Assembly (NCBI RefSeq): GCF_024223415.1 | Contig: NZ_CP100500.1 | From: Escherichia coli | GTDB lineage: Bacteria > Pseudomonadota > Gammaproteobacteria > Enterobacterales > Enterobacteriaceae | Strand: one strand, 5' to 3' | Length of the DNA stretch: 64,000 nucleotides | In this document: one piece after another, positions 1-64,000 of the stretch | How positions within the stretch are numbered: position 1 is the first letter of the stretch | Layout of the letters: each line of letters begins with the position of its first letter | Made by a program: the position numbers and the translations under genes | Notes under the pieces: generated by a model | What the model was told of the DNA's origin: nothing | Databases searched by the model: none | Seen by the model: the letters and a program-made list of their open reading frames with translations, nothing else

Positions 1-13189: not shown

Positions 13190-13645
13190 TTATTCAACAC
13201 CTGAATCCCCCGCAGCTTCTCTCCCCTTTATAAAACGCCCCTTCCGGAATCCAGACCGCTGCAGTGCACGACGAAGATGACCGTATACCGTCTTGTCATT
13301 CTGCCCCGTCTCTTCTGTAATCTCCGCAATACTTAAACCTCTGTAATACCGGTTCAGTACCGCTCTGCGCTCTTCCAGCGTCAACACACCTCCGGCCGCT
13401 CTCAGATTCAGCATCGACTTATTCAGAATACAGCAGGCCTCTCCGGTAAAAAGAATACGAACAATATCTGTATACTCATCATCACAGAATACAAAATAAT
13501 ATCTGAATGACCTGCCTGACTGCACCCTTCTTCTGTCTGATATGGCATCTTCTATATATCTGATTCGACTGCTTACGGTTCCAAATATCTCTCGCAGGGC
13601 TTTTTCAAAATAAATATCTCTCGTCGCCAGGATTATATCCAGCAT
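13190..13645 (-). CDS. Small protein with sigma-70 region-4 / LuxR-type HTH (putative transcriptional regulator)
   Basis: 151 aa; C-terminal LTLEERRAVLNRYYRGLSIAEITEETGQNDKTVYGHLRRALQRS resembles ECF sigma region 4. Confidence 0.5.
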   Translation of the reverse strand: MLDIILATRDIYFEKALREIFGTVSSRIRYIEDAISDRRRVQSGRSFRYYFVFCDDEYTDIVRILFTGEACCILNKSMLNLRAAGGVLTLEERRAVLNRYYRGLSIAEITEETGQNDKTVYGHLRRALQRSGFRKGRFIKGREAAGDSGVE

Positions 13646-13705
13646 CTCTGTACCTCATTATATCCCGGGGGACTCCCCCGGGACAGATATCTAAATCCTG
13701 ACCTG

Positions 13706-14833
13706 TCAGAACTCAAAATTCACACCAGCATTCCACGATGCGGATGACCCACCTGCAGCAACTGCAACTTTTCCTGCCACATTCTCTGTGAAACGGTAGC
13801 CCACGCCCACCGCAATGGCCTGCTCATCACGGTAACCACCAACGGCTGCTGTCGCGTTAAATTTTCCAACACTGTATGGCTGGAAAAGACCGGCCAGTGC
13901 CGCGCTCTGGGCTGCACTCTCCCTTAACTCCTTCCGGTTCTCTTTAATCTGCTCCTGCATATTATTCATTCTCTCTGTCGCCATCTTCTGCCAGGCTTCC
14001 GTCAAATCCAGACGATGACTGTTATTCCTTATCGCTGCTGTATTTGAGGCTATTGCTGCATCCGTCTGCGCCCTGTTCTTCACAAGCACATCGCTGAGAT
14101 GTTCTGCCTGGCTTTTCACCTCGTTACGGACAGTACGCACACTGCTGTCTGTATATGTACGCGTCTCGTCCAGAACATCCGACTTCACCGCATCCGTGTA
14201 TTCCTGCGCAGAAGCCCTGGCAGCTGTAATATTACCGTTAAGTCTGTTTTCTGCCGATTCCACTCGACTCTTAGCATCAGCAACAGCATCACGGTAGACA
14301 GCTCCTATCTCACCGCGCAGGGCATCCCCCGACTCCCGTACAGCATCTGCAATGGCGTTGTCCATCTGTCCTTTTGTGGCCGCATCACTATCCTTAACAC
14401 CATCTGAAACATTTATAATCCGGCGGGTTTCCGGTGCACCATCAACTGAAAATCCATATCCTGAAGGACCGGCCCCTACAGAAAGTACATTGCTTTCTCC
14501 ATTCACCTGAGAGCCATACCCCAGAGCGACACTGTTGTCTGCATTAAAAACAGCTGTATTATTTCCCACAGCCATGGATTTATCCGCATCCCAAATTATT
14601 GCATCGGAACCAACAGCAAAGTTTTTTCCAGTAACACTACCATCACTGTTAAAATTTCCATTTCTGTCAACCACAGTTGCACTTTCAAGTGAATGAGTGC
14701 CATTATCAATCCAGATAATACCCGTCGATGACTCAGTAAGTGTTTTATGAGCCAAAGCCTGAGATGAGAGCAGCAGGGCCACACTCACTGCCAGCGCGCT
14801 TTTCTTTAAAAAAGCATCACGTCTTTTAAGCAT
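13706..14833 (-). CDS. Trimeric autotransporter adhesin with YadA-like C-terminal anchor (Eib-like immunoglobulin-binding protein family candidate)
   Basis: ATG at 14833 gives 375 aa with signal peptide MLKRRDAFLKKSALAVSVALLLSSQALA, coiled-coil stalk, and C-terminal anchor ending ..WNAGVNFEF. Confidence 0.7.
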   Translation of the reverse strand: MLKRRDAFLKKSALAVSVALLLSSQALAHKTLTESSTGIIWIDNGTHSLESATVVDRNGNFNSDGSVTGKNFAVGSDAIIWDADKSMAVGNNTAVFNADNSVALGYGSQVNGESNVLSVGAGPSGYGFSVDGAPETRRIINVSDGVKDSDAATKGQMDNAIADAVRESGDALRGEIGAVYRDAVADAKSRVESAENRLNGNITAARASAQEYTDAVKSDVLDETRTYTDSSVRTVRNEVKSQAEHLSDVLVKNRAQTDAAIASNTAAIRNNSHRLDLTEAWQKMATERMNNMQEQIKENRKELRESAAQSAALAGLFQPYSVGKFNATAAVGGYRDEQAIAVGVGYRFTENVAGKVAVAAGGSSASWNAGVNFEF

Positions 14834-15237
14834 TCTGTTATTCTCCTGTATTATTACTTCACCAGCCAGAACGGTAGTGCGGAGCAAAAATACAGTGATA
14901 AGAATCCTCTTTTATTAATTTAATAATATCAGGAATATTATTGTGTATAATATGCGCCCTCAATTTAAGCAGCAGAAAAGCAATGACGCGAAAATCATTA
15001 AAATACATAAAGATAAAACATCATAACTATAATTATAATAAGCGCGCTTATTTTAGCATCTGAACATTTAAAGTACTGCTATCACAAAACAATAAAAATC
15101 CTGGGTAATATCTCTGATGATTGAATGAGAAATTCACGATGTCTGGTGAGAATTCTGTTCAAAACGAGGAATGCAGACGTACACGTGGCACGCACCACGT
15201 GATCCGTAGAAAAGCCTCTTGTTACGAATTTCGTAAA

Positions 15238-15268
15238 CCGCACGTCTGTCTGGTCGTGCGGATTTTTT
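15238..15268 (+). terminator. Intrinsic-terminator-like hairpin on plus strand in Eib / tail-fibre intergenic region
   Basis: CCGCACG..CGTGCGG stem then ATTTTTTAT. Confidence 0.4.
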
Positions 15269-15454
15269 ATCCGTCAACTTCACATGAAACCCGCCAGAGC
15301 ACTGTTTCCGGATTCAGACATCAGGCATATTATCATCCACAATATCGTGAACAAGATCACCTTTTTGCAATTCCTTTATTGATCGAAAGCAGTTAATCAC
15401 TGAAATTAATTACCGGAGTGAAAGCATTACTGCATAATAAATATAGATCCTTGC

Positions 15455-15488
15455 CCCCCTCTGACAGAATTTTCAGAGGGGTTTTTTT
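15455..15488 (+). terminator. Strong intrinsic-terminator-like hairpin (plus strand) convergent on tail-fibre operon end
   Basis: CCCCTCTGA..TCAGAGGGG stem followed by T8. Confidence 0.5.
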
Positions 15489-15496
15489 TATCAGTT

Positions 15497-16072
15497 TCAC
15501 CATCCAACCCTGTACGCCAGAATGGTTTCACTGTCACTCAGTTCTGCTATTGCCTTTTTCATCTCCCTTTGCCTTATATGTATTTCAAGGCCTTTCCTGA
15601 ACATCGCTTTACCAGCAGCATCACTCAGGGATATCAGTTCATCTGCCGTCATCGGTACATCATTATTCTCTGCGTCCGTCCAGAAAAATCCTTCCGGCAA
15701 CACTCCGCCTCTGGCCGCTGATGCCGACATTCCAAGACGTGTCATGGCTTCCTTTCCATAATCCCATTTCCGTCCTCTGTGCTCAAAAACATACCCTGAC
15801 GCCTCCATCGCATCACGCCAGGCATTTATCTCCGCGTTTTTCATCCTGCGTGCTTCTTCCACAGCCATATCATCATTTGCCCGGTACTCACCTACCGGCC
15901 CTGCATCACCTCTTATGCAGGCTTCAAATATTTCACGACCGTAAGACTCAGGATCATCCGCACTTGCTGTAAATACACATTCTGTTTCCGCGTCTGAAAA
16001 CTTCACTATACAGTTTATGGTCGTATGACCCCTGTCAGCCCACACTGGTGACGTGATTTTATCGACCTTCAT
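15497..16072 (-). CDS. Hypothetical protein in tail-fibre assembly (tfa) position
   Basis: 191 aa ORF immediately downstream of side tail fibre gene; assignment by position only. Confidence 0.4.
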   Translation of the reverse strand: MKVDKITSPVWADRGHTTINCIVKFSDAETECVFTASADDPESYGREIFEACIRGDAGPVGEYRANDDMAVEEARRMKNAEINAWRDAMEASGYVFEHRGRKWDYGKEAMTRLGMSASAARGGVLPEGFFWTDAENNDVPMTADELISLSDAAGKAMFRKGLEIHIRQREMKKAIAELSDSETILAYRVGW

Positions 16073-16086
16073 TCATTTCTCCCCTG

Positions 16087-17892
16087 TCACCGTATTCTCT
16101 GAAACAGGCCCCAAATCGTCCCAATGATATTATTCACTGTCATGTTAGTTGTGCATAACATCCATGTACCAAGCATAGGATTGCCAAATAAAAAGCGGAT
16201 ATCTGTAAGTTTATCCGATGACGACGACACAATAACGGCCTGTCTGATACGATACCCGGGTATTTCACGGGTATTTGTTACCTCATGATTTCGTTCTATG
16301 ATCCCCAGAACATAAGACCCCACGGAATAAACACTTCCGACGCTCGCTGGCTGCCCCGGCTGTCCCTGTGGTCCTGCCGGGCCGCGTTCACCTGTATACC
16401 CTCTTGGCCCCTGAGGACCTGCCGGGCCGCGTTCACCTGTATCCCCCTTTAGTCCCTGTGGACCTGCCGGACCGCGTTCACCTGTATCGCCCTTTGGTCC
16501 CTGTGGACCACGCTCCCCCTGGGCTCCCAGCTCTTTCCATTCAGACCAGGGGCCATTACCGGTAAAATTACCAGTAACAGTTCTTACGAACTTTCGTGGT
16601 GGGTTCCAGGTTGTATATTCATGCTGGCAATATCCCCATGCACCAACTCTTACCTGAAGATAACCCGCTCTCTGAATCGGATAATTATTTTCTCGTGTAG
16701 CCCCACTGTCTGATGGCTGATAATAATCACCCTGATCGGTCACTCGTCCCAGTCGGTTCAGATCACCATTCAGCAGTTGTCCACGGGCTGACTCTCCTCT
16801 TGGTCCCTGAGGACCTGCCGGACCGCGTGCTCCTGTTTCACCTTTTGCTCCCTGTGGACCTGTCGGACCGCGTTCACCTGTTTCACCTTTTGGTCCCTGT
16901 GGTCCTGCCGGGCCGCGTTCACCTGTTTCACCCTTTGCTCCCTGTGGACCTTCCGGGCCACGTTCACCTGTATCCCCCTTTGGTCCCTGAGGACCTGCCG
17001 GGCCACGTTCACCTGTATCGCCCTTTGATCCCTGTGGACCTGCCGGGCCGCGTTCACCTGTATCCCCCTTTGGTCCCTGTGGACCTCCCGGATCTCCTTT
17101 ATCCCCCTTAGGGCCTTTTTCTCCTCGCTCACCCTTTTCTCCCTTCAGACCCTGAGGGCCTTCCGGACCACGTGCACCTGTTTCGCCCTTTGCTCCCTGT
17201 GGACCTGCCGGGCCGCGTTCACCTGTTTCGCCCTTTGCTCCCTGTGGACCTGCCGGGCCGCGTGCACCTGTTTCACCCTTTGGTCCCTGTGGACCTGCCG
17301 GGCCGCGTTCACCTGTATCGCCCTTTAGTCCCTGTGGACCTGCCGGACCGCGTTCACCTGTTTCACCTTTTGGTCCCTGTGGTCCTGCCGGGCCACGTGC
17401 TCCTGTTTCACCTTTTGGCCCCTGTGGCCCGGTAATGCCTCTTTCACCACGAGCGCCGGTATCCCCTTTCTCTCCTCGTGGTCCCCGGGCAGATGCTGCT
17501 CGTTTCCGGGCTTCCTCCGCCTCAGATGCCGCGGACTCTGCTCTGTGCAGTATGGACTGCACCACAGCCTCCAGCTCTGACAACGCCTTCGGATAATAAG
17601 GAGCATCTTCCAGCTCCATCAGAAATTTATTCAGTGTTCCCGGTGAAGAATCCTCCCTGACCACGATATCTCCCACATACGAAGGACGGTAACCTTCTGT
17701 ATTGAGTGTCACCCTGTATATTCCTGGCTCCACATCCATACTGTAACTCCCCGTCTCTTCCGGCATGCCATAAGCCACTGTCGTGGCGATGACTGTCTCG
17801 CTGGTTCTCTTCGCTTTCAGCTCAATAATGCATCCCGGTACCGGTTTTCCGGTTCCGTCCCTCAGCACGCCTGAAATTTTTACAGCCGCCAT
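16087..17892 (-). CDS. Side tail fibre protein (lambda Stf-like N-terminus) with collagen-like Gly-X-Y repeats
   Basis: 601 aa; N-terminus [18 protein letters not shown].. resembles lambda Stf; long [19 protein letters not shown] collagen triple-helix repeats. Confidence 0.85.
16320..17510. repeat. Tandem collagen-like coding repeats (27/45-bp periodic units) within the tail fibre gene
   Basis: Repeated GGTCCCTGTGGACCTGCCGGRCCGCGTTCACCTGT units on plus strand. Confidence 0.85.
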
Positions 17893-17964
17893 ACTCGCTC
17901 CATAAAAAATAATCCCGCAAAATTGCGGGCGTCGTCATTCATTTACAATCGGGTGTTTTTATGA

Positions 17965-18210
17965 TTACTTCACGCACGAAACTTTCGTAAACATATCTTC
18001 ACTCACCCACTGACCATAAAATCTCGGAGCTGATACTTTATACACAGTGCCGCTTTTCGTTTCTATTTTCCCTGTAAGATCTACCGTATAAGCTCGCTGT
18101 AAAACCCCGGGACTCAGCACACCGGTGCACCGGACTCTCTCCGTAACGGAACGGTACCCCGCGCAACCTGATACAAGAAACAGCAAAAAAGTGCAGACGA
18201 TTATTTTCAT
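17965..18210 (-). CDS. Small lipoprotein (signal peptide with LVSGC lipobox), possible Cor-like superinfection-exclusion protein
   Basis: 81 aa; MKIIVCTFLLFLVSGC lipoprotein signal; located between J-distal genes and side tail fibre. Confidence 0.55.
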   Translation of the reverse strand: MKIIVCTFLLFLVSGCAGYRSVTERVRCTGVLSPGVLQRAYTVDLTGKIETKSGTVYKVSAPRFYGQWVSEDMFTKVSCVK

Positions 18211-18231
18211 TACATGCCCTCAACATAACTA

Positions 18232-18894
18232 TCAGTACGCATCATAAATTTCTGCATTTATGTAATAACAGAGGTTATTAACAACACCTGAATTATCATT
18301 GGGCGCCGCTACGTTATCTTCAGCAAAAGTTGACTGACGCCATAACTGTGAGTTTCTGGCATTAAAACTGGCGGTATACCAGTAATAACTCTCCCCTTCC
18401 TGAACTGTCGTCCACTGGGTACACCCCGGCATTACGGCCACATCATGTCCCACACTGATCGGTACATCCTTTTCCCATATTCGCGTCATTTTTACTTCCA
18501 GTGGCAGCATTTCCGTGTTCCAGACCACCCTGCCATGACTGTCGCACAACTGTATTCCCCATTGCGGCCATACATTCACCATGTTGGCAAAAACATAAAC
18601 AACATATGTGCTGTCCTGTTCCATGCCCGGCTCCTGCCCTGTACCAGCGCTGAAAATGTCATACTGCCAGGTACCGTTAAGCTGAACCATTTCACCATGG
18701 AAGGACTGATTACCGCTTATCTGTTTAATAAAAATCACGCAACGATAATTCGTCGGCACCCCAGTGTCGATAAACTGCATCACCGCATCACGCGCACTCA
18801 GTGTGAAATGAAAACGGCGCACAAGGTTCAGTGGCGGCGCAACAGGTGATATCCATTCTCTCCCCCGCTCATCAGTTAATTTAAGTGCAAACAT
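18232..18894 (-). CDS. Hypothetical protein, translationally coupled downstream of J
   Basis: 220 aa ORF; start overlaps upstream ORF stop. Confidence 0.55.
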   Translation of the reverse strand: MFALKLTDERGREWISPVAPPLNLVRRFHFTLSARDAVMQFIDTGVPTNYRCVIFIKQISGNQSFHGEMVQLNGTWQYDIFSAGTGQEPGMEQDSTYVVYVFANMVNVWPQWGIQLCDSHGRVVWNTEMLPLEVKMTRIWEKDVPISVGHDVAVMPGCTQWTTVQEGESYYWYTASFNARNSQLWRQSTFAEDNVAAPNDNSGVVNNLCYYINAEIYDAY

Positions 18895-19154
18895 CAGATC
18901 CCCCTTATCATGACCAGCACGGGTCTTAACCAGCTTGTGTTGGCATAGTGCACTGTCCAGCCGGATACACTGGCACTGGTATGACTTCCCTGACCGTTAA
19001 TCAGAATGGCCGGTGAACAGACTTCCAGACGCCAGCCCTGCAAAGGAGTATAAGAACGCTGCCCCGTCCCTTCAGTGATCACATCCAGCACCCCTGTTGG
19101 GTTTATTTCATGTGTCACAAGGCGCCCTTTGCGCCATACCCGGACTCCGAACAT
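18894..19154 (-). CDS. Hypothetical protein immediately downstream of J
   Basis: 86 aa ORF; start overlaps J stop. Confidence 0.45.
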   Translation of the reverse strand: MFGVRVWRKGRLVTHEINPTGVLDVITEGTGQRSYTPLQGWRLEVCSPAILINGQGSHTSASVSGWTVHYANTSWLRPVLVMIRGI

Positions 19155-22100
19155 TACAGTCTCCCCAGTCGTACTCTTAACACATTGTTATCGTCATATA
19201 CGTCGATTCGCTCGCCATTGAAAAACAGGCGGCCTGCGCCGGGCCTTCCTGAGTTAATTTCAAGGCTGCCGTTTCTTGATAAACGCCACCCCGGACTACC
19301 GGAATGAAAATTATCTGACCGGATATCTCCCGTCACTCTGGCAAAATCCACGGTCAGTTTTTTCATGAAAACATCATTCATGAACAGCTGATCACCCTGA
19401 GCCACAAACAAAGGTGTTGTATTGCCATTTTCCGGGTTAATCATCGCAATACGATCTGCCTGCATCAGGATCTGACTCTGAATTCCGTCAGACGTATTTT
19501 CGATTCCGGCACCAATACCTGCAATATAGAGACGTCCATCCCGTGTCTGCTGCAGCTTCACAGCCCACATGCTGTTCAGGTTCCGGCGCGTGTCCTCCTG
19601 AACTTTCTGTATCTGCTCAATGCTGGCATTCCAGGATCCCAGTTTTTTATCCGTGCTCTGTGTGATCTGACTTCCCTTATCATCAACATACTGTCTGATC
19701 TGCGCTATCTGTCGGCTGTTCTCCTCCGTGCTCCTGCTTACTGTCTGCCGGATTTCGCTTCCCATCCTGTCAACTTTTCTGTCAACTTCCGCAATGGCCA
19801 TTGACTGTTCAGCGCTCTTTTTCGCCACAACAGTACTTATTTGCGCACTTTTATCATCAACATACTGCCTGACCTGCGCTATCTGTCGGCTGTTCTCCTC
19901 CGTGCTCCTGCTCACTGTCTGCCGGATTTCACTGCTCACGCTGTCAACTTTCCTGTCGACTTTCGCAATGGCCAGCGACTGTTCACCGCTCTTTTTCGCC
20001 ACCAGTTCCGTTATGCTGTTTTCAGACGCCGTGATTTTTTTCGTCACCTCTGCGATATCACGCTCCGCACGCTGCCTCACATCTTTCTCCAGCTGCGTCA
20101 TTTCGCGGTTAATCGCATTCTCCAGTTGCTCAACTTCAGTGCGCCGTGCAGAGGCATCAATGCGTTCATTGATCTCCCGTCCCAGATGCGTTTTATTTAT
20201 CGCCCCCCTGAAAAAATTAAGGTAACCGGCAGGATCATTACTCGCCCGACCGACTGCCTCCACGAATGCCGATTTACCGACAGTGTTAACACTGCGGATA
20301 TAAAAGTAATAATCATGGCCAGGTTTAATATTCTGGCCGGAGACAAGCCACTGACTTCCGGTACCAAGATAACGGGCTGTGGTTTCAACCTGCCTGATAT
20401 CGGTAATCCGCGTTTCCGAGAACCAGAACTCAAACTGTACCGTCGGATCGTAAACCGCAAGATGCGGCGTGGCGGTTATCTGAAAATAGCCCGGCGTCAG
20501 CTCAATCCGCGACGGCGCTGCCGGTGCGGCAATCCGGAACGATACCGACGCCGGGTCTCCCTGCTGCCCCCGGGCATTTACTGCCCGGACTGTCAGCCTG
20601 TAGTTCCCCGGCGCCAGCTGCCTGAAGCGGTATGTGGTTTCCGTCGTCCGGGCCGTGCTGACCAGCCGCTCACTGCCATCATCCGCGGCCACGGTCAGGC
20701 GAAGCAGGAAGCTCACGCCCTTCACCACCTTCGGCGTGTCCCAGCGCGCCAGCACCTGATATTCCCCGCTGTCTGCGGTGACTTCTGCGGTCAGGTGCTG
20801 CACCGCTGGCGGCGTGACACCATTCACCGTTCCGCTCTGGTCGCCGTCAAAGTGCGCCCCGTTATCCACGATGGCCTCTTTTTCCGGTACATGCTGCACG
20901 GCAGTGATGGCATACGTGCCGTCGTCGTTCTCACGGATACTCACGCAGCGGAACAGGCGCTGGCGCAGCGTCGGCAGCTTCAGCCCCCACACGCTGTACT
21001 CGGCAACGCCGTCAGGAACCCGGCTCACTTTTACCTTCACGCCGTCGGTGACGGACTGAACCTCCACGCTGACCGGATTGCCACTTCCGTCAACCAGACT
21101 TATCAGCGTGGTACCGGAGGATGGCAGCGTGATTTCACGGTCGAGCGTCAGCGTCCGGGTCTGGCTGTTCACCGCCAGCACACGACCACCGGTGCTGATA
21201 CCGGCATAGTCATCATCACAGATTTCAATGACATCGCCCGGTACATGGCGAAGCCCTTCAGCACCCACGCTGAAATCCACGGTCTGCGTCTCCAGCAGTT
21301 CTGTTTTAATCAGCCACAGCCCGGCGCGGTGTGCCTGCCCCCGGCTGGTACAGCCAAAGGCATCCATCTTCGTGACGTTACGACCGTAACGGGCAATGGC
21401 CTGCGTGTCCTCCACAAGCTCTGTCGCCGTCTCCTGGCCGTTATCCGGGTCACTCCAGTTCACCTCAACGGCATTATGGCGGTCCTTCAGGGCGCTGAAG
21501 CTGTAGCGGAACGGCGCGCCATCATCCGGCATCACCACATTACTGCGGTTATAGGTCCACACCTTATCCGACGGTCGGTCCTGCACGAACGTCAGCGTCT
21601 GCCCGTTCCATACCGGCATACAGCGCATCGCCGAGCAGAAATCACTGAGCACATCCCACGCCTTACGCTGCCTGGTCAGCCAGGCATTACAGGTGATGCG
21701 CGGCTCCGTGCCACCAGAGCCGTCCGGCACCGACTGGTCGCAGTACTGGCCGATGACATACAGCGCCCATTTGTCCACATCCGCTGCGCCAACACGTTTC
21801 CCCATGCCGTAGCGCGGGTGGGTCAGCATATCCCACAGACACCAGGCCGGGTTATCGCTGTATGCCGGTTTAAACGTTCCGTCCCAGATACCGCTGTATT
21901 GCCGCGTCTGCGGGTTATAGTTCGACGGCACCTGCAGAATGCGCCCGCGAAGATGATAATTACGGCTCACCTGCTGGCTGCCGAACTGCTCCGAATCCAC
22001 CTGCACACCGACCAGTGCCGTGTTCGGGTAGCACTGTTTCACATCGATGATTTCGGTGTATGACGACCAGAGCGTTTTGTTCTGCAGCTGGTCTGTGGTG

Positions 22101-22663
22101 CTGTCCGGCGTCATCCTGCGCATCCGGATACTGAACGGGCGCGGCGGCAGGTTACCCACCACCACCGGGGCCAGATACTGCGAGGTGGTTTTGCCCTTAA
22201 TGGTGATGTCTTTTTCCGTTAACCAGCGACCGTTACGCTGTATCTGAACCAGCAGGCGGACTTCCGACGGATTCCGGTCCCCCTTTGAGGTGGTTTCCAC
22301 CAGTGCCTGCACACCGAAGGTCAGGCGCAGACGGTCGATGTTTGCCGACGTGATGGTCCGGGTAATCGGCGTGTCGTACTTCACTTCCGTACCCAGCACC
22401 GTCTCGGAGCCGGAGGATTCAAATCCCTCCGGCGGCGTCTGCTCCTGCTCACCGGCCCGGAATACCACCGTGACGCCGGATATATTGGTATTCCCCTCAC
22501 TGTCCAGCACCGGCGTACCGTTCAGCAGCACGCTTTTTAATCCATCCACCGGTCCTTGTATCGGCCCTTCGCTGATGACATCGATCACACTCAGCAACTG
22601 CGTGGACTTCAGGTTGTCCTTCGCTTCGCGCGGGGTATGCCCCTTACTGCTGCCTTTACCCAT
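19154..22663 (-). CDS. Host specificity / central tail fibre protein J
   Basis: 1169 aa; lambda gpJ-like N-terminal and fibronectin-like regions; internal duplicated coiled-coil segment. Confidence 0.9.
19690..19995. repeat. About 150-bp tandem duplication inside J (encodes repeated ..AKKSxEQSxAIAxVDRKVD..[28 protein letters not shown].. segment)
   Basis: Two near-identical adjacent copies visible in DNA and protein. Confidence 0.8.
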
Positions 22664-22671
22664 TCCTCACA

Positions 22672-22704
22672 CTCCATAAACAACAAAGCCGCCCAAAAGG
22701 CGGC
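22672..22704 (-). terminator. Intrinsic terminator after the I-J intergenic lipoprotein gene, ending at the J ribosome-binding site
   Basis: GCCGCC-CAAAA-GGCGGC hairpin followed on minus strand by UUUGUUGUUUAU. Confidence 0.55.
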
Positions 22705-22729
22705 TCATGAGTTACGGCAGGATTAACTA

Positions 22730-23068
22730 TTATTTACATGCATTAACACTATCAGCAAAAATTTTTGGCGTTAATGCTGGTACGCGTTCATAAAGAGTAA
22801 AACTACTGCCATTTCCTGCTTTTTTGATATCAAGCACAACATCATACCCACCCATAGCCTGTGGAACTAAAAGGCTTACCCCATTCTCAATAGGAATGGA
22901 TGTTATAGGTGTTCCATTACCAGCCCATTGTCTGGATATGCAGCCTGACAATTCATCAATATTTTTTAATGAATTACCTTCCATTACAGGCTTGCCGGAT
23001 TTTACGTAATCCAAAGATTTACATCCTGTTAAGGCAATAATCGTGCAGAATAAAATCGTTTTGTTCAT
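22730..23068 (-). CDS. Lipoprotein (moron) inserted between tail genes I and J
   Basis: ATG at 23068 gives 112 aa starting MNKTILFCTIIALTGC (lipobox); AT-rich relative to flanking tail genes. Confidence 0.6.
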   Translation of the reverse strand: MNKTILFCTIIALTGCKSLDYVKSGKPVMEGNSLKNIDELSGCISRQWAGNGTPITSIPIENGVSLLVPQAMGGYDVVLDIKKAGNGSSFTLYERVPALTPKIFADSVNACK

Positions 23069-23140
23069 ATAGCTAACCAACAGAATAATTATCAGTGTTC
23101 GATATAAATATTAAATCAGTTAGAACATGAGTAAATAATA

Positions 23141-23782
23141 TTACCGCCCAATTACCACAACCTGACCACCATCCCCTTCATCTGCCGTGCTAATCTCCTG
23201 AGATGCCACACGTGACCCCACGCGCATTTCACCGTACAGAACAGGCAGGACATTGCCCTGGGCAACCATGTTATCCAATGAGGAAAAATAGGTATTTTGC
23301 TTACCGTTATCAGTGGCTGACACTTTAGGCGTTTTGGCTTTCGGTGCCAGCATCTGCGCAACACCGCCTAAAACCATACCTGCCCCAAGAGAGAACATGA
23401 GATTACTTGCAACAATACTAAGCCCCGGCATCCAGATTGCCGTAGCAATTAGCGCCGCACCCAGCACTGCCTGAAAAATACCGCCACTTTTGGCACCCGC
23501 CAGACGCGGTACGATGTGGATCACGGCACCATTTGCCAGCGGCTCATTAAGACGGGCAGATAATTCGTTTTCGCCTGCATCACGCCCGGCAATGCGCACC
23601 TGATACCAGCCGTCATTCAGTTTCTGACGAAACGCCGGGAGCTGTGTGGCCAGTGCCCGGATGGCTTCAGCCCCCGTTTTCACACGAAGGTCGATGCGGC
23701 GGCCAAATCGTTGCAAATCCCCGTAAAGGCAGATGCGTGCCATGCCCGGTGACGCCTGAGGGAGTGTGTGCGTCGCTGCCAT
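23141..23782 (-). CDS. Tail assembly protein I
   Basis: 213 aa; lambda gpI-like; overlaps K. Confidence 0.85.
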   Translation of the reverse strand: MAATHTLPQASPGMARICLYGDLQRFGRRIDLRVKTGAEAIRALATQLPAFRQKLNDGWYQVRIAGRDAGENELSARLNEPLANGAVIHIVPRLAGAKSGGIFQAVLGAALIATAIWMPGLSIVASNLMFSLGAGMVLGGVAQMLAPKAKTPKVSATDNGKQNTYFSSLDNMVAQGNVLPVLYGEMRVGSRVASQEISTADEGDGGQVVVIGR

Positions 23783-24423
23783 TTGTCGGTGTACCTCTCT
23801 CGTTTGCTAAGTTGTTCAGGAATATGGTGCAGCAGCCCGCCGTCGCCGCAGTAAATGGCGGCATGATTCGGCACCGATGAACCAAAACAGCACAGCAGCA
23901 CGTCGCCGGGCTGCGCCTCTGTCAGTGCGACACGGTAAAAACCAGTCGCCTCCATATTGTCAAGATAGAGATTCTGACCGTTACGCCACCAGTCATCCCC
24001 GCGATGAAAATCCGGCATCTCAATTCCCGCCAGATGGTAAGCATCCCGGAACAGCGTGTAACAGTCCGTCACCCCGTGCTCAAAGCACCGCCCGGTGAGA
24101 TGCGGCACACAGCGGAACTTGTGAATCGCCCCCCGGCAGACCAGCCACCACGGCAAATCACTCTGCACCTGCAGCCGCCGGTCGGCCTCACTCAGCCAGG
24201 GCAGACCACCGGGGTGACTGTGGACCAGTGCCACAATCTCACCCTGCATTTCTGCCTGCAGCCAGTCCTCCGGCGACATCCGGAAATACGCCTCCGGCTC
24301 ACCGGAGATATTCACGCAGGGGAAATATCTTTCCCCCTCCGGCGCTCTCACCACGAAGCCGCACGACTCCGCTGGCGCACATCGCCGGGCGTGCGCCAGA
24401 ATCGCTGATTCTGTCTCTGTCAT
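23680..24423 (-). CDS. Tail assembly protein K (NlpC/P60 + JAB/MPN)
   Basis: ATG at 24423 gives MTETESAILAHARRC..; HSHP JAMM motif; C-terminal tail RRTHSLRRHRAW as in lambda K. Confidence 0.88.
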   Translation of the reverse strand: MTETESAILAHARRCAPAESCGFVVRAPEGERYFPCVNISGEPEAYFRMSPEDWLQAEMQGEIVALVHSHPGGLPWLSEADRRLQVQSDLPWWLVCRGAIHKFRCVPHLTGRCFEHGVTDCYTLFRDAYHLAGIEMPDFHRGDDWWRNGQNLYLDNMEATGFYRVALTEAQPGDVLLCCFGSSVPNHAAIYCGDGGLLHHIPEQLSKRERYTDKWQRRTHSLRRHRAWHASAFTGICNDLAAASTFV

Positions 24424-24427
24424 GGAA

Positions 24428-25126
24428 TTACTGCGAAAGTTTGTGAATGGAAAGAAAACCGCCAAAGTTGCCGACGTTATTGCGAAACTTACAGCCGCTC
24501 AGGCATTTGCTGCATTTATCCTTCGTGATATCGGACGTCGGCTGATCATATTCATCCGCGACCGCCGGACCGCTATAACCGCACTCATCGCCGCGATAGG
24601 TCCAGGTGCAGGTGTTGGCCAGCATGATACGTCCCGGAAAAACAGCGCCGTCCGTTTCCGTCGGCGTGGCCAGTACAAAGGTCGCGCTGACCGCTGTCAA
24701 ATCACTGCACTGCTCGATGCGCCAGCGGCTGATAACCTCCTGCTCCGGATCGGCGTCACTGTTTCCGTTGACGAAGTTCACCGCATCCAGAAAACGGGCA
24801 TAAACTTTACGCCGGACCACCGTTCCGCCGACCAGACTCTGCATATCTTCCACCATACCGGTGACCATACCGTACAGGTTAGAAACCGTCAGCGTGGGGC
24901 GCGTACTGGTGCCTTTGCCATTCAGTTCAAAACCACTCCCCTGAATGGGATACGGCTGATACTGTCGCCCCTGCCAGGTGACCGGCTCACCTTTTTCGTT
25001 CTGCTCATTACAGAAAAAATAACGTTCTCCACCGACCTCTGTCAGATCGATTTCCCAGAGCACCACGCTGGCCGACTGCTCCGCACGGGTGCATTCATTC
25101 AGTGTTTCCTGCCGGATATCCTGCAT
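24428..25126 (-). CDS. Minor tail protein L
   Basis: 232 aa, lambda gpL-like. Confidence 0.9.
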   Translation of the reverse strand: MQDIRQETLNECTRAEQSASVVLWEIDLTEVGGERYFFCNEQNEKGEPVTWQGRQYQPYPIQGSGFELNGKGTSTRPTLTVSNLYGMVTGMVEDMQSLVGGTVVRRKVYARFLDAVNFVNGNSDADPEQEVISRWRIEQCSDLTAVSATFVLATPTETDGAVFPGRIMLANTCTWTYRGDECGYSGPAVADEYDQPTSDITKDKCSKCLSGCKFRNNVGNFGGFLSIHKLSQ

Positions 25127-25455
25127 CAGTTCACCACCTGTTCAAACTCTGCGCTGAACTCAACACGCAGCATACTGACCCGCGACGACCATTTTGCGCA
25201 GGTCACCTTTATCTGCCGCCACTCATAAGGCGGCGTCCACAGAAAGGATTTCCAGCCCCCGTGCTCTTCCAGAAACGACTCCAGTACCGTGGCCTCCTCA
25301 CGGGGGACAGAAAGCGTCACGCTGTACGTTTTCAGGTTGGCATTCAGCCCGGCAGGCGCTCGCTGGGAATAGCCATCACCAAAGCGCACCTTTCTTACAG
25401 AAGGGACCGAAGCCACATCCATACCGGGTTTCACTTTCCAGCGGAAGGTTTTCAT
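25126..25455 (-). CDS. Minor tail protein M
   Basis: 109 aa, lambda gpM-like. Confidence 0.9.
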   Translation of the reverse strand: MKTFRWKVKPGMDVASVPSVRKVRFGDGYSQRAPAGLNANLKTYSVTLSVPREEATVLESFLEEHGGWKSFLWTPPYEWRQIKVTCAKWSSRVSMLRVEFSAEFEQVVN

Positions 25456-28013
25456 CGTCCACCTCCGGAGAACAGACCACCATCACGCATCTGTGTCTGA
25501 ATTTCATCACGGGCACCCTTGCGGGCCATGTCATACACCGCCTTCAGCATCTGTGGACCTGGCAGACCATTCGTACCGTCGTTCTGAATCACCACGTTGT
25601 TGTTCTGCTCAAACCTGATACCCTCTGAACGCCGCATTTGTGCCGGACTTCCGGTGCCACCGACATAACCACCAGTGGCATAGCCGCGCATCAGCCGGTA
25701 GAGATTTCCCACGCCAATCCGGCTGGTTGCCTCCTTCGTGAAGACAAACTCACCACGGTGAACAATCCCCGCTGGCTCATATTTGCCGCCGGTTCCCGTA
25801 AATCCCCCGGTCGCAAAATGGAATTTTGCCGCAGCAGCCTGAATGGCTGTACCGCCTGACACTGATGCGCCACCACCGGCAGCACCGCCAATGACGCTGC
25901 CGATACTCCCGACAATCCCCACCATTGCCTGCTTAAGCAGAATTTCTGTCATCATGGACAGCACGGAACGGGTGAAGCTGCGCCAGTTCTGCTCACTGCC
26001 GGTCAGCATCGCCGCCATATTCTGTGCAATTCCATCAAAGGTCTGCGTGGCTGCACTTTTTACCTGCGACATACTGTCCGTGGCGCTCTCTTCCCACTCA
26101 CTCCAGCCGGACTTCAGGCCTGCCATCCAGTTCCCGCGAAGCTGGTCTTCAGCCGCCCAGGTCTTTTTCTGCTCTGACATGACGTTATTCAGCGCCAGCG
26201 GATTATCGCCATACTGTTCCTTCAGGCGCTGTTCCGTGGCTTCCCGTTCTGTCTGCCGGTCAGTCAGCCCCCGGCTTTTCGCATCAATGGCGGCCCGTTT
26301 TGCCCGTTGCTGCTGTGCGAATTTATCCGCCTGCTGCGCCAGCGCGTTCAGGCGCTCCTGATACGTAACCTTGTCGCCAAGTGCAGCCAGCTGGCGTTTG
26401 TACTCCAGCGTCTCATCTTTATGCGCCAGCAGGGATTTCTCCTGTGCAGACAGCTGGCGACGTTGCGCCGCCTCCTCCAGTACCGCGAACTGACTCTCCG
26501 CCTTCCACAAATCCCGGCGCTGCTGGCTGATTTTCTCATTTGCTCCGGCATGCTTCTCCAGCGTCCGGAGTTCTGCCTGAAGCGTCAGCAGGGCGGCATG
26601 AGCACTGTCTTCCTGACGATCGCCCGCAGACACCTTCACGCCGGACTGTTTCGGCTTTTTCAGCGTCGCTTCATAATCCTTTTTCGCCGCCGCCATCAGC
26701 GTGTTGTAATCTGCCTGCAGGATTTTTCCGTCTTTCAGTGCCTTGTTCAGTTCTTCCTGACGGGCGGTATATTTCTCCAGCGGTGTCTGCAGGCGTTCGT
26801 AAGCCTTCTGCGCCTCTTCGGTATATTTCAGCCGTGACGCTTCGGTATCGCTCTGCTGCTGCGCATTTTTGTCCTGTTGACTCTGCTGCTCAGCCTTCTT
26901 TCGGGCGGCTTCAAGCGCAAGACGGGCCTTTTCACGATCATCCCAGTAACGCGCCCGCGCTTCATCGTTAACAAAATAATCATCCTTGCGCAGATTCCAG
27001 ATATCGTCCGCTTTCTTAAACGCGGCCTCTGCCTTAATCAGCATCTCCTGCGCGGTATCAGGACGACCAGTATCCAGCACCGCATCCCACATGGATTTGA
27101 ATGCCCGTGCTGTCCTGTCTGCCCAGGTTTCCAGCGTGCCCATGTTCTCTTTCAGGCGGCGGGTCTGGTCATCAAACCCTTTCGTTGCGGCCTCGTTCGC
27201 CGCCTGCAATGCCCCTGCCTCATCGCCGGAACGCTGCAACTGAGCAACATACGCAATCTGCTCCGCCGTCACGTTATGGAACTGGCGCGCCATCGCCGTC
27301 AGCCCCGACGTCGGGTCTGTGGTCAGCTTCCCGAAGGCTTCAGCGACCTTGTCCACCTCCACGCCGGATGCAGAGGAGAAACGCGCCACACTCTGGCTGA
27401 TGGACGCAATCTGAGCCTCACCGCTTACCCCCGCCTTAACCAGTGCGCTGAGTGACTCGCTGGTCTGGTTAAACGTCAGCCCTGCCGCCTGCCCGGCTCT
27501 GGACAGGACCAGCATACGATCTGCCGTCAGTCCCGCCTGATTGCCGGAAAGGACCAGCGTTTTGTTGAAATCGGACAGGGTTGAGTTGCCCTGATACCAG
27601 GCATACGCCAGCGCACCGGTCGCCACCGCCAGCGAGGTGGCCCCGACCATCGGCAGGGTGATCGCACCGGCAAGCCCCCTGAACATGGGGATCATCCCGC
27701 CGAAGGAGTCCTTCACCTGACCACCCTGTTGCAGCAGGATCAGCCACGGACTCTGCCCGCCTGCAAGCTGTGTGGCCACGTCGGTGAACTGTGCAGGCAG
27801 CATACGCATGGCGGCTTTATACTGTCCGACGGAAATCCCCGCTTTCTGTGCAGCCAGCGCCTGCCGGTTCATTGACTGTTCAACGACTGCCGCTGTTTTT
27901 TTCGCATCACTTTCCGTACCGGAAAAATGACGCCTGACTCTGGCCATCTGCTCGTCAAACCTGGCCGCATCCAGACTTAAATCAACGACCAGATCGCCTA
28001 CCGGTTCAGCCAT
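25452..28013 (-). CDS. Tail tape measure protein H
   Basis: 853 aa; coiled-coil rich; lambda gpH-like. Confidence 0.92.
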   Translation of the reverse strand: MAEPVGDLVVDLSLDAARFDEQMARVRRHFSGTESDAKKTAAVVEQSMNRQALAAQKAGISVGQYKAAMRMLPAQFTDVATQLAGGQSPWLILLQQGGQVKDSFGGMIPMFRGLAGAITLPMVGATSLAVATGALAYAWYQGNSTLSDFNKTLVLSGNQAGLTADRMLVLSRAGQAAGLTFNQTSESLSALVKAGVSGEAQIASISQSVARFSSASGVEVDKVAEAFGKLTTDPTSGLTAMARQFHNVTAEQIAYVAQLQRSGDEAGALQAANEAATKGFDDQTRRLKENMGTLETWADRTARAFKSMWDAVLDTGRPDTAQEMLIKAEAAFKKADDIWNLRKDDYFVNDEARARYWDDREKARLALEAARKKAEQQSQQDKNAQQQSDTEASRLKYTEEAQKAYERLQTPLEKYTARQEELNKALKDGKILQADYNTLMAAAKKDYEATLKKPKQSGVKVSAGDRQEDSAHAALLTLQAELRTLEKHAGANEKISQQRRDLWKAESQFAVLEEAAQRRQLSAQEKSLLAHKDETLEYKRQLAALGDKVTYQERLNALAQQADKFAQQQRAKRAAIDAKSRGLTDRQTEREATEQRLKEQYGDNPLALNNVMSEQKKTWAAEDQLRGNWMAGLKSGWSEWEESATDSMSQVKSAATQTFDGIAQNMAAMLTGSEQNWRSFTRSVLSMMTEILLKQAMVGIVGSIGSVIGGAAGGGASVSGGTAIQAAAAKFHFATGGFTGTGGKYEPAGIVHRGEFVFTKEATSRIGVGNLYRLMRGYATGGYVGGTGSPAQMRRSEGIRFEQNNNVVIQNDGTNGLPGPQMLKAVYDMARKGARDEIQTQMRDGGLFSGGGR

Positions 28014-28440
28014 ACCGGACTCCTCCTGCGATCCCTTCTGATACTGTCATCAGCATTACGTCATCCTCCGTCATGTCCGCCACATCCGGGGATGCAGGGA
28101 TAACTTCATTCCCGTCCGGGCCAAAGCGGACGCCTCCGGCAAGCCCTGCCGCTTTCTGCATCAGCACATCATCTTCAGGCTCTTCGTCAGCCTCGCGCCG
28201 GTTCAGCAGACTGAAATCCAGCGGATGCATATCCGGATCGCTGAAAAACAGGCTGAGCACGGTGTACGTCAGCCCGGAAAAGTGCATATCCAGCAGAACA
28301 TCATGAAAATAATGGGTACTGTAAAAGCGGTGCCAGTCGGCATACTCCGTGGATGACATCCCGGCAAGCATGGCGCGCCAGTCGGGTCGCCCCATCTCAC
28401 GCGCCAGTTTCAGGGCAAAACTCAGCTCACCGTCGAACAC
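28006..28440 (-). CDS. Tail assembly chaperone T segment (expressed as G-T fusion by -1 frameshift)
   Basis: 144 aa ORF in -1 frame starting at slippery site. Confidence 0.8.
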   Translation of the reverse strand: MFDGELSFALKLAREMGRPDWRAMLAGMSSTEYADWHRFYSTHYFHDVLLDMHFSGLTYTVLSLFFSDPDMHPLDFSLLNRREADEEPEDDVLMQKAAGLAGGVRFGPDGNEVIPASPDVADMTEDDVMLMTVSEGIAGGVRYG

Positions 28441-28844
28441 TTTCCCGCAGAAACAGGCTCTGCAGGCCCGGCGTCATCTGCCTGTTCAGGGGCATTATTC
28501 ACAACAAACTCAGACATTCCGGACAGACGTAACACCACGTTTTCAGCCTGAGCAATTGCCTCCGTGGGCCAGGTGGTAAGCACTTCCTGCTCAATCTGCG
28601 TAATGGCTTCATTCATGGGCAGCAGCTTTGTCTTCTGCGGATGGTTATGCCACAGAGACATCGCCACCAGAAACGCCCCGCCTCTGATAAGATCCTCTAC
28701 AGACACCTGCAGGTTGCCACTGGATTCAGCCTTTTTTTCCTGCTCTTTCAACCAGGCAAGATGCTCAATACGCTGCAGGGCTGACAGTTCAGAAAGCGTG
28801 ACGGTCACGCCGTTATGTTCAAATGATTCGTTTTTCAGGAACAT
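28422..28844 (-). CDS. Tail assembly chaperone G
   Basis: 140 aa, lambda gpG-like. Confidence 0.88.
   Translation of the reverse strand: MFLKNESFEHNGVTVTLSELSALQRIEHLAWLKEQEKKAESSGNLQVSVEDLIRGGAFLVAMSLWHNHPQKTKLLPMNEAITQIEQEVLTTWPTEAIAQAENVVLRLSGMSEFVVNNAPEQADDAGPAEPVSAGKCSTVS
28440..28446 (-). other. Programmed -1 ribosomal frameshift slippery heptamer G GGA AAG (G to G-T)
   Basis: Minus-strand GGGAAAG with GGA and AAG in the G frame, at the G/T overlap. Confidence 0.8.
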
Positions 28845-28859
28845 CGCTGACTCTCCGGA

Positions 28860-29600
28860 TTAACTGGCGGTGACGTTGATTTCTGCAACCGCAGCAAGTT
28901 CACCATTACCGGATACGACCGGAATGTTGACCCTGCCTGCAGCAACGCCCTTCACGGTGATGGTCATACCACTGACCGACACGGTGGCTTTTGTTTTATC
29001 CGCAGACACCGCACGGAAGCTCTTGTCGGTTGCGCCTTCCGGCTGGAATGCCACGGTCAGCGTGGTGCTCTGCCCTTTCACCACCGAGGTGCTGGCAGGC
29101 GTCACGGTCATGCCGGTTGCCGCTGTTAGCGTGCTGCGATCTTCTGCCATCGACGGACGTCCCACGTTGGTGACTTTCACCGTGCGGGTGATCACTTCCT
29201 TCGCTGTCACCGCCTTACCGATGCTGCTGACCCAGCCGCGGAACACATCGACCGTGCCGTTCGGGAAGCGGATTTTATAGGCACGGGTATCACCTTCATT
29301 AAACCACGCCAGCAGCGCCTGCTGCCCCTGCTCTCCGGGCATCCACGCCAGCGTGAAGCTGGTATCTCCGGCGGATTTCTGCCCCTGTCCGGTCGCGGCC
29401 CAGTCCGAATCTTCATCATCGAGATAGCTGTCGTCATAGAAATCTGCGGTCAGTTCGCCGGGCGTCAGGTCTTTAACTTTAGCCAGACGCGACCAGTCAT
29501 TGTCTGAAAGCGGGTTCGCATAAGGGTCACCGTTCCCCTTATAAACCCACAGTGTGGTCCCGGCCCCTTTCACCGGTGCCAGAGGATTTGGTGTTGGCAT
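28860..29600 (-). CDS. Major tail protein V with C-terminal Ig-like domain
   Basis: ATG at 29600 gives [22 protein letters not shown].., lambda gpV-like. Confidence 0.9.
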
Positions 29601-29607
29601 ATCGTCC

Positions 29608-30003
29608 TCACATTTCATAGGTAATGACATAAGTCAGATCGGCTGAACTCCACAGGCCCGCATCATCGTCGCGCCGGTAGTCATAGCCACTGGCCACCAT
29701 ACTGGTGATCAAATCTGACAGTGCCGGGATATCGCTCATCACCGGATAAATCCGGGACTCCATCCACGAATCCAGCTCTGAATCCGGCACCTGAGCAGGC
29801 AGGAAAACTTCAATATGCAGCTCCGCCTGCCAGGTATCGCTGTCCAGCTCTTCGCCCGTGTATTCAGCGCCGGTGAGATAAACGGCAACTGCCGGAAAAT
29901 CCGCCTCATCAAAAACAGCGGGGCGACCATCAAAAAACGTCGCCCCGGTGTCATGCTTCTCCAGTGCATCCAGTACGGCTGTACGGATATCAGTATTTTT
30001 CAT
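29608..30003 (-). CDS. Tail terminator protein U
   Basis: 131 aa, nearly identical to remembered lambda gpU. Confidence 0.93.
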
Positions 30004-30575
30004 CGCTTTATCACAATCCTCAGTTGTTGTTTCAGCGCATAGCTCAGTTCTTTTGGCAGACGTTCGCGTCGGATACGGTTAACGTTCTCATCAAAAGCCT
30101 GTTTCAGTGGGGCCGACATCGGAATTTTCACCACCTGAATGGGAAGACGATTACGCTTTTTCCTTCCCTTATCGTCATTGCCCTTCGCATACCTGGCTTC
30201 TGGCAGACGTTGCATAACATGCCAGCGCCCATTATTCAGTCGCTGGATGAATGCCCGCTGATAACGATGCTGACCGGCTTTGAGTATGCTGTTCGGGCGA
30301 CGTCCCAGCATCCTGATCCCCAGCTTAATCACAGGAAGATCGCCGCGGTTAACGATAATTTTTGCGTTCGGATTTCTGACCGTAGCCCGTTTCAGTCTGG
30401 ATCGCTCTTTAACAAGTTTTCTCGGCACCCGGGTTTCACGGGCGACCTGAGACGAAGACTGATTAATCGCCGTTGTGGCCACGCGGTTAATGGCCATTGC
30501 GGCGGCACCAGGCACCGCCGTTCTGCTGATACGGCTGAGGTTTTCAACGGCCTGCTCAAGACCCTGTATGGCCAT
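30000..30575 (-). CDS. Tail completion protein Z
   Basis: 191 aa, lambda gpZ-like. Confidence 0.9.
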   Translation of the reverse strand: MAIQGLEQAVENLSRISRTAVPGAAAMAINRVATTAINQSSSQVARETRVPRKLVKERSRLKRATVRNPNAKIIVNRGDLPVIKLGIRMLGRRPNSILKAGQHRYQRAFIQRLNNGRWHVMQRLPEARYAKGNDDKGRKKRNRLPIQVVKIPMSAPLKQAFDENVNRIRRERLPKELSYALKQQLRIVIKR

Positions 30576-30586
30576 ACATCCCCCTT

Positions 30587-30949
30587 TCAGCGGCGACGAT
30601 TAACGGCAGGCGGTACGCCCCGCCCAAGCCAGAGATGACAGCTTCCGCCATCATCCGGCGAAACCCGGTCTATCCAGAAGTTTTCCTCACCGATGGTCAG
30701 CGTGTCTCCACGCCGCAGTTGCCGCACATCATCAGTCCGGACAAACAGGGACGGGCTGGAGCCTTCAACGCGCACGCCCTGTCCGGCATAGCTGATATTT
30801 TCAGGGTCATCAAAAACACCACGTATTACTGCGCCGGGCTGCTCACCGGATGTAATGGTGGCTGACGTTCCCATATGCCCGCGTATCGTTTCATCAGCCC
30901 GGGCAATGGCTGTATCAAAACCGTTATCCCTGATATTAATAACTTTCAT
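30587..30949 (-). CDS. Head-tail connector protein FII
   Basis: ATG at 30949; ..FDTAIARADETIRGHMGTSATITSGEQ.. matches lambda FII. Confidence 0.88.
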   Translation of the reverse strand: MKVINIRDNGFDTAIARADETIRGHMGTSATITSGEQPGAVIRGVFDDPENISYAGQGVRVEGSSPSLFVRTDDVRQLRRGDTLTIGEENFWIDRVSPDDGGSCHLWLGRGVPPAVNRRR

Positions 30950-31298
30950 CTGTAACAAGCCCCTCCAGGACAAGTTCCGCAACATTCACTGGATCAACTC
31001 TGACAGTCATACCTGTAACAACAATCTCCATATCACTGTCATCATGCGGATGTTTTCCCGCCACATGCAGGGTTTTGAGTACACGAACAGTGCTCATTTC
31101 ATCCCCGCCAGTGGAGTGGCTATACGTCATCAAATGCCTTTCGTTCTCATCACTCTCCTGGTTTTTGTCCTCTGCTTCCTCTTCCCATTCCGCCACCCGC
31201 TGCGCTATCTCTGCGGCACTCCCGGATATATCCGGCTCACGCCCCAGAATCAGGGCCAGTTCATCAAGCCGTTTCAGATTTTGCTCTTTCGTTGCCAT
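30936..31298 (-). CDS. DNA packaging protein FI-like
   Basis: ATG at 31298 with AGGGGG RBS; position between E and FII; acidic. Confidence 0.6.
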   Translation of the reverse strand: MATKEQNLKRLDELALILGREPDISGSAAEIAQRVAEWEEEAEDKNQESDENERHLMTYSHSTGGDEMSTVRVLKTLHVAGKHPHDDSDMEIVVTGMTVRVDPVNVAELVLEGLVTDESY

Positions 31299-31349
31299 AT
31301 CAGCCCCCTGTGAAAAAAGACACGGGGGCATTTCGCCCCCGCTCACGGA

Positions 31350-32378
31350 TTATTTCACCTGTACCACCACAAACTCATCCGGGTCCGGCAACACCATCAG
31401 CGGCGCGGACTGCGTCATGGTAAATTCACGGGCGGGATCCCCCACCGTCAGCCAGTGTTTCGGATAACGGGAAGAGGCCACCACTCCTTCAGACAACGCC
31501 TGTGCATCCTGAATGGCACCGTAACAACGGATCCCATCTGCAGCAGTATTCCCCAGGACCAGCGTGCCGTCTGGCAGATAACGTTTTTCGGTACCGTCCT
31601 CTGCCACATAAGACGTTTTCGCCACCACAATGGCCAGATCACCGTAATACCCTTTGAAAGACACCACCGCCCCCAGGTCTTTCACTGCCGTTTCGAGTTG
31701 CGAATTTGAACCGCGACGGGTATCCAGTTTTTCGCGGAACAGCTTAAAACCATTCAGCAGACGCCAGACGGTACCGTCCATAATGGCAATATTCACAAGG
31801 CCGCTGGCCTGGTCGCAGTAGAGGTCAATATCATGCGCAGGATCGAACGTGTCACGATCGTGCTCAGACCATTTTTTACCACTGGCCTGCGTAATGTTAT
31901 TCTTCGTCGACCTGCCAAAATCGACCTCAATTTTCTCGAACTGGTCTCCTTCCATGGTGTATTTGCCATACAGCACGGCATTTACCGCCTGCATTTCTTC
32001 CACCTGGACAATCGCGTGCTCTTCCTGTTTGAGGTTATCGGTAATGATACGCAGACGGCGGTAAGCCGGATCGTTCAGTTGAGCCGGATCTTCACCAGGA
32101 AGGCGCTCAACCGCCTGCCGGGAATTAAATTCGTGTTTCGGCTTGACGTAGCCCGGACGCAACACGCGGGTTTCACCACCACGATGACGCAGCACTTTTC
32201 CTTCAACAACCGGGGAGACATAGGCCGCCACCGGCGTTTTTCCGGTAATTTTGTCCAGCATCACCTCTTCGGTATGGAAATTCACCGTACGACGGAAAAA
32301 CAGCTCCAGAAACAGCGCACGAAATTTCACTTTTTGTTCGGTATAACCGAGTAACTGGCGGGTCGTAAACAATCCCAT
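31350..32378 (-). CDS. Major capsid protein E
   Basis: 342 aa; lambda gpE-like throughout. Confidence 0.93.
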   Translation of the reverse strand: MGLFTTRQLLGYTEQKVKFRALFLELFFRRTVNFHTEEVMLDKITGKTPVAAYVSPVVEGKVLRHRGGETRVLRPGYVKPKHEFNSRQAVERLPGEDPAQLNDPAYRRLRIITDNLKQEEHAIVQVEEMQAVNAVLYGKYTMEGDQFEKIEVDFGRSTKNNITQASGKKWSEHDRDTFDPAHDIDLYCDQASGLVNIAIMDGTVWRLLNGFKLFREKLDTRRGSNSQLETAVKDLGAVVSFKGYYGDLAIVVAKTSYVAEDGTEKRYLPDGTLVLGNTAADGIRCYGAIQDAQALSEGVVASSRYPKHWLTVGDPAREFTMTQSAPLMVLPDPDEFVVVQVK

Positions 32379-32435
32379 AAATCAGTTCCTTTCATTCAGA
32401 AATCAGTCAGGCCACCGCGGTGGCCTGATAACGTG

Positions 32436-32783
32436 TTACGGCAGCGCCGCGTGACTCAGGGCACTACCGGCAAAGGCGTTGGCCTTTTTGTGTTCATCCA
32501 CACTGTCAGGCCAGCGGATTGCCTCCGTCGCAAAGGTTCCCGACTTGTAATACGTCAGCACCGTCTCTGTGCCTTCAAGCGGCAGTACCAGTATGCCAAC
32601 CGCACTACCGGCTTTCTGTCCGTCCCAGACCACCAGTTTCCCGGTGGCTTCATCCAGCATCAGGGGCGTCAGTGCCGGTGTTGGCGAGGAAATCCCGCTG
32701 CTGCCTGTGGCGGTATGAGCCGGATCATTACCGGCAAAAATACGTACTTCCGCACGCTGTTCAGTGATGGTTTTCGTTACCAT
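32436..32783 (-). CDS. Head decoration protein D
   Basis: 115 aa; lambda gpD-like (..DPAHTAT..TPLMLD..). Confidence 0.9.
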   Translation of the reverse strand: MVTKTITEQRAEVRIFAGNDPAHTATGSSGISSPTPALTPLMLDEATGKLVVWDGQKAGSAVGILVLPLEGTETVLTYYKSGTFATEAIRWPDSVDEHKKANAFAGSALSHAALP

Positions 32784-32819
32784 ATTGTAAAAACCTCCTA
32801 TTGATGGTCAGCACTGGCT

Positions 32820-34325
32820 TCATGGCATGGCCATGAGCATTTTCACGTCCGCATCACCGTCTGCTGACGTCTGTGGCACGCCACCCTGTACCGCTGCCGG
32901 TGAATGGTTCGCCATGAAATGTTCAAACATGGCGGTTGTGGATGCAGAGACCGGTTCTGCCTTACCTGATCCCGCAGCCAGCACAGCCCGGGCGTTCTCC
33001 ACGGTCATTCCCGGGCAGGCAGCCAGCTGTTCAGCCTGCGCCTCAGCCCCTTTTGCCTCATCCAGGGCCATGATCTGATCACGGAGTGATGGTCCGGCAT
33101 CCGCCTGCGGTGAAGCTGCCAGGATCGGGCGGGCTTTTTCCACCGTCATCTCCGGCATCGCCGCCAGCGTTGCCGCCAGTTGTTCACGACCTTTCGCCTC
33201 TTCACACGCCATAATGCGATCGGCTTCACTCTGCGCGGATGCCACCGGCTGCTGTGGTGCCGCCGCGGCCAGGATCTCCCGGGCCTGTTCAACGCTCATG
33301 CCCTGTTGTCCCGCCAGCATCGTGGCAAGCTGTTCACGTCCTTTCGCTTCCTTACTCGTCAGGATCCCCATCACTCGCTGGTTCTCCTGCGCGGCGGCTT
33401 CCGTTGCAGTTAATTGCGGCATAGTGCCTCCTGTATCATGTGTGTACAGCGCCGTGGTCATCACACTGATGGCATCCGACGCATTGACTAATTCATCCGC
33501 CAGCCCGGCCTCAATGCCGGACTGACCTTCAAAAACGGCGGCCTCTGTTCCCGTGACCACATCCACAGACAGCCCGGTATACATCGCCACTTTTTCGGCA
33601 AACATCCGGTGTGCCGCATCAATGCGCTGCTGCATGTCCTGACGCACCTCTTCCGGTAAGGCTTCAAACTGATTGCCATCCACCTTGTGCGCCCCGGCAT
33701 AAATCAGCGTGATATCCACACCGGCCTGCGCCAGATGACCGGCATAGCTGAGATGGCTCATCATCACGCCAATGGAGCCGATACGGGATGTCTGGGTAAC
33801 CAGCCGTCGGGAGCAGGCCGACGCCAGCAGCATGGCTGCAGAACAGGCCGTGTCATTGCACAGTGCCCAGACCGGCTTCTGCTGACGGAGGCGGTAAATC
33901 ATGTCAGCGCAGTCAAACGCGCCTGCGACCTGCCCGCCCGGACTGTCAATGTCCAGCAGTACGCCCCGGACAGCGGTGTCCGCCATTGCCTGCTGAAGAC
34001 AGGCGACAATGCCGTCATAGCCTGTCATTCCGGAAAATGGCCGCATACCACCCAGCCGGTGCACCAGCATGCCGGTCACCGGCAGTACAGCAATACCGTT
34101 CACCACCCGGTAAACACGGGCCGGTCGTTTACCTCCGGCCATGTACTCGTCCGTTTCAGCCAGCATTCCGGGAGCATCAAGCTGTACCTGCTGTTGTGGT
34201 ACCGAAAGACTTGCTGCCCCCATCTCGCGCCCGAGCGCGCAAAAGAAAACCCGCGCATAGGCGGGCTCCAGAAGCAGCGGTTCATTGAATGCTGCGGCAA
34301 TAATGTGTGAAAGATTACGTCTCAC
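32820..34325 (-). CDS. Head maturation protease / scaffold C (S49 ClpP-like) with internal EAKGxEQL repeats
   Basis: 501 aa; lambda gpC-like; three repeats of an approx 35-aa segment. Confidence 0.88.
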   Translation of the reverse strand: MRRNLSHIIAAAFNEPLLLEPAYARVFFCALGREMGAASLSVPQQQVQLDAPGMLAETDEYMAGGKRPARVYRVVNGIAVLPVTGMLVHRLGGMRPFSGMTGYDGIVACLQQAMADTAVRGVLLDIDSPGGQVAGAFDCADMIYRLRQQKPVWALCNDTACSAAMLLASACSRRLVTQTSRIGSIGVMMSHLSYAGHLAQAGVDITLIYAGAHKVDGNQFEALPEEVRQDMQQRIDAAHRMFAEKVAMYTGLSVDVVTGTEAAVFEGQSGIEAGLADELVNASDAISVMTTALYTHDTGGTMPQLTATEAAAQENQRVMGILTSKEAKGREQLATMLAGQQGMSVEQAREILAAAAPQQPVASAQSEADRIMACEEAKGREQLAATLAAMPEMTVEKARPILAASPQADAGPSLRDQIMALDEAKGAEAQAEQLAACPGMTVENARAVLAAGSGKAEPVSASTTAMFEHFMANHSPAAVQGGVPQTSADGDADVKMLMAMP

Positions 34326-35907
34326 GTGGTGTTGTCTCCTCTTCCGGCCTGCGACTCGCCGCTATCTGCTGCTGATACGCCTGCGCTATCCACACCGGAC
34401 GTGAGAGTCCGGCTTTTTCCCGCTCTGCAGATTCCCTGACCTGCTGGCGGAAAATGTCCTGATAATCCTCACCCATCAGCGCCAGCTCTTTCTCATACGT
34501 GCTCAGTCCGGCCTCAATGCGCATCACCGATTCCTGGACCTCCTTGAGCCCGTCAATGGCCATTCTTCCGGCTCCAATCCACTCTGCCCGTGACCAGGAT
34601 GAACGCGCCTGATAAAAATCAAAACGCGCCCGTGGCGGACGAATAATCCCCCGCAGAAGAGCCTCTTCCAGCCAGCAGGAAAACATCTGCGTGGCCAGCC
34701 GGGCCGCAATAAATTTTCGCCGCCCCATAAAATAGCGCCACGACTCATTGGCGGAGGCGCGGGCACTTGAATAACTGACCTTCGAGTAATCACGGGACAA
34801 CTGTTCGTAGGAAACGCCAAGACCGGCGGCGATATACCGCAGCAGCGCCTGTTCAAGCGCAGAAAATCCATTGTCTGAATCCTGCGCAGTCTGTAGTTTC
34901 AGATCATCACCGGGGAAAAGGTGCGGAATTTTGACACCGCCCAGTGTCACGTTATTCGTGTCATACCAGCTGGAGAACTTCTCCAGAATATTAATAAGCG
35001 GATTATCCTTCTGCCCCTCCGGCGCACCGGCGATATATTCAAAGGCCTTTTCGGTATCAAGTTCACTTTCAATCGTCGCTGCATACATCGCCTTCACTAT
35101 GGCTGACTGAAGCTGTGTTGCCTGCAGGGAATCGAGCATTTTCAGCCGTTCCATGACGCTGTAAAACTGATTAGCCCCACGGGTCTGCCCGTCCTCAACC
35201 GGCTCGAAAATATGCAGCATGGCCGGACGCCCGGTGGGAAGTTCACGCGGGATCCGTTCCCATCGTCCACTACCAGAGAGCGGAAAATCATCCTCACAGA
35301 TATGGTACGCAACGGCCCGTCCATGCCGATCGACCTCCACCCCGGCCCGCAGAAAGCGGTTCCCCATACCGTGTCCAGGCGTGTCCACCCGTTTCGGACT
35401 CACGGCTTTAAAACGCGTACGAAACAGCTGCGTAGTCTCCGCATCCCAGACCGGCTGCACAAAGATTTCGCCGTTAAACGCATGAACGCCCACGCCTTCC
35501 CGGATAAATTCCGTGAACGTGCGTTTTCCTTCCACGTCGATCTCGCCAGACATCCCTTCGGCGTATTCCGACCAGGCCGCCTCCACCTCATCGACAAAGC
35601 TTTTTGCTGCGGTCTCCCGCATCCCCAGCCAGCGCCAGTTCGGACGGTAGCTGATCAGAAACATATGCCCGACTATGTGATCCTTATGCAGGGCCACCGC
35701 ATTAGCCGCTATTCCGTTATTGCGCACCAGATCATCTGCCCGGGCATTCCCCAGACGCAACGCGGGCAGCAGGGCCGCATCGACACTCTGCGCCGGTGGC
35801 AACCACTCCGCCATTTGCCCGCCAAATCCTGCGCCGCCCCCGTTGTAGCTGAGACTCTCACGAAGCGGAACGCCGTTCACATCAATCAGGACAGGCGTTC
35901 TTTTCAT
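34315..35907 (-). CDS. Portal protein B
   Basis: 530 aa; lambda gpB-like. Confidence 0.92.
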   Translation of the reverse strand: MKRTPVLIDVNGVPLRESLSYNGGGAGFGGQMAEWLPPAQSVDAALLPALRLGNARADDLVRNNGIAANAVALHKDHIVGHMFLISYRPNWRWLGMRETAAKSFVDEVEAAWSEYAEGMSGEIDVEGKRTFTEFIREGVGVHAFNGEIFVQPVWDAETTQLFRTRFKAVSPKRVDTPGHGMGNRFLRAGVEVDRHGRAVAYHICEDDFPLSGSGRWERIPRELPTGRPAMLHIFEPVEDGQTRGANQFYSVMERLKMLDSLQATQLQSAIVKAMYAATIESELDTEKAFEYIAGAPEGQKDNPLINILEKFSSWYDTNNVTLGGVKIPHLFPGDDLKLQTAQDSDNGFSALEQALLRYIAAGLGVSYEQLSRDYSKVSYSSARASANESWRYFMGRRKFIAARLATQMFSCWLEEALLRGIIRPPRARFDFYQARSSWSRAEWIGAGRMAIDGLKEVQESVMRIEAGLSTYEKELALMGEDYQDIFRQQVRESAEREKAGLSRPVWIAQAYQQQIAASRRPEEETTPRET

Positions 35908-36110
35908 AACCTCACTCCCAGCGGACGACGGCGACGTCGGGTTGTCCCCAGTACCGACTCCGCATCATTGATCGCCCGGTTAAGCTCATCCAGAGAAGCC
36001 GCCGTATATTCAATTCTGCGACCATCTTTCTGGACAGACACCACCCGTTTACCGGTTAATAAATCAAGGCGCGCCTGACGCAGCGCCTGCAGTTCAGCGA
36101 CTGTAACCAT
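35904..36110 (-). CDS. Head-tail joining protein W
   Basis: 68 aa; lambda gpW-like (..LTGKRVVSVQKDGRRIEYTAAS..). Confidence 0.88.
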   Translation of the reverse strand: MVTVAELQALRQARLDLLTGKRVVSVQKDGRRIEYTAASLDELNRAINDAESVLGTTRRRRRPLGVRL

Positions 36111-38022
36111 TCACTCCTCCGGACAGCTTCGCTGCCAGTTCTTTAAGGGTTGGCCGGGTCGTCTCTTCTTCCCGGGATTTTGCCAGTACAGCCAGATCAA
36201 GCTGCCAGCGTTGCACGGACACACGTAATGCCGCGTAGGCATACACCAGGCAGTCCAGCGCTTCGTTACGCCGCTTTTTGTTATCCCACAGCAGACGCAT
36301 CTTTCCTTTTTCCCACTTCTCCACAAGCTCTTCCGCGACCAGTTGCTGCGCCTCTGTCTGCGAAAAAATCTCCGGATCATCAGGAAAACGGATGGCATAC
36401 GACGTGGATTCATCCGCAGGCGTGGGAGCGGCTTTCATACGGGCATAGAGAATTTCTTTTGCGGTGTCCGTCCCCACTTCACACAGATACACGCCCCGCT
36501 GATTGCGGGTTTTTGGCATGGTGATCACCGGCTTGCCATAGACAGATGCGCCTTTTACCGGCAGCACCCGGAAAACACCGTGTTTTTTTGACCTCTGATA
36601 AACGATTTCGCCATCGATCCCCCCGATGTCCCAGCAGACACGGGAAATGGTCATTTCGGTTCCGTCTGCATGGCAGTATTTTTTGTTGATCGCCGCATCC
36701 ACACGTAACAGCGTCTCTTCCTCATCGGGACGTCCCATAATGATGATTTTATCCACCAGAAAGGCTTCCTCTCCCGGAGCCCATCCCCAGACATACATCT
36801 CAAAACGGTTTCGCTGCGAGTCAATGCCCGCCGTCAGATAAACCACCCGGGCAGGCACCGCCGCCGTGTAACGCACAACCTTATCCATCAGTACCTGGTG
36901 ATCGAGTTTTTCGCCCACGGCCTCTTCCCAGGTCTCGCCCAGCGTGGTGTTCACAAAGGTTTTCAGGCCGTTGGGATCTTTCAGTGCATCCAGCCAGTCA
37001 TAGACTATCTGTACCCAGGTGGTGAACGGACTGTACGCCGTCCAGATATGGAAAGTGATGGAGCGCGGCGGCGGAATTTCATCACCCCGGGCGCTGAAAA
37101 ACGTCAGACCGTCACGGGTCCACATCCCCGTGTTTTCACAGATCCACCGCCCGTTACTCTGGTCAAGCTCAGACTGATGGATCACACAGCCATGATGCTC
37201 ACAAAGGTAGAAAACACTTTCTGGCTTATTCTTCTCCCACTTAAGACCGAAAGCCGAGGCATCATCACCAAATTTCAGATACTGCTCCTCCCCACAGTGC
37301 GGACAGGGCACATAAAAACGCATGAAATGTGCCGACTCGTTAGCGGCTTTTTCGATCTGGCAGGAGCCTTTGATTTTAGGCGTCGAGCCGCGAATGGATT
37401 TTGGCCATACAGAGCCCTCAATACGCTTATCCCCCAGCAGGGTTGGCGAGCCCTCTTTTTCAACATCAGGTTCAAACGATGAGAGTTCGTCATAGCAGAC
37501 CACGTCCACGGATTTTTCACGGTAGTTTTTGGCGGCAGCGCCGCCCAGGCACCAGAAACCGACGCCCGATGAAAAGCGTTTCAGCGTGAGGGTATTATCA
37601 CGATGTTTACGACCCAGCCATGGGGAAAGGTCTTTCAGGCATGGCACGTCCCTAATCGTCGTCTCCACGTGAGACTTCATAAAATCTTCAGCGGCAGAAT
37701 CCGTGGGCTGAAAAAGCAGACTGTTTCGGGATTTATGCTCAATAAAATACCCGACCACCCCCAGCAACATCTTTGTATAACCAATACGGGCAGATTTAAT
37801 CAGATTAACAGTGCGGATCAGGTCATTACCCATACTGTTCATGATGGCGATCTGGAACGGCAGCGTTTTCCATTCGCCGTCACCGTATGAGGATTCTTTA
37901 GGCAGATAATAATACTGGTCAGCCCATTCAACTGCCGTCATCGGTACAACCCTGACCAGAGGCTGCAGCGCAACCGAAACGGCAGCCATCAGATTATTCA
38001 GTTGTTGCTCTGATATATTCAT
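36094..38022 (-). CDS. Terminase large subunit A
   Basis: ATG at 38022 gives MNISEQQLNNL..; lambda gpA-like over full length. Confidence 0.93.
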   Translation of the reverse strand: MNISEQQLNNLMAAVSVALQPLVRVVPMTAVEWADQYYYLPKESSYGDGEWKTLPFQIAIMNSMGNDLIRTVNLIKSARIGYTKMLLGVVGYFIEHKSRNSLLFQPTDSAAEDFMKSHVETTIRDVPCLKDLSPWLGRKHRDNTLTLKRFSSGVGFWCLGGAAAKNYREKSVDVVCYDELSSFEPDVEKEGSPTLLGDKRIEGSVWPKSIRGSTPKIKGSCQIEKAANESAHFMRFYVPCPHCGEEQYLKFGDDASAFGLKWEKNKPESVFYLCEHHGCVIHQSELDQSNGRWICENTGMWTRDGLTFFSARGDEIPPPRSITFHIWTAYSPFTTWVQIVYDWLDALKDPNGLKTFVNTTLGETWEEAVGEKLDHQVLMDKVVRYTAAVPARVVYLTAGIDSQRNRFEMYVWGWAPGEEAFLVDKIIIMGRPDEEETLLRVDAAINKKYCHADGTEMTISRVCWDIGGIDGEIVYQRSKKHGVFRVLPVKGASVYGKPVITMPKTRNQRGVYLCEVGTDTAKEILYARMKAAPTPADESTSYAIRFPDDPEIFSQTEAQQLVAEELVEKWEKGKMRLLWDNKKRRNEALDCLVYAYAALRVSVQRWQLDLAVLAKSREEETTRPTLKELAAKLSGGVNGYSR

Positions 38023-38503
38023 CCAGCAAATCCGGTAATTTATCCCCTGCCCGCGCACACTGATTTGCCCCCTTCGCAATAAGGGTTTTCAGATGGTCAA
38101 GATGGCGCGGTGTTAAATCAGGAAACTGTCGTTGCATGGATAAAGGGATGGAATCAAGCGTACTGGATAACGCCATTGCCAGCTTGCTGAGGGCAAAAAT
38201 ACAGAATCCGGTGTCAATAAGTTTTCCTTTTGACACCTCATTTTTTAACTGCTGTGTAACAGCCTGTTCTGCTGTCAGTTCCCATCTGGCAATAAGCAAT
38301 TTCTCCTCATAGTCGTCTTCGCTATCGCCATCAGGCACATCGTTTTTACTTCTTCTCAGATACGATATGTAAAAATCACGCCAGGCATCCAGATCCAGTT
38401 GCCCTCGCTTATTCGATATCGGGGCACCCGGCAATTTCTGCAGTCTGCGAAGCTGGCGATCGGTCAGACTCAAATGCCTGGCAACTTCAGTCTGCGTAGC
38501 CAC
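37994..38503 (-). CDS. Terminase small subunit Nu1
   Basis: 169 aa; N-terminal HTH, C-terminal ..CIFALSKLAMALSSTLDSIPLSMQRQFPDL.. like lambda Nu1. Confidence 0.88.
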   Translation of the reverse strand: MATQTEVARHLSLTDRQLRRLQKLPGAPISNKRGQLDLDAWRDFYISYLRRSKNDVPDGDSEDDYEEKLLIARWELTAEQAVTQQLKNEVSKGKLIDTGFCIFALSKLAMALSSTLDSIPLSMQRQFPDLTPRHLDHLKTLIAKGANQCARAGDKLPDLLDEYIRATTE

Positions 38504-38570
38504 TGTTCACCTCGCAAAAAATCTCCCCTCATGCGTTTTAAACATGCATCTTGCGAGCAACTTTATGCAA

Positions 38571-38667
38571 ACGCACGCATATGTCCGGTTTGTTTGTACA
38601 TTTTTTGCACATGTCCGGTTCGCAGAAAGCATGTTTTTATATTTTTCATATAGTTAACTTGCAGAGA
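38571..38667. promoter_or_regulatory. cosB: three terminase R-element repeats (ATGTCCGGTT x2 direct, x1 inverted)
   Basis: Repeats at 38571-38580, 38601-38610 and inverted at 38658-38667 between cosN and Nu1. Confidence 0.6.
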
Positions 38668-38715
38668 AACCGGACATGGATCCCGGAAAATTTTCATAAA
38701 TAGCGAAAACGCGCG

Positions 38716-38727
38716 AGGTCGACGCCC
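38716..38727 (-). other. cosN cohesive-end site (GGGCGTCGACCT, one mismatch to lambda GGGCGGCGACCT)
   Basis: Minus-strand ACGGGGCGTCGACCTCGCGCGTTTTCGCTATTTATGAAAATTTTCCGG closely matches remembered lambda cos. Confidence 0.8.
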
Positions 38728-38878
38728 CGTAACCTGTTGGATCGCCGGAAAGGACCCGAAAAAAACGAGAATAATTATCACTTACAGCAAGAATCGAATC
38801 TGATCTATTCTGATGCTTGCTATTATGTGCCGGCACAAGTGCGTCGTTTACCGTCATTTCACACAGAGGCATCATCAA

Positions 38879-39130
38879 ATGAAAATCAGAAATATTCTCG
38901 CTATCTCCCTTGCAACATCATCCTTCAGTTGCCTGGCATTTAAACCCTCGCCCAATGTGCTACCAGGACCAACGAATCAACTAACTGCGGTAGAAAGTAA
39001 AATTATCGGACATTTTTATGCCCCACACAGTGCATTACCCGGAACAACCATCACAGGGACATGTGACGCCTCCCCCATTCCGGGATGCACCTGTCCGTTT
39101 TGTACTATGCTGCGTAGCCAAAACCGATAA
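38879..39130 (+). CDS. Small secreted cysteine-rich protein at the bor position (opposite strand to late operon)
   Basis: ATG at 38879 gives 83 aa with signal peptide MKIRNILAISLATSSFSCLA and C-terminal CxxxxxxxCxCxxC cluster. Confidence 0.5.
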   Translation: MKIRNILAISLATSSFSCLAFKPSPNVLPGPTNQLTAVESKIIGHFYAPHSALPGTTITGTCDASPIPGCTCPFCTMLRSQNR

Positions 39131-39373
39131 CATCCGCATTTACCTGGTATTCCATGATGAGTTCACGCAGCGACTGATAGAGTAAGGAAAGATGGTTAGC
39201 AAAAGCAAAGGCGCATTGCCGCCGCATGCTGCAGGCATTGCAACAGACGAGAGCAGGTATTTTTGACCAGTTGGAAAACTGCCAGCATACTTTGCCCGAG
39301 CATATCGCCATCTCATCGGAAACCAGTGCAACTCTTATTCATCGGGTTACACCAGAGAAAAAGAAGAAATGAA

Positions 39374-39400
39374 CAGTGAGGCGTTGTGTGGCATACAACG
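39374..39400. terminator. Hairpin GGCGTTGTGTGGCATACAACGCC, likely terminator between convergent cargo genes
   Basis: 9-bp perfect stem with T-rich flank. Confidence 0.45.
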
Positions 39401-39494
39401 CCTTCTTCCATCATTTCTCGTCAGCCATGACAAAAATATAACCGCTGGCTCTTTCATTTTTCTCCTGCTTCCAGCCCCTCTCTACCTGGAAGCA

Positions 39495-39821
39495 TCAGGG
39501 ACGTGATGGCGTAAAGATAAATTGTCTCTTCACTCCCTGACGGGGACTATTCTTTTCAAATCTCCATTTCGCCATGGCCTTCACCACTTCATCACGAAAC
39601 AAATTATGAGGCTCTGAGCGGAGAAAAACGATCCGTGTCACAGTCCCGTCAGCACCAATATCGAACTTAACCTCAACCAGCCCCTTGATATAATTTGCTG
39701 CAGCATATTCCGGATATCGTGGATACACCGTCACTAATTGCCGGGGCTCATCAGCTTTTTGCTGCGAGCATCCCACTGCCAGGGCAGATAACAGAAAAAG
39801 TAGTGAAAGGCGTCTTTTCAT
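39495..39821 (-). CDS. Lipoprotein consisting of a TonB C-terminal-like domain
   Basis: ATG at 39821 (AGGA RBS) gives 108 aa: lipobox LAVGC then ..YPRYPEYAAANYIKGLVEVKFDIGADGTVTRIVFLRS.. resembling TonB_C. Confidence 0.6.
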   Translation of the reverse strand: MKRRLSLLFLLSALAVGCSQQKADEPRQLVTVYPRYPEYAAANYIKGLVEVKFDIGADGTVTRIVFLRSEPHNLFRDEVVKAMAKWRFEKNSPRQGVKRQFIFTPSRP

Positions 39822-40453
39822 TTTTATTCCTACGGGTCTTATTCTGACAATATATCCTGTGTTCCAGACTGCCACATCACCACATCCTGTGCCATTATCT
39901 GACTCACATTACATACATCGCATCAGGATACAGTAGTAGCACTTTCTGTAATACAGCTTCCGGTTTCTTCCACCATCGCACCGGACTGGCGAGCATGAGG
40001 GACAAACCCGCGAACCATAAACGCGGTAAAAACCCGGTGTGCATCGTTTTTGATTATTCCCGCACACTCGCGCAGAAGGAGTTCCCCGTCGGGCTACGGT
40101 CATGGTTAATGCGGGAATACAGCGACGATACAGCGCATGATGTGTCAGGCTTGAATACCTTTATCCGTTAAAAGGGATATCAGTTAAGTTATCCCGTGTA
40201 GGGTATAAGCCATTATCAAAGCCACTCTGTAGGGAGTGGCTTTTGTAATGGCAATAAAAAAGCCCCGCGAATGCGAGGCTAAATCCAGGTATTTTTAATG
40301 ACTGGCTCTTATCTCAACGCAGCCCCTTACCGCGCGCCAGATGCTCAATATCAAGCATCAGCAATGAGATGTTTAATCTGGATTCACTCCAGAAGTGATC
40401 ACCACCCTGTCTACAGAGCCAGATGTGAAGGATGATGAGTAAAATTATCGCTA

Positions 40454-40921
40454 TCATCGAAGGCATTGCGTCCTGATGTATTCCTGAAGCGTTCTCAGTG
40501 CTGTTTGGTCGCGGATAATTCCGTCCCGGACACCGAGAACGTTTCGTCCAGCAACTGGAGAGAGTTCGACGGTGGCATCATTGCCCATGCCGGAGGCGCT
40601 GGAGGTTTCGGCTGAGGATGGCACAGGGCATTTTCCTTTGACGAGCACCCTGCCACCATTATCAAGCTTGCGCCGAAGAGCATCATTTTCAGCTTTCGCA
40701 TCAGCTAACTCCTTCGTGTATTTTGCATCGAGCGCAGCAACATCACGCTGACGCTGCTGCATGTCAGCGATGGTGGCGGTCGCCTGCTTCAGCTCACTGA
40801 CTTTTTTATCACGTTGTTCTTTGTAGGCTATGGCGTTATCACGGTAATGATTGACCGCCAACGACAGGCAGACGATGATGCAGATAACCAGAGCATAAAT
40901 AATCGCGGCGACTCTGCTCAC
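40454..40921 (-). CDS. Spanin inner-membrane subunit Rz
   Basis: GTG at 40921 gives (M)[29 protein letters not shown].. matching lambda Rz. Confidence 0.88.
40495..40701 (-). CDS. Spanin outer-membrane lipoprotein Rz1 (embedded in Rz, +1 frame)
   Basis: [21 protein letters not shown].. with proline-rich PKPPAPPAW, like lambda Rz1. Confidence 0.85.
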
Positions 40922-41451
40922 TGATCTATCCCCCAACAGGCTAATGCGCTTTCCTGGTCACGACGAATAACCTGTCCATAGCAGTTATTTGAACGGATAC
41001 GGCAGTCACGCCCACCATCCTTTATCCACCAGCGAATCGCCTCGCAGGCGCCTTTTCGATCACCGGCATTAAGCCGCTTATAAAACGTCGACGGGAAACA
41101 CTTACCGGGGCCAATGTTATAGGGACAGAATGACGCAATACCCGCTTTCTGTGGTTCGGTCAGAGGTACTTTAATATTGCGCTCCACCCATGCCAGTGCC
41201 TTATCACGTTCAATAGCGTTAACCTGGTCGCATTTTTCCTTCGACAGCTTCATTCCGGGAAAAACGGGTTTTCCATCCACCATCGTGGCACCCCGACAGA
41301 TGGTCCAGATGCCGGACCCATCGCGGTATGCCGTTGTGTGGTTACCCTCTTTTTCGTCCAGAAACTGATCAAGTATCTGAGGAGCAGATGCGCCAGCACC
41401 AATCAGCGCCAGAACGGCAGCCGACAGGCCGTATCTGATTTTTGCGTTCAT
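40918..41451 (-). CDS. SAR endolysin (T4-lysozyme-like GH24 with signal-arrest-release N-terminus)
   Basis: 177 aa; N-terminal weakly hydrophobic Gly/Ala-rich segment; resembles phage 21 R-type lysozyme. Confidence 0.82.
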
Positions 41452-41574
41452 GTATATTTATCAGGATCTAAAGGTTTATAACCCTGGATATATCAGGTAT
41501 ATAATCCAGTACCAGCATGTCTCATAAACATACCCGTTCAGGAAAACCAAACGACAACAGATGAGGCTTCAGAA

Positions 41575-41952
41575 ATGAACAGTAAAGAAAATTTGCGCAG
41601 TAGATTTTTGCAACTAATGACAGAAAAAGTTAAATCAGCGCTACTTCCACTTATGGTGGATAATAACGAAGCAACGAGCAGCATCCTTGCAGACCCTTAC
41701 GGTAAACTCTCGCATAAAACGCTGGATATTATTATGAGTGCATTAACACCCCGTATGCTTCAACACCTGAAACAAGATATTAACGCATGGGTGAATGAAG
41801 AATTGAGCCCCCCCTGTTCATGGGACAGACATTATGCATGGCAGCAAAAAATGAGGATTTTCAATTCATTATCACTAAAGTTCAGAGAACCGAAACAGCG
41901 TCCCTTCCCTCTGGAATCAGACAAAAAACAACCTGATCCCACAGGCCCGTAA
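41575..41952 (+). CDS. Hypothetical protein encoded on opposite strand between holin and endolysin
   Basis: 125 aa ORF with GAGG RBS and AT-rich promoter-like upstream; inverted-repeat hairpin downstream. Confidence 0.55.
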   Translation: MNSKENLRSRFLQLMTEKVKSALLPLMVDNNEATSSILADPYGKLSHKTLDIIMSALTPRMLQHLKQDINAWVNEELSPPCSWDRHYAWQQKMRIFNSLSLKFREPKQRPFPLESDKKQPDPTGP

Positions 41953-42108
41953 TATTTTGAATACCGTGATTATTGATATCACAATGAAAGCTATTCCGCA
42001 CAGTTATGCCCTGCTCCCCACGGGGCATGCCTCATGAAACGTTCCGGGCGTTTCATGTTCCCGGATTTTGTTAAAAGGTATATTATCCCCTCACTCCCGG
42101 GATATTCG

Positions 42109-42381
42109 TCATATTTCTTTTGGTGCCTTTTTCGCAATCTCAGCCACAGCATGTGCCGTAGCCGGAACATTACCGGCATTAGTTCGTTCCAGAATTTCGA
42201 GCAATATGCGGGTTCGTTTTTCCTGCTCCCGTTTGTTAAGGCGATAAGTAAGAACGCCAAGAATGATACTGAACGCCACGCCGATAATAAATCCCCAATC
42301 CTGCAGTGACAGGCTGGCAAAGAACGCAACAAGTCCTGCGCTGCCGTATGCAGCGTTACTGTATCGTTCGTCCATTCTCAT
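42109..42381 (-). CDS. Pinholin-like class II holin
   Basis: 90 aa, two TM segments and charged C-terminus; pattern similar to S21; paired with SAR endolysin. Confidence 0.72.
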   Translation of the reverse strand: MRMDERYSNAAYGSAGLVAFFASLSLQDWGFIIGVAFSIILGVLTYRLNKREQEKRTRILLEILERTNAGNVPATAHAVAEIAKKAPKEI

Positions 42382-42796
42382 AGTCCCTCACCTCCGCCAT
42401 CCGACATTACGGACGGCAGCAAGTCAGAATCTCGTTATAAAAAAGCCGCACGAAGAGGCTGTTTGTTCAGGTATTTTATCCAGTGCGCCGTAAAACCCCG
42501 ACCTTCAGGGTGTGGAGGATGTCAACATCAATAACTGACATTCTGCCCAAAGCTCCCGAAGATTCCCTTTGCACAATTTCACTGACCGGATCTCAGCACA
42601 AGCCACAGGGAATGGTCAGTGTGACGCTCTCTGTGGCCCCTCCTGAAAAGCCCTGTGGTTTAATCGCGACGGACCTGGCGCGGATATGAAGCAGGCCGTG
42701 AGCACGAGCCTGGAAATTTAGTGCCGACTACCGGAATTGAAGTGGTGGCCTGATGGTTACAACTAAACTGTTCTGCCGACTGAGGTAAGTCGGCAC

Positions 42797-42873
42797 TGGA
42801 CCGCCACCGGGGACTCGAACCTCGCACACTCAACTTAAAGGGTTGACGCTCTTTCCTGATGAGCTAGTGGCGG
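42797..42873 (-). tRNA. tRNA-like gene with non-canonical anticodon loop CCUUUAA (by analogy to Stx-phage argN/argO position)
   Basis: Cloverleaf with 7-bp acceptor, GCTC/GAGC D-stem, TTCGAGT T-loop, CCA encoded; C33 and one T-stem mismatch. Confidence 0.55.
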
Positions 42874-42874
42874 T

Positions 42875-42950
42875 TGGTGGCCCTTGCTGGATTTGAACCA
42901 GCGACCTGGCGATTATGAGTCGCTCGCTCTCACCACTGAGCTAAAGGGCC
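42875..42950 (-). tRNA. tRNA with CAU anticodon (ileX/ileZ-like tRNA-Ile2 or Met)
   Basis: GGCCCTTTAGCTCAGTGGTGAGAGCGAGCGACTCATAATCGCCAGGTCGCTGGTTCAAATCCAGCAAGGGCCACCA folds as canonical cloverleaf. Confidence 0.8.
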
Positions 42951-43070
42951 GGGCGCAGGATAATAACGTTACGAAATCAATGTTGCAAGCATTCAAAAAT
43001 CACCTGGTTAAAAATCACCCTTAGCTCCTCCACCAGCGCATTCACCATGTCTATCCGAGATAAGTGGCAC

Positions 43071-43097
43071 AAAAAAACCCGCTTGTGGGCGGGTTTT
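43071..43097 (-). terminator. Late-operon terminator tR' (target of Q antitermination)
   Basis: CCCGC-CACAA-GCGGG stem followed by U7 on minus strand, about 70-90 nt downstream of Q-like gene. Confidence 0.65.
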
Positions 43098-43160
43098 GTT
43101 TGCTTTTGCCATCACGTACAAAATCGGCAAAATATCAGATTTGCATGAAATATATGCCTT

Positions 43161-43856
43161 TCAATCTACTTTTGCAACACTTTGCTTTGAAAATGCCGCC
43201 TTTTGTTTTGAACGTGTTCTCATTACAAACAATAAAGCCTCACTATCCAGTCGGTGAAAAATGTGTTTCATTGCAACCCAGTGACGAGTAAATGTTTTGG
43301 ACCAGTTTTTAGTTGTCACTCCCGCCAGTAATGCCAGCTCCTGGTATTCATAACTTTCCCCACCAAAAAGTTCTGCTTTTACTGCCTGCGCCGCCAGCCA
43401 GATTAATTTTTTCAGGCGTTCCTGCGTTTTCCCTGCAATTTTTCTGGTACCTGATTGAGTATTAAATTCATTCCACGCCCACTGTGTTATCGCGATCTGA
43501 TATTCCCAACAAATACTCCCGCTGTAACTCCACAACAACCAGGCTTTATGATGTTCTTCAAGAGACAGAACAGCCCGCCGCCACGATGATGTCGAAAACT
43601 CAACCGGGCTGACCAGGGCAATTGATGAGCCTTTCGCCAGTGATTGTTTTCCCGGGATTGGTGGATTATCCCGCGTTATCATTTTTCCAGTCACTTCATC
43701 GCGGTACCGGATTTTTTTACGCCTGTAACGCCCTGTATCAAACATGGCATTCTCCTGCCAGGCCTCAAGCTGCCCTTTTGTTGATCCACTCAAATCGGCG
43801 GTGGCAATCATGAGTTGCTGACGAACAAACTGTAAATACTGGTTATTCATGCGCAC
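43161..43856 (-). CDS. Putative late-gene antiterminator Q (QuuQ/YdfT-like)
   Basis: 231 aa; sits downstream of rusA and DUF968 gene and upstream of tR' and lysis genes, as QuuQ in Qin prophage. Confidence 0.55.
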   Translation of the reverse strand: MRMNNQYLQFVRQQLMIATADLSGSTKGQLEAWQENAMFDTGRYRRKKIRYRDEVTGKMITRDNPPIPGKQSLAKGSSIALVSPVEFSTSSWRRAVLSLEEHHKAWLLWSYSGSICWEYQIAITQWAWNEFNTQSGTRKIAGKTQERLKKLIWLAAQAVKAELFGGESYEYQELALLAGVTTKNWSKTFTRHWVAMKHIFHRLDSEALLFVMRTRSKQKAAFSKQSVAKVD

Positions 43857-44212
43857 TCCAGTTCTGTGATTTTTATCCCCAACCGCCCACCAGGAACAAG
43901 CTGACCGCGCACAATATTAATTTCATCAAACTGCTCGTCGTCTATGAGCAGCCCAGCATGCGTCAGTGCATCCAGTGGTGCCTTCAGGATATTGTCCAGG
44001 TCACGACGGCGCTTATCCGGTGGCTCTGCAATAATTTTTATTGCCAGCCTTCCTGACAGGTTTAATTTCAGTCGCTGCTGGCGAACAATAAGCGCCACAT
44101 CACGGCGATAACGCTCACCGGCTTTTGATACAAAATATGTGCTGCCACGACGTCGCCAGTAGGTATTCACCGTCGGCGGGTAAGGCAAAACAAATTCTAT
44201 GCGTTCAGTCAT
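43847..44212 (-). CDS. rusA: Holliday junction resolvase RusA
   Basis: 121 aa; ..PDKRRRDLDNILKAPLDALTHAGLLIDDEQ.. matches RusA. Confidence 0.9.
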   Translation of the reverse strand: MTERIEFVLPYPPTVNTYWRRRGSTYFVSKAGERYRRDVALIVRQQRLKLNLSGRLAIKIIAEPPDKRRRDLDNILKAPLDALTHAGLLIDDEQFDEINIVRGQLVPGGRLGIKITELECA

Positions 44213-45268
44213 TCATGCTTTCCACTTCAGGACACCCGAATTTCTCGCGTGCATTAAAAAACGAATCAGCAACAACAGCTGGCTGCCGTGTTTTTCTTCA
44301 AAATCTTTTACCCCGGCGTGCAGTTCGTTATGACATTTACGGCACAGCGGAATAACAAACAAATCATCAGCCTTTGTTCCCATCCCTCCCAGTCCATGAC
44401 CAATGATGTGATGCGGATCATCTGCCTGATTACCGCACGTCATGCATTTCTGCGTTTTTACCCAGCGCGTGTATACAGGCATCTCTTCCCGTTGTGGTTT
44501 CTGGCGCTGGAGATACTGAGCCGGTGACTCCGGATCAACGGCAATGCTGACCACCGCCTCTTCCTGTGGCGGGTTTTGCTGGTGGGCGTGAGGCAGCGGC
44601 GCAAGATTTTTTGTGCGCTGCTTCAGTATGCTGGTGGCGGTCTGCTCTCCCGGTACGATGTCGCTTTCACGGTACATTGAGCGGATTTTTTCCGCACGCA
44701 ACCCCAGCGAACGACGTAATACCGCTTCCGGTAGCGCGTCCGCCACCTGATTGCGGACCGCCCACCAGGATAATTCAGCCAGAGATAATTCACGCTCCTG
44801 CGTACCGCTTATTGCGTGACCGATGACGTCAATCATCCATGCTGACAGGTTTTGATGAGCAAGTTGCTCGAGTGATTCGGATGTCTGGTCACGCAGCTGG
44901 TTGTCGCAGTGCCAGCACAACACCATCGCGCCGGTACCGTAACGATGTATGACGATTTCACTGTGATGATAGTCACCATGAGGCCACTGGCAGGATTTGA
45001 CATGACGCAACAGCCAGTCAGACAGTGCCCCAGCGCCGCCAACAGCACGAATCACCCGATCATCGCTGAAAAATGGCAGTAATGATTTATCCTCCGCCAG
45101 CGGCTGGCGAACGGCAGGGACGACTCCGGATGGCAGGCCGCACGTACTTTTCGGTTCCGGCTCCACCAGCACTCGAGGATTGTGAAATACCGGCATGGAT
45201 TCACGACCGGGCTTAAGGACCACCAGCCCGAGTTCCGGTACCAGAACAGGTCGAAGTAATACCCGCAC
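44213..45268 (-). CDS. DUF968 family protein (YdfU-like) with C-terminal HNH-like Cys/His motif
   Basis: 351 aa; C-terminal CMTCG..HHIIGHG..CRKCHNELH. Confidence 0.7.
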   Translation of the reverse strand: MRVLLRPVLVPELGLVVLKPGRESMPVFHNPRVLVEPEPKSTCGLPSGVVPAVRQPLAEDKSLLPFFSDDRVIRAVGGAGALSDWLLRHVKSCQWPHGDYHHSEIVIHRYGTGAMVLCWHCDNQLRDQTSESLEQLAHQNLSAWMIDVIGHAISGTQERELSLAELSWWAVRNQVADALPEAVLRRSLGLRAEKIRSMYRESDIVPGEQTATSILKQRTKNLAPLPHAHQQNPPQEEAVVSIAVDPESPAQYLQRQKPQREEMPVYTRWVKTQKCMTCGNQADDPHHIIGHGLGGMGTKADDLFVIPLCRKCHNELHAGVKDFEEKHGSQLLLLIRFLMHARNSGVLKWKA

Positions 45269-45269
45269 G

Positions 45270-45623
45270 TTACCTCCAGATCCGTTGCTGGAATGTGCGG
45301 GACGGACGCGGTGGGCGTTCGGAGTAAGGAAGCCTGACGGAGATTATCCAGTGACGATAATCGAGGCTGAGGGCTTTCTTAATCTCGTATCCGTGTCTGC
45401 GGTAACACTGAATCAGCCATTCGGCCTGTTCTTCAGTGCATGGAGGGTGTTGGTACCAGTCGGTTTTAAATACGCGAGAACGCCGCCCATGCCTGCTGGC
45501 ACGAACGGCATCAGAATTGTGATTTTTGGTATTGTGCGCCATTTGTTTTCTCTGCTGGCGCAGCAGGTGCCAGTTGTTCAGGCTAGCGTGCAGATTGTAA
45601 ACCAGAATTCCCGGAAAAAACAA
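45270..45623 (-). CDS. Hypothetical nin-region protein
   Basis: 117 aa ORF abutting DUF968 gene. Confidence 0.45.
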   Translation of the reverse strand: MFFPGILVYNLHASLNNWHLLRQQRKQMAHNTKNHNSDAVRASRHGRRSRVFKTDWYQHPPCTEEQAEWLIQCYRRHGYEIKKALSLDYRHWIISVRLPYSERPPRPSRTFQQRIWR

Positions 45624-45734
45624 AACTCGCTCAGGCTGGTATGCTAATCATCACAGTCATGTTTGATGGGGTTAGCTCACATTGGGTGAGGGTTCACGGC
45701 GTTTTCACTAATAATTTACCGTCCCCGCTATACA

Positions 45735-46127
45735 CTACTGCCCAGTTCTAACGAAGTTTTTGAAGGAAACAACTGCCTGATAGAGGTTTGGTTGACAGCC
45801 AAACATATTATCGCAAAAAGGCTGGATGAAAATTCTTGAGGATCCATCTTCATTTGGCATTTTACTCACTTGATAAGCGAGGAGTGGACTATTTGGTGAG
45901 GGGTTATAAGTGGAAATTAGCGTGTCTGTCGCCGTTTGAATTTTCCATGCGGAATTATTAGCCAACCAGAATTGCGCGCGTTTCCAATAAAAGTCACATT
46001 GCTTTTCATCTTTACATGTTAGTGGCTTCATTGCTTCTGCTTTCAACGCAGGATCGACCTTTGCTGCACACCCTCCCAACATTACTGTTGCAATCATTAC
46101 ACCTGCAACTAAAACAAGTTTCTTCAT
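45735..46127 (-). CDS. Lipoprotein (nin-region cargo)
   Basis: 130 aa; MKKLVLVAGVMIATVMLGGC lipobox; six further Cys. Confidence 0.65.
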   Translation of the reverse strand: MKKLVLVAGVMIATVMLGGCAAKVDPALKAEAMKPLTCKDEKQCDFYWKRAQFWLANNSAWKIQTATDTLISTYNPSPNSPLLAYQVSKMPNEDGSSRIFIQPFCDNMFGCQPNLYQAVVSFKNFVRTGQ

Positions 46128-46270
46128 CTCCCTGCCCCCATCAGTAAAAGTTCGGTTCTCTGATAACTAGAGTTAATCAACGGAAAAACGCCGAAGCGGG
46201 TTAAGTGTGGGTGCATTGAGGATGCCTGACTCATCAGAGGTGGCGAGGGATTTCTCCCTCGCCTGGTCTC

Positions 46271-46426
46271 TTACTCCTCAGGTTCGTAAGCTGTGAAGAC
46301 AGCGACCTCCGTCTGGCCGGTTCGGATTCGTACCTCGCAGAGGTCTTTCCTCGTTACCAGTGCCGTCACAATGACGGTAATACAGATGACGATCAGGGCG
46401 ACTAACATCGCCTTTTGCTGCTTCAT
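46271..46426 (-). CDS. hok: Hok/Gef family type I toxin
   Basis: 51 aa MKQQKAMLVALIVICITVIVTALVTRKDLCEVRIRTGQTEVAVFTAYEPEE, nearly identical to remembered HokD/RelF. Confidence 0.88.
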   Translation of the reverse strand: MKQQKAMLVALIVICITVIVTALVTRKDLCEVRIRTGQTEVAVFTAYEPEE

Positions 46427-46717
46427 AGCCTGCTTCTCCTTGCCTTTCGGCACGTAAGAGGCTAACCTAGATTTGCCGTTCATAGATTGAGCCTCAGATT
46501 AATGTTAAGCGTCTTGCCGGACGCGTAATGTTAACTGGGGCTTTTCTCTATCTGCCTTTTGGGGTTCATGCCTGAGACAGATAGCCTCAAGCACCCGCTG
46601 CAATTCTACTTAACTCTCCTTTTCCCGCAAACCATTTTTATCCCCAGCGGCAAATCGAATACACCACCAGCGCCACCGCCATCGCAATTCCTACCGTTGT
46701 GAATGCTTCAGGCCAGG

Positions 46718-47233
46718 TCATCGTAAAATATCCTCCGCGCTTATCAGTCCATTTCGTTTCAGGTAATCCATCGCCTTCTCCGGTAATTTGCAGTCCGGCT
46801 GAGCTTTTTTCAGTTGACTGACCAGTCGTTTAACCCACATTGTTAATTCGCCAACCTGATTACTGGATGCCAGTGGATTGTCGGCTTTACCCAGAATGAC
46901 AGCACAGCAGGCCTCTTTGAGCACCCAATCAACAGCATCTTTCCATGCTCCTGTTTCGACTGGTGGATTCTCACGCTTTACCTGTTCATAAAAGCGCACG
47001 GCTTTAACCAGTCCTTCTGATGTCACCGGGACTGACGGGGCAGTGAATAAGGCCTGAATCTCATAGCTCGGCCTGTCGTTGCAATCCTCTTTTGTCGGTA
47101 CATATTTCCAGTCACCAACCCACATCTTCTCCTGAAAGTCCGTAACGCCTTTTTTCACGTAGCGATATCGCCATACAACTGGTTTTGCCTGCCCTGCCGT
47201 TTCATGCCCTTCCTGATAATTAATCTCGCTCAT
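46718..47233 (-). CDS. Hypothetical nin-region protein
   Basis: 171 aa ORF. Confidence 0.55.
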   Translation of the reverse strand: MSEINYQEGHETAGQAKPVVWRYRYVKKGVTDFQEKMWVGDWKYVPTKEDCNDRPSYEIQALFTAPSVPVTSEGLVKAVRFYEQVKRENPPVETGAWKDAVDWVLKEACCAVILGKADNPLASSNQVGELTMWVKRLVSQLKKAQPDCKLPEKAMDYLKRNGLISAEDILR

Positions 47234-47383
47234 TCATCGGCCCACTCATCACAATATGCTTCGACCGGAGTTTTTCCTGCTTCGTAGTCATCACGCCAGG
47301 CTTCAGCATCAGCAGCACTTCCACCACGTAACTCTGCATAATCCATTAACAGTTCATTCCATTCTTCAAAACTGACGTTGTAT

Positions 47384-47581
47384 TTAGTTGAACCAAAACC
47401 AGCCATTTTGTTCTTCCTCTTCGTCTTTTATTTCGTGATATGAGTAATTGCAGTAGTTAAAGAAAATTTCTTTTGCTTCGTCATGAATTTCATCAGGTGT
47501 TGCGTCATCGTCCACTTCGAATACATCCTCAAAATCTCCACCAGCTATTCCCGTTTCAATAATTATTTTGAACTTTCGCAT
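47384..47581 (-). CDS. Small acidic hypothetical protein
   Basis: 65 aa ORF. Confidence 0.4.
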   Translation of the reverse strand: MRKFKIIIETGIAGGDFEDVFEVDDDATPDEIHDEAKEIFFNYCNYSYHEIKDEEEEQNGWFWFN

Positions 47582-47674
47582 TTCACTACCGCCCTTTCGG
47601 GTGGCCTCCTGCTGTTCTGAGGGTGCAGAAATCCCTACGGTTAAGGATTAAATTTTTAACAGTGCTAAATTTAA

Positions 47675-48031
47675 TTATTCAGTTCTTGATTTTGCCGCCC
47701 TGCGTATCCGCGCTTTCGCGTTACGCTCAATATGAATTAGCTTTTCTATATTTTTTCGCCTTTCCCGTTCCTCCTGGCGCAAGAGCCTTACATCATCTGC
47801 CAGTCTGGTTTCTCTTTTCGCCACAGAGAGCATCCAGTCAAATGGCTCCACAACTGCACCGCAGATTTTACAGCGGACCTGACGCTCTTTTTCGTCAACC
47901 CGGACAGAGGCGTGATGACAATATGGTCTTTCCGATGGCTCATAAAGAAAATTAACCTGATTACGTGGGTCATCCTCTTTTACCGGAAATAAAACAATAT
48001 TACTTAACTCATCTTCTGGTTTTATTTCCAT
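47675..48031 (-). CDS. Hypothetical protein with Cys/His cluster
   Basis: 118 aa; CHH..CKIC motif. Confidence 0.5.
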   Translation of the reverse strand: MEIKPEDELSNIVLFPVKEDDPRNQVNFLYEPSERPYCHHASVRVDEKERQVRCKICGAVVEPFDWMLSVAKRETRLADDVRLLRQEERERRKNIEKLIHIERNAKARIRRAAKSRTE

Positions 48032-48084
48032 GCTCCTCTCCTTTGATGCGAATGCCAGCGATAATTGAAGCCTGATAGCTAATT

Positions 48085-48522
48085 TTACTCACAGCCCCCC
48101 TGATAATTTCCCTGATAAAACGCCAGCACGCGCTGCATAACTTCGCTCTTCCTGCACTCGCAACAGATTATGTTCTGACGCCTGTCGTAGCGGCGTATTT
48201 CTCCGTCTGGTAATGACCAGATAAGGTCAGGATCAACCACAACCGGTTTTTTCACCTTTGCCCTGGATAGTTTTTTGCGGGCATTTTGCCAGTCCTTACG
48301 AGCCTGTTCAGACGGGAATAACCCGTAACCAGAGTTGTATACATCACCACTGGCAACCAGCTCTCTGGCAAGAACGCTCAGCAGATATCTTGTCGCACCT
48401 GTTTTCGCTTCCTGTTGTCGTAACGTCTCGCGCGCACTCCGGCGTACCAGCTCAACAACCTGCCCTTTAATTTTTTCCCGCTCTTCTTGTGTAAATACTT
48501 TTGCCATAAGCGCCTCCGGCAA
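48085..48522 (-). CDS. Hypothetical nin-region protein
   Basis: 145 aa ORF. Confidence 0.5.
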   Translation of the reverse strand: MPEALMAKVFTQEEREKIKGQVVELVRRSARETLRQQEAKTGATRYLLSVLARELVASGDVYNSGYGLFPSEQARKDWQNARKKLSRAKVKKPVVVDPDLIWSLPDGEIRRYDRRQNIICCECRKSEVMQRVLAFYQGNYQGGCE

Positions 48523-49293
48523 TCACTTTTCCGATACAACACGGCGGGAAGAATCAGTAATCTGTCGAACAATATCCCGGTGCTTGTTCAGCTCCCGCAG
48601 CGCGGCGCAGACTCGCTCCCACTTCTGAACATGATTTTTCGCCCGACGCAATTCGCGGTTTGCCATATGCAGCGATGGTAAAACCAGGTCATCCGCTCGG
48701 GTTTCAGTAAACGATGGCAACGATTGCACAATATCAGCCACAGTTTCTGTTTTAATATCTTCCTGTGTTGCAGCTTCCTGTACTGGTAACGCAACACCTG
48801 CTGGCTGAGGAAAGGCTTTACCATCAGTTTCCGCTACCGATGCAGACTCCGGCCCTGCCGGTAAGTTGTCGTCCGGCAGGAAGTAACGAAATTTACCGTT
48901 CCGATTAACGCGTGCCAGCCGCCCCGTTGCGGTTACTACCGCCAGTGTGGAAGCAACCTTGCGAGTGCTGACACCGAACTTACCCGCCAGTTCCTCACAC
49001 GTTTTAGCCCCCTCCTGACTGATAAACTCAATCATCATGTCTGCGGTAACTTTTTGTTCGACCTCCCCGGTCAGCATATCCTGTGCTTCAGATTTTACTG
49101 GTCGCTCTTCGGTTACCCGGGATTCACCTTCGCCAGCCAGAAACCAGGTGTGACCAGTTTTATCAACGACGCCATTTCTTTTGAGTTCCCACAGCTCGTT
49201 CAGCACTTCTTCACGACTGATATCAAGTCGCGCAGCCAGCTCTACCGATGTGGCTTTTCCCATCGCTTTCAGTGCGTCAAAAACAGTCTCCAT
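48523..49293 (-). CDS. Putative DNA-binding protein with two winged-helix-like segments
   Basis: 256 aa; ..ATSVELAARLDISREEVLNELWELKRNGVV.. and ..KTCEELAGKFGVSTRKVASTLAVV.. Confidence 0.5.
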   Translation of the reverse strand: METVFDALKAMGKATSVELAARLDISREEVLNELWELKRNGVVDKTGHTWFLAGEGESRVTEERPVKSEAQDMLTGEVEQKVTADMMIEFISQEGAKTCEELAGKFGVSTRKVASTLAVVTATGRLARVNRNGKFRYFLPDDNLPAGPESASVAETDGKAFPQPAGVALPVQEAATQEDIKTETVADIVQSLPSFTETRADDLVLPSLHMANRELRRAKNHVQKWERVCAALRELNKHRDIVRQITDSSRRVVSEK

Positions 49294-49325
49294 AAATTTC
49301 CTCCCGGTAAAAATTACTTCTCAAC

Positions 49326-49868
49326 TCAGACAAAACCAGCCGCTTTCCGGCGTTCATACTCCTGTTTCAGCAACTCAATTGGCGTTGGTCCCGACGGGCG
49401 TTTGGGGGCCGCCAGTTGTCGCCGGACTGGCGGAACGCTGAGGCCCATACCAACATGCTTTGACCATTTCGTCAGTTGCCGTTCTGCAAACCGTTTTAAC
49501 TCCCCTTCGGTCATCTGGCGTTCAATCCCCTTTGAACGCATCTCGAGGCATATGTGATACAGCACAGGCTGAGACCACGGGTATTTATCGCTTCCGTCGT
49601 ATCGCCAGGACTCATTGCGCCAGCGTCGGTACTCCTCCATCACAGCCCCCACCGTCAGACCGAATGGATTGGCCCCGCTTTCCGGAATCAGTGCCACAAA
49701 CTCAGCCAGGTCAGGAGGCCATGTTTCACCCGCCCGGCAGCGGTCCATGCACTGGCGGCAGACCTGCCGGATTTGCTGCTCAGTCATCGCGCCAATCTGT
49801 GCAATCCAGAGCTTCGAAGGTGCGGCCCCGTTCTTCCGGGTCCAGCGGTCCGAATAAACCTCCCCCAT
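49326..49868 (-). CDS. Replication protein P-like (DnaB helicase loader)
   Basis: C-terminal half resembles lambda P (YPW..LT..ELRR..); start uncertain (ATG 49868 or 49787; ORF track start 49991 overlaps upstream gene). Confidence 0.65.
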   Translation of the reverse strand: MGEVYSDRWTRKNGAAPSKLWIAQIGAMTEQQIRQVCRQCMDRCRAGETWPPDLAEFVALIPESGANPFGLTVGAVMEEYRRWRNESWRYDGSDKYPWSQPVLYHICLEMRSKGIERQMTEGELKRFAERQLTKWSKHVGMGLSVPPVRRQLAAPKRPSGPTPIELLKQEYERRKAAGFV

Positions 49869-50790
49869 GAGTTCCCACAGCTTCCAGGCTGTTTCCGTCG
49901 CTGATAAATCCGTTTTCACGTTCCCACTGCTCACGTGCTGCCCGAATTTCCTGAACTGCCCGTGATGCGGTGCCACCTGGTGCTGCTGCATGGTTCACCC
50001 CCTTGCTGACTGGTTTAACCTGCGCCCTGACGTGATTTACGTGACGGGCGAATTTCTGCTCCCACTGAACCTGTGTGAACACTTTCCCCTCCGCCATCCA
50101 GTAATCCCGGAAGGCGGCAAGTTCAGCAGGTGTAAATTCCGGTTCCGGCAAAGCCGCTCCCCACAACGCAGCCCGCCGTCGAAAATCCAGCGACGGATGC
50201 CAGCCATCGGCCATCGGAAATTTCCCGATGGGTTCACTCAGGCCATCCGGAAATTCAGGTTCCGCCACCTGCAACGGCGTACCGTTCGGTTCACTGGTCG
50301 GAGCACTCTCGCGCACGCGCGCGTTATGTGTGGGGTTTAATTCTTTATCTGTATCTTTATTAGTTGCCTTTGTGTTTGCGTCATGTTCAAACACCACACC
50401 AACATTTGTTTGAACACCTGTTAAATCTCTCTCTTGTTTTGTTTGAACATCTGCTTCCTTTCTGCTTCTTCTGGCCTGAACAGATGCTTTTCCGGCGGCT
50501 GATTTTTTGGTTAATTTTTCCCTGACTGATGCCAGATCTTCCTCAATCCGAAGATGCACCCATTCATCGCCGTTATCGTGAAAAAACTCCCGCAAGGATG
50601 GCTCCACATCAGCCCATCGCTCATTAGTCAGACGGGCAATTTTTGCCAGCCTGTTTTTAGGTATTGGCTTTCCTGTTTGCCAGTAATTGAACATCAGCAA
50701 CAAATACGCACCGTGCTCCTCTGCTGATAAATGCATGGTGTCAGCCAGGTAATCAGCGATGTACAGTTGCATGTATGGTAATGCGGCCAT
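49780..50790 (-). CDS. Replication initiation protein, YdaU/DUF1376-like N-terminal domain (O position)
   Basis: 336 aa; N-terminal YMQLYIADYLADTMHLSAEEHGAYLLLMFNYWQ. Confidence 0.65.
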   Translation of the reverse strand: MAALPYMQLYIADYLADTMHLSAEEHGAYLLLMFNYWQTGKPIPKNRLAKIARLTNERWADVEPSLREFFHDNGDEWVHLRIEEDLASVREKLTKKSAAGKASVQARRSRKEADVQTKQERDLTGVQTNVGVVFEHDANTKATNKDTDKELNPTHNARVRESAPTSEPNGTPLQVAEPEFPDGLSEPIGKFPMADGWHPSLDFRRRAALWGAALPEPEFTPAELAAFRDYWMAEGKVFTQVQWEQKFARHVNHVRAQVKPVSKGVNHAAAPGGTASRAVQEIRAAREQWERENGFISDGNSLEAVGTHGGGLFGPLDPEERGRTFEALDCTDWRDD

Positions 50791-50860
50791 AATTGCCTCT
50801 TCTGATACCGAATTCCTTAATCACGTACTACCGAAAGCGATCCGGTATAACTATTGCCAG

Positions 50861-51286
50861 TCAGTGCATCACCACAGCATTACCCGCCGGGCCACCACGA
50901 TTCATCTGATTGAAACCGGCGATTGCCACTGCGATAAAATCATCAGCGTCTCTCACCAGCCGTTCTCGTGTCTCCAGCAGCTCCCTGAAATAGGCTGAGC
51001 TGTGGCTACGCATTCTGGCCACCAGCAAAGGCGGCATTGCCTTTTCGATCGCTGGTAGTAACGCCTGAATTTTTTCAACCGCATCAGGGGTGTCTTTCTC
51101 CACCCAGCGGAAAATTTTCTGGGTATTACGGGCCAGGGCTTCCGGATGGCTGTCGTCATACAGTTCCGGGAACGTCATACCCAGCTCAAAATAAGCCCGG
51201 GTTATTTCAGCTGCCGGAACTTTTTCGCCATCCGGACGCGCCCAGGCATTCATCGCCATGCGGATGTGTTCATGCTTGATTTTCAT
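50861..51286 (-). CDS. YdaT-like protein (cII position)
   Basis: 141 aa; starts MKIKHEHI as remembered for Rac YdaT. Confidence 0.6.
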   Translation of the reverse strand: MKIKHEHIRMAMNAWARPDGEKVPAAEITRAYFELGMTFPELYDDSHPEALARNTQKIFRWVEKDTPDAVEKIQALLPAIEKAMPPLLVARMRSHSSAYFRELLETRERLVRDADDFIAVAIAGFNQMNRGGPAGNAVVMH

Positions 51287-51551
51287 GAATCAAGCTCCTA
51301 GTAAGTGGTTGTGTTAACGTTTTGGTATCTTCCAGCTCGGGCCAAATATTCATCCAATCAAAAGGCCTTAGTTGCTGACGTGTAACTTCACCATTACTGG
51401 CTCGCTCAATAAGGACACATAACGATGCCCCTAACATTTGACCTTTACTCAATGCCTTTCTTAGATAACCGATGCTAGTACCACACTCACATGCAAACAT
51501 ACGCTGTTCATCTGACGAAAGAGAATTGAGAAATATTCTTAATTCTTCCAT
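51270..51551 (-). CDS. Cro-like / YdaS-like HTH regulator
   Basis: 93 aa, first gene divergent from repressor; HTH ..CGTSIGYLRKALSKG.. Confidence 0.7.
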   Translation of the reverse strand: MEELRIFLNSLSSDEQRMFACECGTSIGYLRKALSKGQMLGASLCVLIERASNGEVTRQQLRPFDWMNIWPELEDTKTLTQPLTRSLIHENQA

Positions 51552-51581
51552 AGCTACTCCTTAGTAAACACAGCAAAAGAA

Positions 51582-51633
51582 TACCCACAGGTAAACAAAA
51601 GTCAATACCCTTGGGTTGTTTACCTTGCGGTAA
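51582..51633. promoter_or_regulatory. Right operator region: three TACC(C)-N-(G)GGTA-type half-palindromic sites between cro-like and repressor genes
   Basis: TACCCACAGGTA, TACCCTTGGGTT, TTACCTTGCGGTAA. Confidence 0.55.
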
Positions 51634-51652
51634 TCGCATCTATTATTTACCT

Positions 51653-52072
51653 ATGGACAAATATGAATTTAGACGACAACAACTCATCAAAATTCGTGAT
51701 GAGAAATGCGATGGTAAAGCGGTTAACGTGGCCAGAAAGATCGGTCGCGAGCCTTCTTATGTATCAAGAATGTTGTACCCAGAGGGGAAAAAAGGAAAAA
51801 AACGGATCGCTGATGATATGGTGGAGATTATAGAAGAGTCCTTTGGGTTACCCCGGGGATGGATGGATGGTATCGTTTCATCATCAACGAACACAGCCTC
51901 CAATTATGAAACAAGGGTTCTAACGCCACGACAACGTATTTTTTTAGATCTCTTAGACGAACTGCCTGAAAGTGAAGCGGATAACTTATTAAAAACTCTT
52001 GAAGAGAAAAAACAGTATTACAATATGATCTACGAAGAAATCCGTAAAAAGAAAGCACAAAACGCATCATAA
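51653..52072 (+). CDS. CI-like prophage repressor (HTH, no obvious peptidase domain)
   Basis: ATG at 51653 gives about 139 aa; HTH ..AVNVARKIGREPSYVSRML..; divergent from cro-like gene. Confidence 0.7.
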   Translation: MDKYEFRRQQLIKIRDEKCDGKAVNVARKIGREPSYVSRMLYPEGKKGKKRIADDMVEIIEESFGLPRGWMDGIVSSSTNTASNYETRVLTPRQRIFLDLLDELPESEADNLLKTLEEKKQYYNMIYEEIRKKKAQNAS

Positions 52073-52115
52073 CTCACCAAACAACCAGTCACCAGTTAAG
52101 ATACATCAAAAAAAT

Positions 52116-52152
52116 TACCCATGGGTATTTACTTCTTGGATACCCATGGGTA
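52116..52152. promoter_or_regulatory. Left operator: two identical perfect 12-bp palindromes TACCCATGGGTA, 25 bp centre to centre
   Basis: Sites at 52116-52127 and 52141-52152, same arms as the right operator sites. Confidence 0.65.
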
Positions 52153-52474
52153 TCCTTTCTTTCATACCAACCCACCCCGCCCCACAGAACGCAGGGCAAT
52201 ACTTCGAGTTACCAGGCAGTGGTCAGGGGTTAAGTAGCCAGCCCGAGGCGTATGAACATGACGGCAGGGTTTAACTTTAACTATGCAGCAGGTTTTTGTT
52301 CCGCTACCCCGGCGTTAAGGGGAAACAGAGGATTTCTCAGTGGGCGAAGTCAAACATCAGAATGGAAGGCATCCCGGGATCGGCAAAGAAGCAGCAATGG
52401 CGCTTTATATTGACATCAGCGCCATTGCCGGACAGGTAAGAATTATCAGAGCGGTAACTAAGCGGTATGTGCCT

Positions 52475-52675
52475 TTACTTCAGAAAGGCTCCGGTGATTA
52501 CACCGAAGATATTGTCAACGATTTCCTCATCGAATTGCGAGGACTCATCTTCAGTTACAAGGTGACCACAATTTTTGCAGATGGCTCCCGCGAAACTGTC
52601 AGAGCCCTGCGGCTTAAAGGATGTGTCGAAGACTTCGCCACCACATTCTGGGCAAGAAAACTTGATTGTATTCAT
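52475..52675 (-). CDS. Small zinc-ribbon protein (CPECGG..CKNCGH), reverse-oriented within leftward early leader
   Basis: ATG at 52675 preceded by AGAGGAAA RBS; 66 aa with two CxxC pairs. Confidence 0.55.
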   Translation of the reverse strand: MNTIKFSCPECGGEVFDTSFKPQGSDSFAGAICKNCGHLVTEDESSQFDEEIVDNIFGVITGAFLK

Positions 52676-53292
52676 AACCAATTTCCTCTCGGGTAACAGA
52701 CCCCTCAGAGGATACCACCTCGCCTGACGTGGTTAAAAGCAGGCACACAACACGAAAGCGCACGGCGAGGTAGCTGGTTCATATATAGCCTGTCGTTAAA
52801 TTTTCGTCGACCGTGCGCTTCCGGTTGTGGCACTCCGCGAAATGGCGCGGCGGTAAGCATGGCGGGGTTCCCTTCCCCTTGAGGACACCGGGTTGTCAGG
52901 TTGACCATGCGCCTGAGTGACAACCCCGCTGCAACGCCCTCTGTTATCAATTTTCTGGTGACGTTTGGCGGTATCAGTTTTACTCCGTGACTGCTCTGCC
53001 GCCCTTTTTAAAGTGAATTTTGTGATGTGGTGAATGCGGCTCAGCGCACGCGGAACAGTTAAAACCAAAAACAGAGTTATGGGTGGATTCTCTGTATCCG
53101 GCGTTAATTGTTAACTGGTTAACGTCACCTGGAGGCACCTGGCACCGCATCAACAAAGTTCACTTCGGTGATGAAAGGTAAGAGAAAATGTTGAATGTAG
53201 CTATTGAAAACCAGTACGGGTGGAATTATAGTGCACCTGCACCTCATAAAACGGGTGCCGGGCGTGGAAACCCGAAAGTTACTCGAGCGCAT

Positions 53293-53316
53293 AACCGCGC
53301 CGAAGCGGTTTTTTTA
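53293..53316 (+). terminator. Intrinsic terminator in leftward early leader (tL-like)
   Basis: AACCGC-GCCGAA-GCGGTT followed by T7. Confidence 0.6.
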
Positions 53317-53484
53317 TGCGTAATGCACAGCCACATTCAGATAATGGTGGGGCGTGCAGGGCAGCTGCAAGGCTGGCCGGGTTCTCGAGTGACCGGTATT
53401 TCCACCCCTGTACGTCTCGCCACCCTTATGGTCGTGGAAAGCCTCGGTGGTGAGTTAATTAACTTAACACTTGAGGATGCCATC

Positions 53485-54036
53485 ATGGCTACTACCCTTA
53501 CCCTTTCTCACCCTGACGTAACCATTGAAAATGGTCGCGCTGTCACTACGTCTATTGCGATCGCAGAATTCTTCGGCAAGCAGCATCACCATGTTGTTCA
53601 AAAAATAGAGGCCCTCGAATGTTCTGAACGCTTTTTAACCAGCAACTTTTCGCGGGTTAAATTCGAGCACCGTGGCAATACCTACAATGCCTACCAAATC
53701 ACCAAAAACGGCTTCGTTTTCCTGGTGATGGGCTTCACGGGCAAAAAGGCCGCTGCATTCAAGGAAGCCTACATTGCCGAGTTCGACCGCATGGAGGAAG
53801 AACTGCGCCGGAATAACACCACACCCGCTGACAAAATAATCCCGGGTGATGGCCGCACCCTGGTTATCCGCTTCGACGAACACGGCTACATCAAATTCAC
53901 CGAAACCGTTCCTGATGGCGCACTGGTCTGTACTCTGGATACTTTCCGTTTTTATCTGGAAAAGCAGGGATGGACTCTCATAAACCGGGGCGCAATTAAA
54001 AATATGACCGTCGAGCAGTTGCTGAGTATTAAATAG
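53485..54036 (+). CDS. Rha family phage regulatory protein
   Basis: ATG at 53485 with GAGGA RBS; ..TTSIAIAEFFGKQHHHVVQKIEAL.. Rha motif; ORF track start 53188 is an upstream extension across the terminator. Confidence 0.72.
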   Translation: MATTLTLSHPDVTIENGRAVTTSIAIAEFFGKQHHHVVQKIEALECSERFLTSNFSRVKFEHRGNTYNAYQITKNGFVFLVMGFTGKKAAAFKEAYIAEFDRMEEELRRNNTTPADKIIPGDGRTLVIRFDEHGYIKFTETVPDGALVCTLDTFRFYLEKQGWTLINRGAIKNMTVEQLLSIK

Positions 54037-54081
54037 TTTTCTGGAATTTCCTTCATATCACAAATTATTAAGGAGATTATT

Positions 54082-54303
54082 ATGATTGCTCATCACTTCG
54101 GAACCGATGAAATACCACGCCAGTGCGTCACTCCCGGCGATTACGTTATTTACGAAGGCCGGACATATGTTGCATCGGCAAACAATATCGAAAAGCAAAA
54201 ACTTTATATCCGTGATTTCACTACAAAAACATGCATTACTGACCGCATGATTAAAGTCTTCCTCGATCGTGATGGTTTACCTGTAAAGGCGGAGGCATGG
54301 TGA
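54082..54303 (+). CDS. Hypothetical protein preceding the exonuclease gene
   Basis: 73 aa ORF with AGGAG RBS. Confidence 0.5.
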
Positions 54304-54422
54304 GCTGTAATAAATAACTGACCCAATACGACATTCAGCTTAATAAATACATAAGGGTCGATTCTTATATGCCAGCAATGGCAGGGATTCGCACAACCTT
54401 AAAACAGCAATGAGGTTTATCA

Positions 54423-56876
54423 ATGAGCACTGATAAAGAAACTTTTGCGCTATATTGCGAAGCTAAAAATGACAAAGTCAGAAAACGCCTTGGGATTAAA
54501 GGTGGTTTTTACTGGACTACAGCAAAAAAATTATCTGTTGCCATCTCCCGCTGCATTACCGCAATGGATGATAACGATTATGATGAAGACGACTTTAAAA
54601 AACCTGTTCGCGTCCATTTGCCCGTTGTTGATGACCTTCCACCGGAAGGCGTGTTTGATACCGAATTCTGTAACCGGTATGAAAAAGGCGGCGAAGATGG
54701 CATCACAATGATATTTATCGCGCCTCCGCCATCCGCGCAGGACAAACCAGCCAGCACTGACAACACCAATGTTAATGGCGAAGACATGACTGAGATTGAG
54801 GAGAATATGCTTCTGCCGGTTTCAGGTCAGATTCTGCCTGTTCGCTGGCTGGCGCAACACGGCGGCGAAAAACCAGTAACGCACGTTTCGCGGGATGAAC
54901 TGCGCTCATTACATAACGCACAGGAAGAAAAACTTCCCGCCGTTACCGCGCTGGCCATCTCAAATAAAGCAGCGCAACTCGAACCGCTGGAGATTCGGGA
55001 TTTGTACAAACTGGTGCGGGACACTGACAAAGTTTTTCCCGCCCCCGTAAATTCAGACCTGGGACTGATGACCTCCTTCATCGAAGCATACCTAGACGCT
55101 GACTACACTGATCGTGGTCTGCTTACAAAAGAGTGGATGAAAGGAAATCGTGTTTCTCGCATCAGTCGCACACCATCCGGCGCTAACGCTGGCGGCGGTA
55201 TTCTTACCGATCGCGGCGAAGGTTTTGTGCATGATAATGCGTCAATGGCATTCGATGTTGCTACAGGAAAACTGGCTCGTTCGATGGATGTGGATATTTA
55301 CAACATGCATCCTTCACATACCAGACGTGTTAACGAAATTATCGCAGAAAATGATCCCTGTTTCTCCGTCTTCCTTAAGGCTTTTCTGAACATGCCAGGC
55401 GGGATGGATTATTCCCGCGCCATCGTGGTTGCCTCCGTGAAAGAAGCACCGGTTGGTATAGAGGCTATGCCCCACCGCGTCACCGAATACCTGAATAAAG
55501 TGCTGACCGAAACCGATCATGCCAACCCTGATCCGGAAATCGTGGATATTGCCTGCGGTCGTTCCTCTGCCCCAATGCCGCAGCGTGTAACAGAAGAAGG
55601 AAAACAGGATGATGAAGAAAAACCGCAACCGTCTGGCGCAATGGCAGATGAACAGCCAACGACTGAAACAGTGGAACCGGATACAACTGAACATCATCCG
55701 GACACGCAGCCGCTGGATGCTCAGCCGCAGGTGAATTCTGTTGATGCGAAATATCAGAAACTGCGGGCAGAACTCCATGAATCCCGGAAAAACATTCCGC
55801 CCCAAAATCCTGTCGACGAAGACAAGTTGCTGGCAACCTCTGGCGGAGAATTTGCTGAAGGGATTAGCGACCCGAATGATCCGAAATGGGTGAAGGGGAT
55901 TGAAACCCGCGATTCTGTGAACCAGAATCAGCAAGAAACGGAACAGAACGACCAGAAAGCGGAACAAAACAGCCCAAATGTGCAACGAAAAGAGCCAAAA
56001 GCGAAACAATCCGAACCAGTAGCGCAACAGGAACCGGAAAAAGTCTGCACCGTCTGCGGTCAGAGCGGTGTCGACAACTGTCCTGATTGTGGCGTGGTGA
56101 TGGGCGACGCAACATACCAGGAAATGTTCGATGAAGAGAATCAGCCTGAAGTTCAGGAAAATGATCCAGAGGAAATGGAAGGCTCTGCGCATCAGAACAA
56201 GGAGAACTCTGGCGGCAATCAGCATCATGCCAGCGATAGTGAAACTGGCGAGACGGCAAATCCCTTAATTAAGATAACCAGTCATCACAAATATAAGTCC
56301 ACAAGCAAAACGTGGTATCACCTGATGATCGACCTTGAAACAATGGGAACCAACACCAATGCACCCATAGTAGTTATTGGTGCGGTTTTCTTCGACCCGG
56401 AAACAGGGGAAATCGGGCCGGTATTTTATATCGTTATCAGCCTGACTGACGCAATGAATACAGGGGCTGTTCCTGATGGTGGCACCATCGAATGGTGGCT
56501 GAAGCAGTCCAGCGAAGCCAGAGCTGCCATTTTAACTGACCAGGTAAAAATGAAAGATGCCCTTTTGCGTTTTCGGGAATTCGTCAATGAACACTCTGAT
56601 GAAAAATTCGTTCAGGTGTGGGGTAATGGCGCAACGTTCGATAACGCAATTTTGCGCACCTCATACGAACGTCTGGACATCCCCTGTCCGTGGCATTACA
56701 GCAACGATCGTGATGTACGCACAATCGTTGAGATGGGGAAAATCACAGACTTCAATGCCAGAAGCGTAATTCCATTCGAAGGCGTGCGCCATAATGCTCT
56801 GGATGACGCTCTTCACCAGGCAAAATACGTAACAGCCGCTATACAAAAACTGATCCCGAATCAGGCTGATTTTTAA
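54423..56876 (+). CDS. RecE-like N-terminal region fused to a C-terminal DEDDh-type 3'-5' exonuclease domain
   Basis: 817 aa; ..[45 protein letters not shown].. matches remembered RecE N-terminal region; C-terminus has [26 protein letters not shown] motifs. Confidence 0.72.
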
Positions 56877-56940
56877 TGTTCAACCCCGGTCGTCGCCCAC
56901 CGGCTATAGTGGCGGCGACCATGATTAGCGAACGACGCTC

Positions 56941-57189
56941 ATGGCAAGACTTATTCTGCTCACTGAGTGGGCAAAAGAGGAATTCAGTGAACCGGTCCCT
57001 ACTCCGGGTACGTTAAGTAAATACGCTAAAGCCGGAATGATATTTCCTCTCCCCAAAAAAGTAGGAAGGCACTGGCGAGTGGATCCACGCGCTCGCTTTG
57101 TCGGAATGGTAAACAAGCCGGAGGTGATCGCCACAGATCACCCTGCTTTGAAGAGGATACTGGAAGATGGCGCGCCCGCGAAAATATAA
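56941..57189 (+). CDS. xis: Excisionase-like protein
   Basis: 82 aa basic protein overlapping int start. Confidence 0.65.
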   Translation: MARLILLTEWAKEEFSEPVPTPGTLSKYAKAGMIFPLPKKVGRHWRVDPRARFVGMVNKPEVIATDHPALKRILEDGAPAKI

Positions 57190-58297
57190 AACCGATGTTC
57201 CGGGTTTATCTCCGTATTTTGACAAAAGAAATAACAAAGTTTACTGGCGTTACAGGCATCCCATCACAGGTAAAAATCATGGACTCGGCAGTATTGACCA
57301 GAAACTGGCGGAAACCATTGCAGCAGAAGCGAACAGCCGTCTTGCCAGACAACAAATGGAGCAAATTCTCAGTCTGCAGGAGAAAATTATTAGTGATACC
57401 GGCGGCGCATCAACCGTTTCCATTTTTCTGAATAATTACAGAAAAATTCAACAGGAAAGATATGAGAACGGAGAGATCAAACTCAGCACGCTGAAGCAAA
57501 AAGCGGCTCCTCTCAGGGTGTTTGATGAACGTTTTGGAGCCAGGCCGCTAGATGCCATAACCGTAAAAGATGTGGTATCGGTGCTGGAAGAATACAAGGC
57601 AAAGGGACATAACAGAATGGGACAAATTTTCAGGAAGGTATTGATCGATGTTTTCCGGGAGGCTCAACAAACGGGTGATGTTCCGCCAGGCTTTAACCCG
57701 GCTGAATCGGCAAAAAAACCGCAAGTGCGGATATCAAGACAGCGACTGACTTTTGATGAGTGGATGATGATTTATAACGCAGCGGAAAAGGATGGTTACT
57801 TTTTACAGCGCGGCATGCTGCTGGCACTGATGACGGGCCAGCGTCTTTCGGATATTTGCAAAATGCAGTTTTCGGATATCCGGGATGGTTACCTTCATGT
57901 CGAACAGCAAAAAACAGGAGCCCGGATAGCCATTCCTCTGGCTCTGCGTTGCGACAAATTAAATCTTACCCTGGGTGACGTGGTGTCATCCTGTCGTGAT
58001 TACATCCTTAGTCCGTGGTTATTGCACCATCATCACGCTAAGGGGATGGGTAAGCGCGGCGGGATGGTTAAACCAGCAACATTAACAGTCGCATTTAAAA
58101 AAGCCCGGGATTCTGTGGATTACAACTGGCGTGCTAATGGCACGCCACCCTCTTTCCATGAGCAAAGATCTTTATCAGAACGATTGTTCAGAGAACAGGG
58201 AATTGATACCAAAATTTTGCTGGGCCATTCGAATCAAAAAATGACCGATATTTACAACGACGCACGCGGTAAAGAGTGGAAAAAACTGGTTATTTGA
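57167..58297 (+). CDS. int: Tyrosine-type site-specific integrase
   Basis: 376 aa; adjacent to prophage end at ompW 3' end. Confidence 0.88.
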   Translation: MARPRKYKTDVPGLSPYFDKRNNKVYWRYRHPITGKNHGLGSIDQKLAETIAAEANSRLARQQMEQILSLQEKIISDTGGASTVSIFLNNYRKIQQERYENGEIKLSTLKQKAAPLRVFDERFGARPLDAITVKDVVSVLEEYKAKGHNRMGQIFRKVLIDVFREAQQTGDVPPGFNPAESAKKPQVRISRQRLTFDEWMMIYNAAEKDGYFLQRGMLLALMTGQRLSDICKMQFSDIRDGYLHVEQQKTGARIAIPLALRCDKLNLTLGDVVSSCRDYILSPWLLHHHHAKGMGKRGGMVKPATLTVAFKKARDSVDYNWRANGTPPSFHEQRSLSERLFREQGIDTKILLGHSNQKMTDIYNDARGKEWKKLVI

Positions 58298-58310
58298 TAA
58301 CCAGTTTTGC
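58283..58310 (+). terminator. Hairpin AACTGGTTA-TTTGA-TAACCAGTT plus TTTT overlapping int stop
   Basis: 9-bp inverted repeat then T-run. Confidence 0.5.
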
Positions 58311-58340
58311 AGAAGAGTTTTGCAGAGGTTTTGCAGAGAA
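58306..58340. repeat. Three tandem copies of GTTTTGCAGA(R) between int stop and ompW stop
   Basis: AGTTTTGCAGAAG AGTTTTGCAGAG GTTTTGCAGAG. Confidence 0.6.
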
Positions 58341-58342
58341 AA

Positions 58343-58981
58343 TTAGAAGCGGTATCCGGCAGAGAACATAAACACCCACGGATCCAGTCGTACCGCGTCT
58401 TTCACGGGGGTTCCATTAAATTTATAGCTGGCGGTGGTGTCGATATCCATGTACCACACTGACATATTAACCAACCAGTCACGGTTAATCAGATAATCAA
58501 CCCCCACCTGCCCGGCAGCTCCCCAGGAATCTTTCAGACTGAGATCGGAAAGCCCCGCCTCTTTGCCATGATCGTTAAATCCATTATCAAAGAAGGTGGT
58601 GTAGTTAATACCTGCCCCAACATAAGGACGGAATTTGCTGCTGGCATCACCAAAATACCACTGCGCCATCAGTGTTGGCGGCAGATGATGAACGGTTGCA
58701 ATATCGCCGGTCGCCCGGGTGCCGATTTTATGGCGGAACGGCGTCGCTGCCAGTAATTCCACACCAATGTTGTCGGTCGCCATATAAGTAAACGTCAGGC
58801 CCAGTTGAGTGTTATTGGTCACGCTGAATCCACCCAGACTTCCTAACGTACCACCAGCACCTTCTGTAGGACGTACGGTTGCAGAACCTGCACGCATAAA
58901 AAATTCTCCTGCTTCATGCGCAAAGGCACTGCCAGAGAGAAGTGTTGTTACTGCCAAAGCCGCCACTGTTAACTTTTTCAT
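58343..58981 (-). CDS. ompW: Outer membrane protein W
   Basis: 212 aa; MKKLTVAALAVTTLLSGSAFA signal; ends ..FSAGYRF. Confidence 0.93.
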   Translation of the reverse strand: MKKLTVAALAVTTLLSGSAFAHEAGEFFMRAGSATVRPTEGAGGTLGSLGGFSVTNNTQLGLTFTYMATDNIGVELLAATPFRHKIGTRATGDIATVHHLPPTLMAQWYFGDASSKFRPYVGAGINYTTFFDNGFNDHGKEAGLSDLSLKDSWGAAGQVGVDYLINRDWLVNMSVWYMDIDTTASYKFNGTPVKDAVRLDPWVFMFSAGYRF

Positions 58982-59337
58982 ATCCGCTCCGTCGTTATGG
59001 TTATAAAAACGTGACGAATATACCTACATTGGAGTAACAAATGATCCTACATAGATCACATTACATATGATAATTCACCCTTTATTGATCTGGATTAATT
59101 TAGAAGTTGCATTGAGAATCCTGGTTAACGTGATTTAAATCAATTTTTAAATATTTTCGCTACGCAAATATTAACTTGTTCGCCACTTGCCGCGGTTTGC
59201 CCACGCCTGAAGGCCAGCAATTACCTCCGCTTTACAAAGATATGCTTTTCCATACAAGACCTGATGCTGCCACCCGAGGCTTAACCAGGGTACAATTGCC
59301 CGCTAATTAACACCTGCATAAAACTCAAGGAGAGTGC

Positions 59338-60081
59338 ATGTCTATCACGGCGCAGTCCGTATACCGTGACACCGGAAATTTCTTCCGTAATCAATTTATG
59401 ACCATTCTGTTGGTATCGTTGCTATGTGCGTTTATCACAGTGGTGTTAGGGCATGTTTTCTCACCCAGTGATGTACAGCTTGCGCAGCTCAATGACGGCG
59501 TGCCCGTTAGCGGCAGTAGTGGGTTGTTCGACCTGGTTCAGAATATGTCACCGGAACAGCAACAAATTTTGCTGCAGGCTTCAGCGGCGTCCACTTTTTC
59601 AGGATTAATCGGTAACGCCATTCTCGCCGGAGGCGTAATATTAATTATCCAGCTGGTGTCTGCGGGTCAGAGAGTCAGTGCGCTGCGAGCTATTGGTGCC
59701 AGTGCGCCGATATTGCCAAAGTTATTTATTCTGATTTTTCTGACTACCCTTTTAGTACAGATTGGCATCATGCTAGTGGTCGTTCCGGGAATTATCATGG
59801 CTATTTTACTGGCCCTGGCACCGGTGATGTTGGTACAGGACAAAATGGGCATTTTTGCCTCGATGCGTAGCAGTATGCGGCTGACTTGGGCGAATATGCG
59901 TCTGGTGGCACCCGCAGTACTGAGCTGGTTGCTGGCAAAAACACTGTTGCTGCTTTTTGCCTCTTCTTTTGCCGCATTAACCCCGGAAATTGGTGCCGTA
60001 CTGGCGAACACCTTGAGCAACCTGATTTCAGCCGTATTGCTCATCTATCTGTTCCGTCTGTATATGTTGATTCGCCAATAA
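59338..60081 (+). CDS. yciC: UPF0259 inner membrane protein YciC
   Basis: 247 aa; conserved position next to ompW. Confidence 0.9.
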
Positions 60082-60110
60082 CCTTAAGCATTTGATTACG
60101 GAATCGTAAA

Positions 60111-60650
60111 ATGAAGCAGTTTCTTGATTTTTTACCGCTGGTTGTCTTTTTCGCGTTTTACAAGATTTATGACATCTATGCGGCTACTGCGGCGCTGATC
60201 GTCGCCACGGCGATTGTGCTTATATATAGCTGGGTTCGCTTTCGTAAGGTTGAGAAGATGGCCCTGATCACTTTTGTTCTGGTGGTCGTCTTCGGTGGCT
60301 TGACGCTGTTCTTCCACAATGATGAGTTTATAAAATGGAAGGTTACAGTCATTTATGCTCTGTTTGCGGGAGCCCTGTTAGTCAGCCAATGGGTGATGAA
60401 AAAGCCGCTAATTCAGCGGATGCTGGGTAAAGAACTCACGCTGCCGCAACCGGTATGGTCGAAGCTGAATCTGGCCTGGGCTGTTTTCTTTATCCTTTGC
60501 GGTCTGGCAAACATCTACATCGCATTCTGGCTGCCGCAAAATATTTGGGTCAACTTTAAAGTCTTTGGCCTGACCGCCCTTACCTTAATCTTCACATTGT
60601 TAAGCGGTATCTATATCTACCGCCACATGCCGCAGGAAGATAAATCCTAA
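60111..60650 (+). CDS. yciB: Intracellular septation protein YciB
   Basis: 179 aa polytopic membrane protein. Confidence 0.9.
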
Positions 60651-60754
60651 CCAGACTGCCAGTCCTTCGGGGCTGGCGCTGTATCTCCTCTGTTCTCCTC
60701 AGGAAAATCATAGTAGCATCGCGCCTGTGATTTTCCTTTTAAGTCGGTTTTACC

Positions 60755-61153
60755 ATGTCTACAACACATAACGTCCCTCAGGGCGATCTTGTTTTACGTA
60801 CTTTAGCCATGCCCGCCGATACCAATGCCAATGGTGACATCTTTGGTGGTTGGTTAATGTCACAAATGGATATTGGCGGCGCTATTCTGGCGAAAGAAAT
60901 TGCCCACGGTCGCGTAGTGACTGTGCGGGTTGAAGGAATGACTTTCTTACGGCCGGTTGCGGTCGGCGATGTGGTGTGCTGCTATGCACGCTGTGTCCAG
61001 AAAGGGACGACATCGGTCAGCATTAATATTGAAGTGTGGGTGAAAAAAGTAGCGTCTGAACCAATCGGGCAACGCTATAAAGCGACAGAAGCATTATTTA
61101 AGTATGTCGCGGTTGATCCTGAAGGAAAACCTCGCGCCTTACCTGTTGAGTAA
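60755..61153 (+). CDS. yciA: Acyl-CoA thioesterase YciA
   Basis: 132 aa hotdog-fold thioesterase. Confidence 0.9.
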   Translation: MSTTHNVPQGDLVLRTLAMPADTNANGDIFGGWLMSQMDIGGAILAKEIAHGRVVTVRVEGMTFLRPVAVGDVVCCYARCVQKGTTSVSINIEVWVKKVASEPIGQRYKATEALFKYVAVDPEGKPRALPVE

Positions 61154-61192
61154 TAATCAAAAGCCTCCGGTCGGAGGCTTTTGACTTTCTGC

Positions 61193-61912
61193 TTACTGAA
61201 TTTCGGTGGTGCCGTTAATTTTAAACAGGATATTCACCACAATCCCACTGCCTGGCTTACCCGGCTCATAACGCCATCTGCGCATCGCATTTTTCACCTC
61301 ACGCTCAAACATGTTCGCAGGTTTAGCTGAGAGGATTTGCACGTTATCCACGCGACCATCCGGCGTGACATCAAATTTAACTTTAACCTGCCCTTCAATG
61401 CGCAATGCCTGTGCCCGTGCCGGATACTGCGGCTGATTACGGCTTAATGCGCGTGGTCCTGAAGCCACACTGGTAACCGGCTTGCTGGTCGCAGCCGTTG
61501 CCGTACTTGATGTCGGGCGTGCCGGTGCCGTATTTTCAAACGGTGATGCCGGACGCGACTCTACGGGTTTGACATCGCGTTTTGGCTGTTCCTGTACCTT
61601 TTTCACCGGCTTCGGTTTTGGCTTAGGTTTCGGCTTCGGCTTTTCAATGACCACCGGAGCTTCTTTTGGCGGTTCGGGGATCGGCTCAGGTTCCGGTTCT
61701 GGCTTTACCACCGGCTCCGGTGGCGGCTGAACGGCTTGTGGCGGTTCGAGATCAGCAGGCGCAACCATCGTGACAGAAATTGGCTGCGCAGGCGCAGGTA
61801 GTTCAATAACCTGATGTACCGAGGTATAGAGCAGACCCGCCACAACAGCACCATGAATGCAGACCGAAAGTAACGTCGGCCAGGGGAAGCGGCGAGGTAA
61901 ATCAAGGGTCAT
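61193..61912 (-). CDS. tonB: Energy transducer TonB
   Basis: ATG at 61912 gives 239 aa [17 protein letters not shown]..; EP/KP repeats; ORF track start is upstream extension. Confidence 0.93.
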
Positions 61913-62135
61913 TGAAGTCATAATCATTTCAGTAGAAAAACCAGGTCTCGATTTTAAATGCAAATAGCAATCATATTCAATAAGGCAAGACGATCAGGAT
62001 CAGTGAAAATGTCATTTTTGGCGTAATTGACCTTACTTTACGCATGGTCTTAACAAAGACATCATCTTTCCGTTGCAGATCTTCGCCCTTTCAAATAACG
62101 TACTTTACAACTTTCCCGAACAAGGAGTTGTGCCC

Positions 62136-62432
62136 GTGTTGTATGTTATTTACGCTCAAGACAAAGCTGATAGCCTCGAAAAACGCCTTTCCGTTCGTCC
62201 GGCACATTTAGCACGTTTACAGTTACTGCATGATGAAGGTCGTTTGTTGACAGCTGGTCCAATGCCAGCGGTAGACAGTAACGATCCAGGGGCTGCGGGA
62301 TTTACTGGCTCAACCGTTATTGCTGAATTTGAATCGCTGGAAGCAGCTCAGGCCTGGGCCGATGCTGACCCGTACGTAGCGGCAGGTGTCTATGAACACG
62401 TTTCAGTGAAACCATTTAAGAAAGTGTTCTGA
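62136..62432 (+). CDS. yciI: YciI-like protein
   Basis: GTG at 62136 with AAGGAG RBS gives 98 aa (M)[17 protein letters not shown].. Confidence 0.85.
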
Positions 62433-62731
62433 ATAGAGATTCAATATTTAAGGGCACGGTTTTTGCAACCGTGTTCTTGTTTGGCCTTTCCTTATTGCCG
62501 GTCAGTGCATTCACCACCACAAGCAGATAATAACTTTATCTGTATTTCTTTATATGATGTGAGCATGTTCAGGAAAAATGCCCTTTCCTGACGCAGAGTT
62601 GCTCACTCAAAACCTTTGATTACTGCGGATAAAGTCATCTACTATTGTTTAACACATTCACGTGTCGCATGTATGTTCAGAAAATGTGCACGTTAAGATA
62701 ATTAAACAAAATTGTGGTTACAGAGGTATCA

Positions 62732-63985
62732 GTGAGTCACTGGGCTACATTCAAACAAACAGCAACAAATTTATGGGTGACCCTACGGCACGACATTCTC
62801 GCGCTGGCCGTCTTTTTAAATGGATTGCTTATTTTTAAAACAATCTATGGTATGTCGGTCAATTTGCTTGATATTTTCCATATCAAAGCATTTTCAGAGT
62901 TGGATCTCTCCTTGCTGGCAAACGCCCCACTATTTATGCTCGGCGTCTTTCTTGTCCTGAACTCCATTGGCTTACTGTTCCGGGCAAAGCTCGCATGGGC
63001 AATCAGTATCATTTTGTTGTTGATAGCGCTAATTTACACCCTGCATTTTTATCCCTGGCTGAAATTTAGTATTGGATTTTGCATTTTTACGCTGGTGTTT
63101 TTGCTGATACTGCGCAAAGACTTCTCCCACAGTAGCGCCGCAGCCGGGACAATTTTTGCATTTATTAGTTTCACGACATTACTGTTTTACTCAACCTACG
63201 GTGCGCTTTATTTAAGCGAAGGTTTTAATCCGCGAATAGAAAGTTTGATGACCGCGTTCTATTTTTCGATAGAAACCATGTCAACCGTCGGCTATGGCGA
63301 TATTGTCCCTGTTTCTGAATCAGCACGATTGTTCACTATTTCGGTCATTATTTCCGGCATTACCGTTTTTGCCACATCTATGACCTCAATTTTTGGTCCG
63401 CTTATCCGCGGGGGATTCAACAAACTTGTAAAAGGAAACAATCATACAATGCATCGTAAAGATCATTTTATTGTTTGCGGACATTCGATTCTCGCCATCA
63501 ATACGATCCTGCAACTGAATCAACGCGGACAAAACGTAACGGTTATCAGCAACTTGCCTGAAGATGATATCAAGCAACTTGAGCAACGCTTAGGCGATAA
63601 CGCTGATGTTATCCCCGGTGACAGTAATGACAGTTCAGTATTAAAGAAAGCGGGAATCGATCGTTGCCGGGCCATTCTGGCGCTGAGTGATAACGATGCA
63701 GATAACGCGTTTGTTGTACTCTCGGCAAAAGATATGAGCAGTGATGTCAAAACAGTTCTCGCCGTCAGTGATAGCAAAAACCTGAATAAGATTAAGATGG
63801 TACATCCGGATATCATTCTCTCACCGCAACTGTTTGGCAGCGAAATTCTGGCGCGAGTTTTAAATGGTGAAGAGATTAATAATGATATGCTCGTTTCAAT
63901 GTTGTTGAACTCAGGTCATGGTATTTTCAGCGATAACGATGAACAAGAAACGAAAGCTGACAGTAAAGAATCGGCGCAAAAATAG
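62732..63985 (+). CDS. kch: Voltage-gated potassium channel Kch
   Basis: GTG at 62732 gives 417 aa (M)SHWATFKQ..; selectivity filter TVGYGD; RCK domain. Confidence 0.92.
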   Translation: MSHWATFKQTATNLWVTLRHDILALAVFLNGLLIFKTIYGMSVNLLDIFHIKAFSELDLSLLANAPLFMLGVFLVLNSIGLLFRAKLAWAISIILLLIALIYTLHFYPWLKFSIGFCIFTLVFLLILRKDFSHSSAAAGTIFAFISFTTLLFYSTYGALYLSEGFNPRIESLMTAFYFSIETMSTVGYGDIVPVSESARLFTISVIISGITVFATSMTSIFGPLIRGGFNKLVKGNNHTMHRKDHFIVCGHSILAINTILQLNQRGQNVTVISNLPEDDIKQLEQRLGDNADVIPGDSNDSSVLKKAGIDRCRAILALSDNDADNAFVVLSAKDMSSDVKTVLAVSDSKNLNKIKMVHPDIILSPQLFGSEILARVLNGEEINNDMLVSMLLNSGHGIFSDNDEQETKADSKESAQK

Positions 63986-64000
63986 AGTTTAAAGACGGAA

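Follow-up and report, generated by a model that had tools for sequence, protein, structure and literature searches.

The two intrinsic terminators in the non-coding gap between an Eib-like adhesin gene and the tail-fibre assembly gene tfa of an Escherichia coli lambdoid prophage are probably left over from two plus-strand genes that were convergent with the tail operon and were later truncated. Coordinates refer to the window, i.e. the whole stretch of 64,000 nt that was analysed (contig NZ_CP100500.1). As judged by protein alignment, the first truncated gene is demonstrably a ykgJ-like cargo gene, which is intact at this place in relatives. In the proposed history, the gap consists of sequence upstream of an adhesin 'moron' of the eib type and of the decayed 3' ends of two genes facing the tail operon. 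The adhesin cassette would have replaced a ykgJ-family gene except for its last ~27 codons and would have left the first terminator (T1) behind. The second terminator (T2) would belong to another plus-strand gene, of which C-terminal codons survive at 15284–15382; it adjoins the tfa stop codon, where relatives have the terminator of their intact, convergent ykgJ-like gene. The window copy would later have lost 84 bp between CACGTGGCA repeats, yielding a 91-aa ORF. From this arrangement we infer that T1 and T2 are the native terminators of the two decayed genes. Both may still stop plus-strand transcription that starts in the AT-rich promoter region of the adhesin and enters the late genes antisense.

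The prophage is inserted beside yecD (11604–12203, plus strand). Also encoded in this part of the window are aspS (9555–11327, minus strand), a DinI-like gene (12558–12806, plus strand) and a gene for a sigma-70 region-4-like helix-turn-helix (HTH) protein (13190–13645, minus strand). The adhesin gene (13706–14833, minus strand) has its ATG at 14833 and a ribosome-binding site (AGGAGA) at 14842–14847. It encodes a trimeric autotransporter of 375 aa that matches the Pfam family YadA_anchor (2.2e-16) as well as YadA head and stalk families and is therefore classified as Eib/YadA-like; its homologues in RefSeq are labelled 'YadA-like family protein' or 'immunoglobulin-binding protein'. The gap (14834–15496) comprises 663 bp with a GC content of 31–42%. 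It is followed by tfa (15497–16072, minus strand), whose product of 191 aa matches Pfam DUF4376 (1.5e-20) and belongs to the orf-191 family of the P-Eib prophages (homology to orf-191A/C/D/E). A collagen-repeat tail fibre gene (16087–17892, minus strand) and the remaining late operon come next, and the integrase gene is located at 57167–58297.

T1 (15238–15268, plus strand) consists of a 7-bp stem with five GC pairs (CCGCACG, 15238–15244; CGTGCGG, 15255–15261), a loop of 10 nt, and a tail of one A followed by six T (15263–15268). Its folding energy is −14.3 kcal/mol (z −2.1). T2 (15456–15489, plus strand) ends 7 nt before the tfa stop codon and has a 9-bp stem with six GC pairs (CCCCTCTGA, 15456–15464; TCAGAGGGG, 15473–15481) and a run of eight T (15482–15489) directly 3' of the stem, with a dG of −16.7 and a z-score of −2.9. 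T2 was the best-ranked match of the first terminator scan. T1 was missed there because the loop was limited to 8 nt, and it was detected by a second scan of our own. Both elements thus show the compact GC-rich stem-loop followed by at least 5–6 T on the plus strand that is typical of predicted terminators. No U-run is found 3' of either hairpin on the minus strand, where the tails read GGCAAGG (T2) and UUUACGAAAUU (T1), so the plus-strand orientation is correct. A-runs precede both hairpins when they are read on that strand. Given this orientation, T1 and T2 face tfa and are antisense to both flanking genes. A sequence-only reading of the locus had proposed two such hairpin-plus-T-run terminators, and folding and scans bear this out. 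Among the 29 unique copies of the gap, the T1 stem carries only two singleton substitutions, both of which break pairs. Both hairpins are intact in essentially every copy, and the variants of T2 retain the stem and the T-run despite indels.

The relic of the first gene is located at 15121–15190 on the plus strand, where the window reads NEKFTMSGENSVQNEECRRTRG. It corresponds to the 3' end of a gene of the YkgJ family (PF03692, CxxCxxCC). In the majority form of the gap, which contains the 84 bp missing from the window, the frame extends with RYGLPPI and then reaches a stop codon, so that about 27 last codons are kept. The plus strand at 15130–15189 joined to the majority-form 84-bp segment reads KFTMSGENSVQNEECRRTRGRYGLPPI*, which aligns co-linearly to residues 83–109 and the stop of a 109-aa phage YkgJ-family protein with 16 of 27 residues identical (59%). 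In tblastn, the match between the relic and this intact protein has an E-value of 4e-9 (local search) or 1e-6 (all fetched loci). At the DNA level, the local alignment scores 42, and the maximum in 200 shuffles is 35. The intact phage protein itself matches PF03692 (5.7e-12), and the motif of the relic also occurs in host YkgJ proteins. The CxxCxxCC domain is absent from the relic: only the segment after the domain survives, and TGA TGA stands directly upstream (15115–15120). By its sequence, the relic is a pseudogene fragment and not a member of the YkgJ family. No full-length YkgJ protein carrying the exact C-terminus of the relic was found, the sole match being the spurious ORF of the deletion form.

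The intact 109-aa ykgJ-like gene is convergent with a DUF4376 tfa gene at the prophage end in two IMG/VR loci (L058, L060) and in NZ_CP015240, and the intact convergent arrangement is present in 98 E. coli genomes. In the RefSeq annotation of NZ_CP015240, a 'DUF4376 domain-containing protein' is convergent with a 'YkgJ family cysteine cluster protein' (A5956_RS26145) beside potB. The sole terminator candidate at the intact loci is an antisense-facing hairpin 12–35 nt from the tfa stop codon, which lies 128 nt past the stop of the ykgJ-like gene. Other tfa loci retain C-terminal stumps of ykgJ (residues 77–109, 79–109 or 86–109), which indicates that truncation from the 5' side is recurrent. 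The phage ykgJ-like/DUF4376 pair therefore resembles the gap in its place and convergent orientation, in the homologous C-terminal peptide and in the antisense-facing terminator by the tfa stop. It differs in that the gene is intact and followed by a single terminator, whereas the gap holds ~27 codons and two terminators split by a second relic frame. The 3' flanks also differ: no homology was detected between the sequence from the relic's stop to T1 and the 3' flank of the intact phage gene. T1 is the first plus-strand terminator past the stop of the relic (108 nt downstream in the majority form). By this position, T1 is the putative native terminator of the relic.

A second decayed reading frame (15284–15382, plus strand) ends in IIIHNIVNKITFLQFLY* and has its stop 73 nt before T2. 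Its counterpart in the prophage of strain TUM1886, which is inserted at the same yecD site, ends in FITDSIVNQFTFLQFLY*. The two are conserved at the protein level, with synonymous (ATT/ATC, AAT/AAC) and conservative changes and a shared stop, and the codon-level agreement lies to the left of the part that is identical in DNA. This frame has no start codon in the TUM1886 prophage, and a 1-nt deletion has removed the ATG from two copies of the window's type. The frame probably represents the C-terminal remnant of another convergent gene, as suggested by this one pairwise comparison over ~17 codons. No parent was found by a motif search of the loci, tblastn against phages, a protein word search or a DNA search of E. 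coli. The TUM1886 prophage carries another eib allele and another proximal gap, but it shares window positions 15340–15573 at 97% identity, T2 included. The occurrence of T2 with another eib allele indicates that T2 travels with the tfa backbone. In the copies compared, the ykgJ relic and T1 travel with the adhesin allele of the window.

The 84 bp absent from the window would lie between 15181 and 15182. They are present in 26 of the 29 unique copies and deleted in three; the deletion is specific to the window, L001 and a few other copies, and single-piece and two-piece matches agree on this. In the majority form, the segment is bounded by direct repeats CACGTGGCA, of which a lone 9-bp copy remains in the window at the deletion junction (15182–15190). 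In the majority form, the frame that opens with the ATG at 15139 has 24 codons before its stop. A plus-strand ORF of 91 aa (15121–15396) that spans T1 is present only in the minority deletion form, because the deletion fuses the relic frame to downstream non-coding sequence. The sequence-only reading had rightly doubted that this ORF is real. A hairpin termed H3 (CACGTGG-N6-CCACGTG) folds at 15182–15201. Copies of the majority form carry AATTTTTG after H3 on the minus strand, so that H3 is a minus-strand terminator candidate there, as called in L006 and L092. The deletion in the window removed this minus-strand T-run. Between H3 and T1 lies a perfect 15-nt palindrome, TTACGAATTTCGTAA (15222–15236), which is predicted to fold into a hairpin and does not vary among the copies.

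None of the small ORFs in the gap (24, 26, 28, 32 and 91 codons) shows a coding signature, and some copies are frameshifted. Substitutions in the ORFs of 24 and 26 codons are almost all non-synonymous. In the ORFs of 28 and 32 codons, the two kinds of change are mixed in an uninformative way; the former has three synonymous versus two non-synonymous changes (p about 0.1) and no SD, and in two copies of the latter the ATG is abolished by deletion of 1 nt. A type I toxin or other small protein encoded by the hydrophobic 26-aa ORF (15360..15280, minus strand) was rejected, as each of the five substitutions changes an amino acid and one variant is frameshifted.

The gap is present in ~370 of 5426 complete E. 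coli genomes (~7%), at ~500 places and with 90–99% identity. It is always accompanied by this adhesin allele and the HTH gene, and no feature is annotated inside it in any of these copies. Some copies are located in prophages (e.g. L001, L002), others in degraded islands that adjoin IS elements and a transketolase/ascorbate-PTS locus and retain ~85 nt of the tfa 3' end. The gap-bearing locus is common in avian and extra-intestinal isolates; eib-positive carriers include BEN2908, APEC E19035 and GF4. A search of the phage collection with the gap yielded no match, and one contig was matched in IMG/VR. An invariant 23-mer of the gap had no match in the GTDB species-representative genomes and 27 near-identical copies in metagenomes.

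Variation along the gap is uneven. A mosaic block (14980–15079) bounded by near-identical sequence on both sides occurs in two allelic forms with differences at ~36% of positions (14 versus 13 of 27 unique copies). Identity over 14835–15080 is 80–90% in 243 of 371 genomes, and over 15081–15290 it is at least 95% in all 370 matching genomes. The core (15081–15428) is thus better conserved (≥95% in all 370) than the adjacent flanks (mostly 80–90%). The extra conservation could mean present function rather than history, but a recombination tract in the promoter region accounts equally well for the contrast between core and flanks.

To place T2 in a wider context, 49 IMG/VR loci with a tfa homologue were gathered and the region downstream of each tfa stop was scanned. 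In most loci, an A-run plus GC hairpin is located 9–16 nt past the stop, and such a hairpin lies within 40 nt of the tfa stop in 12 of 18 distinct tfa-downstream sequences. These 12 antisense-facing hairpins fall in ~5 unrelated sequences. The only sense-facing terminator past tfa is the bidirectional GER2 type. Among known phages and prophages, an antisense-facing terminator directly follows tfa in P-EibA/C/D/E, PhiR5_1 and GER2 (weakly in P-EibD), and P-EibA and PhiR5_1 have two such terminators each, 130 nt apart. Phage lambda has no antisense-facing terminator after tfa, which shows that the pattern does not extend to lambdoid phages in general.

The recurrence at the tfa stop fits either a convergent neighbour whose 3' end survives or selection for an insulator. 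According to the latter, a terminator that faces antisense is retained by selection at the end of tfa, whatever the origin of the hairpin, as it would stop transcription from downstream cargo or host DNA from running antisense into the late operon. The ~5 unrelated hairpins in the same place and orientation speak for it; they include those of phages whose gaps are not homologous (P-EibA/PhiR5_1, GER2, the ATGGGGGA type and, weakly, P-EibD), and several phages have a second antisense-facing terminator 140–290 nt further on. The retention of stem and T-run in the T2 variants points the same way. However, the same pattern arises passively if the neighbour is usually convergent and its 3' end survives truncation; in addition, the remaining six of the 18 downstream classes have no such terminator, like lambda. 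We regard selection for insulation as a rather unlikely explanation of T1 and T2.

The sequence-only reading had taken the terminators as a sign of one or two small RNAs. In such a scenario, one or two plus-strand sRNAs end at T1 and/or T2, perhaps as relic 3'-UTRs that were co-opted to regulate the adhesin or late read-through transcripts in an Hfq-type or cis-antisense manner. Several features are compatible with it: both terminators are canonical and compact with U6–U8 tails, H3, the palindrome and T1 in a row resemble an sRNA body, and the core is (nearly) invariant in 370 genomes. The intactness of both hairpins in essentially every copy would likewise be expected of a functional RNA. A site in the majority-form 84-bp segment, TTTACA-17-TACAAA, lies ~7 nt upstream of H3 and would give an RNA of ~88 nt. 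This hand-picked site was discarded: its PWM score is poor and unranked among the matches, and it does not have the near-invariant final T of the −10 element. Neither a promoter scan nor our own PWM revealed a plus-strand sigma-70-like site that outscores the shuffles, be it in the deletion form or in the majority form of the gap. The TATAAT-like element invoked earlier does exist as a perfect TATAAT, albeit at 14946–14951 rather than at 14944, but it has no usable −35 element and a PWM score of 5.1, compared with a median best score of 10.4 in shuffles. TATAAT occurs 15 times in the window, four times in the AT-rich gap alone, so the element carries no weight.

Further searches also failed to favour an sRNA. 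Rfam 15 (E ≤ 1) gave only a terminator-like minus-strand match of 14.9 bits in the window region and nothing in the majority form. No compensatory changes were found in the stems among the 29 unique copies, which are themselves 90–99% identical, and a search for more divergent homologues returned none; the sole stem substitutions break pairs. RNA-RNA duplexes predicted between the leaders of eib, tfa or stf and the segments of T1 and T2 were unremarkable, with a best z of −2. The 84-bp deletion in the window and other copies hits the middle of the putative T1 RNA and takes the putative promoter with it. Finally, the origin from gene relics accounts for the terminators without any sRNA. The claim of small RNAs is thus not upheld, and we consider it improbable. 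A narrower variant, in which the 3' end of the ykgJ relic (H3, palindrome and T1; ~88–150 nt) was domesticated as a plus-strand regulatory RNA that travels with the adhesin allele and acts on the adhesin or on late read-through, is highly doubtful. If true, it would contribute to the unexplained switching of Eib between static and agitated growth, and the 84-bp deletion allele of the window would be a natural loss- or change-of-function variant. For EibG, expression is known to switch between these growth conditions by an unknown mechanism (PMC4352079).

Hfq-binding sRNAs that derive from 3'-UTRs or are encoded by prophages are known, for instance EcOnc27 downstream of stx2B as well as AgvB and AsxR, which belong to O157 prophages (PMC12711010, citing Tree et al. 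2014). They are likewise located in prophage intergenic regions and have hairpins ahead of a Rho-independent terminator with a U-tail. Their transcripts are mapped and bind Hfq, whereas the present gap has neither a promoter nor a family match.

A different possibility is that the hairpins act on the minus strand, within a long adhesin leader or late read-through RNA (stability, processing or attenuation), and that the T-runs are incidental A-runs. The hairpins fold equally well on that strand, majority-form H3 offers a minus-strand terminator candidate just past T1, and the annotation by Sandt and Hill places stem-loops on the sense strand ahead of eibA, eibC and eibD. Eib expression is also strongly condition-dependent (PMC4352079). 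Against this, several unrelated sequences consistently have an A5–A8 run just 5' of the hairpin, which is the mark of a terminator on the other strand rather than of a sense-strand structure, and the window lost the T-run of H3 while its adhesin gene is still intact. The best sigma-70-like site in the gap, TTGAGG-17-TAATAT (14935–14963, minus strand; TSS near 14928), is moreover far downstream of the hairpins. Its PWM score of 10.4 equals the median best score of the shuffles, and the segment is invariant across copies; it is a candidate eib promoter that would give a leader of ~95 nt. A literature search found no transcript mapping of eib upstream regions and no expression data for this locus. 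A role of the hairpins on the minus strand appears very unlikely.

Among known Eib prophages, P-EibA/C/D/E of ECOR-9 (AF151091, AF151674-6; Sandt and Hill) have the same order of lom, tail fibre, orf-191, gap, eib and orf-156-type HTH gene. Their non-coding gaps of 360–680 bp are not homologous to the gap of the window, the N-terminus and signal peptide of the adhesin differ, and no ykgJ relic was detected in them by tblastn. PhiR5_1 and GER2 likewise share the order and have unlike gaps.

The adhesin cassette resembles the phage 'morons', which are reportedly autonomous cassettes of promoter, gene and terminator inserted between phage genes. The adhesin and HTH genes at the end of the late operon are likewise AT-rich and have their own upstream region, and the adhesin cassette moves together with this upstream region, both from one phage backbone to another and to islands outside phages. 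Terminators that face the opposite way are not predicted by the moron model; the sequence that the cassette displaced would explain T1 and T2.

An orphan terminator that faces the 'wrong' way in a prophage gap therefore need not mark an sRNA; here it would mark a former convergent cargo gene. The history of the locus may be read as displacement of a ykgJ-like cargo gene by the adhesin cassette, followed by recombination and an 84-bp deletion polymorphism. This history covers a widespread unannotated segment of 660–750 bp upstream of an Eib-like immunoglobulin-binding adhesin. Antisense-facing terminators that abut tfa are recurrent in this group of phages, in which a role as insulators is possible. 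With respect to the regulation of Eib, the region 14834–15080, including the two-allele mosaic block, is likely regulatory, and the rest of the gap is likely relic. The finding is ordinary prophage archaeology and is useful mainly for annotation.

The gap between the Eib-like adhesin gene and the tail-fibre assembly gene tfa is polymorphic for an 84-bp deletion that is bounded by CACGTGGCA direct repeats (15182-15190); the 84 bp are missing from the window between 15181 and 15182. The full form of the gap contains three CACGTG palindromes, among them two TGCCACGTG sites that are spaced 84 bp apart. A further perfect palindrome, TTACGAATTTCGTAA, is located at 15222-15236. The CACGTG/TGCCACGTG sites and TTACGAATTTCGTAA could be protein-binding sites rather than RNA structures.

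In prophages adjacent to potB, a full-length YkgJ-family gene is carried as cargo and is convergent with tfa, as at 4835-5164 in the locus from NZ_CP015240 and at 3587-3913 in the IMG/VR prophage contig L058. This convergent arrangement in the prophage by potB is found in 98 E. coli genomes, and the cargo gene shares about 81% DNA identity with the host ykgJ. Aberrant C-termini were observed in three E. coli YkgJ proteins (P0002, P0009 and P0011), which suggests that the 3' end of ykgJ is a place of recombination or insertion. L058 also has an Rfam sok antitoxin match at 683-841 (62.9 bits, E-value 4.8e-12), which indicates a hok/sok module in this contig.

The P-EibA/PhiR5_1 gap, which is not homologous to that of the window, has two tandem intrinsic terminators after orf-191/tfa that point toward tfa on the opposite strand (3244-3261 and 3373-3390 in P-EibA; 2353-2370 and 2482-2499 in the locus L041). 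A third hairpin is found between them. In the tail-fibre protein of the window (16087-17892), a prophage tail-fibre N-terminal domain precedes long repeats of the collagen triple-helix type, which match Pfam Collagen at 1.5e-48.

In many genomes, including the E. coli genomes L005, L007 and L008, the adhesin gene downstream of the gap is truncated by a sul2/ISCR2/aph resistance module, so that its upstream region now adjoins antibiotic-resistance genes; the remnant is a 188-aa 'hypothetical protein'. In one copy, the metagenome contig L036, homology ends left of about 14965 and is followed by unrelated sequence, which may mark an insertion or rearrangement breakpoint within the adhesin promoter region. 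The adhesin upstream region also comprises a mosaic block (14980-15079) with near-identical flanks among copies and two alleles that diverge by ~36%, split 14 to 13 among 27 unique copies. The alternative allele is present in 243 of 371 genomes. Inside the block lies a minus-strand promoter-like site, TTCAGA-18-TATTAT (15064..15035). The mosaic block may represent a promoter-allele swap that bears on variable Eib expression.

Follow-up and report, generated by a model that had tools for sequence, protein, structure and literature searches.

The window analysed here, a stretch of 64,000 nucleotides of Escherichia coli DNA, contains an apparently complete lambdoid prophage, judged by a gene set that is complete for J, tape measure, major tail, capsid, portal, terminase and integrase. 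The J gene (19154-22663, minus strand) displays five J-specific Pfam domains and is followed by three small moron-type ORFs. Downstream of these lies a gene for a side tail fibre, and its parts and its neighbour are as follows.

16087-17892, minus strand: side tail fibre gene, complete, 601 aa plus stop; EPclC-type collagen-like prophage fibre (ORF list, PF08400, PF01391, PHROG)
17485-17892, minus strand: N-terminal region, aa 1-136; PfN collar/attachment domain (aa 3-92) and neck
16789-17484, minus strand: collagen block 1, aa 137-368; 45 + 32 Gly-X-Y triplets with a 45-bp DNA period
16528-16788, minus strand: predicted globular knob domain, aa 369-455 (87 aa) (PDB profile search, AF2, Foldseek)
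16348-16527, minus strand: collagen block 2, aa 456-515; 20 Gly-X-Y triplets, 45-bp unit family as in block 1
16090-16347, minus strand: C-terminal domain of 86 aa, aa 516-601; no family match
15497-16072, minus strand: DUF4376 gene, 191 aa, downstream of the fibre gene; PF14301 (E 1.5e-20) and phrog_1141 'tail fiber protein' (E 5e-62)

The N-terminus matches PF08400 (E 2.7e-39), and residues 3-92 match the collar domain of Ur-lambda gpStf (residues 1-94, PDB 9e7m, E 5.5e-30), the N-terminal domain for which a collar role has been described in lambda (PMC12617516). The neck, at about aa 100-136, is short, helical and rich in alanine and glutamate. PHROG tail fibre families match the gene with a best E of 2.4e-119, and RefSeq homologues of 98.4% identity are labelled 'prophage tail fiber N-terminal domain-containing protein'. 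The gene thus combines two features of a lambda Stf-type fibre, a collar-homologous N-terminus and a position in the tail module downstream of J, and the view of it as a collagen-repeat side tail fibre, taken in a preliminary description of this DNA that left the minus-strand orientation unmentioned, holds. The fibre is carried by no sequenced phage among 50,697 phage records; megablast with the gene gave no matches there, and tblastn found only partial, about 60% identical EPclB-like fibres.

The gene could also be read as a bacterial surface adhesin of the collagen-like Scl/Lcl type, carried by the prophage as cargo and not as a virion fibre. The NCBIfam models for Lcl, SclA and SclB do match with E values of 1e-56 to 1e-60, and a true adhesin-type gene (YadA/Eib-like) is found two genes downstream. 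However, the NCBIfam scores are 192-205 bits against curated cut-offs of 325-500 and cover the Gly-X-Y part only, while at the N-terminus there is the collar of lambda Stf and no signal peptide, and the protein has no cell-wall or membrane anchor. The gene is further enclosed by the tail module, with J on one side and a tail-fibre-associated gene on the other. On the sub-cut-off scores and the phage collar the adhesin reading was rejected, and it is scarcely credible.

The minus-strand translation contains 97 Gly-X-Y triplets in three unbroken runs, aa 137-271 (45), 273-368 (32) and 456-515 (20), and matches Pfam Collagen (PF01391) with E 1.5e-48 and 162.9 bits against a cut-off of 27.2. The X position is most often occupied by proline (43/97) and glutamate (26), and the Y position by arginine (22), lysine (20), threonine (18) and glutamine (18). 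Block 1 is broken by a single residue in the motif GDPGGPQG (aa 266-273), which fits the conserved G-X-P-G-G-P-X-G interruption of Ghosh et al. (2012). At the DNA level Tandem Repeats Finder reports two arrays.

16800-17427: tandem array 1; period 45 bp, 14.3 copies, 80% matches, score 668
16362-16509: tandem array 2; period 45 bp, 3.3 copies, 88% matches, score 220

Autocorrelation gives a self-identity of 0.79 at lag 45 and 0.72 at lag 90, while other multiples of 9 lie at 0.39-0.49, and the periodic signal is far above chance. The repeat had been described as about 1.2 kb of near-identical 27/45-bp units forming two collagen blocks parted by a globular segment. The two blocks are there, separated by the 87-aa non-collagen stretch at 16528-16788, and so is the 45-bp unit, but lag 27 (0.45) behaves like any other multiple of 9, and there is no separate 27-bp period. 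Near-identity is too strong a word for core units with a mean pairwise identity of 89% (range 78-100%). As to extent, 876 bp of the span is collagen coding; 261 bp encodes the globular domain, and the limits given lie 26-28 bp outside the collagen on either side. At the standard rise of the collagen helix, 0.286 nm per residue, one 45-bp unit (15 aa) amounts to about 4.3 nm. By analogy with EPclA of O157:H7, a fibre of a different class for which both the trimer and the collagen triple helix have been shown biochemically (PMC3368898), the protein would form a trimer with a collagen triple helix.

The repeats also give rise to five further ORFs of at least 60 aa, either on the opposite strand or out of frame with the gene.

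16368-16565, plus strand: repeat-driven ORF
16713-17111, plus strand: repeat-driven ORF
17172-17435, plus strand: repeat-driven ORF
16770-17132, minus strand: repeat-driven ORF
17325-17606, minus strand: repeat-driven ORF

None of the five matches Pfam, and RefSeq leaves them uncalled in a 98.4% identical locus, in agreement with the earlier advice not to annotate them. Annotation of this region should keep the 601-aa minus-strand gene alone and suppress the five ORFs as repeat artefacts.

The segment between the collagen blocks has no Pfam match, but a profile of its family retrieves the R2 and R1 pyocin fibres 6CL6, 6CT8 and 6CL5 from the PDB (hmmsearch, E 1.1e-14, 3.2e-13 and 1.2e-10). The AF2 model of the domain has a pLDDT of 94, and the best three Foldseek hits for this model are the same pyocin fibres, with probability 1.00, TM 0.69-0.70 and an rmsd of 3.1 Å over 86 columns. 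Sequence profile and model thus agree in predicting a knob domain akin to those of R-type pyocin fibres. The family has 268 cluster representatives in a library of 1.8 billion proteins and often occurs in two to four copies per protein. Pf2 (PF03406) was considered for this middle domain and ruled out, with no Pfam match at E up to 10.

The C-terminal domain gave no match in Pfam (E up to 10), in NCBIfam or in a PDB sequence search, and its single-sequence AF2 model (pLDDT 47) is unusable. It is confined to its own protein cluster and is found in 22 of 5426 complete E. coli genomes, at an identity of at least 97.7%. It is presumed to be a distal trimerisation domain or a receptor-binding tip. 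The DUF4376 gene adjoins the fibre gene in every relative, and this constant linkage points to a probable assembly or accessory protein that is co-inherited with the fibre. Its reported matches are PF14301 and phrog_1141, with none to the lambda Tfa family.

Ten alleles from nine strains, all from complete-genome assemblies and with flanking domains of 98.9-99.8% nucleotide identity, were compared. They contain 97, 97, 97, 92, 102, 102, 82, 73, 78 and 78 triplets, which corresponds to a rod of roughly 63-88 nm over the span of 73-102, and all three sub-blocks differ in length, while the GDPGGPQG break is kept in 10/10 alleles. The earlier suggestion that the repeat number can change is thereby confirmed, since relatives have 73, 78, 82, 92, 97 or 102 triplets and not one identical number. 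The indels between alleles (-45, +45, -135, -90, +90 and +9 bp) are all in frame and mostly multiples of 45 bp. A relative of 441 aa has 29 + 15 triplets, and one allele of 457 aa lacks the knob; the alignment of the latter fits either a deletion or an insertion, and its junction is ambiguous because alignments through the repeats place the gaps differently against the window and against TUM9803. All of the 14 nearest database records, several of which are one clone, have exactly the length of the window gene, indicating that the rate of change is not extreme. A phase-variable contingency locus was ruled out, as the unit is 45 bp, the indels are all multiples of 9 bp and the frame is kept; the variation concerns length and not an on/off state.

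Tandem repeats of this size raise the question of assembly. The 0.7-kb array breaks short-read assemblies, making fibre alleles in draft genomes unreliable, and the length differences might be artefacts of such assembly around a truly fixed repeat number. In line with this, when 5.8 billion proteins were searched through a word index for the C-terminal domain, only four partial fragments came back, labelled 'collagen-like protein' and from contigs of 324-2302 bp, so that the protein library is of no use for the length distribution, and an exact-sequence look-up did not find the 601-aa sequence in the protein collection. The records compared are, however, complete-genome assemblies, and their indels stay in frame and mostly comprise whole 45-bp units. 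In addition, two unrelated strains with alleles 36 nt apart both have the 616-aa length, the 457-aa allele is present as two identical copies in one genome (two prophages of one strain), and variable Col lengths were already obtained from earlier finished genomes (Ghosh et al., 2012; PMC3368898). An artefact is therefore very unlikely.

The allele comparison also supports recombination as the source of the length variation. Block 1 shows 3.6-4.2 substitutions per 100 nt and the other parts 0-0.7, and the repeats have 5 to 10 times the substitution density of the rest. The counts are per nucleotide, and as conversion tracts link neighbours, binomial P values on them overstate independence. Most of the variant 15-mers, 22/25 and 24/33, already occur at another place in the gene; for random substitutions the share is 3.8%. 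The gene contains 135 pairs of exact repeats of at least 25 bp, the longest being 51 bp, and the two blocks share an exact match of 41 bp. The region is very probably the shaft part of a lambda-type side tail fibre gene, encoding a collagen rod whose length is altered by recombination or slippage between units.

A model of the fibre can be proposed on this basis. Three chains would, by homology, form one fibre, with the N-terminal PfN domain docking as a collar at the junction of tail tube and tip, as in Ur-lambda, and the short helical neck coming next. The shaft would be a collagen triple helix that replaces the long Ala/Ser coiled coil of lambda: a block 1 rod of about 66 nm, in which the one conserved break in the glycine register may act as a kink, then the pyocin-type knob, and then a block 2 rod of about 17 nm. 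The small and rare C-terminal domain would stand last and presumably trimerises the fibre or contacts the receptor, aided by the adjacent DUF4376 protein. As the units are 78-100% identical and contain many exact direct repeats of 25-51 bp, homologous recombination between units out of register, or slippage during replication, would add or remove whole units in frame and shuffle their variants. Such length changes are probably tolerated, since a chain with any whole number of triplets can still fold. Exchange between block 1 and block 2 could fuse the blocks and delete the knob.

Whether the variation is also adaptive is a separate matter. The array might be an evolvable ruler, with fibre length and the presence of the knob selected to fit the surface layer or receptor geometry of the host, thereby changing host range or adsorption rate; an effect on host range had been put forward as a possibility in the preliminary description. 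Lengths differ in every sub-block among otherwise near-identical alleles, and the knob-less allele is retained in both prophages of one strain. The side fibres of lambda reach the surface before the central fibre and speed up adsorption (PMC12617516), and outside the phages an 81-nt deletion in the collagen-like repeats of a virophage accompanied an expansion of host range (PMC7242381). However, the receptor-binding end is constant across the length variants (97.7-100% amino-acid identity), so that a change in specificity as such is unlikely, and neutral turnover of units in a length-tolerant spacer predicts the same pattern. Adaptive tuning is accordingly considered unlikely. Less likely still is a more specific version, in which the blocks and their common 45-bp unit are a built-in system that steps the reach by about 4.3 nm and switches the knob in or out, the length polymorphism being selected to match the thickness of the O-antigen or capsule of the host; if this were true, the phage would adapt to its hosts by length and not by the tip. 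The alleles form a natural series, from 73 to 102 triplets and with the knob present or absent but the ends identical, that suits tests of side-fibre length against adsorption and could help in engineering collagen spacers into phage or tailocin fibres. In practical terms the value is modest, and the current picture of phage fibres is unchanged.

Among known systems, Ur-lambda gpStf (9e7m; PMC12617516) shares the collar domain and the gene position after J, and the present fibre would likewise be a trimer in which a joint connects a proximal rod with a distal part. The lambda rod, however, is an Ala/Ser-rich α-helical coiled coil that leads to a gp37-like, OmpC-binding distal domain, while a collagen rod and unrelated distal domains are found here, and the downstream gene is Tfa in lambda and DUF4376 here. 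In the pyocin fibres the knobs are found in a β-helical shaft next to a C-terminal foot, whereas the present fibre has a single knob between collagen helices.

Collagen-like repeats have been regarded as recombination hotspots in phages since Desiere et al. (1998), as cited in PMC7242381. In the antireceptors of Streptococcus thermophilus phages Gly-X-Y repeats part the domains of the host-recognition protein; a role as recombination hotspots was suggested for them (Desiere, 1998; Duplessis and Moineau, 2001) and spontaneous deletions were observed, according to the citing accounts (PMC7242381; PMC5601072). These proteins differ in belonging to another phage lineage and host, with unrelated flanking domains and much shorter repeats.

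Closest are the collagen-like fibres of E. coli prophages, for which variable collagen lengths and the same interruption motif have been reported (Ghosh et al., 2012, PLoS One 7:e37872; PMC3368898). EPclA and EPclB, from O157:H7 Sakai/EDL933 prophages and Stx phages, likewise combine PfN with a collagen shaft, and EPclB also has two collagen domains around a globular module; tblastn aligns their N-terminal and collagen parts with the window gene at about 57-61% identity. They differ in having a PCoil of 109-116 aa and a PfC (PF06820), and in EPclB also a Pf2 repeat, none of which was detected in the window gene. By architecture as described in Ghosh et al. (2012) the fibre is of the EPclC class: PfN is followed by two Col domains, PCoil is absent (PfN and Col1 are only about 35 residues apart), the C-terminus has no PfC homology and the first Col has a single GxPGGPxG break. 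The type example is ORF-401 of the ECOR-9 prophage P-EibA, compared by description. An eib-type gene nearby and collagen lengths differing by multiples of three residues are common to both, but the collagen is longer here, 232 + 60 aa against 106-118 + 75-117 aa. ED1a, which carries the EPclC member ECED1_1681, is not among the 22 genomes with the present C-terminal domain, and this C-terminus may thus be a different EPclC variant. The kind of fibre and its variable length were already described in 2012, making the present finding real but ordinary; the assignment of a pyocin-type knob to the domain between the collagen blocks comes from this analysis and not from Ghosh et al. (2012).

The N-terminus of the 601-aa fibre protein matches the Pfam family PF08400, 'Prophage tail fibre N-terminal' (aa 3-133, E 2.7e-39), and the protein also matches Collagen in Pfam (E 1.5e-48) and tail-fibre families in PHROGs (best E 2.4e-119). 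Residues 3-92 match PDB 9e7m (E 5.5e-30), which is the N-terminal domain of gpStf, the side fibre of Ur-lambda. In that phage twelve copies of the domain build a collar where tail tube and tip meet, and this anchors the four trimeric side fibres (PMC12617516). These matches and the position of the gene in the tail module agree with its preliminary description as a collagen-repeat side tail fibre. The genes and gene segments discussed here are:

16087-17892, minus strand, fibre gene
16789-17484, minus strand, collagen block 1 (Gly-X-Y translation)
16528-16788, minus strand, non-collagen segment between the blocks (261 bp, 87 aa)
16348-16527, minus strand, collagen block 2 (Gly-X-Y translation)
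15497-16072, minus strand, DUF4376/phrog_1141 'tail fiber protein' gene, directly downstream of the fibre gene
13706-14887, minus strand, YadA-like trimeric autotransporter of 393 aa (PF03895 anchor, stalk and head repeats)

The host prophage is lambdoid and apparently complete, with the fibre gene in its tail module; terminase, portal, protease, major capsid, major tail, tape measure, L, I, J and integrase genes are all found in the window. J (19154-22663) and three small moron-type ORFs lie upstream of the fibre gene, and the DUF4376 gene accompanies the fibre in all relatives examined. The flanking genes mepM-lpxM-znuA-znuC are 100% identical to those of strain NCTC9112, and 5425 of the 5426 complete E. 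coli genomes contain them.

An 81-aa lipoprotein-like ORF (17965-18210, minus strand) is similar to superinfection-exclusion proteins of the Cor kind (phrog_1119, E 8e-7). After this ORF, and some 20 nt before the start codon of the fibre gene, comes a terminator-like hairpin, CCCGCAATTTTGCGGG, with a T-run (17914-17929, minus strand); the matching interval carries no annotation in the RefSeq relatives. The interior of J contains a 174-bp tandem duplication (19677-20002, 1.9 copies, 90% matches), which doubles a 58-aa coiled-coil-like segment containing [V/I]RQYVDDK in the C-terminal part of this central tail fibre and is a further in-frame length polymorphism in a host-recognition protein. 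A 740-aa ORF antisense to J (19841-22063, plus strand) could be mis-called by gene finders because of its length, and is almost certainly spurious.

The preliminary description had placed collagen repeats of 27/45 bp at 16320-17510, in two blocks separated by a globular segment. The two blocks and the 87-aa segment are recovered in the translation, and the coordinates are nearly right, the collagen-coding DNA of both blocks amounting to 876 bp. The protein contains 97 Gly-X-Y triplets in unbroken runs of 45 (aa 137-271), 32 (aa 273-368), and 20 (aa 456-515); the register of block 1 is broken once, by one residue, in GDPGGPQG (aa 266-273). The X positions are chiefly Pro (43/97) and Glu and the Y positions chiefly Arg, Lys, Thr, and Gln, as reported for prophage collagens lacking hydroxyproline (PMC3368898).

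Tandem Repeats Finder detects a larger array of 45-bp period at 16800-17427 (14.3 copies, 80% matches, score 668) and a smaller one at 16362-16509 (3.3 copies, 88% matches, score 220). Lags 45 and 90 give self-identities of 0.79 and 0.72, and the remaining multiples of 9, lag 27 among them, 0.39-0.49. Since only lags 45 and 90 peak, the repeat unit is 45 bp, or 15 aa, and there is no 27-bp unit. Ten core units have a mean pairwise nucleotide identity of 89% (range 78-100%). The gene holds 135 pairs of exact direct repeats of at least 25 bp, the longest being 51 bp, and a 41-bp exact match is shared by blocks 1 and 2. Out of frame with the fibre gene, or on the plus strand, five ORFs (60-132 aa) overlap the repeats. 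They match no Pfam family, and at a 98.4% identical locus in RefSeq a single fibre CDS is annotated over the repeats; the earlier warning about repeat-driven ORFs is correct.

Only 23 of the 5426 complete genomes give megablast matches to the fibre gene. Ten alleles from nine strains were compared, their N-terminal 408 nt and C-terminal 261 nt being 98.9-99.8% identical to those of the window.

Table. Gly-X-Y triplets per run, total triplets and protein length in ten alleles
Window, NRZ14408, B771: 45 + 32 + 20; 97; 601 aa
Strain 135: 45 + 32 + 15; 92; 586 aa
Ch1, 24A16CRGN010: 45 + 37 + 20; 102; 616 aa
ECCNB12-2: 45 + 17 + 20; 82; 556 aa
TUM9803: 35 + 17 + 21; 73; 529 aa
TUM1886, two identical copies: 55 + 23, knob domain absent; 78; 457 aa

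As predicted from the sequence, the repeat number differs between homologous fibres, from 73 to 102 triplets. All gaps in the pairwise DNA alignments fall within the repeats (-45, +45, -135, -90, +90, and +9 bp). The reading frame is kept in every allele, so this is length variation, and on/off phase variation is rejected. A metagenomic representative of the 50%-identity cluster has 29 + 15 triplets in 441 aa. A word-indexed search with the C-terminus retrieves only partial 'collagen-like protein' fragments (P0001-P0004) on contigs of 221-2302 bp, and short-read assemblies thus evidently break in the collagen repeat. It is nevertheless unlikely that the allele lengths are assembly errors, since the 616-aa length occurs in two strains whose alleles are 36 nucleotides apart, the knob-less allele is present twice in identical form in TUM1886, and length variation was seen in finished genomes as early as 2012 (PMC3368898). 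The closest 14 records, several of which represent the same clone as judged from identical record lengths, share the length found in the window; relative to the divergence of the strains, turnover is therefore frequent but not hypervariable.

The two knob-less copies lie in separate TUM1886 prophage loci (L008, 2423-3796; L010, 3001-4374), and this natural knob-less allele is an addition of the present analysis. IS66-family (ISCro1-like) elements are found in or adjoining the fibre gene or the DUF4376 gene in four of nine relatives examined (L002, L004, L006, and L007; strains 135, GF60, TUM9803, and AR_0085), and one interrupts the fibre gene of GF60.

Two alleles of the same length as that of the window differ from it by 29 and 35 nucleotides, 25 and 33 of them inside the collagen blocks; block 1 has 3.6-4.2 differences per 100 nt and the non-repeat parts 0-0.7. 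For 22/25 and 24/33 of the collagen-block differences the 15-mer of the relative is present elsewhere in the window gene, while only 3.8% of simulated random substitutions re-use existing 15-mers. Adjacent differences are linked and nominal P values therefore too optimistic, but the direction of the effect is clear. As the variant 15-mers pre-exist in the gene, gene conversion or compensating gain and loss of units is indicated rather than point mutation. This quantitative signature of unit shuffling is likewise new here. The in-frame gaps, mostly of whole units, and the re-use of 15-mers bear out in substance that the array is recombination-prone: near-identical alleles built of 45-bp units differ in frame, mostly by such units.

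The segment between the collagen blocks (aa 369-455) matches neither a Pfam or NCBIfam family nor, by direct sequence search, any PDB entry. When 1.84 billion cluster representatives are searched exhaustively with HMMER, 268 related proteins are found (E <=0.001); in the best 150 of these, rescanned locally, the segment was matched in every case, with two to four copies in 50. Ten knob-bearing proteins scanned against Pfam have no family at the knob position, and several contain other tail-fibre modules (Phage_fiber_2, Peptidase_S74, Gp53-like C). A profile from 43 of the domains (alignment A2) matches the R2/R1 pyocin fibres 6CL6, 6CT8, and 6CL5 (E 1.1e-14 to 1.2e-10). An AlphaFold2 model on this alignment (mean pLDDT 94) has the same three structures as its top Foldseek matches in PDB (probability 1.00, TM 0.69-0.70). 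Profile, model and structural matches together identify the segment as a fibre knob domain of the pyocin-type fold, an assignment new in the present analysis.

The C-terminal 86 aa are without any match in Pfam, NCBIfam or PDB, and protein-library searches confine their relatives to their own cluster. The domain occurs in 22/5426 complete E. coli genomes, each time with at least 97.7% nucleotide identity; a single-sequence structure model is unusable (pLDDT 47). Five of the 22 genomes (GF60, TUM1886, OY754357, ECCNB12-2, and Ch1) hold 2-3 copies, which offers partners for inter-prophage recombination. A collection of 15 billion proteins does not contain the exact 601-aa sequence.

The order of domains is PfN collar, short helical neck, collagen, knob, collagen, and a small C-terminal domain. 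The protein would trimerise, and with the standard collagen helix rise of 0.286 nm per residue its Gly-X-Y blocks would form triple helices of about 66 and 17 nm, in which the conserved register break of block 1 may serve as a kink. One 45-bp unit is calculated to correspond to about 4.3 nm of rod, and the observed alleles to about 63-88 nm. The number of units probably shifts through misaligned RecA- or Red-type recombination, or slippage, between units sharing exact repeats of 25-51 bp, and exchange between the two blocks could create or remove the knob. The tip contacting the receptor would presumably consist of the C-terminal domain and the DUF4376 protein. The receptor end does not vary between alleles of different length; any effect on adsorption or host range would therefore concern reach or geometry and leave specificity as it is. 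Lambda gpStf has an alpha-helical coiled coil as its proximal rod (PMC12617516), the place of which collagen would take here.

Near-identical fibre genes are already annotated in RefSeq, and the class was published in 2012, when four architectures of E. coli prophage collagen-like proteins, EPclA to EPclD, were described and read as side tail fibres (Ghosh et al., 2012; PMC3368898). For EPclA, both a trimeric state and a genuine collagen triple helix were demonstrated, and in each architecture the Col length varies by multiples of three residues (PMC3368898). In a passage of PMC7242381, collagen-like repeats as recombination hotspots in phage host-recognition genes are credited to Desiere et al. 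(1998), and a passage of PMC5601072 cites earlier work on phage collagen-like repeats by Duplessis and Moineau (2001).

The YadA-like gene can be taken as an Eib-type prophage moron from the RefSeq names of its counterparts ('immunoglobulin-binding protein' or YadA-like). Its length varies widely in the relatives (1038-1548 nt), and NRZ14408 carries it as a pseudogene. Directly downstream of it, at the prophage end, same-context relatives conserve a 151-aa ORF (13190-13645, minus strand), which has no PHROG match and whose counterparts are annotated 'sigma factor-like helix-turn-helix DNA-binding protein'.

In EPclC proteins PfN is combined with two Col domains, PCoil is usually missing, and the C-terminus is not related to PfC; ORF-401 of the ECOR-9 prophage P-EibA is the type example (PMC3368898). 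The present fibre has PfN, merely about 35 residues from PfN to Col1, two Col domains, no match to PF06820, and a YadA/Eib-type gene two genes downstream. It fits every EPclC feature tested, the comparison being with the architecture as described. As its C-terminal domain is rare, it may be a further C-terminal variant of EPclC.

Follow-up and report, generated by a model that had tools for sequence, protein, structure and literature searches.

The window, i.e. the whole stretch of 64,000 nucleotides of Escherichia coli DNA analysed here, contains on its minus strand a gene predicted to encode a tip attachment protein J of 1169 aa (19154-22663), which combines a lambda-like backbone with an N15/T1-like distal end. 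It is directly followed by three small genes on the same strand: orf86 (18894-19154; 86 aa), encoding a homologue of N15 gp22 and T1 gp32 (PHROG 557); orf220 (18232-18894; 220 aa), encoding a homologue of N15 gp23, T1 gp31 and phi24B gp54 (PHROG 425); and a gene of 81 codons (17965-18210) for a Cor-like lipoprotein with a signal peptide and a lipobox, which matches PHROG 27799 and PHROG 1119. The coordinates given in the initial annotation were confirmed. The initial annotation had also described the 86-aa and 220-aa open reading frames as translationally coupled, in agreement with the one-base overlaps between the J stop codon and the orf86 start (TAATG) and between the orf86 stop codon and the orf220 start (TGATG). 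A Shine-Dalgarno motif of the GGAG/GGGGG type precedes each start codon. The ATG of the lipoprotein gene is located 21 nt past the orf220 stop codon and is preceded by GAGGG.

An intrinsic-terminator-like hairpin, CCCGCAATTTTGCGGG followed by the T-run ATTATTTTTT (17904-17929, minus strand), was identified by a terminator scan and by inspection of the sequence between the lipoprotein gene and the gene of the side tail fibre (16087-17892, minus strand). The latter encodes a protein of 601 aa with the Pfam domains phage_tail_N and Collagen and long collagen-like repeats, contains 45-bp tandem repeats and forms the downstream border of the cassette. A gene for a DUF4376 protein of 191 aa (15497-16072, minus strand; Pfam DUF4376, PHROG 1141) follows in the position of a tail-fibre assembly gene. 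A promoter scan around the cassette returned promoter-like sites only at the level of shuffled sequence, none of them convincing for the lipoprotein gene, and the lipoprotein may be expressed chiefly as part of the late tail operon. PADLOC gave no match, and neither did Rfam within positions 13000-24000.

Judged by their conservation the three open reading frames are true coding genes and not chance ORFs, since they are found intact and in the same order in an unrelated phage background (locus L007), where the encoded proteins share 63% (orf86, across all 86 aa), 52% (orf220) and 48% (lipoprotein) amino acid identity with those of the window. The trio is nevertheless rare. Among 5426 complete E. 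coli genomes, the 1.3-kb region was detected in nine with an identity of 99.6-99.9%, while no record of the phage collection matched it at the DNA level and a tblastn search with orf86 found nothing. When 1.84 billion representative proteins were scanned exhaustively with HMMER, orf220 obtained 41 matches at E <= 0.001, one of them with 50% identity and all others with 32% or less. In a word-indexed protein search orf220 matched no more than two clusters and the lipoprotein three, so that the families were reached only with the exhaustive search and with profile searches.

In all nine E. coli carriers the annotation under the match consists of two hypothetical proteins and J only. In the RefSeq/PGAP annotation of the relative that was inspected in detail, orf86 is represented as a protein of 74 aa starting at an internal GTG, 12 codons short, and the lipoprotein gene is not annotated. 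The homologue in L007 aligns with the 86-aa form over its full length and from residue 1, which favours the coupled ATG over the internal GTG as the start codon of orf86. As the lipoprotein is missing from the RefSeq annotation of this E. coli relative and the other eight genomes likewise show just two hypothetical proteins, exclusion genes of the Cor-like type are probably under-counted.

The backbone of J was recognised by the Pfam models FNIII-A_GpJ, Phage-tail_3, Ig_J, Ig_J_second and PF09327, and a Phage_Tail_Tip domain covers residues 1015-1140. Over 710 aa J is 35% identical to N15 gp21, to which its C-terminal ~210 aa can be aligned as well. The first ~2470 nt of the gene are present in 4628 of the 5426 E. 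coli genomes with 90-95% identity; the full-length gene was detected in 23 of them, with the trio in nine. Around position 20200 the GC content drops from approximately 0.60 to 0.50. A natural exchange is apparent from the comparison with the lambda-type J of E. coli CUVET21-1780: both proteins are 89% identical and can be aligned up to residue 1104, from where J of CUVET21-1780 continues with its own C-terminal domain of 197 aa, followed by lom. At this point of divergence the window has an N15-type end of 65 aa (residues 1105-1169; 19154-19351 including the stop codon, minus strand) and subsequently orf86, orf220 and the lipoprotein gene. The lipoprotein gene thus lies where lambda has lom, as the initial annotation had proposed. 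In the lambda-type arrangement the receptor-binding domain is part of J and is followed by an Ail/Lom β-barrel protein, whereas the window encodes separate proteins and a lipoprotein at the same place of an otherwise 89%-identical J backbone.

The C-terminus of J in the window is a short conserved tail (...VYDxNxVLRVxLGRL), without a built-in receptor-binding domain. A common fibre-end motif, ...VYDxNGxLRVxIGRL, links it to the corresponding proteins of N15, T1, the Erwinia phage Midgardsormr38 and to the needle protein of Stx phages, regardless of the tail type. The overlap between the stop codon of the fibre gene and the start codon of the small gene is likewise found in the window, L007, L015, L012 and N15. 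A second natural exchange is represented by L007, the locus of a short-tailed Stx-like phage that encodes the orf220 relative P0002. Here the trio adjoins a needle protein of 421 aa, with 86% identity to its counterpart in Stx phages that use BamA. These BamA-using Stx phages encode a different pair of proteins after the needle, with only ~22% identity, and then a Lom-like protein. Given the two exchanges and the common fibre-end motif, sequence comparison indicates that the trio and the last 65 residues of J form a modular unit which fits onto a conserved fibre end and occupies the place of the built-in receptor-binding domain of lambda. The last 65 residues themselves are presumed to form the docking end for the cap proteins.

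Neither orf86 nor orf220 obtained a match above threshold in Pfam or NCBIfam; weak matches to RHS and Inhibitor_I78 were below the cut-off and were rejected. Profile comparisons were more informative. Orf220 matches PHROG 425 with an E-value of 3.3e-27, its residues 1-218 corresponding to profile positions 3-224, and an end-to-end alignment with 37 members of the family shows Y100, F102, A153, I212 and Y217 to be invariant. Pairwise identities are low (17.7% to N15 gp23 and 18.7% to T1 gp31 over 209 aligned columns, ~22% to the gp54-like protein of Stx phages), and in a distance tree orf220 forms a deep branch of its own together with P0002 and P0006. For orf86 the match to PHROG 557 is weak yet consistent (E 2.8e-4, residues 2-73). 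The protein is ~20% identical to its N15-type counterparts, and the hhalign comparison of the orf86 group with the alignment of N15-type gp22 gave a probability of 93.5% and an E-value of 2.2e-7 over 74 columns. The orf86-like and orf220-like genes were found as a pair in every locus examined. Both proteins appear to be soluble, as no signal peptide and no transmembrane segment were predicted for orf86 (Kyte-Doolittle 19-residue maximum 0.61) or orf220 (0.88).

In searches against the sequences of the PDB neither orf86, orf220 and the lipoprotein, used singly, nor the family profile of orf220 led to a real match, and for no member of the orf86 and orf220 families has a structure been solved or contact with a receptor been demonstrated. 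The structure model of orf220, however, shares its fold with the receptor-binding protein of phage Oekolampad (PDB 9RPT chain C). The identity in the structural alignment is 10% and the Oekolampad protein was not found with the orf220 family profile, so that the two are linked by fold only. By this fold the gp23 family is now tied to a solved LptD-binding protein, although a recent survey had listed them as unrelated families. Taking the fold and the homologues together, orf220 is probably a receptor-binding protein that caps the central fibre. Its family member in phi24B, gp54, belongs to the virion proteome and extra density was described at the tip of the needle, whereas gp55, the counterpart of orf86, was not detected in virions (bioRxiv 10.64898/2026.04.10.717836). 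In a modelling study, these two proteins were put forward as the tip components that had been lacking for phages using FhuA or BamA (PMC12309495). Furthermore, the variable locus just past gpJ was found to track the terminal receptor, and often to contain accessory or exclusion proteins, in the BASEL study (PMC8594841), and a screen of 255 phages in 2026 came to the same result, again often with exclusion proteins (bioRxiv 10.64898/2026.04.02.716166). For orf86, its position and homology would be compatible with an adaptor between the three-fold tip of J and the receptor-binding cap, which we regard as the weakest step of the model. The suggestion in the initial annotation that the coupled pair acts as tail-tip accessory or host-range factors is therefore supported by the homology to N15 gp22 and gp23 and by the receptor-binding fold of orf220.

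The N-terminus of the 81-aa protein, MKIIVCTFLLFLVSGC-A, represents a hydrophobic signal peptide (Kyte-Doolittle 11-residue maximum 3.29). It leads to a V-S-G-C lipobox with alanine in the +2 position, MKIIVCTFLLFLVSG-C-A, which upholds the previous description as a lipoprotein. In E. coli, lipoproteins with a residue other than aspartate after the lipidated cysteine are sorted to the outer membrane, and the +2 alanine of the 81-aa protein is in accordance with this rule. The protein matches the Cor family PHROG 1119 with an E-value of 8e-7 and, with a better E-value of 1e-8, PHROG 27799, an unnamed family of unknown function. The NCBIfam model for Cor (NF047972) covers residues 2-80 of 81 with 28.4 bits (E 1.2e-6) and thus falls short of the curated equivalog cut-off of 31 bits. 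Comparison with Cor proteins gave identities of 28-36%, and among the best 120 of 194 profile-search matches (E <= 0.001) the identity to Cor proteins ranges from 25 to 38%. An alignment of 42 Cor-family sequences (the one of the window and 41 others) revealed M1, C16, C28, Y57, P62, W68, F74 and C79 as invariant. The lipoprotein retains every one of these residues, i.e. the acylated cysteine, two more cysteines and the aromatic core, and its length agrees with the ~77-81 aa of the family. It was thus rightly called Cor-like, even if it scores below the NF047972 cut-off. No match was obtained in Pfam (E <= 0.1) and the Ail/Lom domain is absent. A fold search with the model of the lipoprotein did not single out Llp, and the match to the fold of T5 Llp was unspecific. 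An identity as o-spanin or as Bor-type lipoprotein was considered and rejected because of the full-length homology to Cor and the location in the tail region. By homology, the protein is best described as a full-length Cor homologue and a Cor-type outer-membrane lipoprotein.

The Cor proteins of T1, N15 and phi80 exclude FhuA-dependent phages (PMC13164509), and pairs of a receptor-binding protein and an exclusion lipoprotein are not limited to this receptor, as one has been solved for LptD (bioRxiv 10.1101/2025.07.07.663478). In two analogous exclusion lipoproteins with solved complexes, one of them from the latter study, the extracellular loops of the receptor are altered and the binding of the receptor-binding protein is prevented. 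The lipoprotein of the window and the adjacent cap have diverged to a similar extent between the two phage backgrounds (48% vs 52% identity), as expected for a matched pair. The lipoprotein is therefore probably a superinfection-exclusion factor that blocks the receptor used by the cassette. However, the link between cap and lipoprotein is not obligatory, since a third sub-lineage of the same clade (P0006-type) lacks the lipoprotein and has a Hok/Gef protein or a small transmembrane/coiled-coil protein in its slot. In the next-nearest branches this slot is occupied by a TonB_C mini-protein, and in L022 and L005 by Lom.

The profile searches and the comparison with N15 cor and its neighbours, which had been recommended along with the initial annotation, revealed homology for all three genes in an identical order. 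N15 gp22, gp23 and Cor are strong members of PHROGs 557, 425 and 1119 (121, 240 and 112 bits, respectively), and the trio of the window matches these families in the order of N15. The arrangement of J, a protein of ~100 aa, a protein of ~225 aa, Cor and a fibre is common to N15, Midgardsormr38, Fostie and T1, with cor on the opposite strand in T1. N15 gp22-gp23-Cor, T1 gp32-gp31-Cor (gp30) and the loci of Fostie and Midgardsormr38 thus agree with the window in families, place, J-end motif and start coupling. N15 additionally has an annotated stem-loop between cor and gene 25, in the same position as the hairpin of the window; the spacer before the lipoprotein gene differs, comprising 21 nt in the window and 111 nt in N15. 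Phage phi80 presumably carries a copy of the gp22-gp23-Cor cassette, too. The annotation of T1 also mentions gp22/gp23-like proteins in HK022. From these sequence comparisons the trio of the window is a divergent copy of the recognised cassette of J end, gp22, gp23 and Cor and not a new kind of system.

Other systems resemble it in part. The Traversvirus phi24B, which uses BamA, has a gp56 needle with gp55 and gp54 from the same pair of families and a fibre end of ...VRIGRL, but it has a short-tailed virion and a Lom/Ail-type protein after the pair instead of a Cor-like lipoprotein. Including phi24B, the coupled ORFs do occur in related phages (N15, T1, Midgardsormr38, Fostie), which answers a question raised earlier about their presence beyond the window. 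The receptor-binding protein and exclusion lipoprotein of Oekolampad (Bas18) and the Rtp44/Rtp45 pair (LptD) show no detectable sequence similarity to the proteins of the window. The Oekolampad lipoprotein is not a Cor homologue, and the published descriptions of its locus, on which this comparison is based, contain no small adaptor gene. In T5 the pair of pb5 and Llp (FhuA) comprises an unrelated receptor-binding protein in a different genome organisation.

We consider it fairly probable that the trio and the last 65 residues of J act in host recognition as a single exchangeable cassette, which is of the N15/T1 type and includes a cognate exclusion lipoprotein. J terminates in a short conserved tail in place of a receptor-binding domain of its own. 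According to the model, the soluble products of orf86 and orf220, whose coupling signals and missing export signals are apparent from the sequence, would be translated right after J, and both may be attached to the tip of the trimeric central fibre. Orf86 would link the three-fold tip of J to the cap, the least certain part of the model, and the orf220 cap, as suggested by its fold and homologues, would bind an outer-membrane β-barrel protein and trigger irreversible adsorption. The lipoprotein, equipped with the targeting signals described above, would be transported to the outer membrane and, by analogy with Cor, T5 Llp and Rtp45, may bind the periplasmic side of the same receptor and make it unusable. 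Such a block would shield the lysogen or the infected cell from related phages and could also spare the loss of progeny on cell debris.

Three other interpretations of the small genes have to be weighed against this model. The annotations of PHROGs 557 and 425 describe the products of orf86 and orf220 as proteins of the host-cell envelope which act together with Cor in superinfection exclusion and which would not be part of the virion, and an exclusion-related role was also assumed from their constant association with cor (KanT1 paper, PMC13164509). This seems highly improbable, as both proteins lack signal peptides and transmembrane segments and are translationally coupled to J, a coupling that is kept in distant relatives. 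Moreover, phi24B-type phages and P0006-type loci carry the pair but no Cor, gp54 of phi24B is present in virions (bioRxiv 10.64898/2026.04.10.717836), the fold of orf220 is that of a receptor-binding protein of known structure, and the trio with the J end stands in for the C-terminal domain of J and lom. Small genes right after fibre genes often encode chaperones, such as Tfa of lambda or gp38 and gp57 of T4. Orf86 and orf220 might accordingly be assembly chaperones of the distal J fibre that are absent from the virion, with J binding the receptor. Such a role would be in line with Lewis et al. (PMC10373560), who took J as the receptor-binding protein of FhuA phages, and with the failure to detect phi24B gp55 in virions, but the same virion proteome does contain gp54 (bioRxiv 10.64898/2026.04.10.717836). 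In addition, the short J-end motif is common to FhuA and BamA phages and therefore cannot set the specificity alone, receptor specificity follows the downstream locus (PMC8594841; bioRxiv 10.64898/2026.04.02.716166), and the fold of orf220 matches that of a protein in direct contact with its receptor. Chaperones are thus an unlikely explanation for the pair as a whole, and a role of this kind is less easily dismissed for orf86 than for orf220.

The third interpretation concerns the lipoprotein only, which could be a lysogenic-conversion moron involved in serum resistance, adhesion or envelope modification instead of a blocker of the phage's own receptor. The lom slot indeed carries unrelated cargo in relatives (Lom, Hok/Gef, TonB_C mini-proteins) and the protein scores under the equivalog cut-off for Cor. 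The full-length homology to Cor with every invariant residue retained and the co-divergence with the adjacent cap in two phage backgrounds nevertheless argue against a moron, as does the documented pairing of receptor-binding protein and exclusion lipoprotein at this locus for FhuA (PMC13164509) and LptD (bioRxiv 10.1101/2025.07.07.663478), and we regard this possibility as improbable, too. A host-recognition cassette with a cognate exclusion lipoprotein hence remains the preferred interpretation.

The known cassettes of the N15/T1 type are tied to FhuA. The copy in the window is a deep outlier of this cassette, and consequently the assignment to FhuA, which the initial annotation had brought in with the phi80/N15-type Cor, cannot simply be carried over. 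The gp23 family includes T1 and N15 as FhuA-linked members as well as members from BamA-using phages of the phi24B type, and the branch of orf220 is about equally distant from the FhuA-linked and the BamA-linked ones. With the identities given above orf220 also stays below the >30% that the screen of 2026 required within a receptor class (bioRxiv 10.64898/2026.04.02.716166), and therefore does not fall into the FhuA-specific family of receptor-binding proteins. The module is too distant from both branches for its sequence to point to one receptor, and candidates are FhuA, another TonB-dependent transporter or something else. The retained Cor homologue hints at FhuA or a similarly built TonB-dependent transporter. 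A bolder reading, to which we give somewhat less credence than to its opposite, is that an outer-membrane protein other than FhuA and BamA, for instance another TonB-dependent transporter, is recognised by the cassette and by its relatives with 50% identity in Stx-like podophages. If so, the lipoprotein would be the first member of the Cor family retargeted to that receptor, and the Cor and gp23 families would co-evolve as matched lock-and-block pairs across receptors and tail types.

The choice of receptor is generally hard to predict from sequence, and in small siphophages the locus past gpJ is the predictor with the best support, derived so far mostly from virulent phages and four receptors. 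At the locus described here the same three-gene logic is found in a lambda-like E. coli prophage and, within the same deep branch, on the conserved needle of Stx phages. The two natural exchanges, i.e. the C-terminal domain of J with lom vs the cassette and the BamA-type pair vs the cassette, represent naturally matched controls for identifying the receptor.

The Cor-like lipoprotein gene (6991-7236) carries no PGAP annotation in L001 (RefSeq NZ_CP172185.1), the relative that was inspected in detail, and the start assigned by PGAP to orf86 (6047-6307) in the same locus is an internal GTG resulting in a product of 74 aa. Since the annotation under the cassette match comprises only two hypothetical proteins and J in all E. 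coli genomes with this DNA (9/9), and since the lipoprotein is unannotated in L001, standard annotation probably overlooks this subtype of exclusion lipoprotein.

Where the orf220 homologue belongs to one of the next-nearest branches (31-32% identity), the cor/lipoprotein slot is filled by a protein of 85-98 aa that carries a C-terminal TonB domain (PF03544, E 7e-9) and is encoded at 5696-5953 (-) in locus L011, at 5760-6056 (+) in L012 and at 1556-1852 (+) in L013. Such a phage TonB_C mini-protein adjoining the receptor-binding module could disable TonB-dependent receptors in another way.

Furthermore, Hok/Gef toxin genes were detected directly after the cassette in the loci L019 (4804-5139) and L007 (9217-9357), the latter harbouring the P0002 trio. 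In loci of the P0002 type the lipoprotein gene comes first and the Hok/Gef gene lies immediately downstream; in those of the P0006 type the Hok/Gef gene occupies the lipoprotein slot itself.

The window also contains a lipoprotein-like ORF upstream of J (22730-23080, minus strand), located between J and the tail assembly gene (213 aa, 23141-23782). This ORF is listed with a TTG start and a length of 116 aa, and translation from an internal methionine yields a lipobox-containing signal peptide, MNKTILFCTIIALTGC. The ORF hits PHROG 914 (function unknown) with an E value of 6.5e-33 and lies in a stretch of low GC content (0.38-0.43). Because only a 60-nt gap is present at the corresponding position in the related prophages L001 and L022, the ORF has the appearance of a moron insertion.

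The coiled-coil part of J contains a tandem duplication of 174 bp (58 aa; 19677-20002, 1.9 copies, 90% match) as well as extra coil sequence which is not present in the lambda-type J of L022, together adding roughly 120-150 residues to the central fibre. In the side tail fibre, the collagen-like Gly-X-Y shaft is encoded by 45-bp tandem repeats at 16362-16509 (3.3 copies) and 16800-17427 (14.3 copies). The fibre gene is shorter in the GF60 relative (1329 nt versus 1806 nt), and the shaft length therefore probably varies with the repeat number.

Just past the tail-fibre assembly gene, the region 13190-14887 (minus strand) encodes a trimeric-autotransporter-like adhesin of 393 aa (YadA anchor, E 2e-16; stalk and head matches weak) and an adjoining 151-aa protein with a sigma-70 region-4/HTH domain; the two resemble cargo located at the end of the prophage.

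The gene for the gp54-like tip protein (5992-6615) of L005, the Stx2a phage LC616032 (Sepvirinae), is interrupted by an in-frame stop near codon 189 of 204, which may reflect a true truncation, translational read-through or a sequence feature common to these phages. The same tblastn match (25.8% identity) occurs in about thirty LC6160xx records of the study that produced LC616032, the stop itself having been read in LC616032.

What the first reader, a model, noticed from the sequence alone, without database searches (positions are those of the whole stretch)
19690..19995. In-frame tandem duplication within host-specificity protein J
An approximately 150-bp segment is duplicated in tandem, producing two copies of a 50-aa coiled-coil-like segment in J. 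This could alter tail-tip geometry and is a site prone to expansion or contraction.
Basis: seen in the sequence. Interest (0 to 1): 0.3.

Follow-up and report, generated by a model that had tools for sequence, protein, structure and literature searches.

The report
Length-variable helical shaft repeat in gpJ
A prophage tail-tip protein (lambda gpJ homologue) carries a real in-frame tandem duplication of a 58-amino-acid helical segment that should lengthen the phage's central tail fibre by about 9 nm (calculated), and related E. coli prophages have one, two or three copies; this is an ordinary but neatly documented example of how phage fibres change length.

Summary
A tandem repeat lies at 19677-20002: period 174 nt (58 codons), 1.9 copies, cores ~150 nt and 90% identical. 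It is in frame on the minus strand, in ORF 19154-22663 (1169 aa). That ORF is a gpJ homologue, ~95% identical by eye to lambda J over aa 1-838, with a phage-T1-gp33-like C-terminal fibre. The repeat sits in the alpha-helical shaft (AHS) between the FNIII-2 domain and the beta-prism, at lambda position 838/842. The shaft (aa 809-1033) is 225 aa against ~53 in lambda. It has a significant 29-aa sub-period and a hydrophobic periodicity of 3.63 residues, so it is not a heptad coiled coil. It is not an assembly artefact: 21 complete E. coli genomes have two diverged units, with dS 0.30 and dN 0.065 between them. Copy number does vary. There is a 3-unit allele in a complete genome, plus 1- and 3-unit alleles in drafts whose hybrid units show single clean crossovers. 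Separate 11-aa and 29-aa duplications also occur. All these indels preserve the helical seam (phase error 11 degrees or less). The most likely role is a modular spacer of ~8.7 nm per unit that sets fibre reach; that part is inferred, not shown. Modest interest; a new member of a known kind.

The parts
19154..22663 (-). gpJ homologue (tip attachment / central tail fibre protein), 1169 aa
   Evidence: Intact ORF; NF049904 lambda_TipJ above cut-off; Pfam domain set; aligns with lambda gpJ over residues 1-838
19565..20239 (-). Alpha-helical shaft (AHS), aa 809-1033; about 171 aa longer than in lambda, with the extra sequence at lambda position 838/842
   Evidence: The lambda alignment breaks at query 838 -> 1013 and lambda 838 -> 842. 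Lambda AHS is defined in PMC11101478. Hydrophobic period 3.63 with 0/500 shuffles reaching it. AF2 secondary structure is helix for aa 811-1031, at low pLDDT
19826..19999 (-). 58-codon unit 1 (aa 889-946)
19652..19825 (-). 58-codon unit 2 (aa 947-1004); its last 8 codons are the ancestral tail
   Evidence: tail is 67% identical to the single-copy orthologue in phage PhiR40_1
19826..19849 (-). 24-nt novel joint (aa 939-946, SAQISTVV) between unit 1 and unit 2
   Evidence: 7/24 nt identity to unit 2's tail and 33% to the orthologue; origin unexplained
20063..20128 (-). Two tandem hendecads, [11 protein letters not shown] and [11 protein letters not shown] (aa 846-867); a second small repeat array with 1, 2 or 3 copies in other alleles
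   Evidence: GF60, F1022 and AR_0085 have an extra [11 protein letters not shown], 32/33 nt identical to its neighbour; PhiR40_1 has one hendecad; table
19565..19651 (-). Terminal 29-aa shaft unit (aa 1005-1033), homologous to lambda gpJ ~842-861, the part that converts from helix to beta-strands on receptor binding in lambda
   Evidence: Alignment to lambda 842-861; lambda mechanism in PMC11101478
19244..19621 (-). Phage_Tail_Tip (DUF1983) domain, aa 1015-1140, followed by a short T1-gp33-like C-terminus ending at aa 1169
   Evidence: PF09327 E 2.3e-34; T1 gp33 (9l9p_S) aligned over chain residues 883-1168, E 3e-19

Best explanation
The feature is a genuine in-frame tandem duplication of a 58-residue module in the trimeric alpha-helical shaft of the central tail fibre protein gpJ. 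Shown: the shaft is built from 29-residue sub-repeats whose hydrophobic seam recurs every 3.63 residues (29 residues = 8 turns), so a 58-residue unit is 16 turns and leaves the seam in phase. Shown: the duplication arose within this allele lineage. The two cores are 90% identical to each other but only 68-72% identical to the single-copy orthologue. Both copies have since been kept under purifying selection. Shown: copy number now changes by unequal homologous crossing-over between the units, giving 1-, 2- and 3-unit alleles with clean hybrid units. Independent 11- and 29-residue duplications also occur in the same shaft. Inferred: each unit adds about 8.7 nm (58 x 0.15 nm) of rigid three-helix bundle between the FNIII-2 clamp and the distal beta-prism/tip. 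The duplication would therefore lengthen the central fibre without rotating or unfolding the distal receptor-binding end. The shaft would act as a modular spacer that sets how far the tip reaches relative to the side fibres and the host surface layers. The conserved first (aa 809-838) and last (aa 1005-1033) shaft segments would keep the lambda-like clamp and trigger roles.
For: Repeat and frame. Identity as gpJ and position in the AHS: and PMC11101478. Helical character: hydrophobic period 3.630 with power 146.7 against 39.8 +/- 13.8 in shuffles (0/500), and noise-level power (10.3) at 3.5; 1 Pro in 225 aa; AF2 DSSP helix for aa 811-1031. 29-aa sub-period: 26/116 identities against 8.7 +/- 2.8, 0/5000. 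Selection on the copies: dS 0.30, dN 0.065, approximate Fisher p 0.0025. Lineage-specific origin: u1-u2 0.90 against 0.72 and 0.68 to the orthologue. Copy-number variation: AR_0085, a complete genome, has 3 units with units 1 and 2 identical at all 32 diagnostic sites; L006 has 1 unit with pattern 1(x11) then 2; L007 has 3 units with a 2-then-1 middle unit. Ladder of shaft lengths 177/188/246/257/275/304 aa, plus 315 aa for AR_0085 by the same measure. Phase errors of +11, -4 and -8 degrees for the 11-, 29- and 58-aa indels. A long-shaft J works in a viable phage: PhiR40_1 is a propagated isolate with a 1232-aa J. T1 gp33, the closest solved relative of the distal part, is predicted to form a ~370 A alpha/beta fibre and has its own 33-aa tandem repeat in the shaft.
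Against: No experiment or trimer model here shows the fibre is actually longer or that length affects adsorption. The AF2 monomer model has low confidence (pLDDT 50, pTM 0.20) and breaks the helix at aa 918-923. Phase-preserving indel sizes could reflect mutational bias alone, because recombination between periodic sequences gives multiples of the period; only three indel sizes were seen. The 2-unit allele is rare (22 of 5426 complete genomes) and is absent from 50,697 phage records, so no free phage is known to carry it. Read support for this particular window could not be checked.
Confidence: 0.72

Rival explanations
1. Selectively neutral length polymorphism. The shaft tolerates any seam-preserving insertion, unequal crossing-over between internal repeats produces them, and unit number has no consequence for infection.
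For: The same shaft variants occur with two different distal modules, T1-like and lambda-like, which suggests the shaft is a passive connector. Shaft lengths differ widely among J alleles, and both lambda and PhiR40_1 are viable phages. Indel sizes are those expected from the repeat periodicity alone.
Against: Both copies are under purifying selection (dN/dS ~0.2), although that only shows the protein is kept functional. In lambda the AHS is the element that clamps FNIII-2 and remodels on receptor binding (PMC11101478), so adding ~26 nm there (calculated) is unlikely to be entirely without kinetic effect.
Confidence: 0.22
2. Assembly artefact: the second copy results from an expanded or mis-joined repeat in this assembly.
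For: Read data for the window cannot be inspected. Prophage tail genes are multi-copy in E. coli (median 2, up to 10 J-like places per genome), which complicates assembly.
Against: The copies differ at 32 of 174 positions, with a synonymous excess; artefactual expansion gives identical copies. The same two-unit structure at 98.6% identity or better is present in 21 complete genomes, about 15 distinct assemblies from several countries. The longest identical run between the units is only 39 nt.
Confidence: 0.02
3. Remnant in a decaying prophage: J is no longer used, and the duplication is one of several degenerative rearrangements.
For: Some related prophages are damaged: gene K has an internal stop in GF60, and ISCro1 replaces the side-fibre gene in AR_0085.
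Against: In the window J is an intact 1169-aa ORF. The neighbouring tail genes I, K, L and H, terminase, capsid and integrase ORFs all have full-length family matches. dN/dS between the units is well below 1, and the seam phase is perfectly kept.
Confidence: 0.04

Closest known systems
Bacteriophage lambda gpJ (PDB 8iyk, 8xcj; alpha-helical shaft, AHS, residues ~809-861)
   Same: Residues 1-838 align end to end at about 95% identity by eye. Same domain order: hub, FNIII-1, FNIII-2, helical shaft, beta-prism. The first ~30 and last ~21 shaft residues are homologous.
   Different: The shaft is 225 aa instead of ~53, with about 171 extra residues inserted at lambda 838/842. Those extra residues are made of 29-aa sub-repeats and include the 58-aa duplication. 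The distal end lacks the lambda CSF/RBD that binds LamB (the match stops at lambda ~941).
Phage T1 central fibre protein gp33 (PDB 9l9p_S; PMC11945409)
   Same: The C-terminal ~300 residues align (E 3e-19), including the final ...RV.IGRL motif. It has a long helical shaft followed by beta structure, unresolved by cryo-EM and predicted by AF3 to extend ~370 A. It carries its own tandem repeat in the shaft, 33 aa = 3 hendecads.
   Different: Low sequence identity. The repeat unit is unrelated in sequence and length (33 aa against 58/29 aa). The T1 hub is only distantly related, whereas this protein's hub is nearly lambda's.
Single-unit long-shaft J alleles of E. coli prophages and phage PhiR40_1 (J 1232 aa)
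   Same: Orthologous shaft with one 58-aa unit (39-40 of 58 aa identical), the same 29-aa sub-period and the same terminal unit. This is the dominant class among retrieved homologues (96 of 112 scored representatives).
   Different: One unit and one hendecad instead of two and two; most have a lambda-like CSF+RBD distal end.
Length-variable stalks of trimeric fibrous proteins generally (for example YadA-type adhesin stalks and collagen-like repeats in phage fibres); this comparison is from general knowledge
   Same: Trimeric rod whose length changes by gain or loss of whole repeat units through recombination. The downstream side-fibre gene of this same prophage shows collagen-repeat length variation.
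   Different: Different repeat chemistry and periodicity. No sequence relationship was tested or claimed.

Membership tests
Lambda gpJ / TipJ tail-tip attachment protein | Full-length match to the curated family model above its cut-off | tested here: met
   NF049904 lambda_TipJ, 1978.5 bits against cut-off 1950
Lambda gpJ / TipJ tail-tip attachment protein | Domain order: hub domains, FNIII-A, two Ig/FNIII domains, shaft, tail-tip (DUF1983) domain | tested here: met
   PF24801, PF13550, PF24421, PF24489 and PF09327 in that order
Lambda gpJ / TipJ tail-tip attachment protein | Genomic position after tail genes H-M-L-K-I and before the lom/stf region | tested here: met
   Tape measure, L, K (JAB+NlpC/P60) and I lie upstream on the same strand; a side tail fibre and its assembly protein lie downstream
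Lambda gpJ / TipJ tail-tip attachment protein | Lambda-type C-terminal CSF plus Ig-like receptor-binding domain (LamB binding) | tested here: not met
   The alignment to lambda ends at lambda ~941. The last ~60 aa match T1 gp33, 9ze4_N and 7z4b_EA instead. It is therefore a J-family member with a non-lambda distal module.
Canonical heptad (left-handed) coiled coil | Hydrophobic periodicity of 3.5 residues (7/2) | tested here: not met
   Power 10.3 at 3.5 against 146.7 at 3.63; shuffle mean 39.8
Non-heptad alpha-helical bundle (hendecad-like, 29/8 periodicity) | Coherent amphipathic periodicity near 3.6-3.67 over the whole segment, helix-compatible composition | tested here: met
   Peak at 3.630, coherent over 225 aa, 0/500 shuffles; 1 Pro in 225 aa; DSSP helix in the AF2 model, at low confidence
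Non-heptad alpha-helical bundle (hendecad-like, 29/8 periodicity) | Trimeric parallel bundle | not testable with these tools
   Inferred from the trimeric lambda AHS (PMC11101478). Only monomer prediction is available here.
Slipped-strand contingency locus (phase-variable simple repeat) | Short (1-10 nt) identical units whose number changes shift the frame or switch expression | tested here: not met
   Units are 174 nt, 82% identical overall (90% in the core), and always in frame. Variants carry hybrid units typical of homologous unequal crossover.
T1 gp33-type central fibre / FhuA-dependent host-recognition module | Sequence similarity of the distal fibre to T1 gp33 | tested here: met
   E 3.1e-19 for query fragment residues 71-369 (J aa 871-1169) against chain residues 883-1168
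T1 gp33-type central fibre / FhuA-dependent host-recognition module | Linked cor exclusion gene and use of FhuA | tested here: inconclusive
   The 81-aa ORF 17965-18210 hits phrog_1119 Cor (E 8e-7) but is below the NCBIfam cut-off (28.4 against 31). Receptor use cannot be tested here.

The most novel reading that the evidence does not exclude
The J shaft is an evolvable 'quantised ruler'. Its nested 11-, 29- and 58-residue repeats exist because they let recombination change central-fibre length in seam-preserving steps of ~1.6, 4.3 and 8.7 nm. Unit number would be tuned to the depth of the host's O-antigen or capsule layer, or co-adjusted with the collagen-repeat length of the side fibres. The conserved end segments would still transmit the lambda-type helix-to-strand trigger across a shaft four times longer.
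Probability: 0.15. Interest if true: 0.55.

Novelty: new member of a known kind. Interest (0 to 1): 0.3.

Why it matters
In lambda the helical shaft of gpJ holds the tail tip closed and remodels when the receptor is bound. Natural alleles carry this shaft at 53 to nearly 300 residues and gain or lose whole 58-residue units. This gives phage structural biologists a ready-made allelic series for asking how the trigger signal crosses the fibre and whether fibre reach limits adsorption. It also gives phage engineers a natural, seam-preserving module for changing fibre length. For genome annotation, it warns that J length differences of 11, 29 or 58 aa are real polymorphisms rather than errors.

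Tried and rejected
(1) Canonical heptad coiled coil: rejected, no power at 3.5 residues.
(2) Assembly collapse or expansion as the source of the 1- and 3-unit draft alleles: considered. The 1-unit allele's crossover lies in a 17-nt identical interval (nt 70-86), too short for a k-mer artefact at usual k. The 3-unit draft allele crosses within the 39-nt run, so an artefact is less easily excluded there. The complete genome AR_0085 independently shows 3 units.
(3) The 1-unit near-identical allele as the ancestor of the duplication: rejected. Its diagnostic sites form one clean block switch (11 type-1 sites, then type-2) rather than an interleaved pattern. The true ancestral single-unit state is represented by the diverged 177-class alleles.
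(4) One unit imported from a diverged allele: rejected. The units are closer to each other (0.90) than to the orthologue (0.72 and 0.68).
(5) Origin of the 24-nt joint by crossover between the 29-aa sub-repeats: nucleotide evidence too weak (10/36 and 18/36), left unexplained.
(6) AF2 monomer model: low confidence (pLDDT 50), used only for secondary structure. No fold search was run, because matches to such a model would be meaningless.
(7) Literature searches for tandem repeats in J found no description of this polymorphism; the library is incomplete, so this is weak evidence of novelty.
(8) Plus-strand ORFs overlapping the repeat (19728-20225 and 19841-22063): treated as antisense shadow ORFs of a long gene; no supporting evidence was sought beyond that.
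(9) One tblastn call failed because of a frame error and was replaced.
Full report
1. THE OBSERVATION

Tandem Repeats Finder reports one array at 19677-20002: period 174 nt, 1.9 copies, 90% matches, no indels, score 554. The gap-free repeat finder gives two 152-nt copies, 19677-19828 and 19851-20002, 91% identical and 174 nt apart. In a sliding comparison, the best 150-nt window has 136 identities at offset 174. Sixty dinucleotide-preserving shuffles of the gene give 64.2 +/- 1.8, with a maximum of 69. The repeat is therefore real and far beyond chance. The true period is 174 nt = 58 codons, because each core is followed by 8 poorly conserved codons.

2. WHAT THE GENE IS

- The repeat lies on the minus strand in an intact 1169-aa ORF, 19154-22663.
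- The protein passes NCBI's curated lambda_TipJ model (1978.5 bits against a cut-off of 1950).
- It has the Pfam series FNIII-A_GpJ, Phage-tail_3, Ig_J, Ig_J_second and Phage_Tail_Tip.
- Residues 1-838 align end to end with lambda gpJ (PDB 8iyk), at about 95% identity by eye.
- It follows tape-measure, L, K and I homologues. Downstream are two small membrane-protein ORFs, a Cor-like ORF, a collagen-repeat side fibre and a fibre-assembly protein.
- The prophage spans roughly 13-58 kb of the window, ends at an integrase (57167-58297) and lies next to aspS.

So 'host-specificity protein J' is correct.

3. WHERE IN J THE REPEAT SITS

The alignment to lambda J breaks at residue 838. It resumes at query 1013 = lambda 842, so about 171 extra residues are inserted at lambda position 838/842.

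The cryo-EM work on lambda (PMC11101478, read) defines this region as the alpha-helical shaft (AHS). It is a three-helix bundle below FNIII-2 that 'securely anchors' the FNIII-2 trimer. On LamB binding the AHS flips by about 180 degrees. Residues 809-840 remodel into a shorter helix. Residues 841-861 convert into beta-strands on top of the central straight fibre, which releases the FNIII clamp and opens the tip.

In the window's protein the shaft runs from aa 809 to 1033, so it is 225 aa against ~53 in lambda. Its first ~30 and last ~21 residues are the homologues of the lambda AHS ends. Everything between is extra, including the two 58-aa units (aa 889-946 and 947-1004).

Beyond the shaft, the Phage_Tail_Tip domain (aa 1015-1140) and a short C-terminus resemble phage T1 gp33 (PDB 9l9p_S, E 3e-19), not lambda's CSF+RBD. 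The T1 paper (PMC11945409) could not resolve gp33 residues 821-1172. [quoted passage not shown] The protein is thus a mosaic: a lambda hub with a T1-like long fibre.

4. ANATOMY OF THE SHAFT

- In 29-residue register the shaft reads as seven units from aa 831 to 1033.
- After removing one copy of the recent duplication, the offset-29 self-identity is 26/116. Shuffles give 8.7 +/- 2.8; 0 of 5000 reach the observed value. 0 of 1000 do so even when the maximum over all offsets 5-69 is taken.
- The hydrophobicity spectrum over all 225 residues has one sharp peak at 3.630 residues (29/8 = 3.625). Its power is 146.7, against 39.8 +/- 13.8 for shuffles (0/500). Power at the heptad value 3.5 is at noise level, 10.3.
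- There is one proline in 225 residues.
- An AlphaFold2 monomer model built on an 18-sequence alignment has low confidence (pLDDT 50, pTM 0.20), as expected for one chain of an obligate trimer. Its secondary structure is almost continuous helix for aa 811-1031, followed by strands. I use it only for that.

The segment is therefore an amphipathic helical rod with near-straight (non-heptad) periodicity, not a classical coiled coil. That it is a trimer is inferred from lambda.

5. HISTORY OF THE DUPLICATION

- The two cores (50 codons) are 90% identical, with dS 0.30 and dN 0.065 (7.5 synonymous and 7.5 non-synonymous differences; approximate Fisher p 0.0025). Both copies have been kept under purifying selection.
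- They are closer to each other (0.90) than to the single-copy orthologue in phage PhiR40_1 (0.72 and 0.68). The duplication therefore arose in this lineage and was not imported.
- Unit 2's last 8 codons are ancestral (67% identity to the orthologue). Unit 1's last 8 codons (SAQISTVV, 19826-19849) are at chance-level identity to both.
- The founding event therefore copied ~150 nt and created a 24-nt novel joint that kept both the reading frame and the 58-residue spacing. I could not establish the origin of that joint (see notebook).

In 5426 complete E. coli genomes, 4484 have some J-like match to the flanks. Only 22 carry this shaft sequence at 95% identity or better. Among those 22:
- 19 have J of the window's form with two units.
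- GF60 and F1022 have two units plus an 11-aa tandem duplication, [11 protein letters not shown] (J 1180 aa).
- AR_0085 has three units plus the 11-aa duplication (J 1238 aa).

In AR_0085, units 1 and 2 are identical at all 32 diagnostic sites, so this is a very recent expansion.

The protein database adds the following:
- four near-identical one-unit alleles;
- one further three-unit allele;
- one allele with a separate 29-aa duplication (P0001);
- a dominant diverged class with one unit and one hendecad, 96 of 112 scored cluster representatives. This class includes proteins on Mb-scale contigs and the propagated phage PhiR40_1, whose J is 1232 aa.

DNA of a one-unit draft allele (L006) shows a single switch from unit-1 to unit-2 states between nt 69 and 87. 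DNA of the three-unit draft allele (L007) has a middle unit that switches from unit-2 to unit-1 states within the 39-nt identical run. These are the reciprocal products expected from unequal homologous crossing-over.

The clean block pattern also shows that the near-identical one-unit alleles are secondary contractions, not the ancestor.

The FVEA-to-Y[IV]AGIG distance forms a ladder:

| Distance (aa) | Allele |
|---|---|
| 76 | lambda |
| 104 | P0020 (Shigella sonnei) |
| 177 | one unit, one hendecad (dominant class) |
| 188 | one unit, two hendecads |
| 246 | two units (this window) |
| 257 | two units + 11 aa |
| 275 | two units + 29 aa |
| 304 | three units |
| 315 | three units + 11 aa (AR_0085) |

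The same shaft variants occur with either the T1-like or the lambda-like distal module, so the shaft behaves as an independent mosaic module. None of 50,697 phage records has the two-unit form.

7. ARTEFACT?

I could not inspect reads. An artefactual expansion would give identical copies. Here the copies differ at 32 of 174 sites with a synonymous excess, and the longest identical run is 39 nt. About 15 distinct complete assemblies share the structure. I regard the artefact explanation as excluded for the allele. It is very unlikely for this window, which is 99.7% identical to TUM1886 across the region.

8. MECHANISM

Shown:
- The indels seen among close alleles are 11, 29 and 58 residues.
- At 3.63 residues per turn these equal 3.03, 7.99 and 15.98 turns, giving seam phase errors of +11, -4 and -8 degrees.
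- Shifting the downstream half of the shaft by 2, 5 or 9 residues would abolish the coherent periodicity.

Inferred:
- Each 58-residue unit adds about 8.7 nm of three-helix bundle, taking 0.15 nm per residue. The extra residues relative to lambda add about 26 nm.
- Distal domains keep their register relative to the hub.
- The duplication therefore most likely acts as a modular spacer that changes the reach of the central fibre.
- The conserved terminal 29-mer (aa 1005-1033, homologous to lambda 842-861) and the first shaft segment probably retain the clamp and trigger roles described for lambda.

Whether length is adaptive (reach through O-antigen or capsule, matching to side fibres) or neutral cannot be decided here. 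Mutational bias from the repeat periodicity could by itself explain the indel sizes, and only three sizes were seen.

9. COMPARISON WITH THE KNOWN, AND NOVELTY

The protein is a member of the gpJ/TipJ family with a non-lambda distal module. Long helical shafts are already known from T1 gp33, which has its own 33-aa (3 x 11) tandem repeat in the equivalent place. Length change by repeat gain and loss is a familiar theme in fibrous proteins, a point from general knowledge. The alleles are already in RefSeq, annotated simply as gpJ. Full-text searches did not turn up a description of the unit-number polymorphism, the 29/8 periodicity or the seam-preserving indel series, though that library is incomplete.

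I rate it a new member of a known kind, of modest interest (0.3). It is a tidy natural allelic series for studying the lambda-type trigger and fibre reach, not a surprise.

Noticed in passing
window 17965-18210 (-): An 81-aa ORF resembles the Cor superinfection-exclusion lipoprotein (phrog_1119 E 8e-7; NCBIfam lamb_exclu_cor 28.4 bits, just below the cut-off of 31). Together with the T1-gp33-like J C-terminus, this hints that the prophage uses FhuA rather than LamB.
   Followed up: partly
window 18894-19154 (-) and 18232-18894 (-): Two small ORFs (86 and 220 aa) abut the J stop and each other, sharing boundary coordinates, and occupy the place of lom. They have no Pfam or NCBIfam match. PHROG hits are 'outer membrane protein' (E 3e-4) and 'membrane associated protein' (E 3e-27). 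They are conserved (WP_123891619, WP_000457788) in all related prophages fetched.
   Followed up: partly
window 16087-17892 (-); L001 505-1833, L002 19-1833, L004 460-1833: The side tail fibre gene has collagen Gly-X-Y repeats (PF01391, 6 stretches). Its length differs among otherwise near-identical prophages: 601 aa here, 442 aa in GF60, 604 aa in F1022 and 457 aa in TUM1886. It is a second length-polymorphic fibre in the same tail.
   Followed up: no
L003 1-1872 (E. coli AR_0085): In the genome with the 3-unit J, an IS66-family element (ISCro1) sits where the side tail fibre genes lie in the other prophages, so that prophage is probably defective for side fibres.
   Followed up: no
window 13706-14887 (-): A 393-aa YadA-like trimeric autotransporter adhesin (YadA_anchor E 2e-16, weak stalk and head hits) lies at the tail-fibre end of the prophage, next to a sigma-70 region-4 / HTH protein (13190-13645). 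It may be prophage cargo.
   Followed up: no
window 19841-22063 (+) and 19728-20225 (+): Long antisense ORFs (740 aa with a TTG start; 165 aa) overlap J, including the repeat. I regard them as shadow ORFs of a long gene; no evidence of coding was sought.
   Followed up: no
PDB 9l9p_S (phage T1 gp33), chain residues ~905-975: T1's central fibre protein contains a perfect 33-aa (three-hendecad) tandem repeat, REVIATETEALSREIDQLKAQIGDDIQASLTDI, in the equivalent shaft. Repeat-driven shaft extension therefore seems to recur in J-like fibres.
   Followed up: partly
L001 7243-7694 (E. coli GF60): The tail gene K homologue (C40 peptidase) is annotated as a pseudogene with an internal stop in GF60, although its J (2 units + 11 aa) is intact.
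   Followed up: no

What the first reader, a model, noticed from the sequence alone, without database searches (positions are those of the whole stretch)
22672..23140. Lipoprotein gene with its own terminator inserted between tail assembly gene I and J
In lambda I and J are adjacent. Here a 480-bp AT-rich insert carries a 112-aa lipoprotein gene (MNKTILFCTIIALTGC) followed by an intrinsic terminator hairpin that ends exactly at the J Shine-Dalgarno. A terminator directly upstream of J could attenuate J expression or make it depend on antitermination.
Basis: seen in the sequence. Interest (0 to 1): 0.6.

Follow-up and report, generated by a model that had tools for sequence, protein, structure and literature searches.

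The report
Lipoprotein cargo gene between tail genes
A lambda-like prophage carries an extra, horizontally acquired gene for an exported lipoprotein of unknown function between tail genes I and J, but the "terminator" after it is a hairpin that phage lambda itself has at the same spot, so this is an ordinary phage cargo gene, not a new control on J.

Summary
A 477-bp stretch of 35% GC lies between I (23141..23782, -) and J (19154..22663, -). It carries an intact 112-aa lipoprotein ORF (22730..23068, -), followed by a GC-rich hairpin with a U-rich tail (22676..22706) that abuts J's Shine-Dalgarno.

Lambda's I and J are separated by a 60-bp spacer holding the homologous hairpin (AAACCGCC-TGCG-GGCGGTTT) at the same distance from J. 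About 190 of 203 lambda-like loci have such a hairpin, with or without cargo, so the insert did not bring it.

The junction is a cargo hot spot. Spacers are 59-62 bp in most loci, 477 bp with this gene, and 851 bp with sodC. Non-coding inserts of 171-920 bp also occur.

The protein belongs to PHROG 914 (function unknown), with an invariant lipobox Cys and a conserved Cys43/Cys111 pair. The model is confident (pLDDT 92) and shows a TBP-like alpha/beta fold. Homologues sit at other tail junctions (T-H, K-I), on chromosomes and on a plasmid-like contig. It is therefore mobile cargo, not a tail part.

The gene is not linked to any J receptor-binding type, and the prophage already has a Cor-like lipoprotein beside J. 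The insert occurs in 333 of 5426 complete E. coli genomes, annotated "hypothetical". I infer an outer-membrane conversion or exclusion role, which is untested.

The parts
23141..23782 (-). Tail assembly gene I, forming the upstream border of the insert. Its stop codon is 23141..23143.
   Evidence: ORF. PHROG 32 'tail assembly protein', E=1e-82.
23069..23140 (-). 72-nt AT-rich leader between the I stop and the lipoprotein ATG. It holds only weak sigma-70-like matches (TTAATA-15-GATAAT, TTTACT-16-TAATAT) and no good Shine-Dalgarno.
   Evidence: The consensus scan finds no minus-strand promoter at >=9/12 with 16-18 spacing. My own scan gives the best sites as 8-9/12 with suboptimal spacing.
23126..23132 (-). 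Left copy of a 7-bp direct repeat, ACTCATG, that brackets the insert.
   Evidence: with the sequence. This is a post hoc observation and may be chance.
22730..23068 (-). Lipoprotein gene of 112 aa plus stop. It has a signal peptide with lipobox LTGC (Cys16), Lys at +2 (predicted outer-membrane sorting), and conserved Cys43 and Cys111.
   Evidence: PHROG 914, E=5.7e-33. Invariant C16/C43/C111 in 42 homologues. AlphaFold2 pLDDT 92.1. Purifying selection.
22706..22712 (-). Right copy of the 7-bp direct repeat ACTCATG. It overlaps the first base of the hairpin stem.
22676..22706 (-). Terminator-like hairpin (22686..22706) plus U-rich tail TGTTGTTTAT (22676..22685). It is homologous to the hairpin in lambda's I-J spacer.
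   Evidence: Scan and RNA fold. Lambda and relatives.
22661..22675 (-). J ribosome-binding region: GGAG (22672..22675), an 8-nt spacer, then ATG (22661..22663). It is conserved with lambda.
   Evidence: Phage megablast hits run from J into the hairpin (window 22600..22694/22707).
19154..22663 (-). Central tail fibre / host specificity gene J (1169 aa), forming the downstream border of the insert.
   Evidence: Annotated gpJ in matching E. coli genomes.

Best explanation
This is a horizontally acquired cargo gene, a 'moron' in the Hendrix sense, lodged in the short spacer that lambda-like phages keep between tail genes I and J, just upstream of a hairpin that is resident at that junction.

[quoted passage not shown] Its roughly 95-residue TBP-like alpha/beta domain, probably pinned by a Cys43-Cys111 disulfide, faces the periplasm. 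It therefore cannot be part of the tail, which is assembled in the cytoplasm.

The gene is co-oriented with the late operon, so it is transcribed with the tail genes after induction, when Q-modified polymerase reads through the hairpin. The AT-rich leader may also give weak transcription in the lysogen. In that case the hairpin would stop those transcripts before J.

Most likely role, which is inferred and not shown: an envelope-acting lysogenic-conversion factor. It would most probably exclude other phages or mask or protect an envelope component, rather than block this phage's own J receptor.

What is shown: the anatomy, the family, the mobility of the gene, and the pre-existence of the hairpin. 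What is inferred: the localisation (from sequence rules), the expression pattern and the function.
For: - Insert versus empty site. Among 120 viral contigs sharing the J start, about 100 have a 59-60-bp spacer and 20 have 476-478 bp with this gene.
- Variable junction. Among 80 more diverse loci the I-J gap is 59-62, 71-72, 171, 232-250, 342-343, 477-478, 715, 851 (sodC, opposite strand) or 920 bp.
- Resident hairpin. It is present in lambda and in 174 of 203 loci within 60 nt of J, plus roughly 15 more loci where it starts just beyond 60 nt. Stem sequences differ (AACCGCC/GGCGGTT, AGCCGCC/GGCGGCT, AAGCCACC/GGTGGCTT, AAGTGCC/GGCACTT, CAGGCACC/GGTGCCTG).
- Foreign composition. GC is 0.35 against 0.58 in the flanks.
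- Mobility of the family. A 50%-identical homologue lies between T and the tape-measure gene in Enterobacter prophages. That is the slot of the HK97 gene 15 moron (PMC3594210). Homologues at 30-32% identity lie upstream of I (between K and I in Fraca and LMessi). Others are chromosomal and outside prophages in Shimwellia and Dyella, or on a Rep3/ParA contig.
- Selection. 19 of 20 copies are intact, with about 8 synonymous against 3 conservative replacement sites.
- A Q-like antiterminator lies upstream in the same orientation.
- Prevalence. 333 of 5426 complete E. coli genomes carry the insert. The gene alone is found in 336, so it sits essentially always at this junction.
Against: - No function is demonstrated. 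There is no Pfam, NCBIfam or PADLOC match and no named relative.
- An own promoter is not evident. Homologues in Fraca have no room for one, so expression in the lysogen, part of the classic moron definition, is unproven.
- The hairpin allele GAGCCGCC...GGCGGCTT is found only with the insert: 24 of 24 insert-bearing loci and none of about 150 short-spacer loci. Gene and hairpin therefore travel together, and the direction of evolution cannot be fixed. It could be an insertion upstream of a resident hairpin, or lambda's spacer could be a deletion scar of an older moron.
- The exclusion idea has no direct support. The gene is not linked to any J C-terminal type or I allele.
Confidence: 0.6

Rival explanations
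1. This would be a self-contained moron that brought its own terminator, newly placing J behind a termination signal so that J is attenuated or made dependent on antitermination.
For: - The hairpin scores as terminator-like.
- In every phage context, the lipoprotein homologue is followed by a hairpin and U-run directly before the next tail gene.
- The insert-specific hairpin allele is fully linked to the gene.
Against: - Lambda and about 150 insert-free relatives have the homologous hairpin, U-tract and SD at the same place.
- Fraca has one at I-J without cargo.
- J is therefore behind a hairpin in lambda as well, and the late operon already depends on Q.
Confidence: 0.1
2. A cognate superinfection-exclusion lipoprotein of the Cor/Llp type. 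It would bind the outer-membrane receptor used by this phage's J/RBP and block re-adsorption or DNA injection.
For: - It is a predicted outer-membrane lipoprotein encoded beside J.
- There is precedent: Cor and Llp lie next to receptor-binding genes (PMC4936722).
- A lipoprotein at K-I in Pseudomonas phage AH14a was read this way.
- The best hit in the viral structure library is a protein of that phage.
Against: - The insert occurs with at least five different J C-terminal clusters, and each cluster also occurs without it.
- In O55:H7 it sits with a lambda-type J followed by Lom.
- It lies 3.5 kb from the receptor-binding end of J.
- This prophage already has a Cor-like lipoprotein right after the J-distal genes (17965..18210; PHROG 1119).
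- There is no sequence or fold match to Cor or Llp.
Confidence: 0.12
3. Reverse evolutionary direction. A gene-plus-terminator moron would be ancestral at I-J, and lambda's 60-bp spacer would be the scar left after the gene was deleted, with the hairpin as a relic moron terminator.
For: - Lambda's other tail genes abut or overlap, while I-J keeps an unexplained 60-nt spacer.
- Hairpins at T-H and K-I accompany lipoprotein cargo.
- A 7-bp direct repeat, ACTCATG, brackets the insert. Recombination across it would leave a 57-nt spacer.
Against: - Cargo-free hairpins are widespread across J lineages of 69-96% identity and in Hendrixvirinae.
- Cargo at the site is heterogeneous (lipoprotein, sodC, non-coding), which favours a resident hairpin with changing cargo.
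- Lambda's spacer does not align convincingly with the predicted deletion product.
Confidence: 0.13
4. A host-fitness or virulence factor of the Bor/Iss type, for example conferring serum or stress resistance, with no role in phage-phage conflict.
For: - It is an outer-membrane lipoprotein moron like lambda Bor (PMC3594210).
- It is independent of the phage's tail specificity.
- Chromosomal, non-phage homologues exist in several Proteobacteria.
- The nearest fold neighbour, Flpp3, is a Francisella lipoprotein.
Against: - There is no homology to Bor/Iss and no Pfam hit.
- No strong lysogen promoter is evident.
- There are no experimental data.
Confidence: 0.2
5. A spurious or decaying ORF in AT-rich junk DNA.
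For: - The Shine-Dalgarno is weak.
- It is annotated 'hypothetical' and was only recently added to RefSeq annotations.
- One of 20 copies is frameshifted.
Against: - It gives a full-length family match.
- Three cysteines are invariant across 42 homologues at 22-56% identity.
- The predicted fold is confident.
- Substitutions are mostly synonymous.
Confidence: 0.02

Closest known systems
HK97 gene 15 moron (Juhala/Hendrix; Cumby et al.), the founding 'moron'
   Same: - Extra DNA of deviant GC content sits at a tail-gene boundary, co-oriented with the late operon.
- It encodes a small envelope protein.
- A 50%-identical homologue of the present lipoprotein occupies the same T/tape-measure slot in Enterobacter prophages (PMC3594210).
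   Different: - gp15 is an inner-membrane protein with demonstrated exclusion activity and a recognised promoter and terminator.
- Here the product is a predicted outer-membrane lipoprotein.
- No promoter is evident, the hairpin is shared with cargo-free relatives, and the function is untested.
Cor (phi80/N15/HK022) and Llp (T5) superinfection-exclusion lipoproteins
   Same: They are small phage-encoded outer-membrane lipoproteins encoded in or near the tail/receptor-binding region.
   Different: - There is no sequence or fold similarity.
- Cor and Llp sit beside the receptor-binding gene and match its receptor. This gene is unlinked to J's C-terminal type.
- It also co-exists with a Cor-like gene in the same prophage.
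Lambda Bor (and Lom): lysogenic-conversion outer-membrane proteins
   Same: They are lambda-family cargo genes for outer-membrane proteins, unrelated to virion structure.
   Different: - They are unrelated in sequence.
- Bor lies in the lysis region and is expressed from the prophage. Expression of this gene in lysogens is unknown.
sodC cargo in lambdoid prophages
   Same: It occupies the same I-J junction in related prophages (L185), which shows the site is a general cargo slot.
   Different: - It is on the opposite strand.
- It is an enzyme of known function.
- It replaces the junction hairpin.
Flpp3 / DUF3568 and BamC N-domain (TBP-like or helix-grip lipoprotein domains)
   Different: - Sequence identity is only 6-10%.
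- There is no Pfam match.
- Fold resemblance only; it implies no shared function.

Membership tests
Moron (Hendrix/Juhala definition) | Extra DNA at a gene boundary, absent from otherwise syntenic relatives | tested here: met
   Spacers of 59-60 bp versus 476-478 bp among 120 loci. Lambda has a 60-bp spacer.
Moron (Hendrix/Juhala definition) | Base composition different from the flanking phage genes | tested here: met
   GC 0.35-0.40 versus 0.55-0.62.
Moron (Hendrix/Juhala definition) | Own promoter | tested here: inconclusive
   No site at >=9/12 with 16-18 spacing. Only weak candidates were found. Homologues in Fraca lack room for a promoter.
Moron (Hendrix/Juhala definition) | Own terminator | tested here: inconclusive
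   A hairpin is present, but a homologous one exists in cargo-free lambda and relatives. The insert-linked allele does travel with the gene (24 of 24 loci).
Moron (Hendrix/Juhala definition) | Expression from the repressed prophage | not testable with these tools
   This needs RNA-seq or 5'-RACE on a lysogen.
Bacterial lipoprotein (Lgt/LspA/Lnt pathway) | Signal peptide ending in a lipobox [LVI][ASTVI][GAS]C | tested here: met
   MNKTILFCTIIA-LTGC16. The Cys is invariant in 42 homologues.
Bacterial lipoprotein (Lgt/LspA/Lnt pathway) | Lipid modification, and outer-membrane sorting when +2 is not Asp | not testable with these tools
   The +2 residue is Lys (sequence). Localisation is inferred from the +2 rule only.
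PHROG 914 | Full-length match to the family HMM | tested here: met
   E=5.7e-33, residues 1-112 on profile positions 1-118 of 118. The family has no assigned function.
Cor superinfection-exclusion protein (PHROG 1119) | Sequence match to the family | tested here: not met
   Only PHROG 914 is hit at E<=1. The separate 81-aa ORF at 17965..18210 is the one that matches Cor.
Cor/Llp-type cognate exclusion | Genetic linkage to the receptor-binding module it protects against | tested here: not met
   The insert is found with at least five J C-terminal clusters, each of which also occurs without it. See also the different J/Lom context in O55:H7.
Llp (T5) | Sequence or fold similarity to the solved Llp structure | tested here: not met
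Intrinsic (Rho-independent) terminator | GC-rich stem-loop followed directly by a U-rich tract | tested here: met
   9-bp stem with 6 G-C pairs and a 3-nt loop, with tail UGUUGUUUAU (7 U in 10, interrupted).
Intrinsic (Rho-independent) terminator | Measured termination, and its bypass by Q | not testable with these tools
   This needs reporter assays or Term-seq.
Lambda-type tail structural or assembly protein | Conserved presence and fixed position in the tail module | tested here: not met
   The gene is absent from about 83% of close relatives. It sits at T-H, K-I or I-J in different phages, and homologues occur outside phages.

The most novel reading that the evidence does not exclude
PHROG 914 lipoproteins could be a previously unrecognised family of envelope-acting phage-exclusion or receptor-masking factors. 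They would lodge repeatedly at tail-gene junctions (T-H, K-I, I-J) of lambda- and HK97-like prophages across Enterobacteria and Pseudomonas. The conserved hairpin before J would be a functional insulator and docking point that makes the I-J junction a cargo hot spot.
Probability: 0.25. Interest if true: 0.55.

Novelty: new member of a known kind. Interest (0 to 1): 0.3.

Why it matters
About 6% of complete E. coli genomes, including the type strain ATCC 11775 and O55:H7 CB9615, carry this gene, annotated only as 'hypothetical'. Knowing that it is an exported lipoprotein cargo gene, rather than tail machinery, tells annotators and phage engineers two things. It can probably be removed without harming virions. 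It is also a candidate lysogenic-conversion or exclusion factor worth a simple plating screen.

The comparison also documents two points about lambda-type tail modules that the lambda reference record does not annotate. A terminator-like hairpin is conserved just upstream of J, in lambda itself as well. The I-J spacer is also a recurrent cargo slot, holding this lipoprotein, sodC or non-coding inserts. Neither point changes current understanding of late-gene control.

Tried and rejected
- **Pfam, NCBIfam and PADLOC** on the lipoprotein gave nothing beyond a signal-peptide-level VirB7 hit.
- **PDB sequence profile search** gave no meaningful hit.
- **A second whole-database profile search** for a named relative returned only 'hypothetical', plus a few JGI 'YceK' labels that I attribute to signal-peptide similarity.
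- **Linkage to J's receptor-binding end** was tested and rejected. Linkage to the I allele was also rejected: I identity is 60-91% among insert carriers.
- **Rfam** on the non-coding I-J insert variants found no family.
- **Literature searches** for a described I-J lipoprotein or a described lambda I-J terminator found none in the held library. One malformed query failed.
- **A tail-component role** was considered and rejected, because a Sec-exported lipoprotein cannot join a tail assembled in the cytoplasm.
- **An o-spanin (Rz1-like) role** was considered and rejected, because this is a structured 95-residue domain that lies outside the lysis cassette.
- **The deletion-scar idea for lambda's spacer** was examined through the 7-bp flanking repeat. 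It is retained only as a low-confidence rival.

Full report
**Anatomy.** The window holds a complete lambdoid prophage transcribed on the minus strand.
- It contains a Q-like antiterminator (43161..43856), an endolysin, head genes and tail genes.
- Gene I is 23141..23782 and gene J is 19154..22663 (I matches PHROG 32).
- The two genes are separated by 477 nt.
- Inside that gap, ATG 23068 opens a 112-codon ORF ending at 22730. Its product begins MNKTILFCTIIALTGC, a textbook lipoprotein signal with lipobox LTGC.
- GC content drops to 0.35-0.40 across the gap, against 0.55-0.62 on either side.
- Twenty-three nt after the stop codon lies a hairpin, GAGCCGCCU-UUU-GGGCGGCUU. It is followed by UGUUGUUUAU, then GGAG, then 8 nt, then the J ATG.

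**The ORF is a real, conserved gene.**
- It matches PHROG 914 end to end (E=5.7e-33). That family has no assigned function.
- An exhaustive search of 1.8 billion representatives found 60 relatives at E<=1e-3, most of them 105-125 aa.
- In an alignment of 42 relatives (22-56% identity), only three positions are invariant: the lipobox Cys16, Cys43 and Cys111. The latter two suggest a periplasmic disulfide.
- AlphaFold2 on that alignment gives a confident model (pLDDT 92.1, pTM 0.81), with a helix packed on a five-stranded sheet plus a C-terminal helix.
- Among 20 independent viral-contig copies, 19 are intact. The differences comprise about eight synonymous sites against three conservative replacements (I58L, V77I, I37V).

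**The hairpin is not the insert's own.**
- In lambda (NC_001416), I ends at 15444 and J starts at 15505.
- The 60-nt spacer reads TGCAAAATGTTTTATGTGAAACCGCCTGCGGGCGGTTTTGTCATTTATGGAGCGTGAGGA-ATG.
- From the stem onward this is the same element as in the window: ..GAGCCGCCTTTTGGGCGGCTTTGTTGTTTATGGAGTGTGAGGA-ATG.
- The 3' arm, U-tract, GGAG and spacing are near-identical. One stem pair differs by a compensatory A-T to G-C change.
- Megablast of the region against phage genomes independently showed that homology with lambda-like phages runs from J into the hairpin (window 22600..22694/22707) and stops there.
- Of 203 lambda-like loci collected in two ways, 174 have a terminator-like hairpin within 60 nt of J. 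About 15 more have one that starts just beyond 60 nt (sequences).
- Stems differ between lineages: AACCGCC/GGCGGTT, AGCCGCC/GGCGGCT, GACCGCC/GGCGGTT, AAGTGCC/GGCACTT and CAGGCACC/GGTGCCTG.
- In the Hendrixvirinae phages Fraca and LMessi the stems are AAGCCACC/GGTGGCTT and GGCCACC/GGTGGCT.

So the structure and position are conserved while the sequence drifts. J sits behind such a hairpin in lambda itself.

**The I-J junction is a cargo slot.**
- With a strict J-start pattern, about 100 of 120 viral contigs have a 59-60-bp spacer and 20 have the 476-478-bp lipoprotein insert.
- In a more diverse set (J N-terminus 69-96% identical), the gap is 59-62 bp (43 loci), 71-72 (4), 171, 232-250 (11), 342-343 (9), 477-478 (3), 715, 851 (3) or 920 bp.
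- The 851-bp version encodes a Cu,Zn superoxide dismutase (sodC) on the opposite strand. The 171-343, 715 and 920-bp versions have no convincing ORF and no Rfam match.
- In complete E. coli genomes, the I-insert-J configuration occurs in 333 of 5426. The lipoprotein gene alone occurs in 336, so within E. coli the gene is essentially always at this junction.
- RefSeq annotates it 'hypothetical protein', for example WP_153274582.1 in O55:H7 CB9615, under a late-added locus tag.

**The gene family is mobile cargo, not tail machinery.**
- A 50%-identical homologue lies between the tail chaperone T and the tape-measure gene in Enterobacter prophages. That is the slot of the original HK97 gene 15 moron (PMC3594210).
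- Homologues at 30-32% identity lie between K and I in phages Fraca and LMessi, next to a second lipoprotein gene. Another lies directly upstream of I in a metagenomic contig.
- A 38%-identical homologue in Shimwellia blattae lies between yidB-like and ecotin genes, and one in Dyella lies next to uvrB. Both are outside prophages.
- Another is on a Rep3/ParA plasmid-like contig.
- A Sec-exported, lipidated protein cannot be built into a tail assembled in the cytoplasm (established cell biology).

**What comes with the gene.**
- In each phage context, the lipoprotein gene is followed by a hairpin and U-run directly before the next tail gene's ribosome-binding site. That matches the classic moron layout.
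- In the I-J case, the specific hairpin allele (GAGCCGCC...GGCGGCTT) is found in 24 of 24 insert-bearing loci and in none of about 150 short-spacer loci. Gene and hairpin allele therefore travel as one recombination unit.
- I read this as tight linkage (they lie about 25 bp apart) after an insertion upstream of a resident hairpin. The reasons are that cargo-free hairpins are widespread and old, while the cargo varies.
- The opposite direction, with lambda's spacer as the scar of a deleted moron, cannot be excluded. A 7-bp direct repeat, ACTCATG (23126..23132 and 22706..22712), brackets the insert and could have mediated such a deletion. This is a post hoc observation.

**Expression.**
- No sigma-70 consensus site at >=9/12 with standard spacing lies upstream on the coding strand.
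- The best candidates are TTAATA-15-GATAAT and TTTACT-16-TAATAT. The Shine-Dalgarno is poor.
- In Fraca there is no room for a promoter.
- The safe statement is that the gene is transcribed as a passenger of the Q-dependent late operon. Transcription in the lysogen is possible but unproven.
- The hairpin has an ordinary 8-9-bp stem and an interrupted U-tract.
- Processive antitermination generally bypasses ordinary terminators, and one study reports that resistance to bypass requires unusually long stems (PMC10325885).
- The hairpin would therefore matter, if at all, for un-antiterminated transcripts, such as spurious or moron-promoter transcripts in the lysogen, or for mRNA 3'-end stability. 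It would not limit J during lytic growth. None of this is measured.

**Function.**
- Nothing in Pfam, NCBIfam, PADLOC or PDB sequences matches. A second profile search found no named relative.
- AFDB50 returns only unnamed 'Lipoprotein' entries across Entero-, Pseudo- and Burkholderiales. BFVD returns a protein of Pseudomonas phage phiAH14a. That phage's authors had noted a lipoprotein gene between K and I and guessed a Cor-like role (PMC4936722).
- I tested the obvious hypothesis of a cognate, Cor/Llp-like blocker of J's receptor by linkage. The insert occurs with at least five J C-terminal clusters, each of which also occurs without it.
- It also occurs with I alleles only 60% identical to each other.
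- In O55:H7 it precedes a lambda-type J followed by Lom.
- This window's J is instead followed by 86-aa and 220-aa ORFs and a Cor-like lipoprotein (17965..18210; PHROG 1119, E=8e-7).

A self-receptor blocker is therefore unlikely. My best guess, explicitly an inference, is an outer-membrane-anchored periplasmic conversion factor that acts independently of the carrier phage's tail specificity. That would mean excluding other phages or toxins, or protecting the envelope in a Bor-like way.

**Verdict.**
The insert and the lipoprotein are right. 'Its own terminator' and a special effect on J are not.
- The feature is a new, uncharacterised member of a well-known kind: a moron in the tail operon.
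- Interest is modest. It rests on the unknown function of a fairly common E. coli prophage lipoprotein, and on the conserved hairpin and cargo slot at I-J, which is present in lambda but not annotated in its reference record.

Noticed in passing
window 17965..19154 (-): Directly after J come an 86-aa ORF (18894..19154), a 220-aa ORF (18232..18894, PHROG 425) and an 81-aa lipoprotein (17965..18210) that matches the Cor superinfection-exclusion family (PHROG 1119, E=8e-7). This is the usual layout of a receptor-binding module followed by a Cor-like lipoprotein, so the prophage carries two unrelated lipoprotein genes flanking J.
   Followed up: partly
window 13706..14887 (-): A 393-aa YadA-type trimeric autotransporter lies downstream of the tail-fibre genes (NF033478, E=3e-23, below the curated cut-off). 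From memory it resembles the prophage-borne Eib immunoglobulin-binding proteins.
   Followed up: partly
window 16087..17892 (-): A 601-aa tail-fibre-like protein consists largely of collagen-type G-P-x-G-x-K-G-E/D-T-G-E/A-R repeats. It hits collagen-like adhesin models.
   Followed up: no
window 42800..42950, 46421..46596, 52953..53427: Rfam matches found in the prophage are two tRNAs near Q, a sok antitoxin RNA, DicF, isrK and C4 antisense RNA.
   Followed up: no
L185/L186/L196 (IMG/VR), I-J gap of 851 bp: Related prophages carry a Cu,Zn superoxide dismutase (sodC) gene on the opposite strand at the same I-J junction. In these loci the junction hairpin is missing.
   Followed up: partly
L181-L197, L207, L212 (IMG/VR), I-J gaps of 171, 232-250, 342-343, 715 and 920 bp: Non-coding inserts occupy the I-J junction. 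Most share a repeated sequence motif (seen as 'KFLKFFTF' in a reverse-frame translation), and several carry their own hairpin, CAGGCAYCC...GGRTGCCTG-TTGTTTTT. There is no Rfam family match. They could be small RNA genes or remnants.
   Followed up: partly
L179/L180 (IMG/VR), upstream of J: Only the 3' arm and U-tract of the I-J hairpin survive (..TTCATTCGGGCGGTTTTGTTGTTTACGGGG..). A rearrangement breakpoint therefore lies inside the hairpin.
   Followed up: no
L003 (phage Fraca) 4649..5400 and 5985..6050: Fraca has two adjacent lipoprotein genes between K and I. The first starts MRKFLSILACSLIIVGC, upstream of the annotated start. Strong hairpins with seven U's sit directly before both I and J, and both are followed by TTTTTATGG.
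   Followed up: partly
window 23126..23132 and 22706..22712: A 7-bp direct repeat, ACTCATG, brackets the lipoprotein insert. It may be a footprint of insertion or a substrate for deletion, or it may be chance.
   Followed up: partly
NZ_CP082081.1 (plasmid, 149,988 bp) 71460..71798: One copy of the lipoprotein gene (98.2% identity) lies on a large non-mobilizable E. coli plasmid record, presumably within a phage-derived segment.
   Followed up: no

What the first reader, a model, noticed from the sequence alone, without database searches (positions are those of the whole stretch)
38504..38727. Lambda-type cos with a variant cohesive end and R-element repeats
cosN reads GGGCGTCGACCT (one change from lambda) and three ATGTCCGGTT R-elements lie between cosN and Nu1. 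Together with the intact terminase and head genes this indicates the packaging apparatus is likely functional.
Basis: partly seen in the sequence, partly recalled or inferred. Interest (0 to 1): 0.3.

Follow-up and report, generated by a model that had tools for sequence, protein, structure and literature searches.

The report
Lambda-type phage packaging site, rare end variant
This is a genuine lambda-style DNA-packaging (cos) site of an E. coli prophage, of a common but unstudied recognition class and with a rare one-base change in the sticky end; it is ordinary in kind, and the prophage looks trapped by a chromosome inversion.

Summary
On the minus strand lie cosQ (GGGTCCT, 38757-38751), cosN (GGGCGTCGACCT, 38727-38716; G6T versus lambda) and three exact ATGTCCGGTT copies. 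These sit at bp 51-60 (forward), 108-117 and 138-147 (both inverted). An IHF-like site lies between the first two, and terS starts at bp 225.

The layout is lambda's R3-I1-R2-R1, except that R1 is inverted. The repeat sequence and the TerS N-terminal domain match none of the lambda, 21 or N15/Monarch classes. The same class occurs in about 20% of complete E. coli genomes and in the plaque-forming PhiR12 phages, whose TerS is 100% identical to the window's but whose cosN is canonical. Repeat class tracks TerS N-terminus across seven classes.

TerL is 95% identical to phage 21's except for its first ~60 residues. The head genes are full length.

T6 is rare: 4 exact matches among 9,863 E. coli cos places, and 7 versus more than 120 loci in IMG/VR. 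It still occurs with four cosB classes.

Caveat: the prophage is flanked by ompW on one side and yecE'/yecD on the other. This implies an inter-prophage inversion with mismatched att sites, so induction may yield no virions even if cos works.

Verdict: a new member of a known kind, of low interest.

The parts
38751..38757 (-). cosQ heptamer GGGTCCT, at bp -30 to -24 from the first cohesive-end base (the packaging-termination signal in lambda)
   Evidence: Same sequence and same distance from cosN as in lambda J02459 and phage 21. The composite pattern is unique in the window.
38716..38727 (-). cosN: the 12-nt cohesive-end sequence GGGCGTCGACCT (T at position 6 = window 38722). Inferred nicks lie between 38728/38727 on the minus strand and between 38716/38715 on the plus strand.
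   Evidence: The flanking CG on each side and the first four bases GGGC are as in lambda. The nick positions are inferred by homology and have not been measured.
38686..38698 (-). I2-like site TATGAAAATTTTC (bp 30-42)
   Evidence: Identical in lambda and PhiR12_1, and differs from phage 21 at one base. It lies within the span annotated I2 (bp 30-44) in the phage 21 record M81255.
38668..38677 (-). R3 repeat ATGTCCGGTT (bp 51-60; extended form CCATGTCCGGTTTCTCTG)
   Evidence: It occupies the place of R3 in lambda (bp 50-65) and in phage 21 (bp 50-65).
38644..38656 (-). I1-like IHF site TAACTATATGAAA (bp 72-84), with 2 mismatches to the reverse-complement IHF consensus YAANNNNTTGATW
   Evidence: It has the same orientation and position as lambda TAACTTAATGTTT (bp 74-86) and as the annotated I1 of phage 21 (bp 74-86).
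38611..38620 (+). R2 repeat ATGTCCGGTT, inverted relative to R3 (bp 108-117)
   Evidence: With R3 it forms a perfect 11-bp inverted repeat, 47 bp between the arms. The position is invariant in 19 distinct sequences of this class.
38581..38590 (+). R1 repeat ATGTCCGGTT (bp 138-147), in the same orientation as R2, unlike R1 of lambda and 21
   Evidence: The PhiR12 subtype has an additional overlapping forward copy, ATGACCGGTT, at bp 146-155. The window lacks that copy.
38504..38580 (-). 77-bp spacer between R1 and terS. It contains the ribosome-binding site GAGG (38513-38510), 6 nt before the GTG start.
   Evidence: The spacer is 29 bp longer than in the PhiR12 subtype (terS start at bp 225 versus 196).
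37994..38503 (-). terS (Nu1 family, 169 aa, GTG start). It has a divergent N-terminal winged-HTH domain and a Nu1-like C-terminal part.
36094..38022 (-). terL (gpA family, 642 aa from the ATG at 38022)
   Evidence: Pfam GpA_ATPase and GpA_nuclease both match. Identity is 66% to lambda gpA. It is 95% to phage 21 gp2 over residues 18-642, with most differences in the first ~60 residues. It is 95% to PhiR12_1 including the N-terminus.
30587..36110 (-). Head genes W, B (portal), C (protease/scaffold), D, E, FI and FII, all full length
   Evidence: Full-length Pfam matches. The region is 94.4% nucleotide-identical to phage 21 OL657228.

Best explanation
The region is the cos site of a lambdoid E. 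coli prophage that reads on the minus strand. Its subsites run cosQ - cosN - I2 - cosB(R3-I1-R2-R1) - terS - terL.

Proposed mechanism, inferred by homology with lambda and phage 21:
1. IHF bends the DNA at the I1-like site (bp 72-84).
2. The bend juxtaposes the inverted CATGTCCGGTT copies R3 (bp 50-60) and R2 (bp 108-118). The dimeric N-terminal winged-HTH domain of the 169-aa TerS binds them.
3. The Nu1-like C-terminal part of TerS holds TerL through TerL's co-inherited N-terminal ~60 residues.
4. The TerL nuclease makes nicks staggered by 12 nt at cosN. This leaves 5'-GGGCGTCGACCT as the left cohesive end.
5. Packaging then runs terS -> terL -> head -> tail, toward lower window coordinates, and ends at the next cosQ/cosN.

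The ATGTCCGGTT repeats and this TerS domain define a packaging-recognition class separate from lambda, 21 and N15/Monarch. The class is common in E. coli prophages and is carried by the PhiR12 phages.

The G6T cohesive-end change is a rare natural allele. It leaves the known critical positions untouched (the flanking CG pairs and bases 1-4) and is probably tolerated.

What is shown: the sequence anatomy, the positional conservation, the tracking of repeat class with TerS class, the gene integrity and the predicted fold. What is inferred: TerS and IHF binding, the nick positions, and cleavage of the T6 site.
For: Anatomy and uniqueness:
-.
- The cosQ-cosN-I2 core aligns with phage 21 and PhiR12_1 and matches lambda base for base apart from a few substitutions. 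Similarity to phage 21 stops at cosB.

R sites and IHF site:
- R3, R2 and R1 sit at bp 51, 108 and 138 in all 19 distinct sequences of this class.
- The I1-like IHF site has the lambda/21 position and orientation.

Repeat class and TerS:
- Seven R3 classes were seen, each with its own TerS or Rpp N-terminus. Of the 21 loci of this repeat class with enough downstream sequence, 16 carry a terS and all 16 begin MATQTEVARHLS; the other five have no terS.
- The TerS model has the order strand, helix 4-10, helix 15-22, wing, helix 38-54.
- Foldseek returns MerR-type winged-HTH proteins and 6hn7_B.

Trans factors:
- TerS is 100% identical to that of plaque-forming PhiR12_1, which has the same R sites with canonical cosN.
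- TerL is 95% identical to the TerL of PhiR12_1 and of phage 21.
- The head genes are full length.

Frequency of the class: 1,115 of 5,426 complete E. coli genomes match at least 80% of the 361-bp cos/terS query.

T6 allele:
- It is found with four cosB classes and several left flanks in IMG/VR.
- It is found in strain B771 on a different prophage backbone with all late genes annotated as intact.

Literature:
- Lambda cos mechanism and the critical cosN-to-R3 spacing: PMC4669245 and PMC9026076.
- Conserved cosN positions are the first 4 bp plus 2 flanking bp on each side, as paraphrased in PMC9303873 from Vahanian 2017.
Against: - There are no virion-end data for any T6 cos.
- T6 is rare. The exact 30-mer occurs in 4 records among 9,863 cos places in 4,582 genomes. 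In IMG/VR the counts are 7 loci versus more than 120.
[quoted passage not shown] It also breaks the central symmetric G6:C7 pair.
- Two of the closest T6 copies sit in visibly decayed prophages. GF4 has a portal-to-tail-fibre deletion. 24A16CRGN010 has an IS66-family element in terL.
- R1 has the opposite orientation to R1 of lambda and 21.
- The fold-search scores for the small domain are weak by Foldseek (all E > 0.1).
- The prophage flanks imply mismatched att sites, so this copy may never be packaged.
Confidence: 0.78

Rival explanations
1. The site was a working cos, but the G6T change is a disabling or strongly weakening mutation fixed in a resident, decaying prophage. The cos in the window is then effectively dead.
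For: - T6 is very rare.
- The same ompW-lineage prophage carries a large deletion in GF4 and an IS element in terL in 24A16CRGN010.
- The window copy is trapped between mismatched flanks.
Against: - T6 occurs with four different cosB classes and at least four different left flanks.
- It occurs on a second prophage backbone with intact late genes, in B771. That spread is hard to reconcile with a dead site.
- Position 6 lies outside the positions reported as conserved (the flanking CG pairs and bp 1-4; PMC9303873 citing Vahanian 2017).
- Any base-pair change inside the overhang still yields complementary ends.
Confidence: 0.17
2. The ATGTCCGGTT copies are not terminase sites. They are operators for some other DNA-binding protein, or leftovers of an unrelated repeat, and TerS recognises something else.
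For: No binding data exist. The R1 orientation differs from lambda and 21. The copies contain small palindromes (CCGG, ACATGT) that could suit other dimeric regulators.
Against: - The positions are fixed relative to cosN in 19 distinct sequences.
- R3 falls exactly where R3 of lambda, 21 and N15 lies, and an IHF-like site separates R3 from R2.
- The repeat class tracks the TerS N-terminus across seven classes.
- The same repeats sit next to a cosN, without any terS, in satellite-like elements.
Confidence: 0.03
3. In this chromosome the site no longer serves the prophage itself. Its terminase packages other DNA that carries the same cosB class, such as PICI-like satellites with a terS-less cos2 of this class, or adjacent host DNA from the unexcised prophage.
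For: - Mismatched flanks argue against excision.
- IMG/VR satellite-like contigs carry a complete R3-I1-R2-R1 of this class without a terS.
- There is only one cos in the 64 kb.
Against: - No satellite is present in the window.
- Lambda-type packaging needs a second cos for termination.
- This explanation adds to the main one rather than replacing it.
Confidence: 0.15

Closest known systems
Bacteriophage lambda cos (cosQ-cosN-cosB with R3-I1-R2-R1; Nu1/A terminase)
   Same: - The cosQ heptamer sits at the same distance from cosN.
- cosN is 12 nt with the same flanking CG pairs, and 11 of 12 bases are identical.
- I2-like and I1-like sites sit at the same positions.
- R3 lies at about bp 50-60 and an inverted R2 at about bp 108-118.
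- terS follows directly, with a Nu1-like C-terminal part (46% identity).
- terL is 66% identical to gpA over its full length.
   Different: - The repeat is ATGTCCGGTT, not CGTTTCC(G/T)TTCT.
- The first ~70 residues of TerS do not align by BLAST.
- R1 is inverted.
- terS starts at bp 225 rather than 191.
- Cohesive-end position 6 is T.
Bacteriophage 21 cos and head operon (M81255, OL657228)
   Same: - TerL residues ~65-642 and the head and tail genes are about 94-95% identical.
- The cosQ-to-I2 core is 93% identical.
- The subsite layout is the same.
- The phage 21 repeat core (C/T)(G/A)TGTCGG resembles ATGTCCGG apart from one extra C.
   Different: cosB, the TerS N-terminal domain and the first ~60 residues of TerL are replaced, so the recognition cassette is a different one. 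R1 orientation differs. Phage 21 has canonical G6.
Escherichia phages PhiR12_1, _2, _2_star, _4 and _5 (PV340549-PV340554; hosts listed as K-12 MG1655 or E. coli C)
   Same: - TerS is 100% identical to that of PhiR12_1.
- ATGTCCGGTT copies sit at bp 51, 108 and 138.
- The IHF-like site is nearly identical (one base differs).
- The TerL N-terminus is of the same type.
   Different: - These phages have canonical cosN GGGCGGCGACCT.
- They carry a fourth overlapping forward copy, ATGACCGGTT, at bp 146-155.
- terS starts at bp 196.
- The structural genes are only 85% identical.
- cos is not annotated in those records.
N15 / Monarch class of lambda-like cos sites (Feiss et al. 2015, PMC4669245)
   Same: It is another recognised case of a lambda-type cosN joined to a different R sequence and a different TerS recognition helix. 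The Monarch type also has three R sites plus an IHF site.
   Different: The R sequence is GGTTGTTGTT and the TerS N-terminus is different. N15 differs from lambda at cohesive-end positions 9 and 12, not at position 6.
cos1/cos2 of E. coli phage-inducible chromosomal islands (EcCICFT073; Fillol-Salom 2019, PMC6739421)
   Same: They share the cosQ/cosN core. The T6 allele is mostly linked to the island-type left flank GGCATGTGGACCC. Some island-like contigs carry a second cos whose cosB is of the window's class.
   Different: The islands have no terS next to that cos and rely on Rpp for cos1. The window holds a complete phage module.

Membership tests
Lambda-type cos site (lambda-like phages as defined by Feiss: 12-nt 5' cohesive ends related to lambda's) | A 12-bp cosN closely related to GGGCGGCGACCT, with a conserved CG flanking each nick and conserved first four bases | tested here: met
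   The sequence is CG|GGGCGTCGACCT|CG, 11 of 12 identical, with GGGC and both CG pairs intact.
Lambda-type cos site (lambda-like phages as defined by Feiss: 12-nt 5' cohesive ends related to lambda's) | cosQ heptamer about 30 bp upstream of cosN | tested here: met
   GGGTCCT lies at bp -30 to -24, identical to lambda and phage 21.
Lambda-type cos site (lambda-like phages as defined by Feiss: 12-nt 5' cohesive ends related to lambda's) | Complex cosB: R3 at about bp 50-65, an IHF site I1, then an inverted R2 | tested here: met
   R3 is at bp 51-60, an IHF-like site at 72-84 and an inverted R2 at 108-117. R3 and R2 form a perfect 11-bp inverted repeat.
Lambda-type cos site (lambda-like phages as defined by Feiss: 12-nt 5' cohesive ends related to lambda's) | R1 in the same orientation as R3 (R2 opposite to both) | tested here: not met
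   R1 (bp 138-147) has the orientation of R2. The forward copy at bp 146-155 seen in the PhiR12 subtype is absent here. In lambda R1 is an accessory site (PMC4669245).
Lambda-type cos site (lambda-like phages as defined by Feiss: 12-nt 5' cohesive ends related to lambda's) | terS directly downstream, with an N-terminal winged-HTH DNA-binding domain and a Nu1-type C-terminal part | tested here: met
   Pfam Phage_Nu1 matches residues 49-150. The predicted N-terminal fold matches RppC/TerS-type and MerR-type winged HTH. The fold is predicted, not solved.
Lambda-type cos site (lambda-like phages as defined by Feiss: 12-nt 5' cohesive ends related to lambda's) | gpA-family large terminase with ATPase and nuclease domains | tested here: met
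   Pfam GpA_ATPase (7e-54) and GpA_nuclease (3e-70) match. Identity to lambda gpA is 66% over the full length.
Lambda-type cos site (lambda-like phages as defined by Feiss: 12-nt 5' cohesive ends related to lambda's) | Virion DNA ends are 12-nt 5' overhangs at this site | not testable with these tools
   This needs virion DNA end sequencing.
Lambda packaging-specificity group (lambda, phi80) | R sequence CGTTTCC(G/T)TTCT and TerS recognition helix IRTIQNWQE | tested here: not met
   The repeat is ATGTCCGGTT. The TerS N-terminus is MATQTEVARHLSLTDRQLRRLQK, and the first 72 residues do not align.
Phage 21 packaging-specificity group | R sequence containing TGTCGG and a TerS N-terminus [23 protein letters not shown] | tested here: not met
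   Alignment with phage 21 breaks down after bp ~45. TerS aligns only from residue 64. The body of TerL is 21-like.
N15/Monarch packaging-specificity group | R sequence GGTTGTTGTT and an N15-type TerS recognition helix | tested here: not met
   The R3 sequence and the TerS N-terminus are both different.

The most novel reading that the evidence does not exclude
The ATGTCCGGTT/MATQTEVA... module is an uncharacterised, self-contained packaging specificity present in about one fifth of E. coli genomes. PICI-like satellites exploit it directly through a terS-less 'cos2' that copies its whole R3-I1-R2-R1 array. That would explain the so far unassigned second cos of such islands. The rare T6 cohesive end would be an island-lineage allele that entered phages by joining or recombination at the shared cos core.
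Probability: 0.3. Interest if true: 0.5.

Novelty: new member of a known kind. Interest (0 to 1): 0.2.

Why it matters
- **For annotation.** It gives exact coordinates and a recognisable signature for a cos class that is abundant in E. coli prophages. The signature is CATGTCCGGTT at bp 50-60, with inverted copies at 108-118 and 138-147. This cos is not annotated in the PhiR12 records, and no description of it turned up in the searches made here.
- **For packaging biology.** It adds a natural cohesive-end variant at position 6. This is in the half of cosN said to be conserved, and the variant occurs with several cosB classes. Testing whether TerL tolerates this position is therefore straightforward.
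- **For experiments on this strain.** The att mismatch means that failure to recover virions would not say anything about cos.
- **Overall.** None of this changes the known mechanism. It is an ordinary lambda-type cos of another specificity class.

Tried and rejected
- **Species-representative genomes.** A scan of 100,044 species-representative genomes for the T6 21-mer found nothing. This is uninformative for E. coli, which has only one representative there.
- **Sequence search of PDB.** A sequence search with TerS gave only chance hits, so a fold prediction was needed.
- **Literature searches for the sequences.** Full-text searches for GGGCGTCGACCT and for ATGTCCGGTT or CATGTCCGG found no phage paper.
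- **Source paper for PhiR12.** A search for the paper describing the PhiR12 phages found nothing.
- **Vahanian 2017.** The survey of natural cosN variation (Vahanian et al. 2017, Virology 509:140) is not held. Only paraphrases in other papers could be used.
- **att core.** A search for a direct repeat of at least 11 bp between the two prophage ends found none. This fits the mismatched flanks found later.
- **Megablast with a 65-mer.** This was a poor way to count alleles, because the word size excludes most G6 sites. It was replaced by a 30-mer blastn search.
- **Promoter and terminator scan.** The scan of the cos region gave no more sites than shuffles.
- **Sequencing error as the source of T6.** Rejected. 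The same base is present in four complete genomes and in seven IMG/VR loci.

Full report
**What is in the sequence**

The phage reads on the minus strand. From window 38800 downward the sequence is ...CGGGTCCTTTCCGGCGATCCAACAGGTTACG GGGCGTCGACCT CGCGCGTTTTCGCTATTTATGAAAATTTTCCGGGATCC ATGTCCGGTT TCTCTGCAAGTTAACTATATGAAAAATATAAAAACATGCTTTCTGCG AACCGGACAT GTGCAAAAAATGTACAAACA AACCGGACAT ATGCG... GAGGTGAACA GTG.

- GGGCGTCGACCT occupies 38727->38716. It is the only site in the 64 kb within one mismatch of lambda's GGGCGGCGACCT.
- The composite cosQ-N23-cosN-CG pattern occurs once, with none in shuffles.
- ATGTCCGGTT occurs exactly three times, all within 97 bp. Shuffles expect 0.10 copies, and 0 of 100 shuffles reach three.
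- Counting the first cohesive-end base as bp 1, the copies lie at bp 51-60 (forward), 108-117 and 138-147 (both inverted).
- R3 and R2 form a perfect 11-bp inverted repeat, CATGTCCGGTT, with 47 bp between the arms. R2 and R1 are direct repeats 30 bp apart.

The one refinement is that the three copies are not all in one orientation.

**Comparison with lambda and phage 21**

The window is almost identical to phage 21 and PhiR12_1 from cosQ (GGGTCCT, bp -30 to -24) through cosN to the I2-like TATGAAAATTTTC at bp 30-42. It matches lambda over the same stretch apart from a few substitutions. After about bp 45 it diverges completely from phage 21.

An IHF-consensus-like site, TAACTATATGAAA, lies at bp 72-84. 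Its orientation and position match lambda's TAACTTAATGTTT (bp 74-86) and the annotated I1 of phage 21.

The annotated phage 21 sites are R3 at 50-65, I1 at 74-86, R2 at 107-122 (inverted) and R1 at 150-166. The window's R3, I1 and R2 superimpose on these.

R1 does not. In the window it has the orientation of R2. In lambda and 21 it has the orientation of R3 (PMC4669245, PMC9026076).

**The proteins**

- *Small terminase.* The ORF at 37994-38503 (GTG start, 169 aa) matches Pfam Phage_Nu1 only over residues 49-150. BLAST aligns only residues 73-164 to lambda Nu1 (46%) and 64-166 to phage 21 gp1 (40%). The N-terminal DNA-binding part is a different sequence.
- *Large terminase.* TerL (642 aa from the ATG at 38022) has both gpA domains. 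It is 66% identical to lambda gpA. It is 95% identical to phage 21 gp2 over residues 18-642, with most differences in the first ~60 residues. It is 95% identical to PhiR12_1 TerL including the N-terminus.
- *Head and tail genes.* The whole region from terL to J is 94.4% nucleotide-identical to phage 21. W, B, C, D, E, FI, FII and Z give full-length Pfam matches.

The exchanged unit is therefore cosB, plus terS, plus the TerS-binding N-terminus of TerL. This cassette sits on a 21-like morphogenetic module.

**Is this recognition class real and used?**

- TerS is 100% identical to Nu1 of Escherichia phage PhiR12_1. That record is a complete phage genome whose host is listed as K-12 MG1655. PhiR12_1 has the same repeats at the same positions but canonical GGGCGGCGACCT.
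- No other phage record has this TerS above 60% identity. Only the five PhiR12 records do.
- In complete E. coli genomes, 1,115 of 5,426 match at least 80% of the 361-bp cos/terS query. Homologues occur in Klebsiella, Salmonella, Citrobacter and Enterobacter.
- In 145 lambda-type cos sites collected from IMG/VR, R3 falls into seven classes: lambda 51, this class 22, N15/Monarch 19, phage 21 18, GGTGGTGGT 13, AGATCC 12 and island-type CACCACCACC 8.
- Each class goes with its own TerS or Rpp N-terminus. Of the 21 loci of this class with enough downstream sequence, 16 have a terS and all 16 begin MATQTEVARHLS; the other five have no terS.
- In all 19 distinct sequences of this class the copies sit at bp 51, 108 and 138.

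Fixed spacing from cosN and this class-level tracking are the best available evidence that the repeats are TerS recognition sites. Binding itself is inferred.

**The T6 cohesive end**

T6 is rare.
- In IMG/VR the 21-mer with T occurs in 7 loci.
- In complete E. coli genomes a lambda-type cosN core is present at 9,863 places in 4,582 genomes. The exact T6 30-mer is in 4 records: B771, GF4, Ch1 and 24A16CRGN010.
- No species-representative genome has it.

Published work bears on this position.
- Feiss et al. [quoted passage not shown] G2C costs about 10-fold in yield (PMC4669245).
- A paraphrase of Vahanian et al. 2017 limits the strongly conserved positions to the first 4 bp and the 2 flanking bp on each side (PMC9303873). 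All of those are intact here.

T6 breaks the central symmetric G6:C7 pair.

Several observations argue against a dead site.
- T6 occurs with four cosB classes: this class 2/22, N15/Monarch 3/19, island-type 2/8 and AGATCC 1/12.
- It occurs with at least four left flanks, although it is concentrated on the flank GGCATGTGGACCC.
- In B771 it sits on a prophage with a different early region and with all late genes annotated as intact.
- The same cosB subtype as the window's exists with G6 (L110).

Other observations point the other way. The closest T6 copies belong to one ompW-integrated prophage lineage that is decaying. GF4 has lost everything from the portal gene to the tail fibre. 24A16CRGN010 has an IS66-family element in terL.

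I judge T6 most likely tolerated, perhaps with some cost. This is untested.

- *Right flank.* It runs int (57167-58294), ompW (58346-58981), then ORFs whose sizes and order match yciC, yciB, yciA, tonB and kch. This is as in GF4 and 24A16CRGN010, where the same prophage is integrated at ompW.
- *Left flank.* It does not contain the displaced ompW fragment and yciE seen in GF4. It contains the first 32 codons of yecE (read directly from the sequence), then yecD, aspS, ruvB, znuA, mepM and lpxM.
- *A matching junction elsewhere.* Strain TUM1886 has exactly this left junction at the end of a bona fide yecE-integrated prophage. That prophage's structural genes are 97-99% identical to the window's.
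- *Geometry.* ompW and yecE lie on opposite sides of the replication terminus in K-12. This statement rests on my own knowledge of the map. The two prophages are inverted relative to each other.

The window therefore shows one product of an inversion by recombination between two similar prophages. Its attL is of the ompW type and its attR of the yecE type. No shared core repeat of at least 11 bp was found between the ends.

Int-mediated excision is thus unlikely. Lambda-type packaging needs a second cos, and the window has only one. The packaging genes may be fine while the prophage yields no virions.

**Side observation on satellites**

Many IMG/VR loci carry two convergent cos sites 535-879 bp apart. 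In L069 the first cos is followed by an rpp-like gene (144 aa). The contig also encodes DUF927, SSB, gpE-like and gpD-like proteins. The second cos reads toward rpp. It has a full R3-I1-R2-R1 array of the window's class and no terS. Other contigs pair the island-type cos with Monarch-, 21- or AGATCC-type arrays.

EcCICFT073 is known to have cos1 and cos2. Only cos1 was needed for transfer by lambda and phage 80, and no phage cosB was recognised in either site (PMC6739421). A cos2 that mimics another helper class would explain this. I did not test EcCICFT073 itself.

**Verdict**

This is a real lambda-type cos. It belongs to a common but apparently uncharacterised recognition class and carries a rare position-6 cohesive-end allele. 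Its kind and mechanism are known, and the instance is a new member of that kind. Interest is low.

Noticed in passing
window 1-12290 and 58346-64000: The two host flanks come from different chromosomal loci. The left flank runs lpxM, mepM, znuA, ruvB, aspS, yecD and the first 32 codons of yecE. The right flank runs ompW, then ORFs matching yciC, yciB, yciA, tonB and kch. Strains GF4 and 24A16CRGN010 have the same int/early/cos prophage next to ompW, and in GF4 it is bounded by ompW and ompW'. TUM1886 has a yecE-integrated prophage with near-identical late genes. The window prophage therefore looks like one product of an inversion between two prophages across the terminus, with mismatched att sites.
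   Followed up: partly
L069 6876-7640 (also L008, L011, L030, L058, L129 and other two-cos loci): PICI-like satellite contigs carry two convergent cos sites flanking an rpp-like gene. The second cos has a complete phage-type R3-I1-R2-R1 array and no terS. The array is of the window's ATGTCCGG class in some contigs, and of the Monarch, 21 or AGATCC class in others. This may be the role of the unexplained cos2 of EcCICFT073-type islands.
   Followed up: partly
IMG/VR loci L006-L132 (bp -19 to +24 around cosN): Left-flank type, cosN allele and cosB class reassort freely. Each left flank is found with several cosB classes. T6 is concentrated on the island-type flank GGCATGTGGACCC. The conserved cos core therefore behaves as a recombination or joining junction between phages and satellites.
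   Followed up: partly
window 37940-38022 (terL codons 1-~60): The similarity of terL to phage 21 starts only after the first ~60 codons. The N-terminus matches PhiR12_1 instead. cosB, terS and the TerS-binding end of TerL therefore travel together as one cassette.
   Followed up: yes
window 22694-23145: A 450-bp insertion lies between tail genes I and J, relative to B771 and TUM1886. It holds an ORF (22733-23080, 116 aa) that matches only phrog_914, of unknown function.
   Followed up: partly
window 38879-39130 (+) and 39498-39875 (-): Two small genes lie between the lysis cassette and cos. One is an 83-aa ORF on the opposite strand whose N-terminus looks like a signal peptide (by eye). It has no Pfam or PHROG hit and is not annotated in B771. 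The other is a 126-aa protein with a TonB C-terminal domain. The position recalls lambda's bor moron.
   Followed up: partly
window 42797-42950 (-): tRNA-Lys(UUU) and a CAU-anticodon tRNA lie downstream of the Q antiterminator gene. ARAGORN calls the second one Met. RefSeq annotates it as Ile in GF4.
   Followed up: no
window 13193-14887 (-): A YadA-like trimeric autotransporter adhesin gene and a sigma-70 region-4 HTH gene sit at the tail-fibre end of the prophage. They are shared by the ompW- and yecE-type prophages.
   Followed up: no
L133 (GF4) 24027-24063; L136 (24A16CRGN010) 23547-26246: Sister copies of the same T6-cos prophage are visibly defective. GF4 has a deletion joining the portal gene to a tail-fibre gene. 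24A16CRGN010 has an IS66-family element (ISCro1) inserted in terL.
   Followed up: yes
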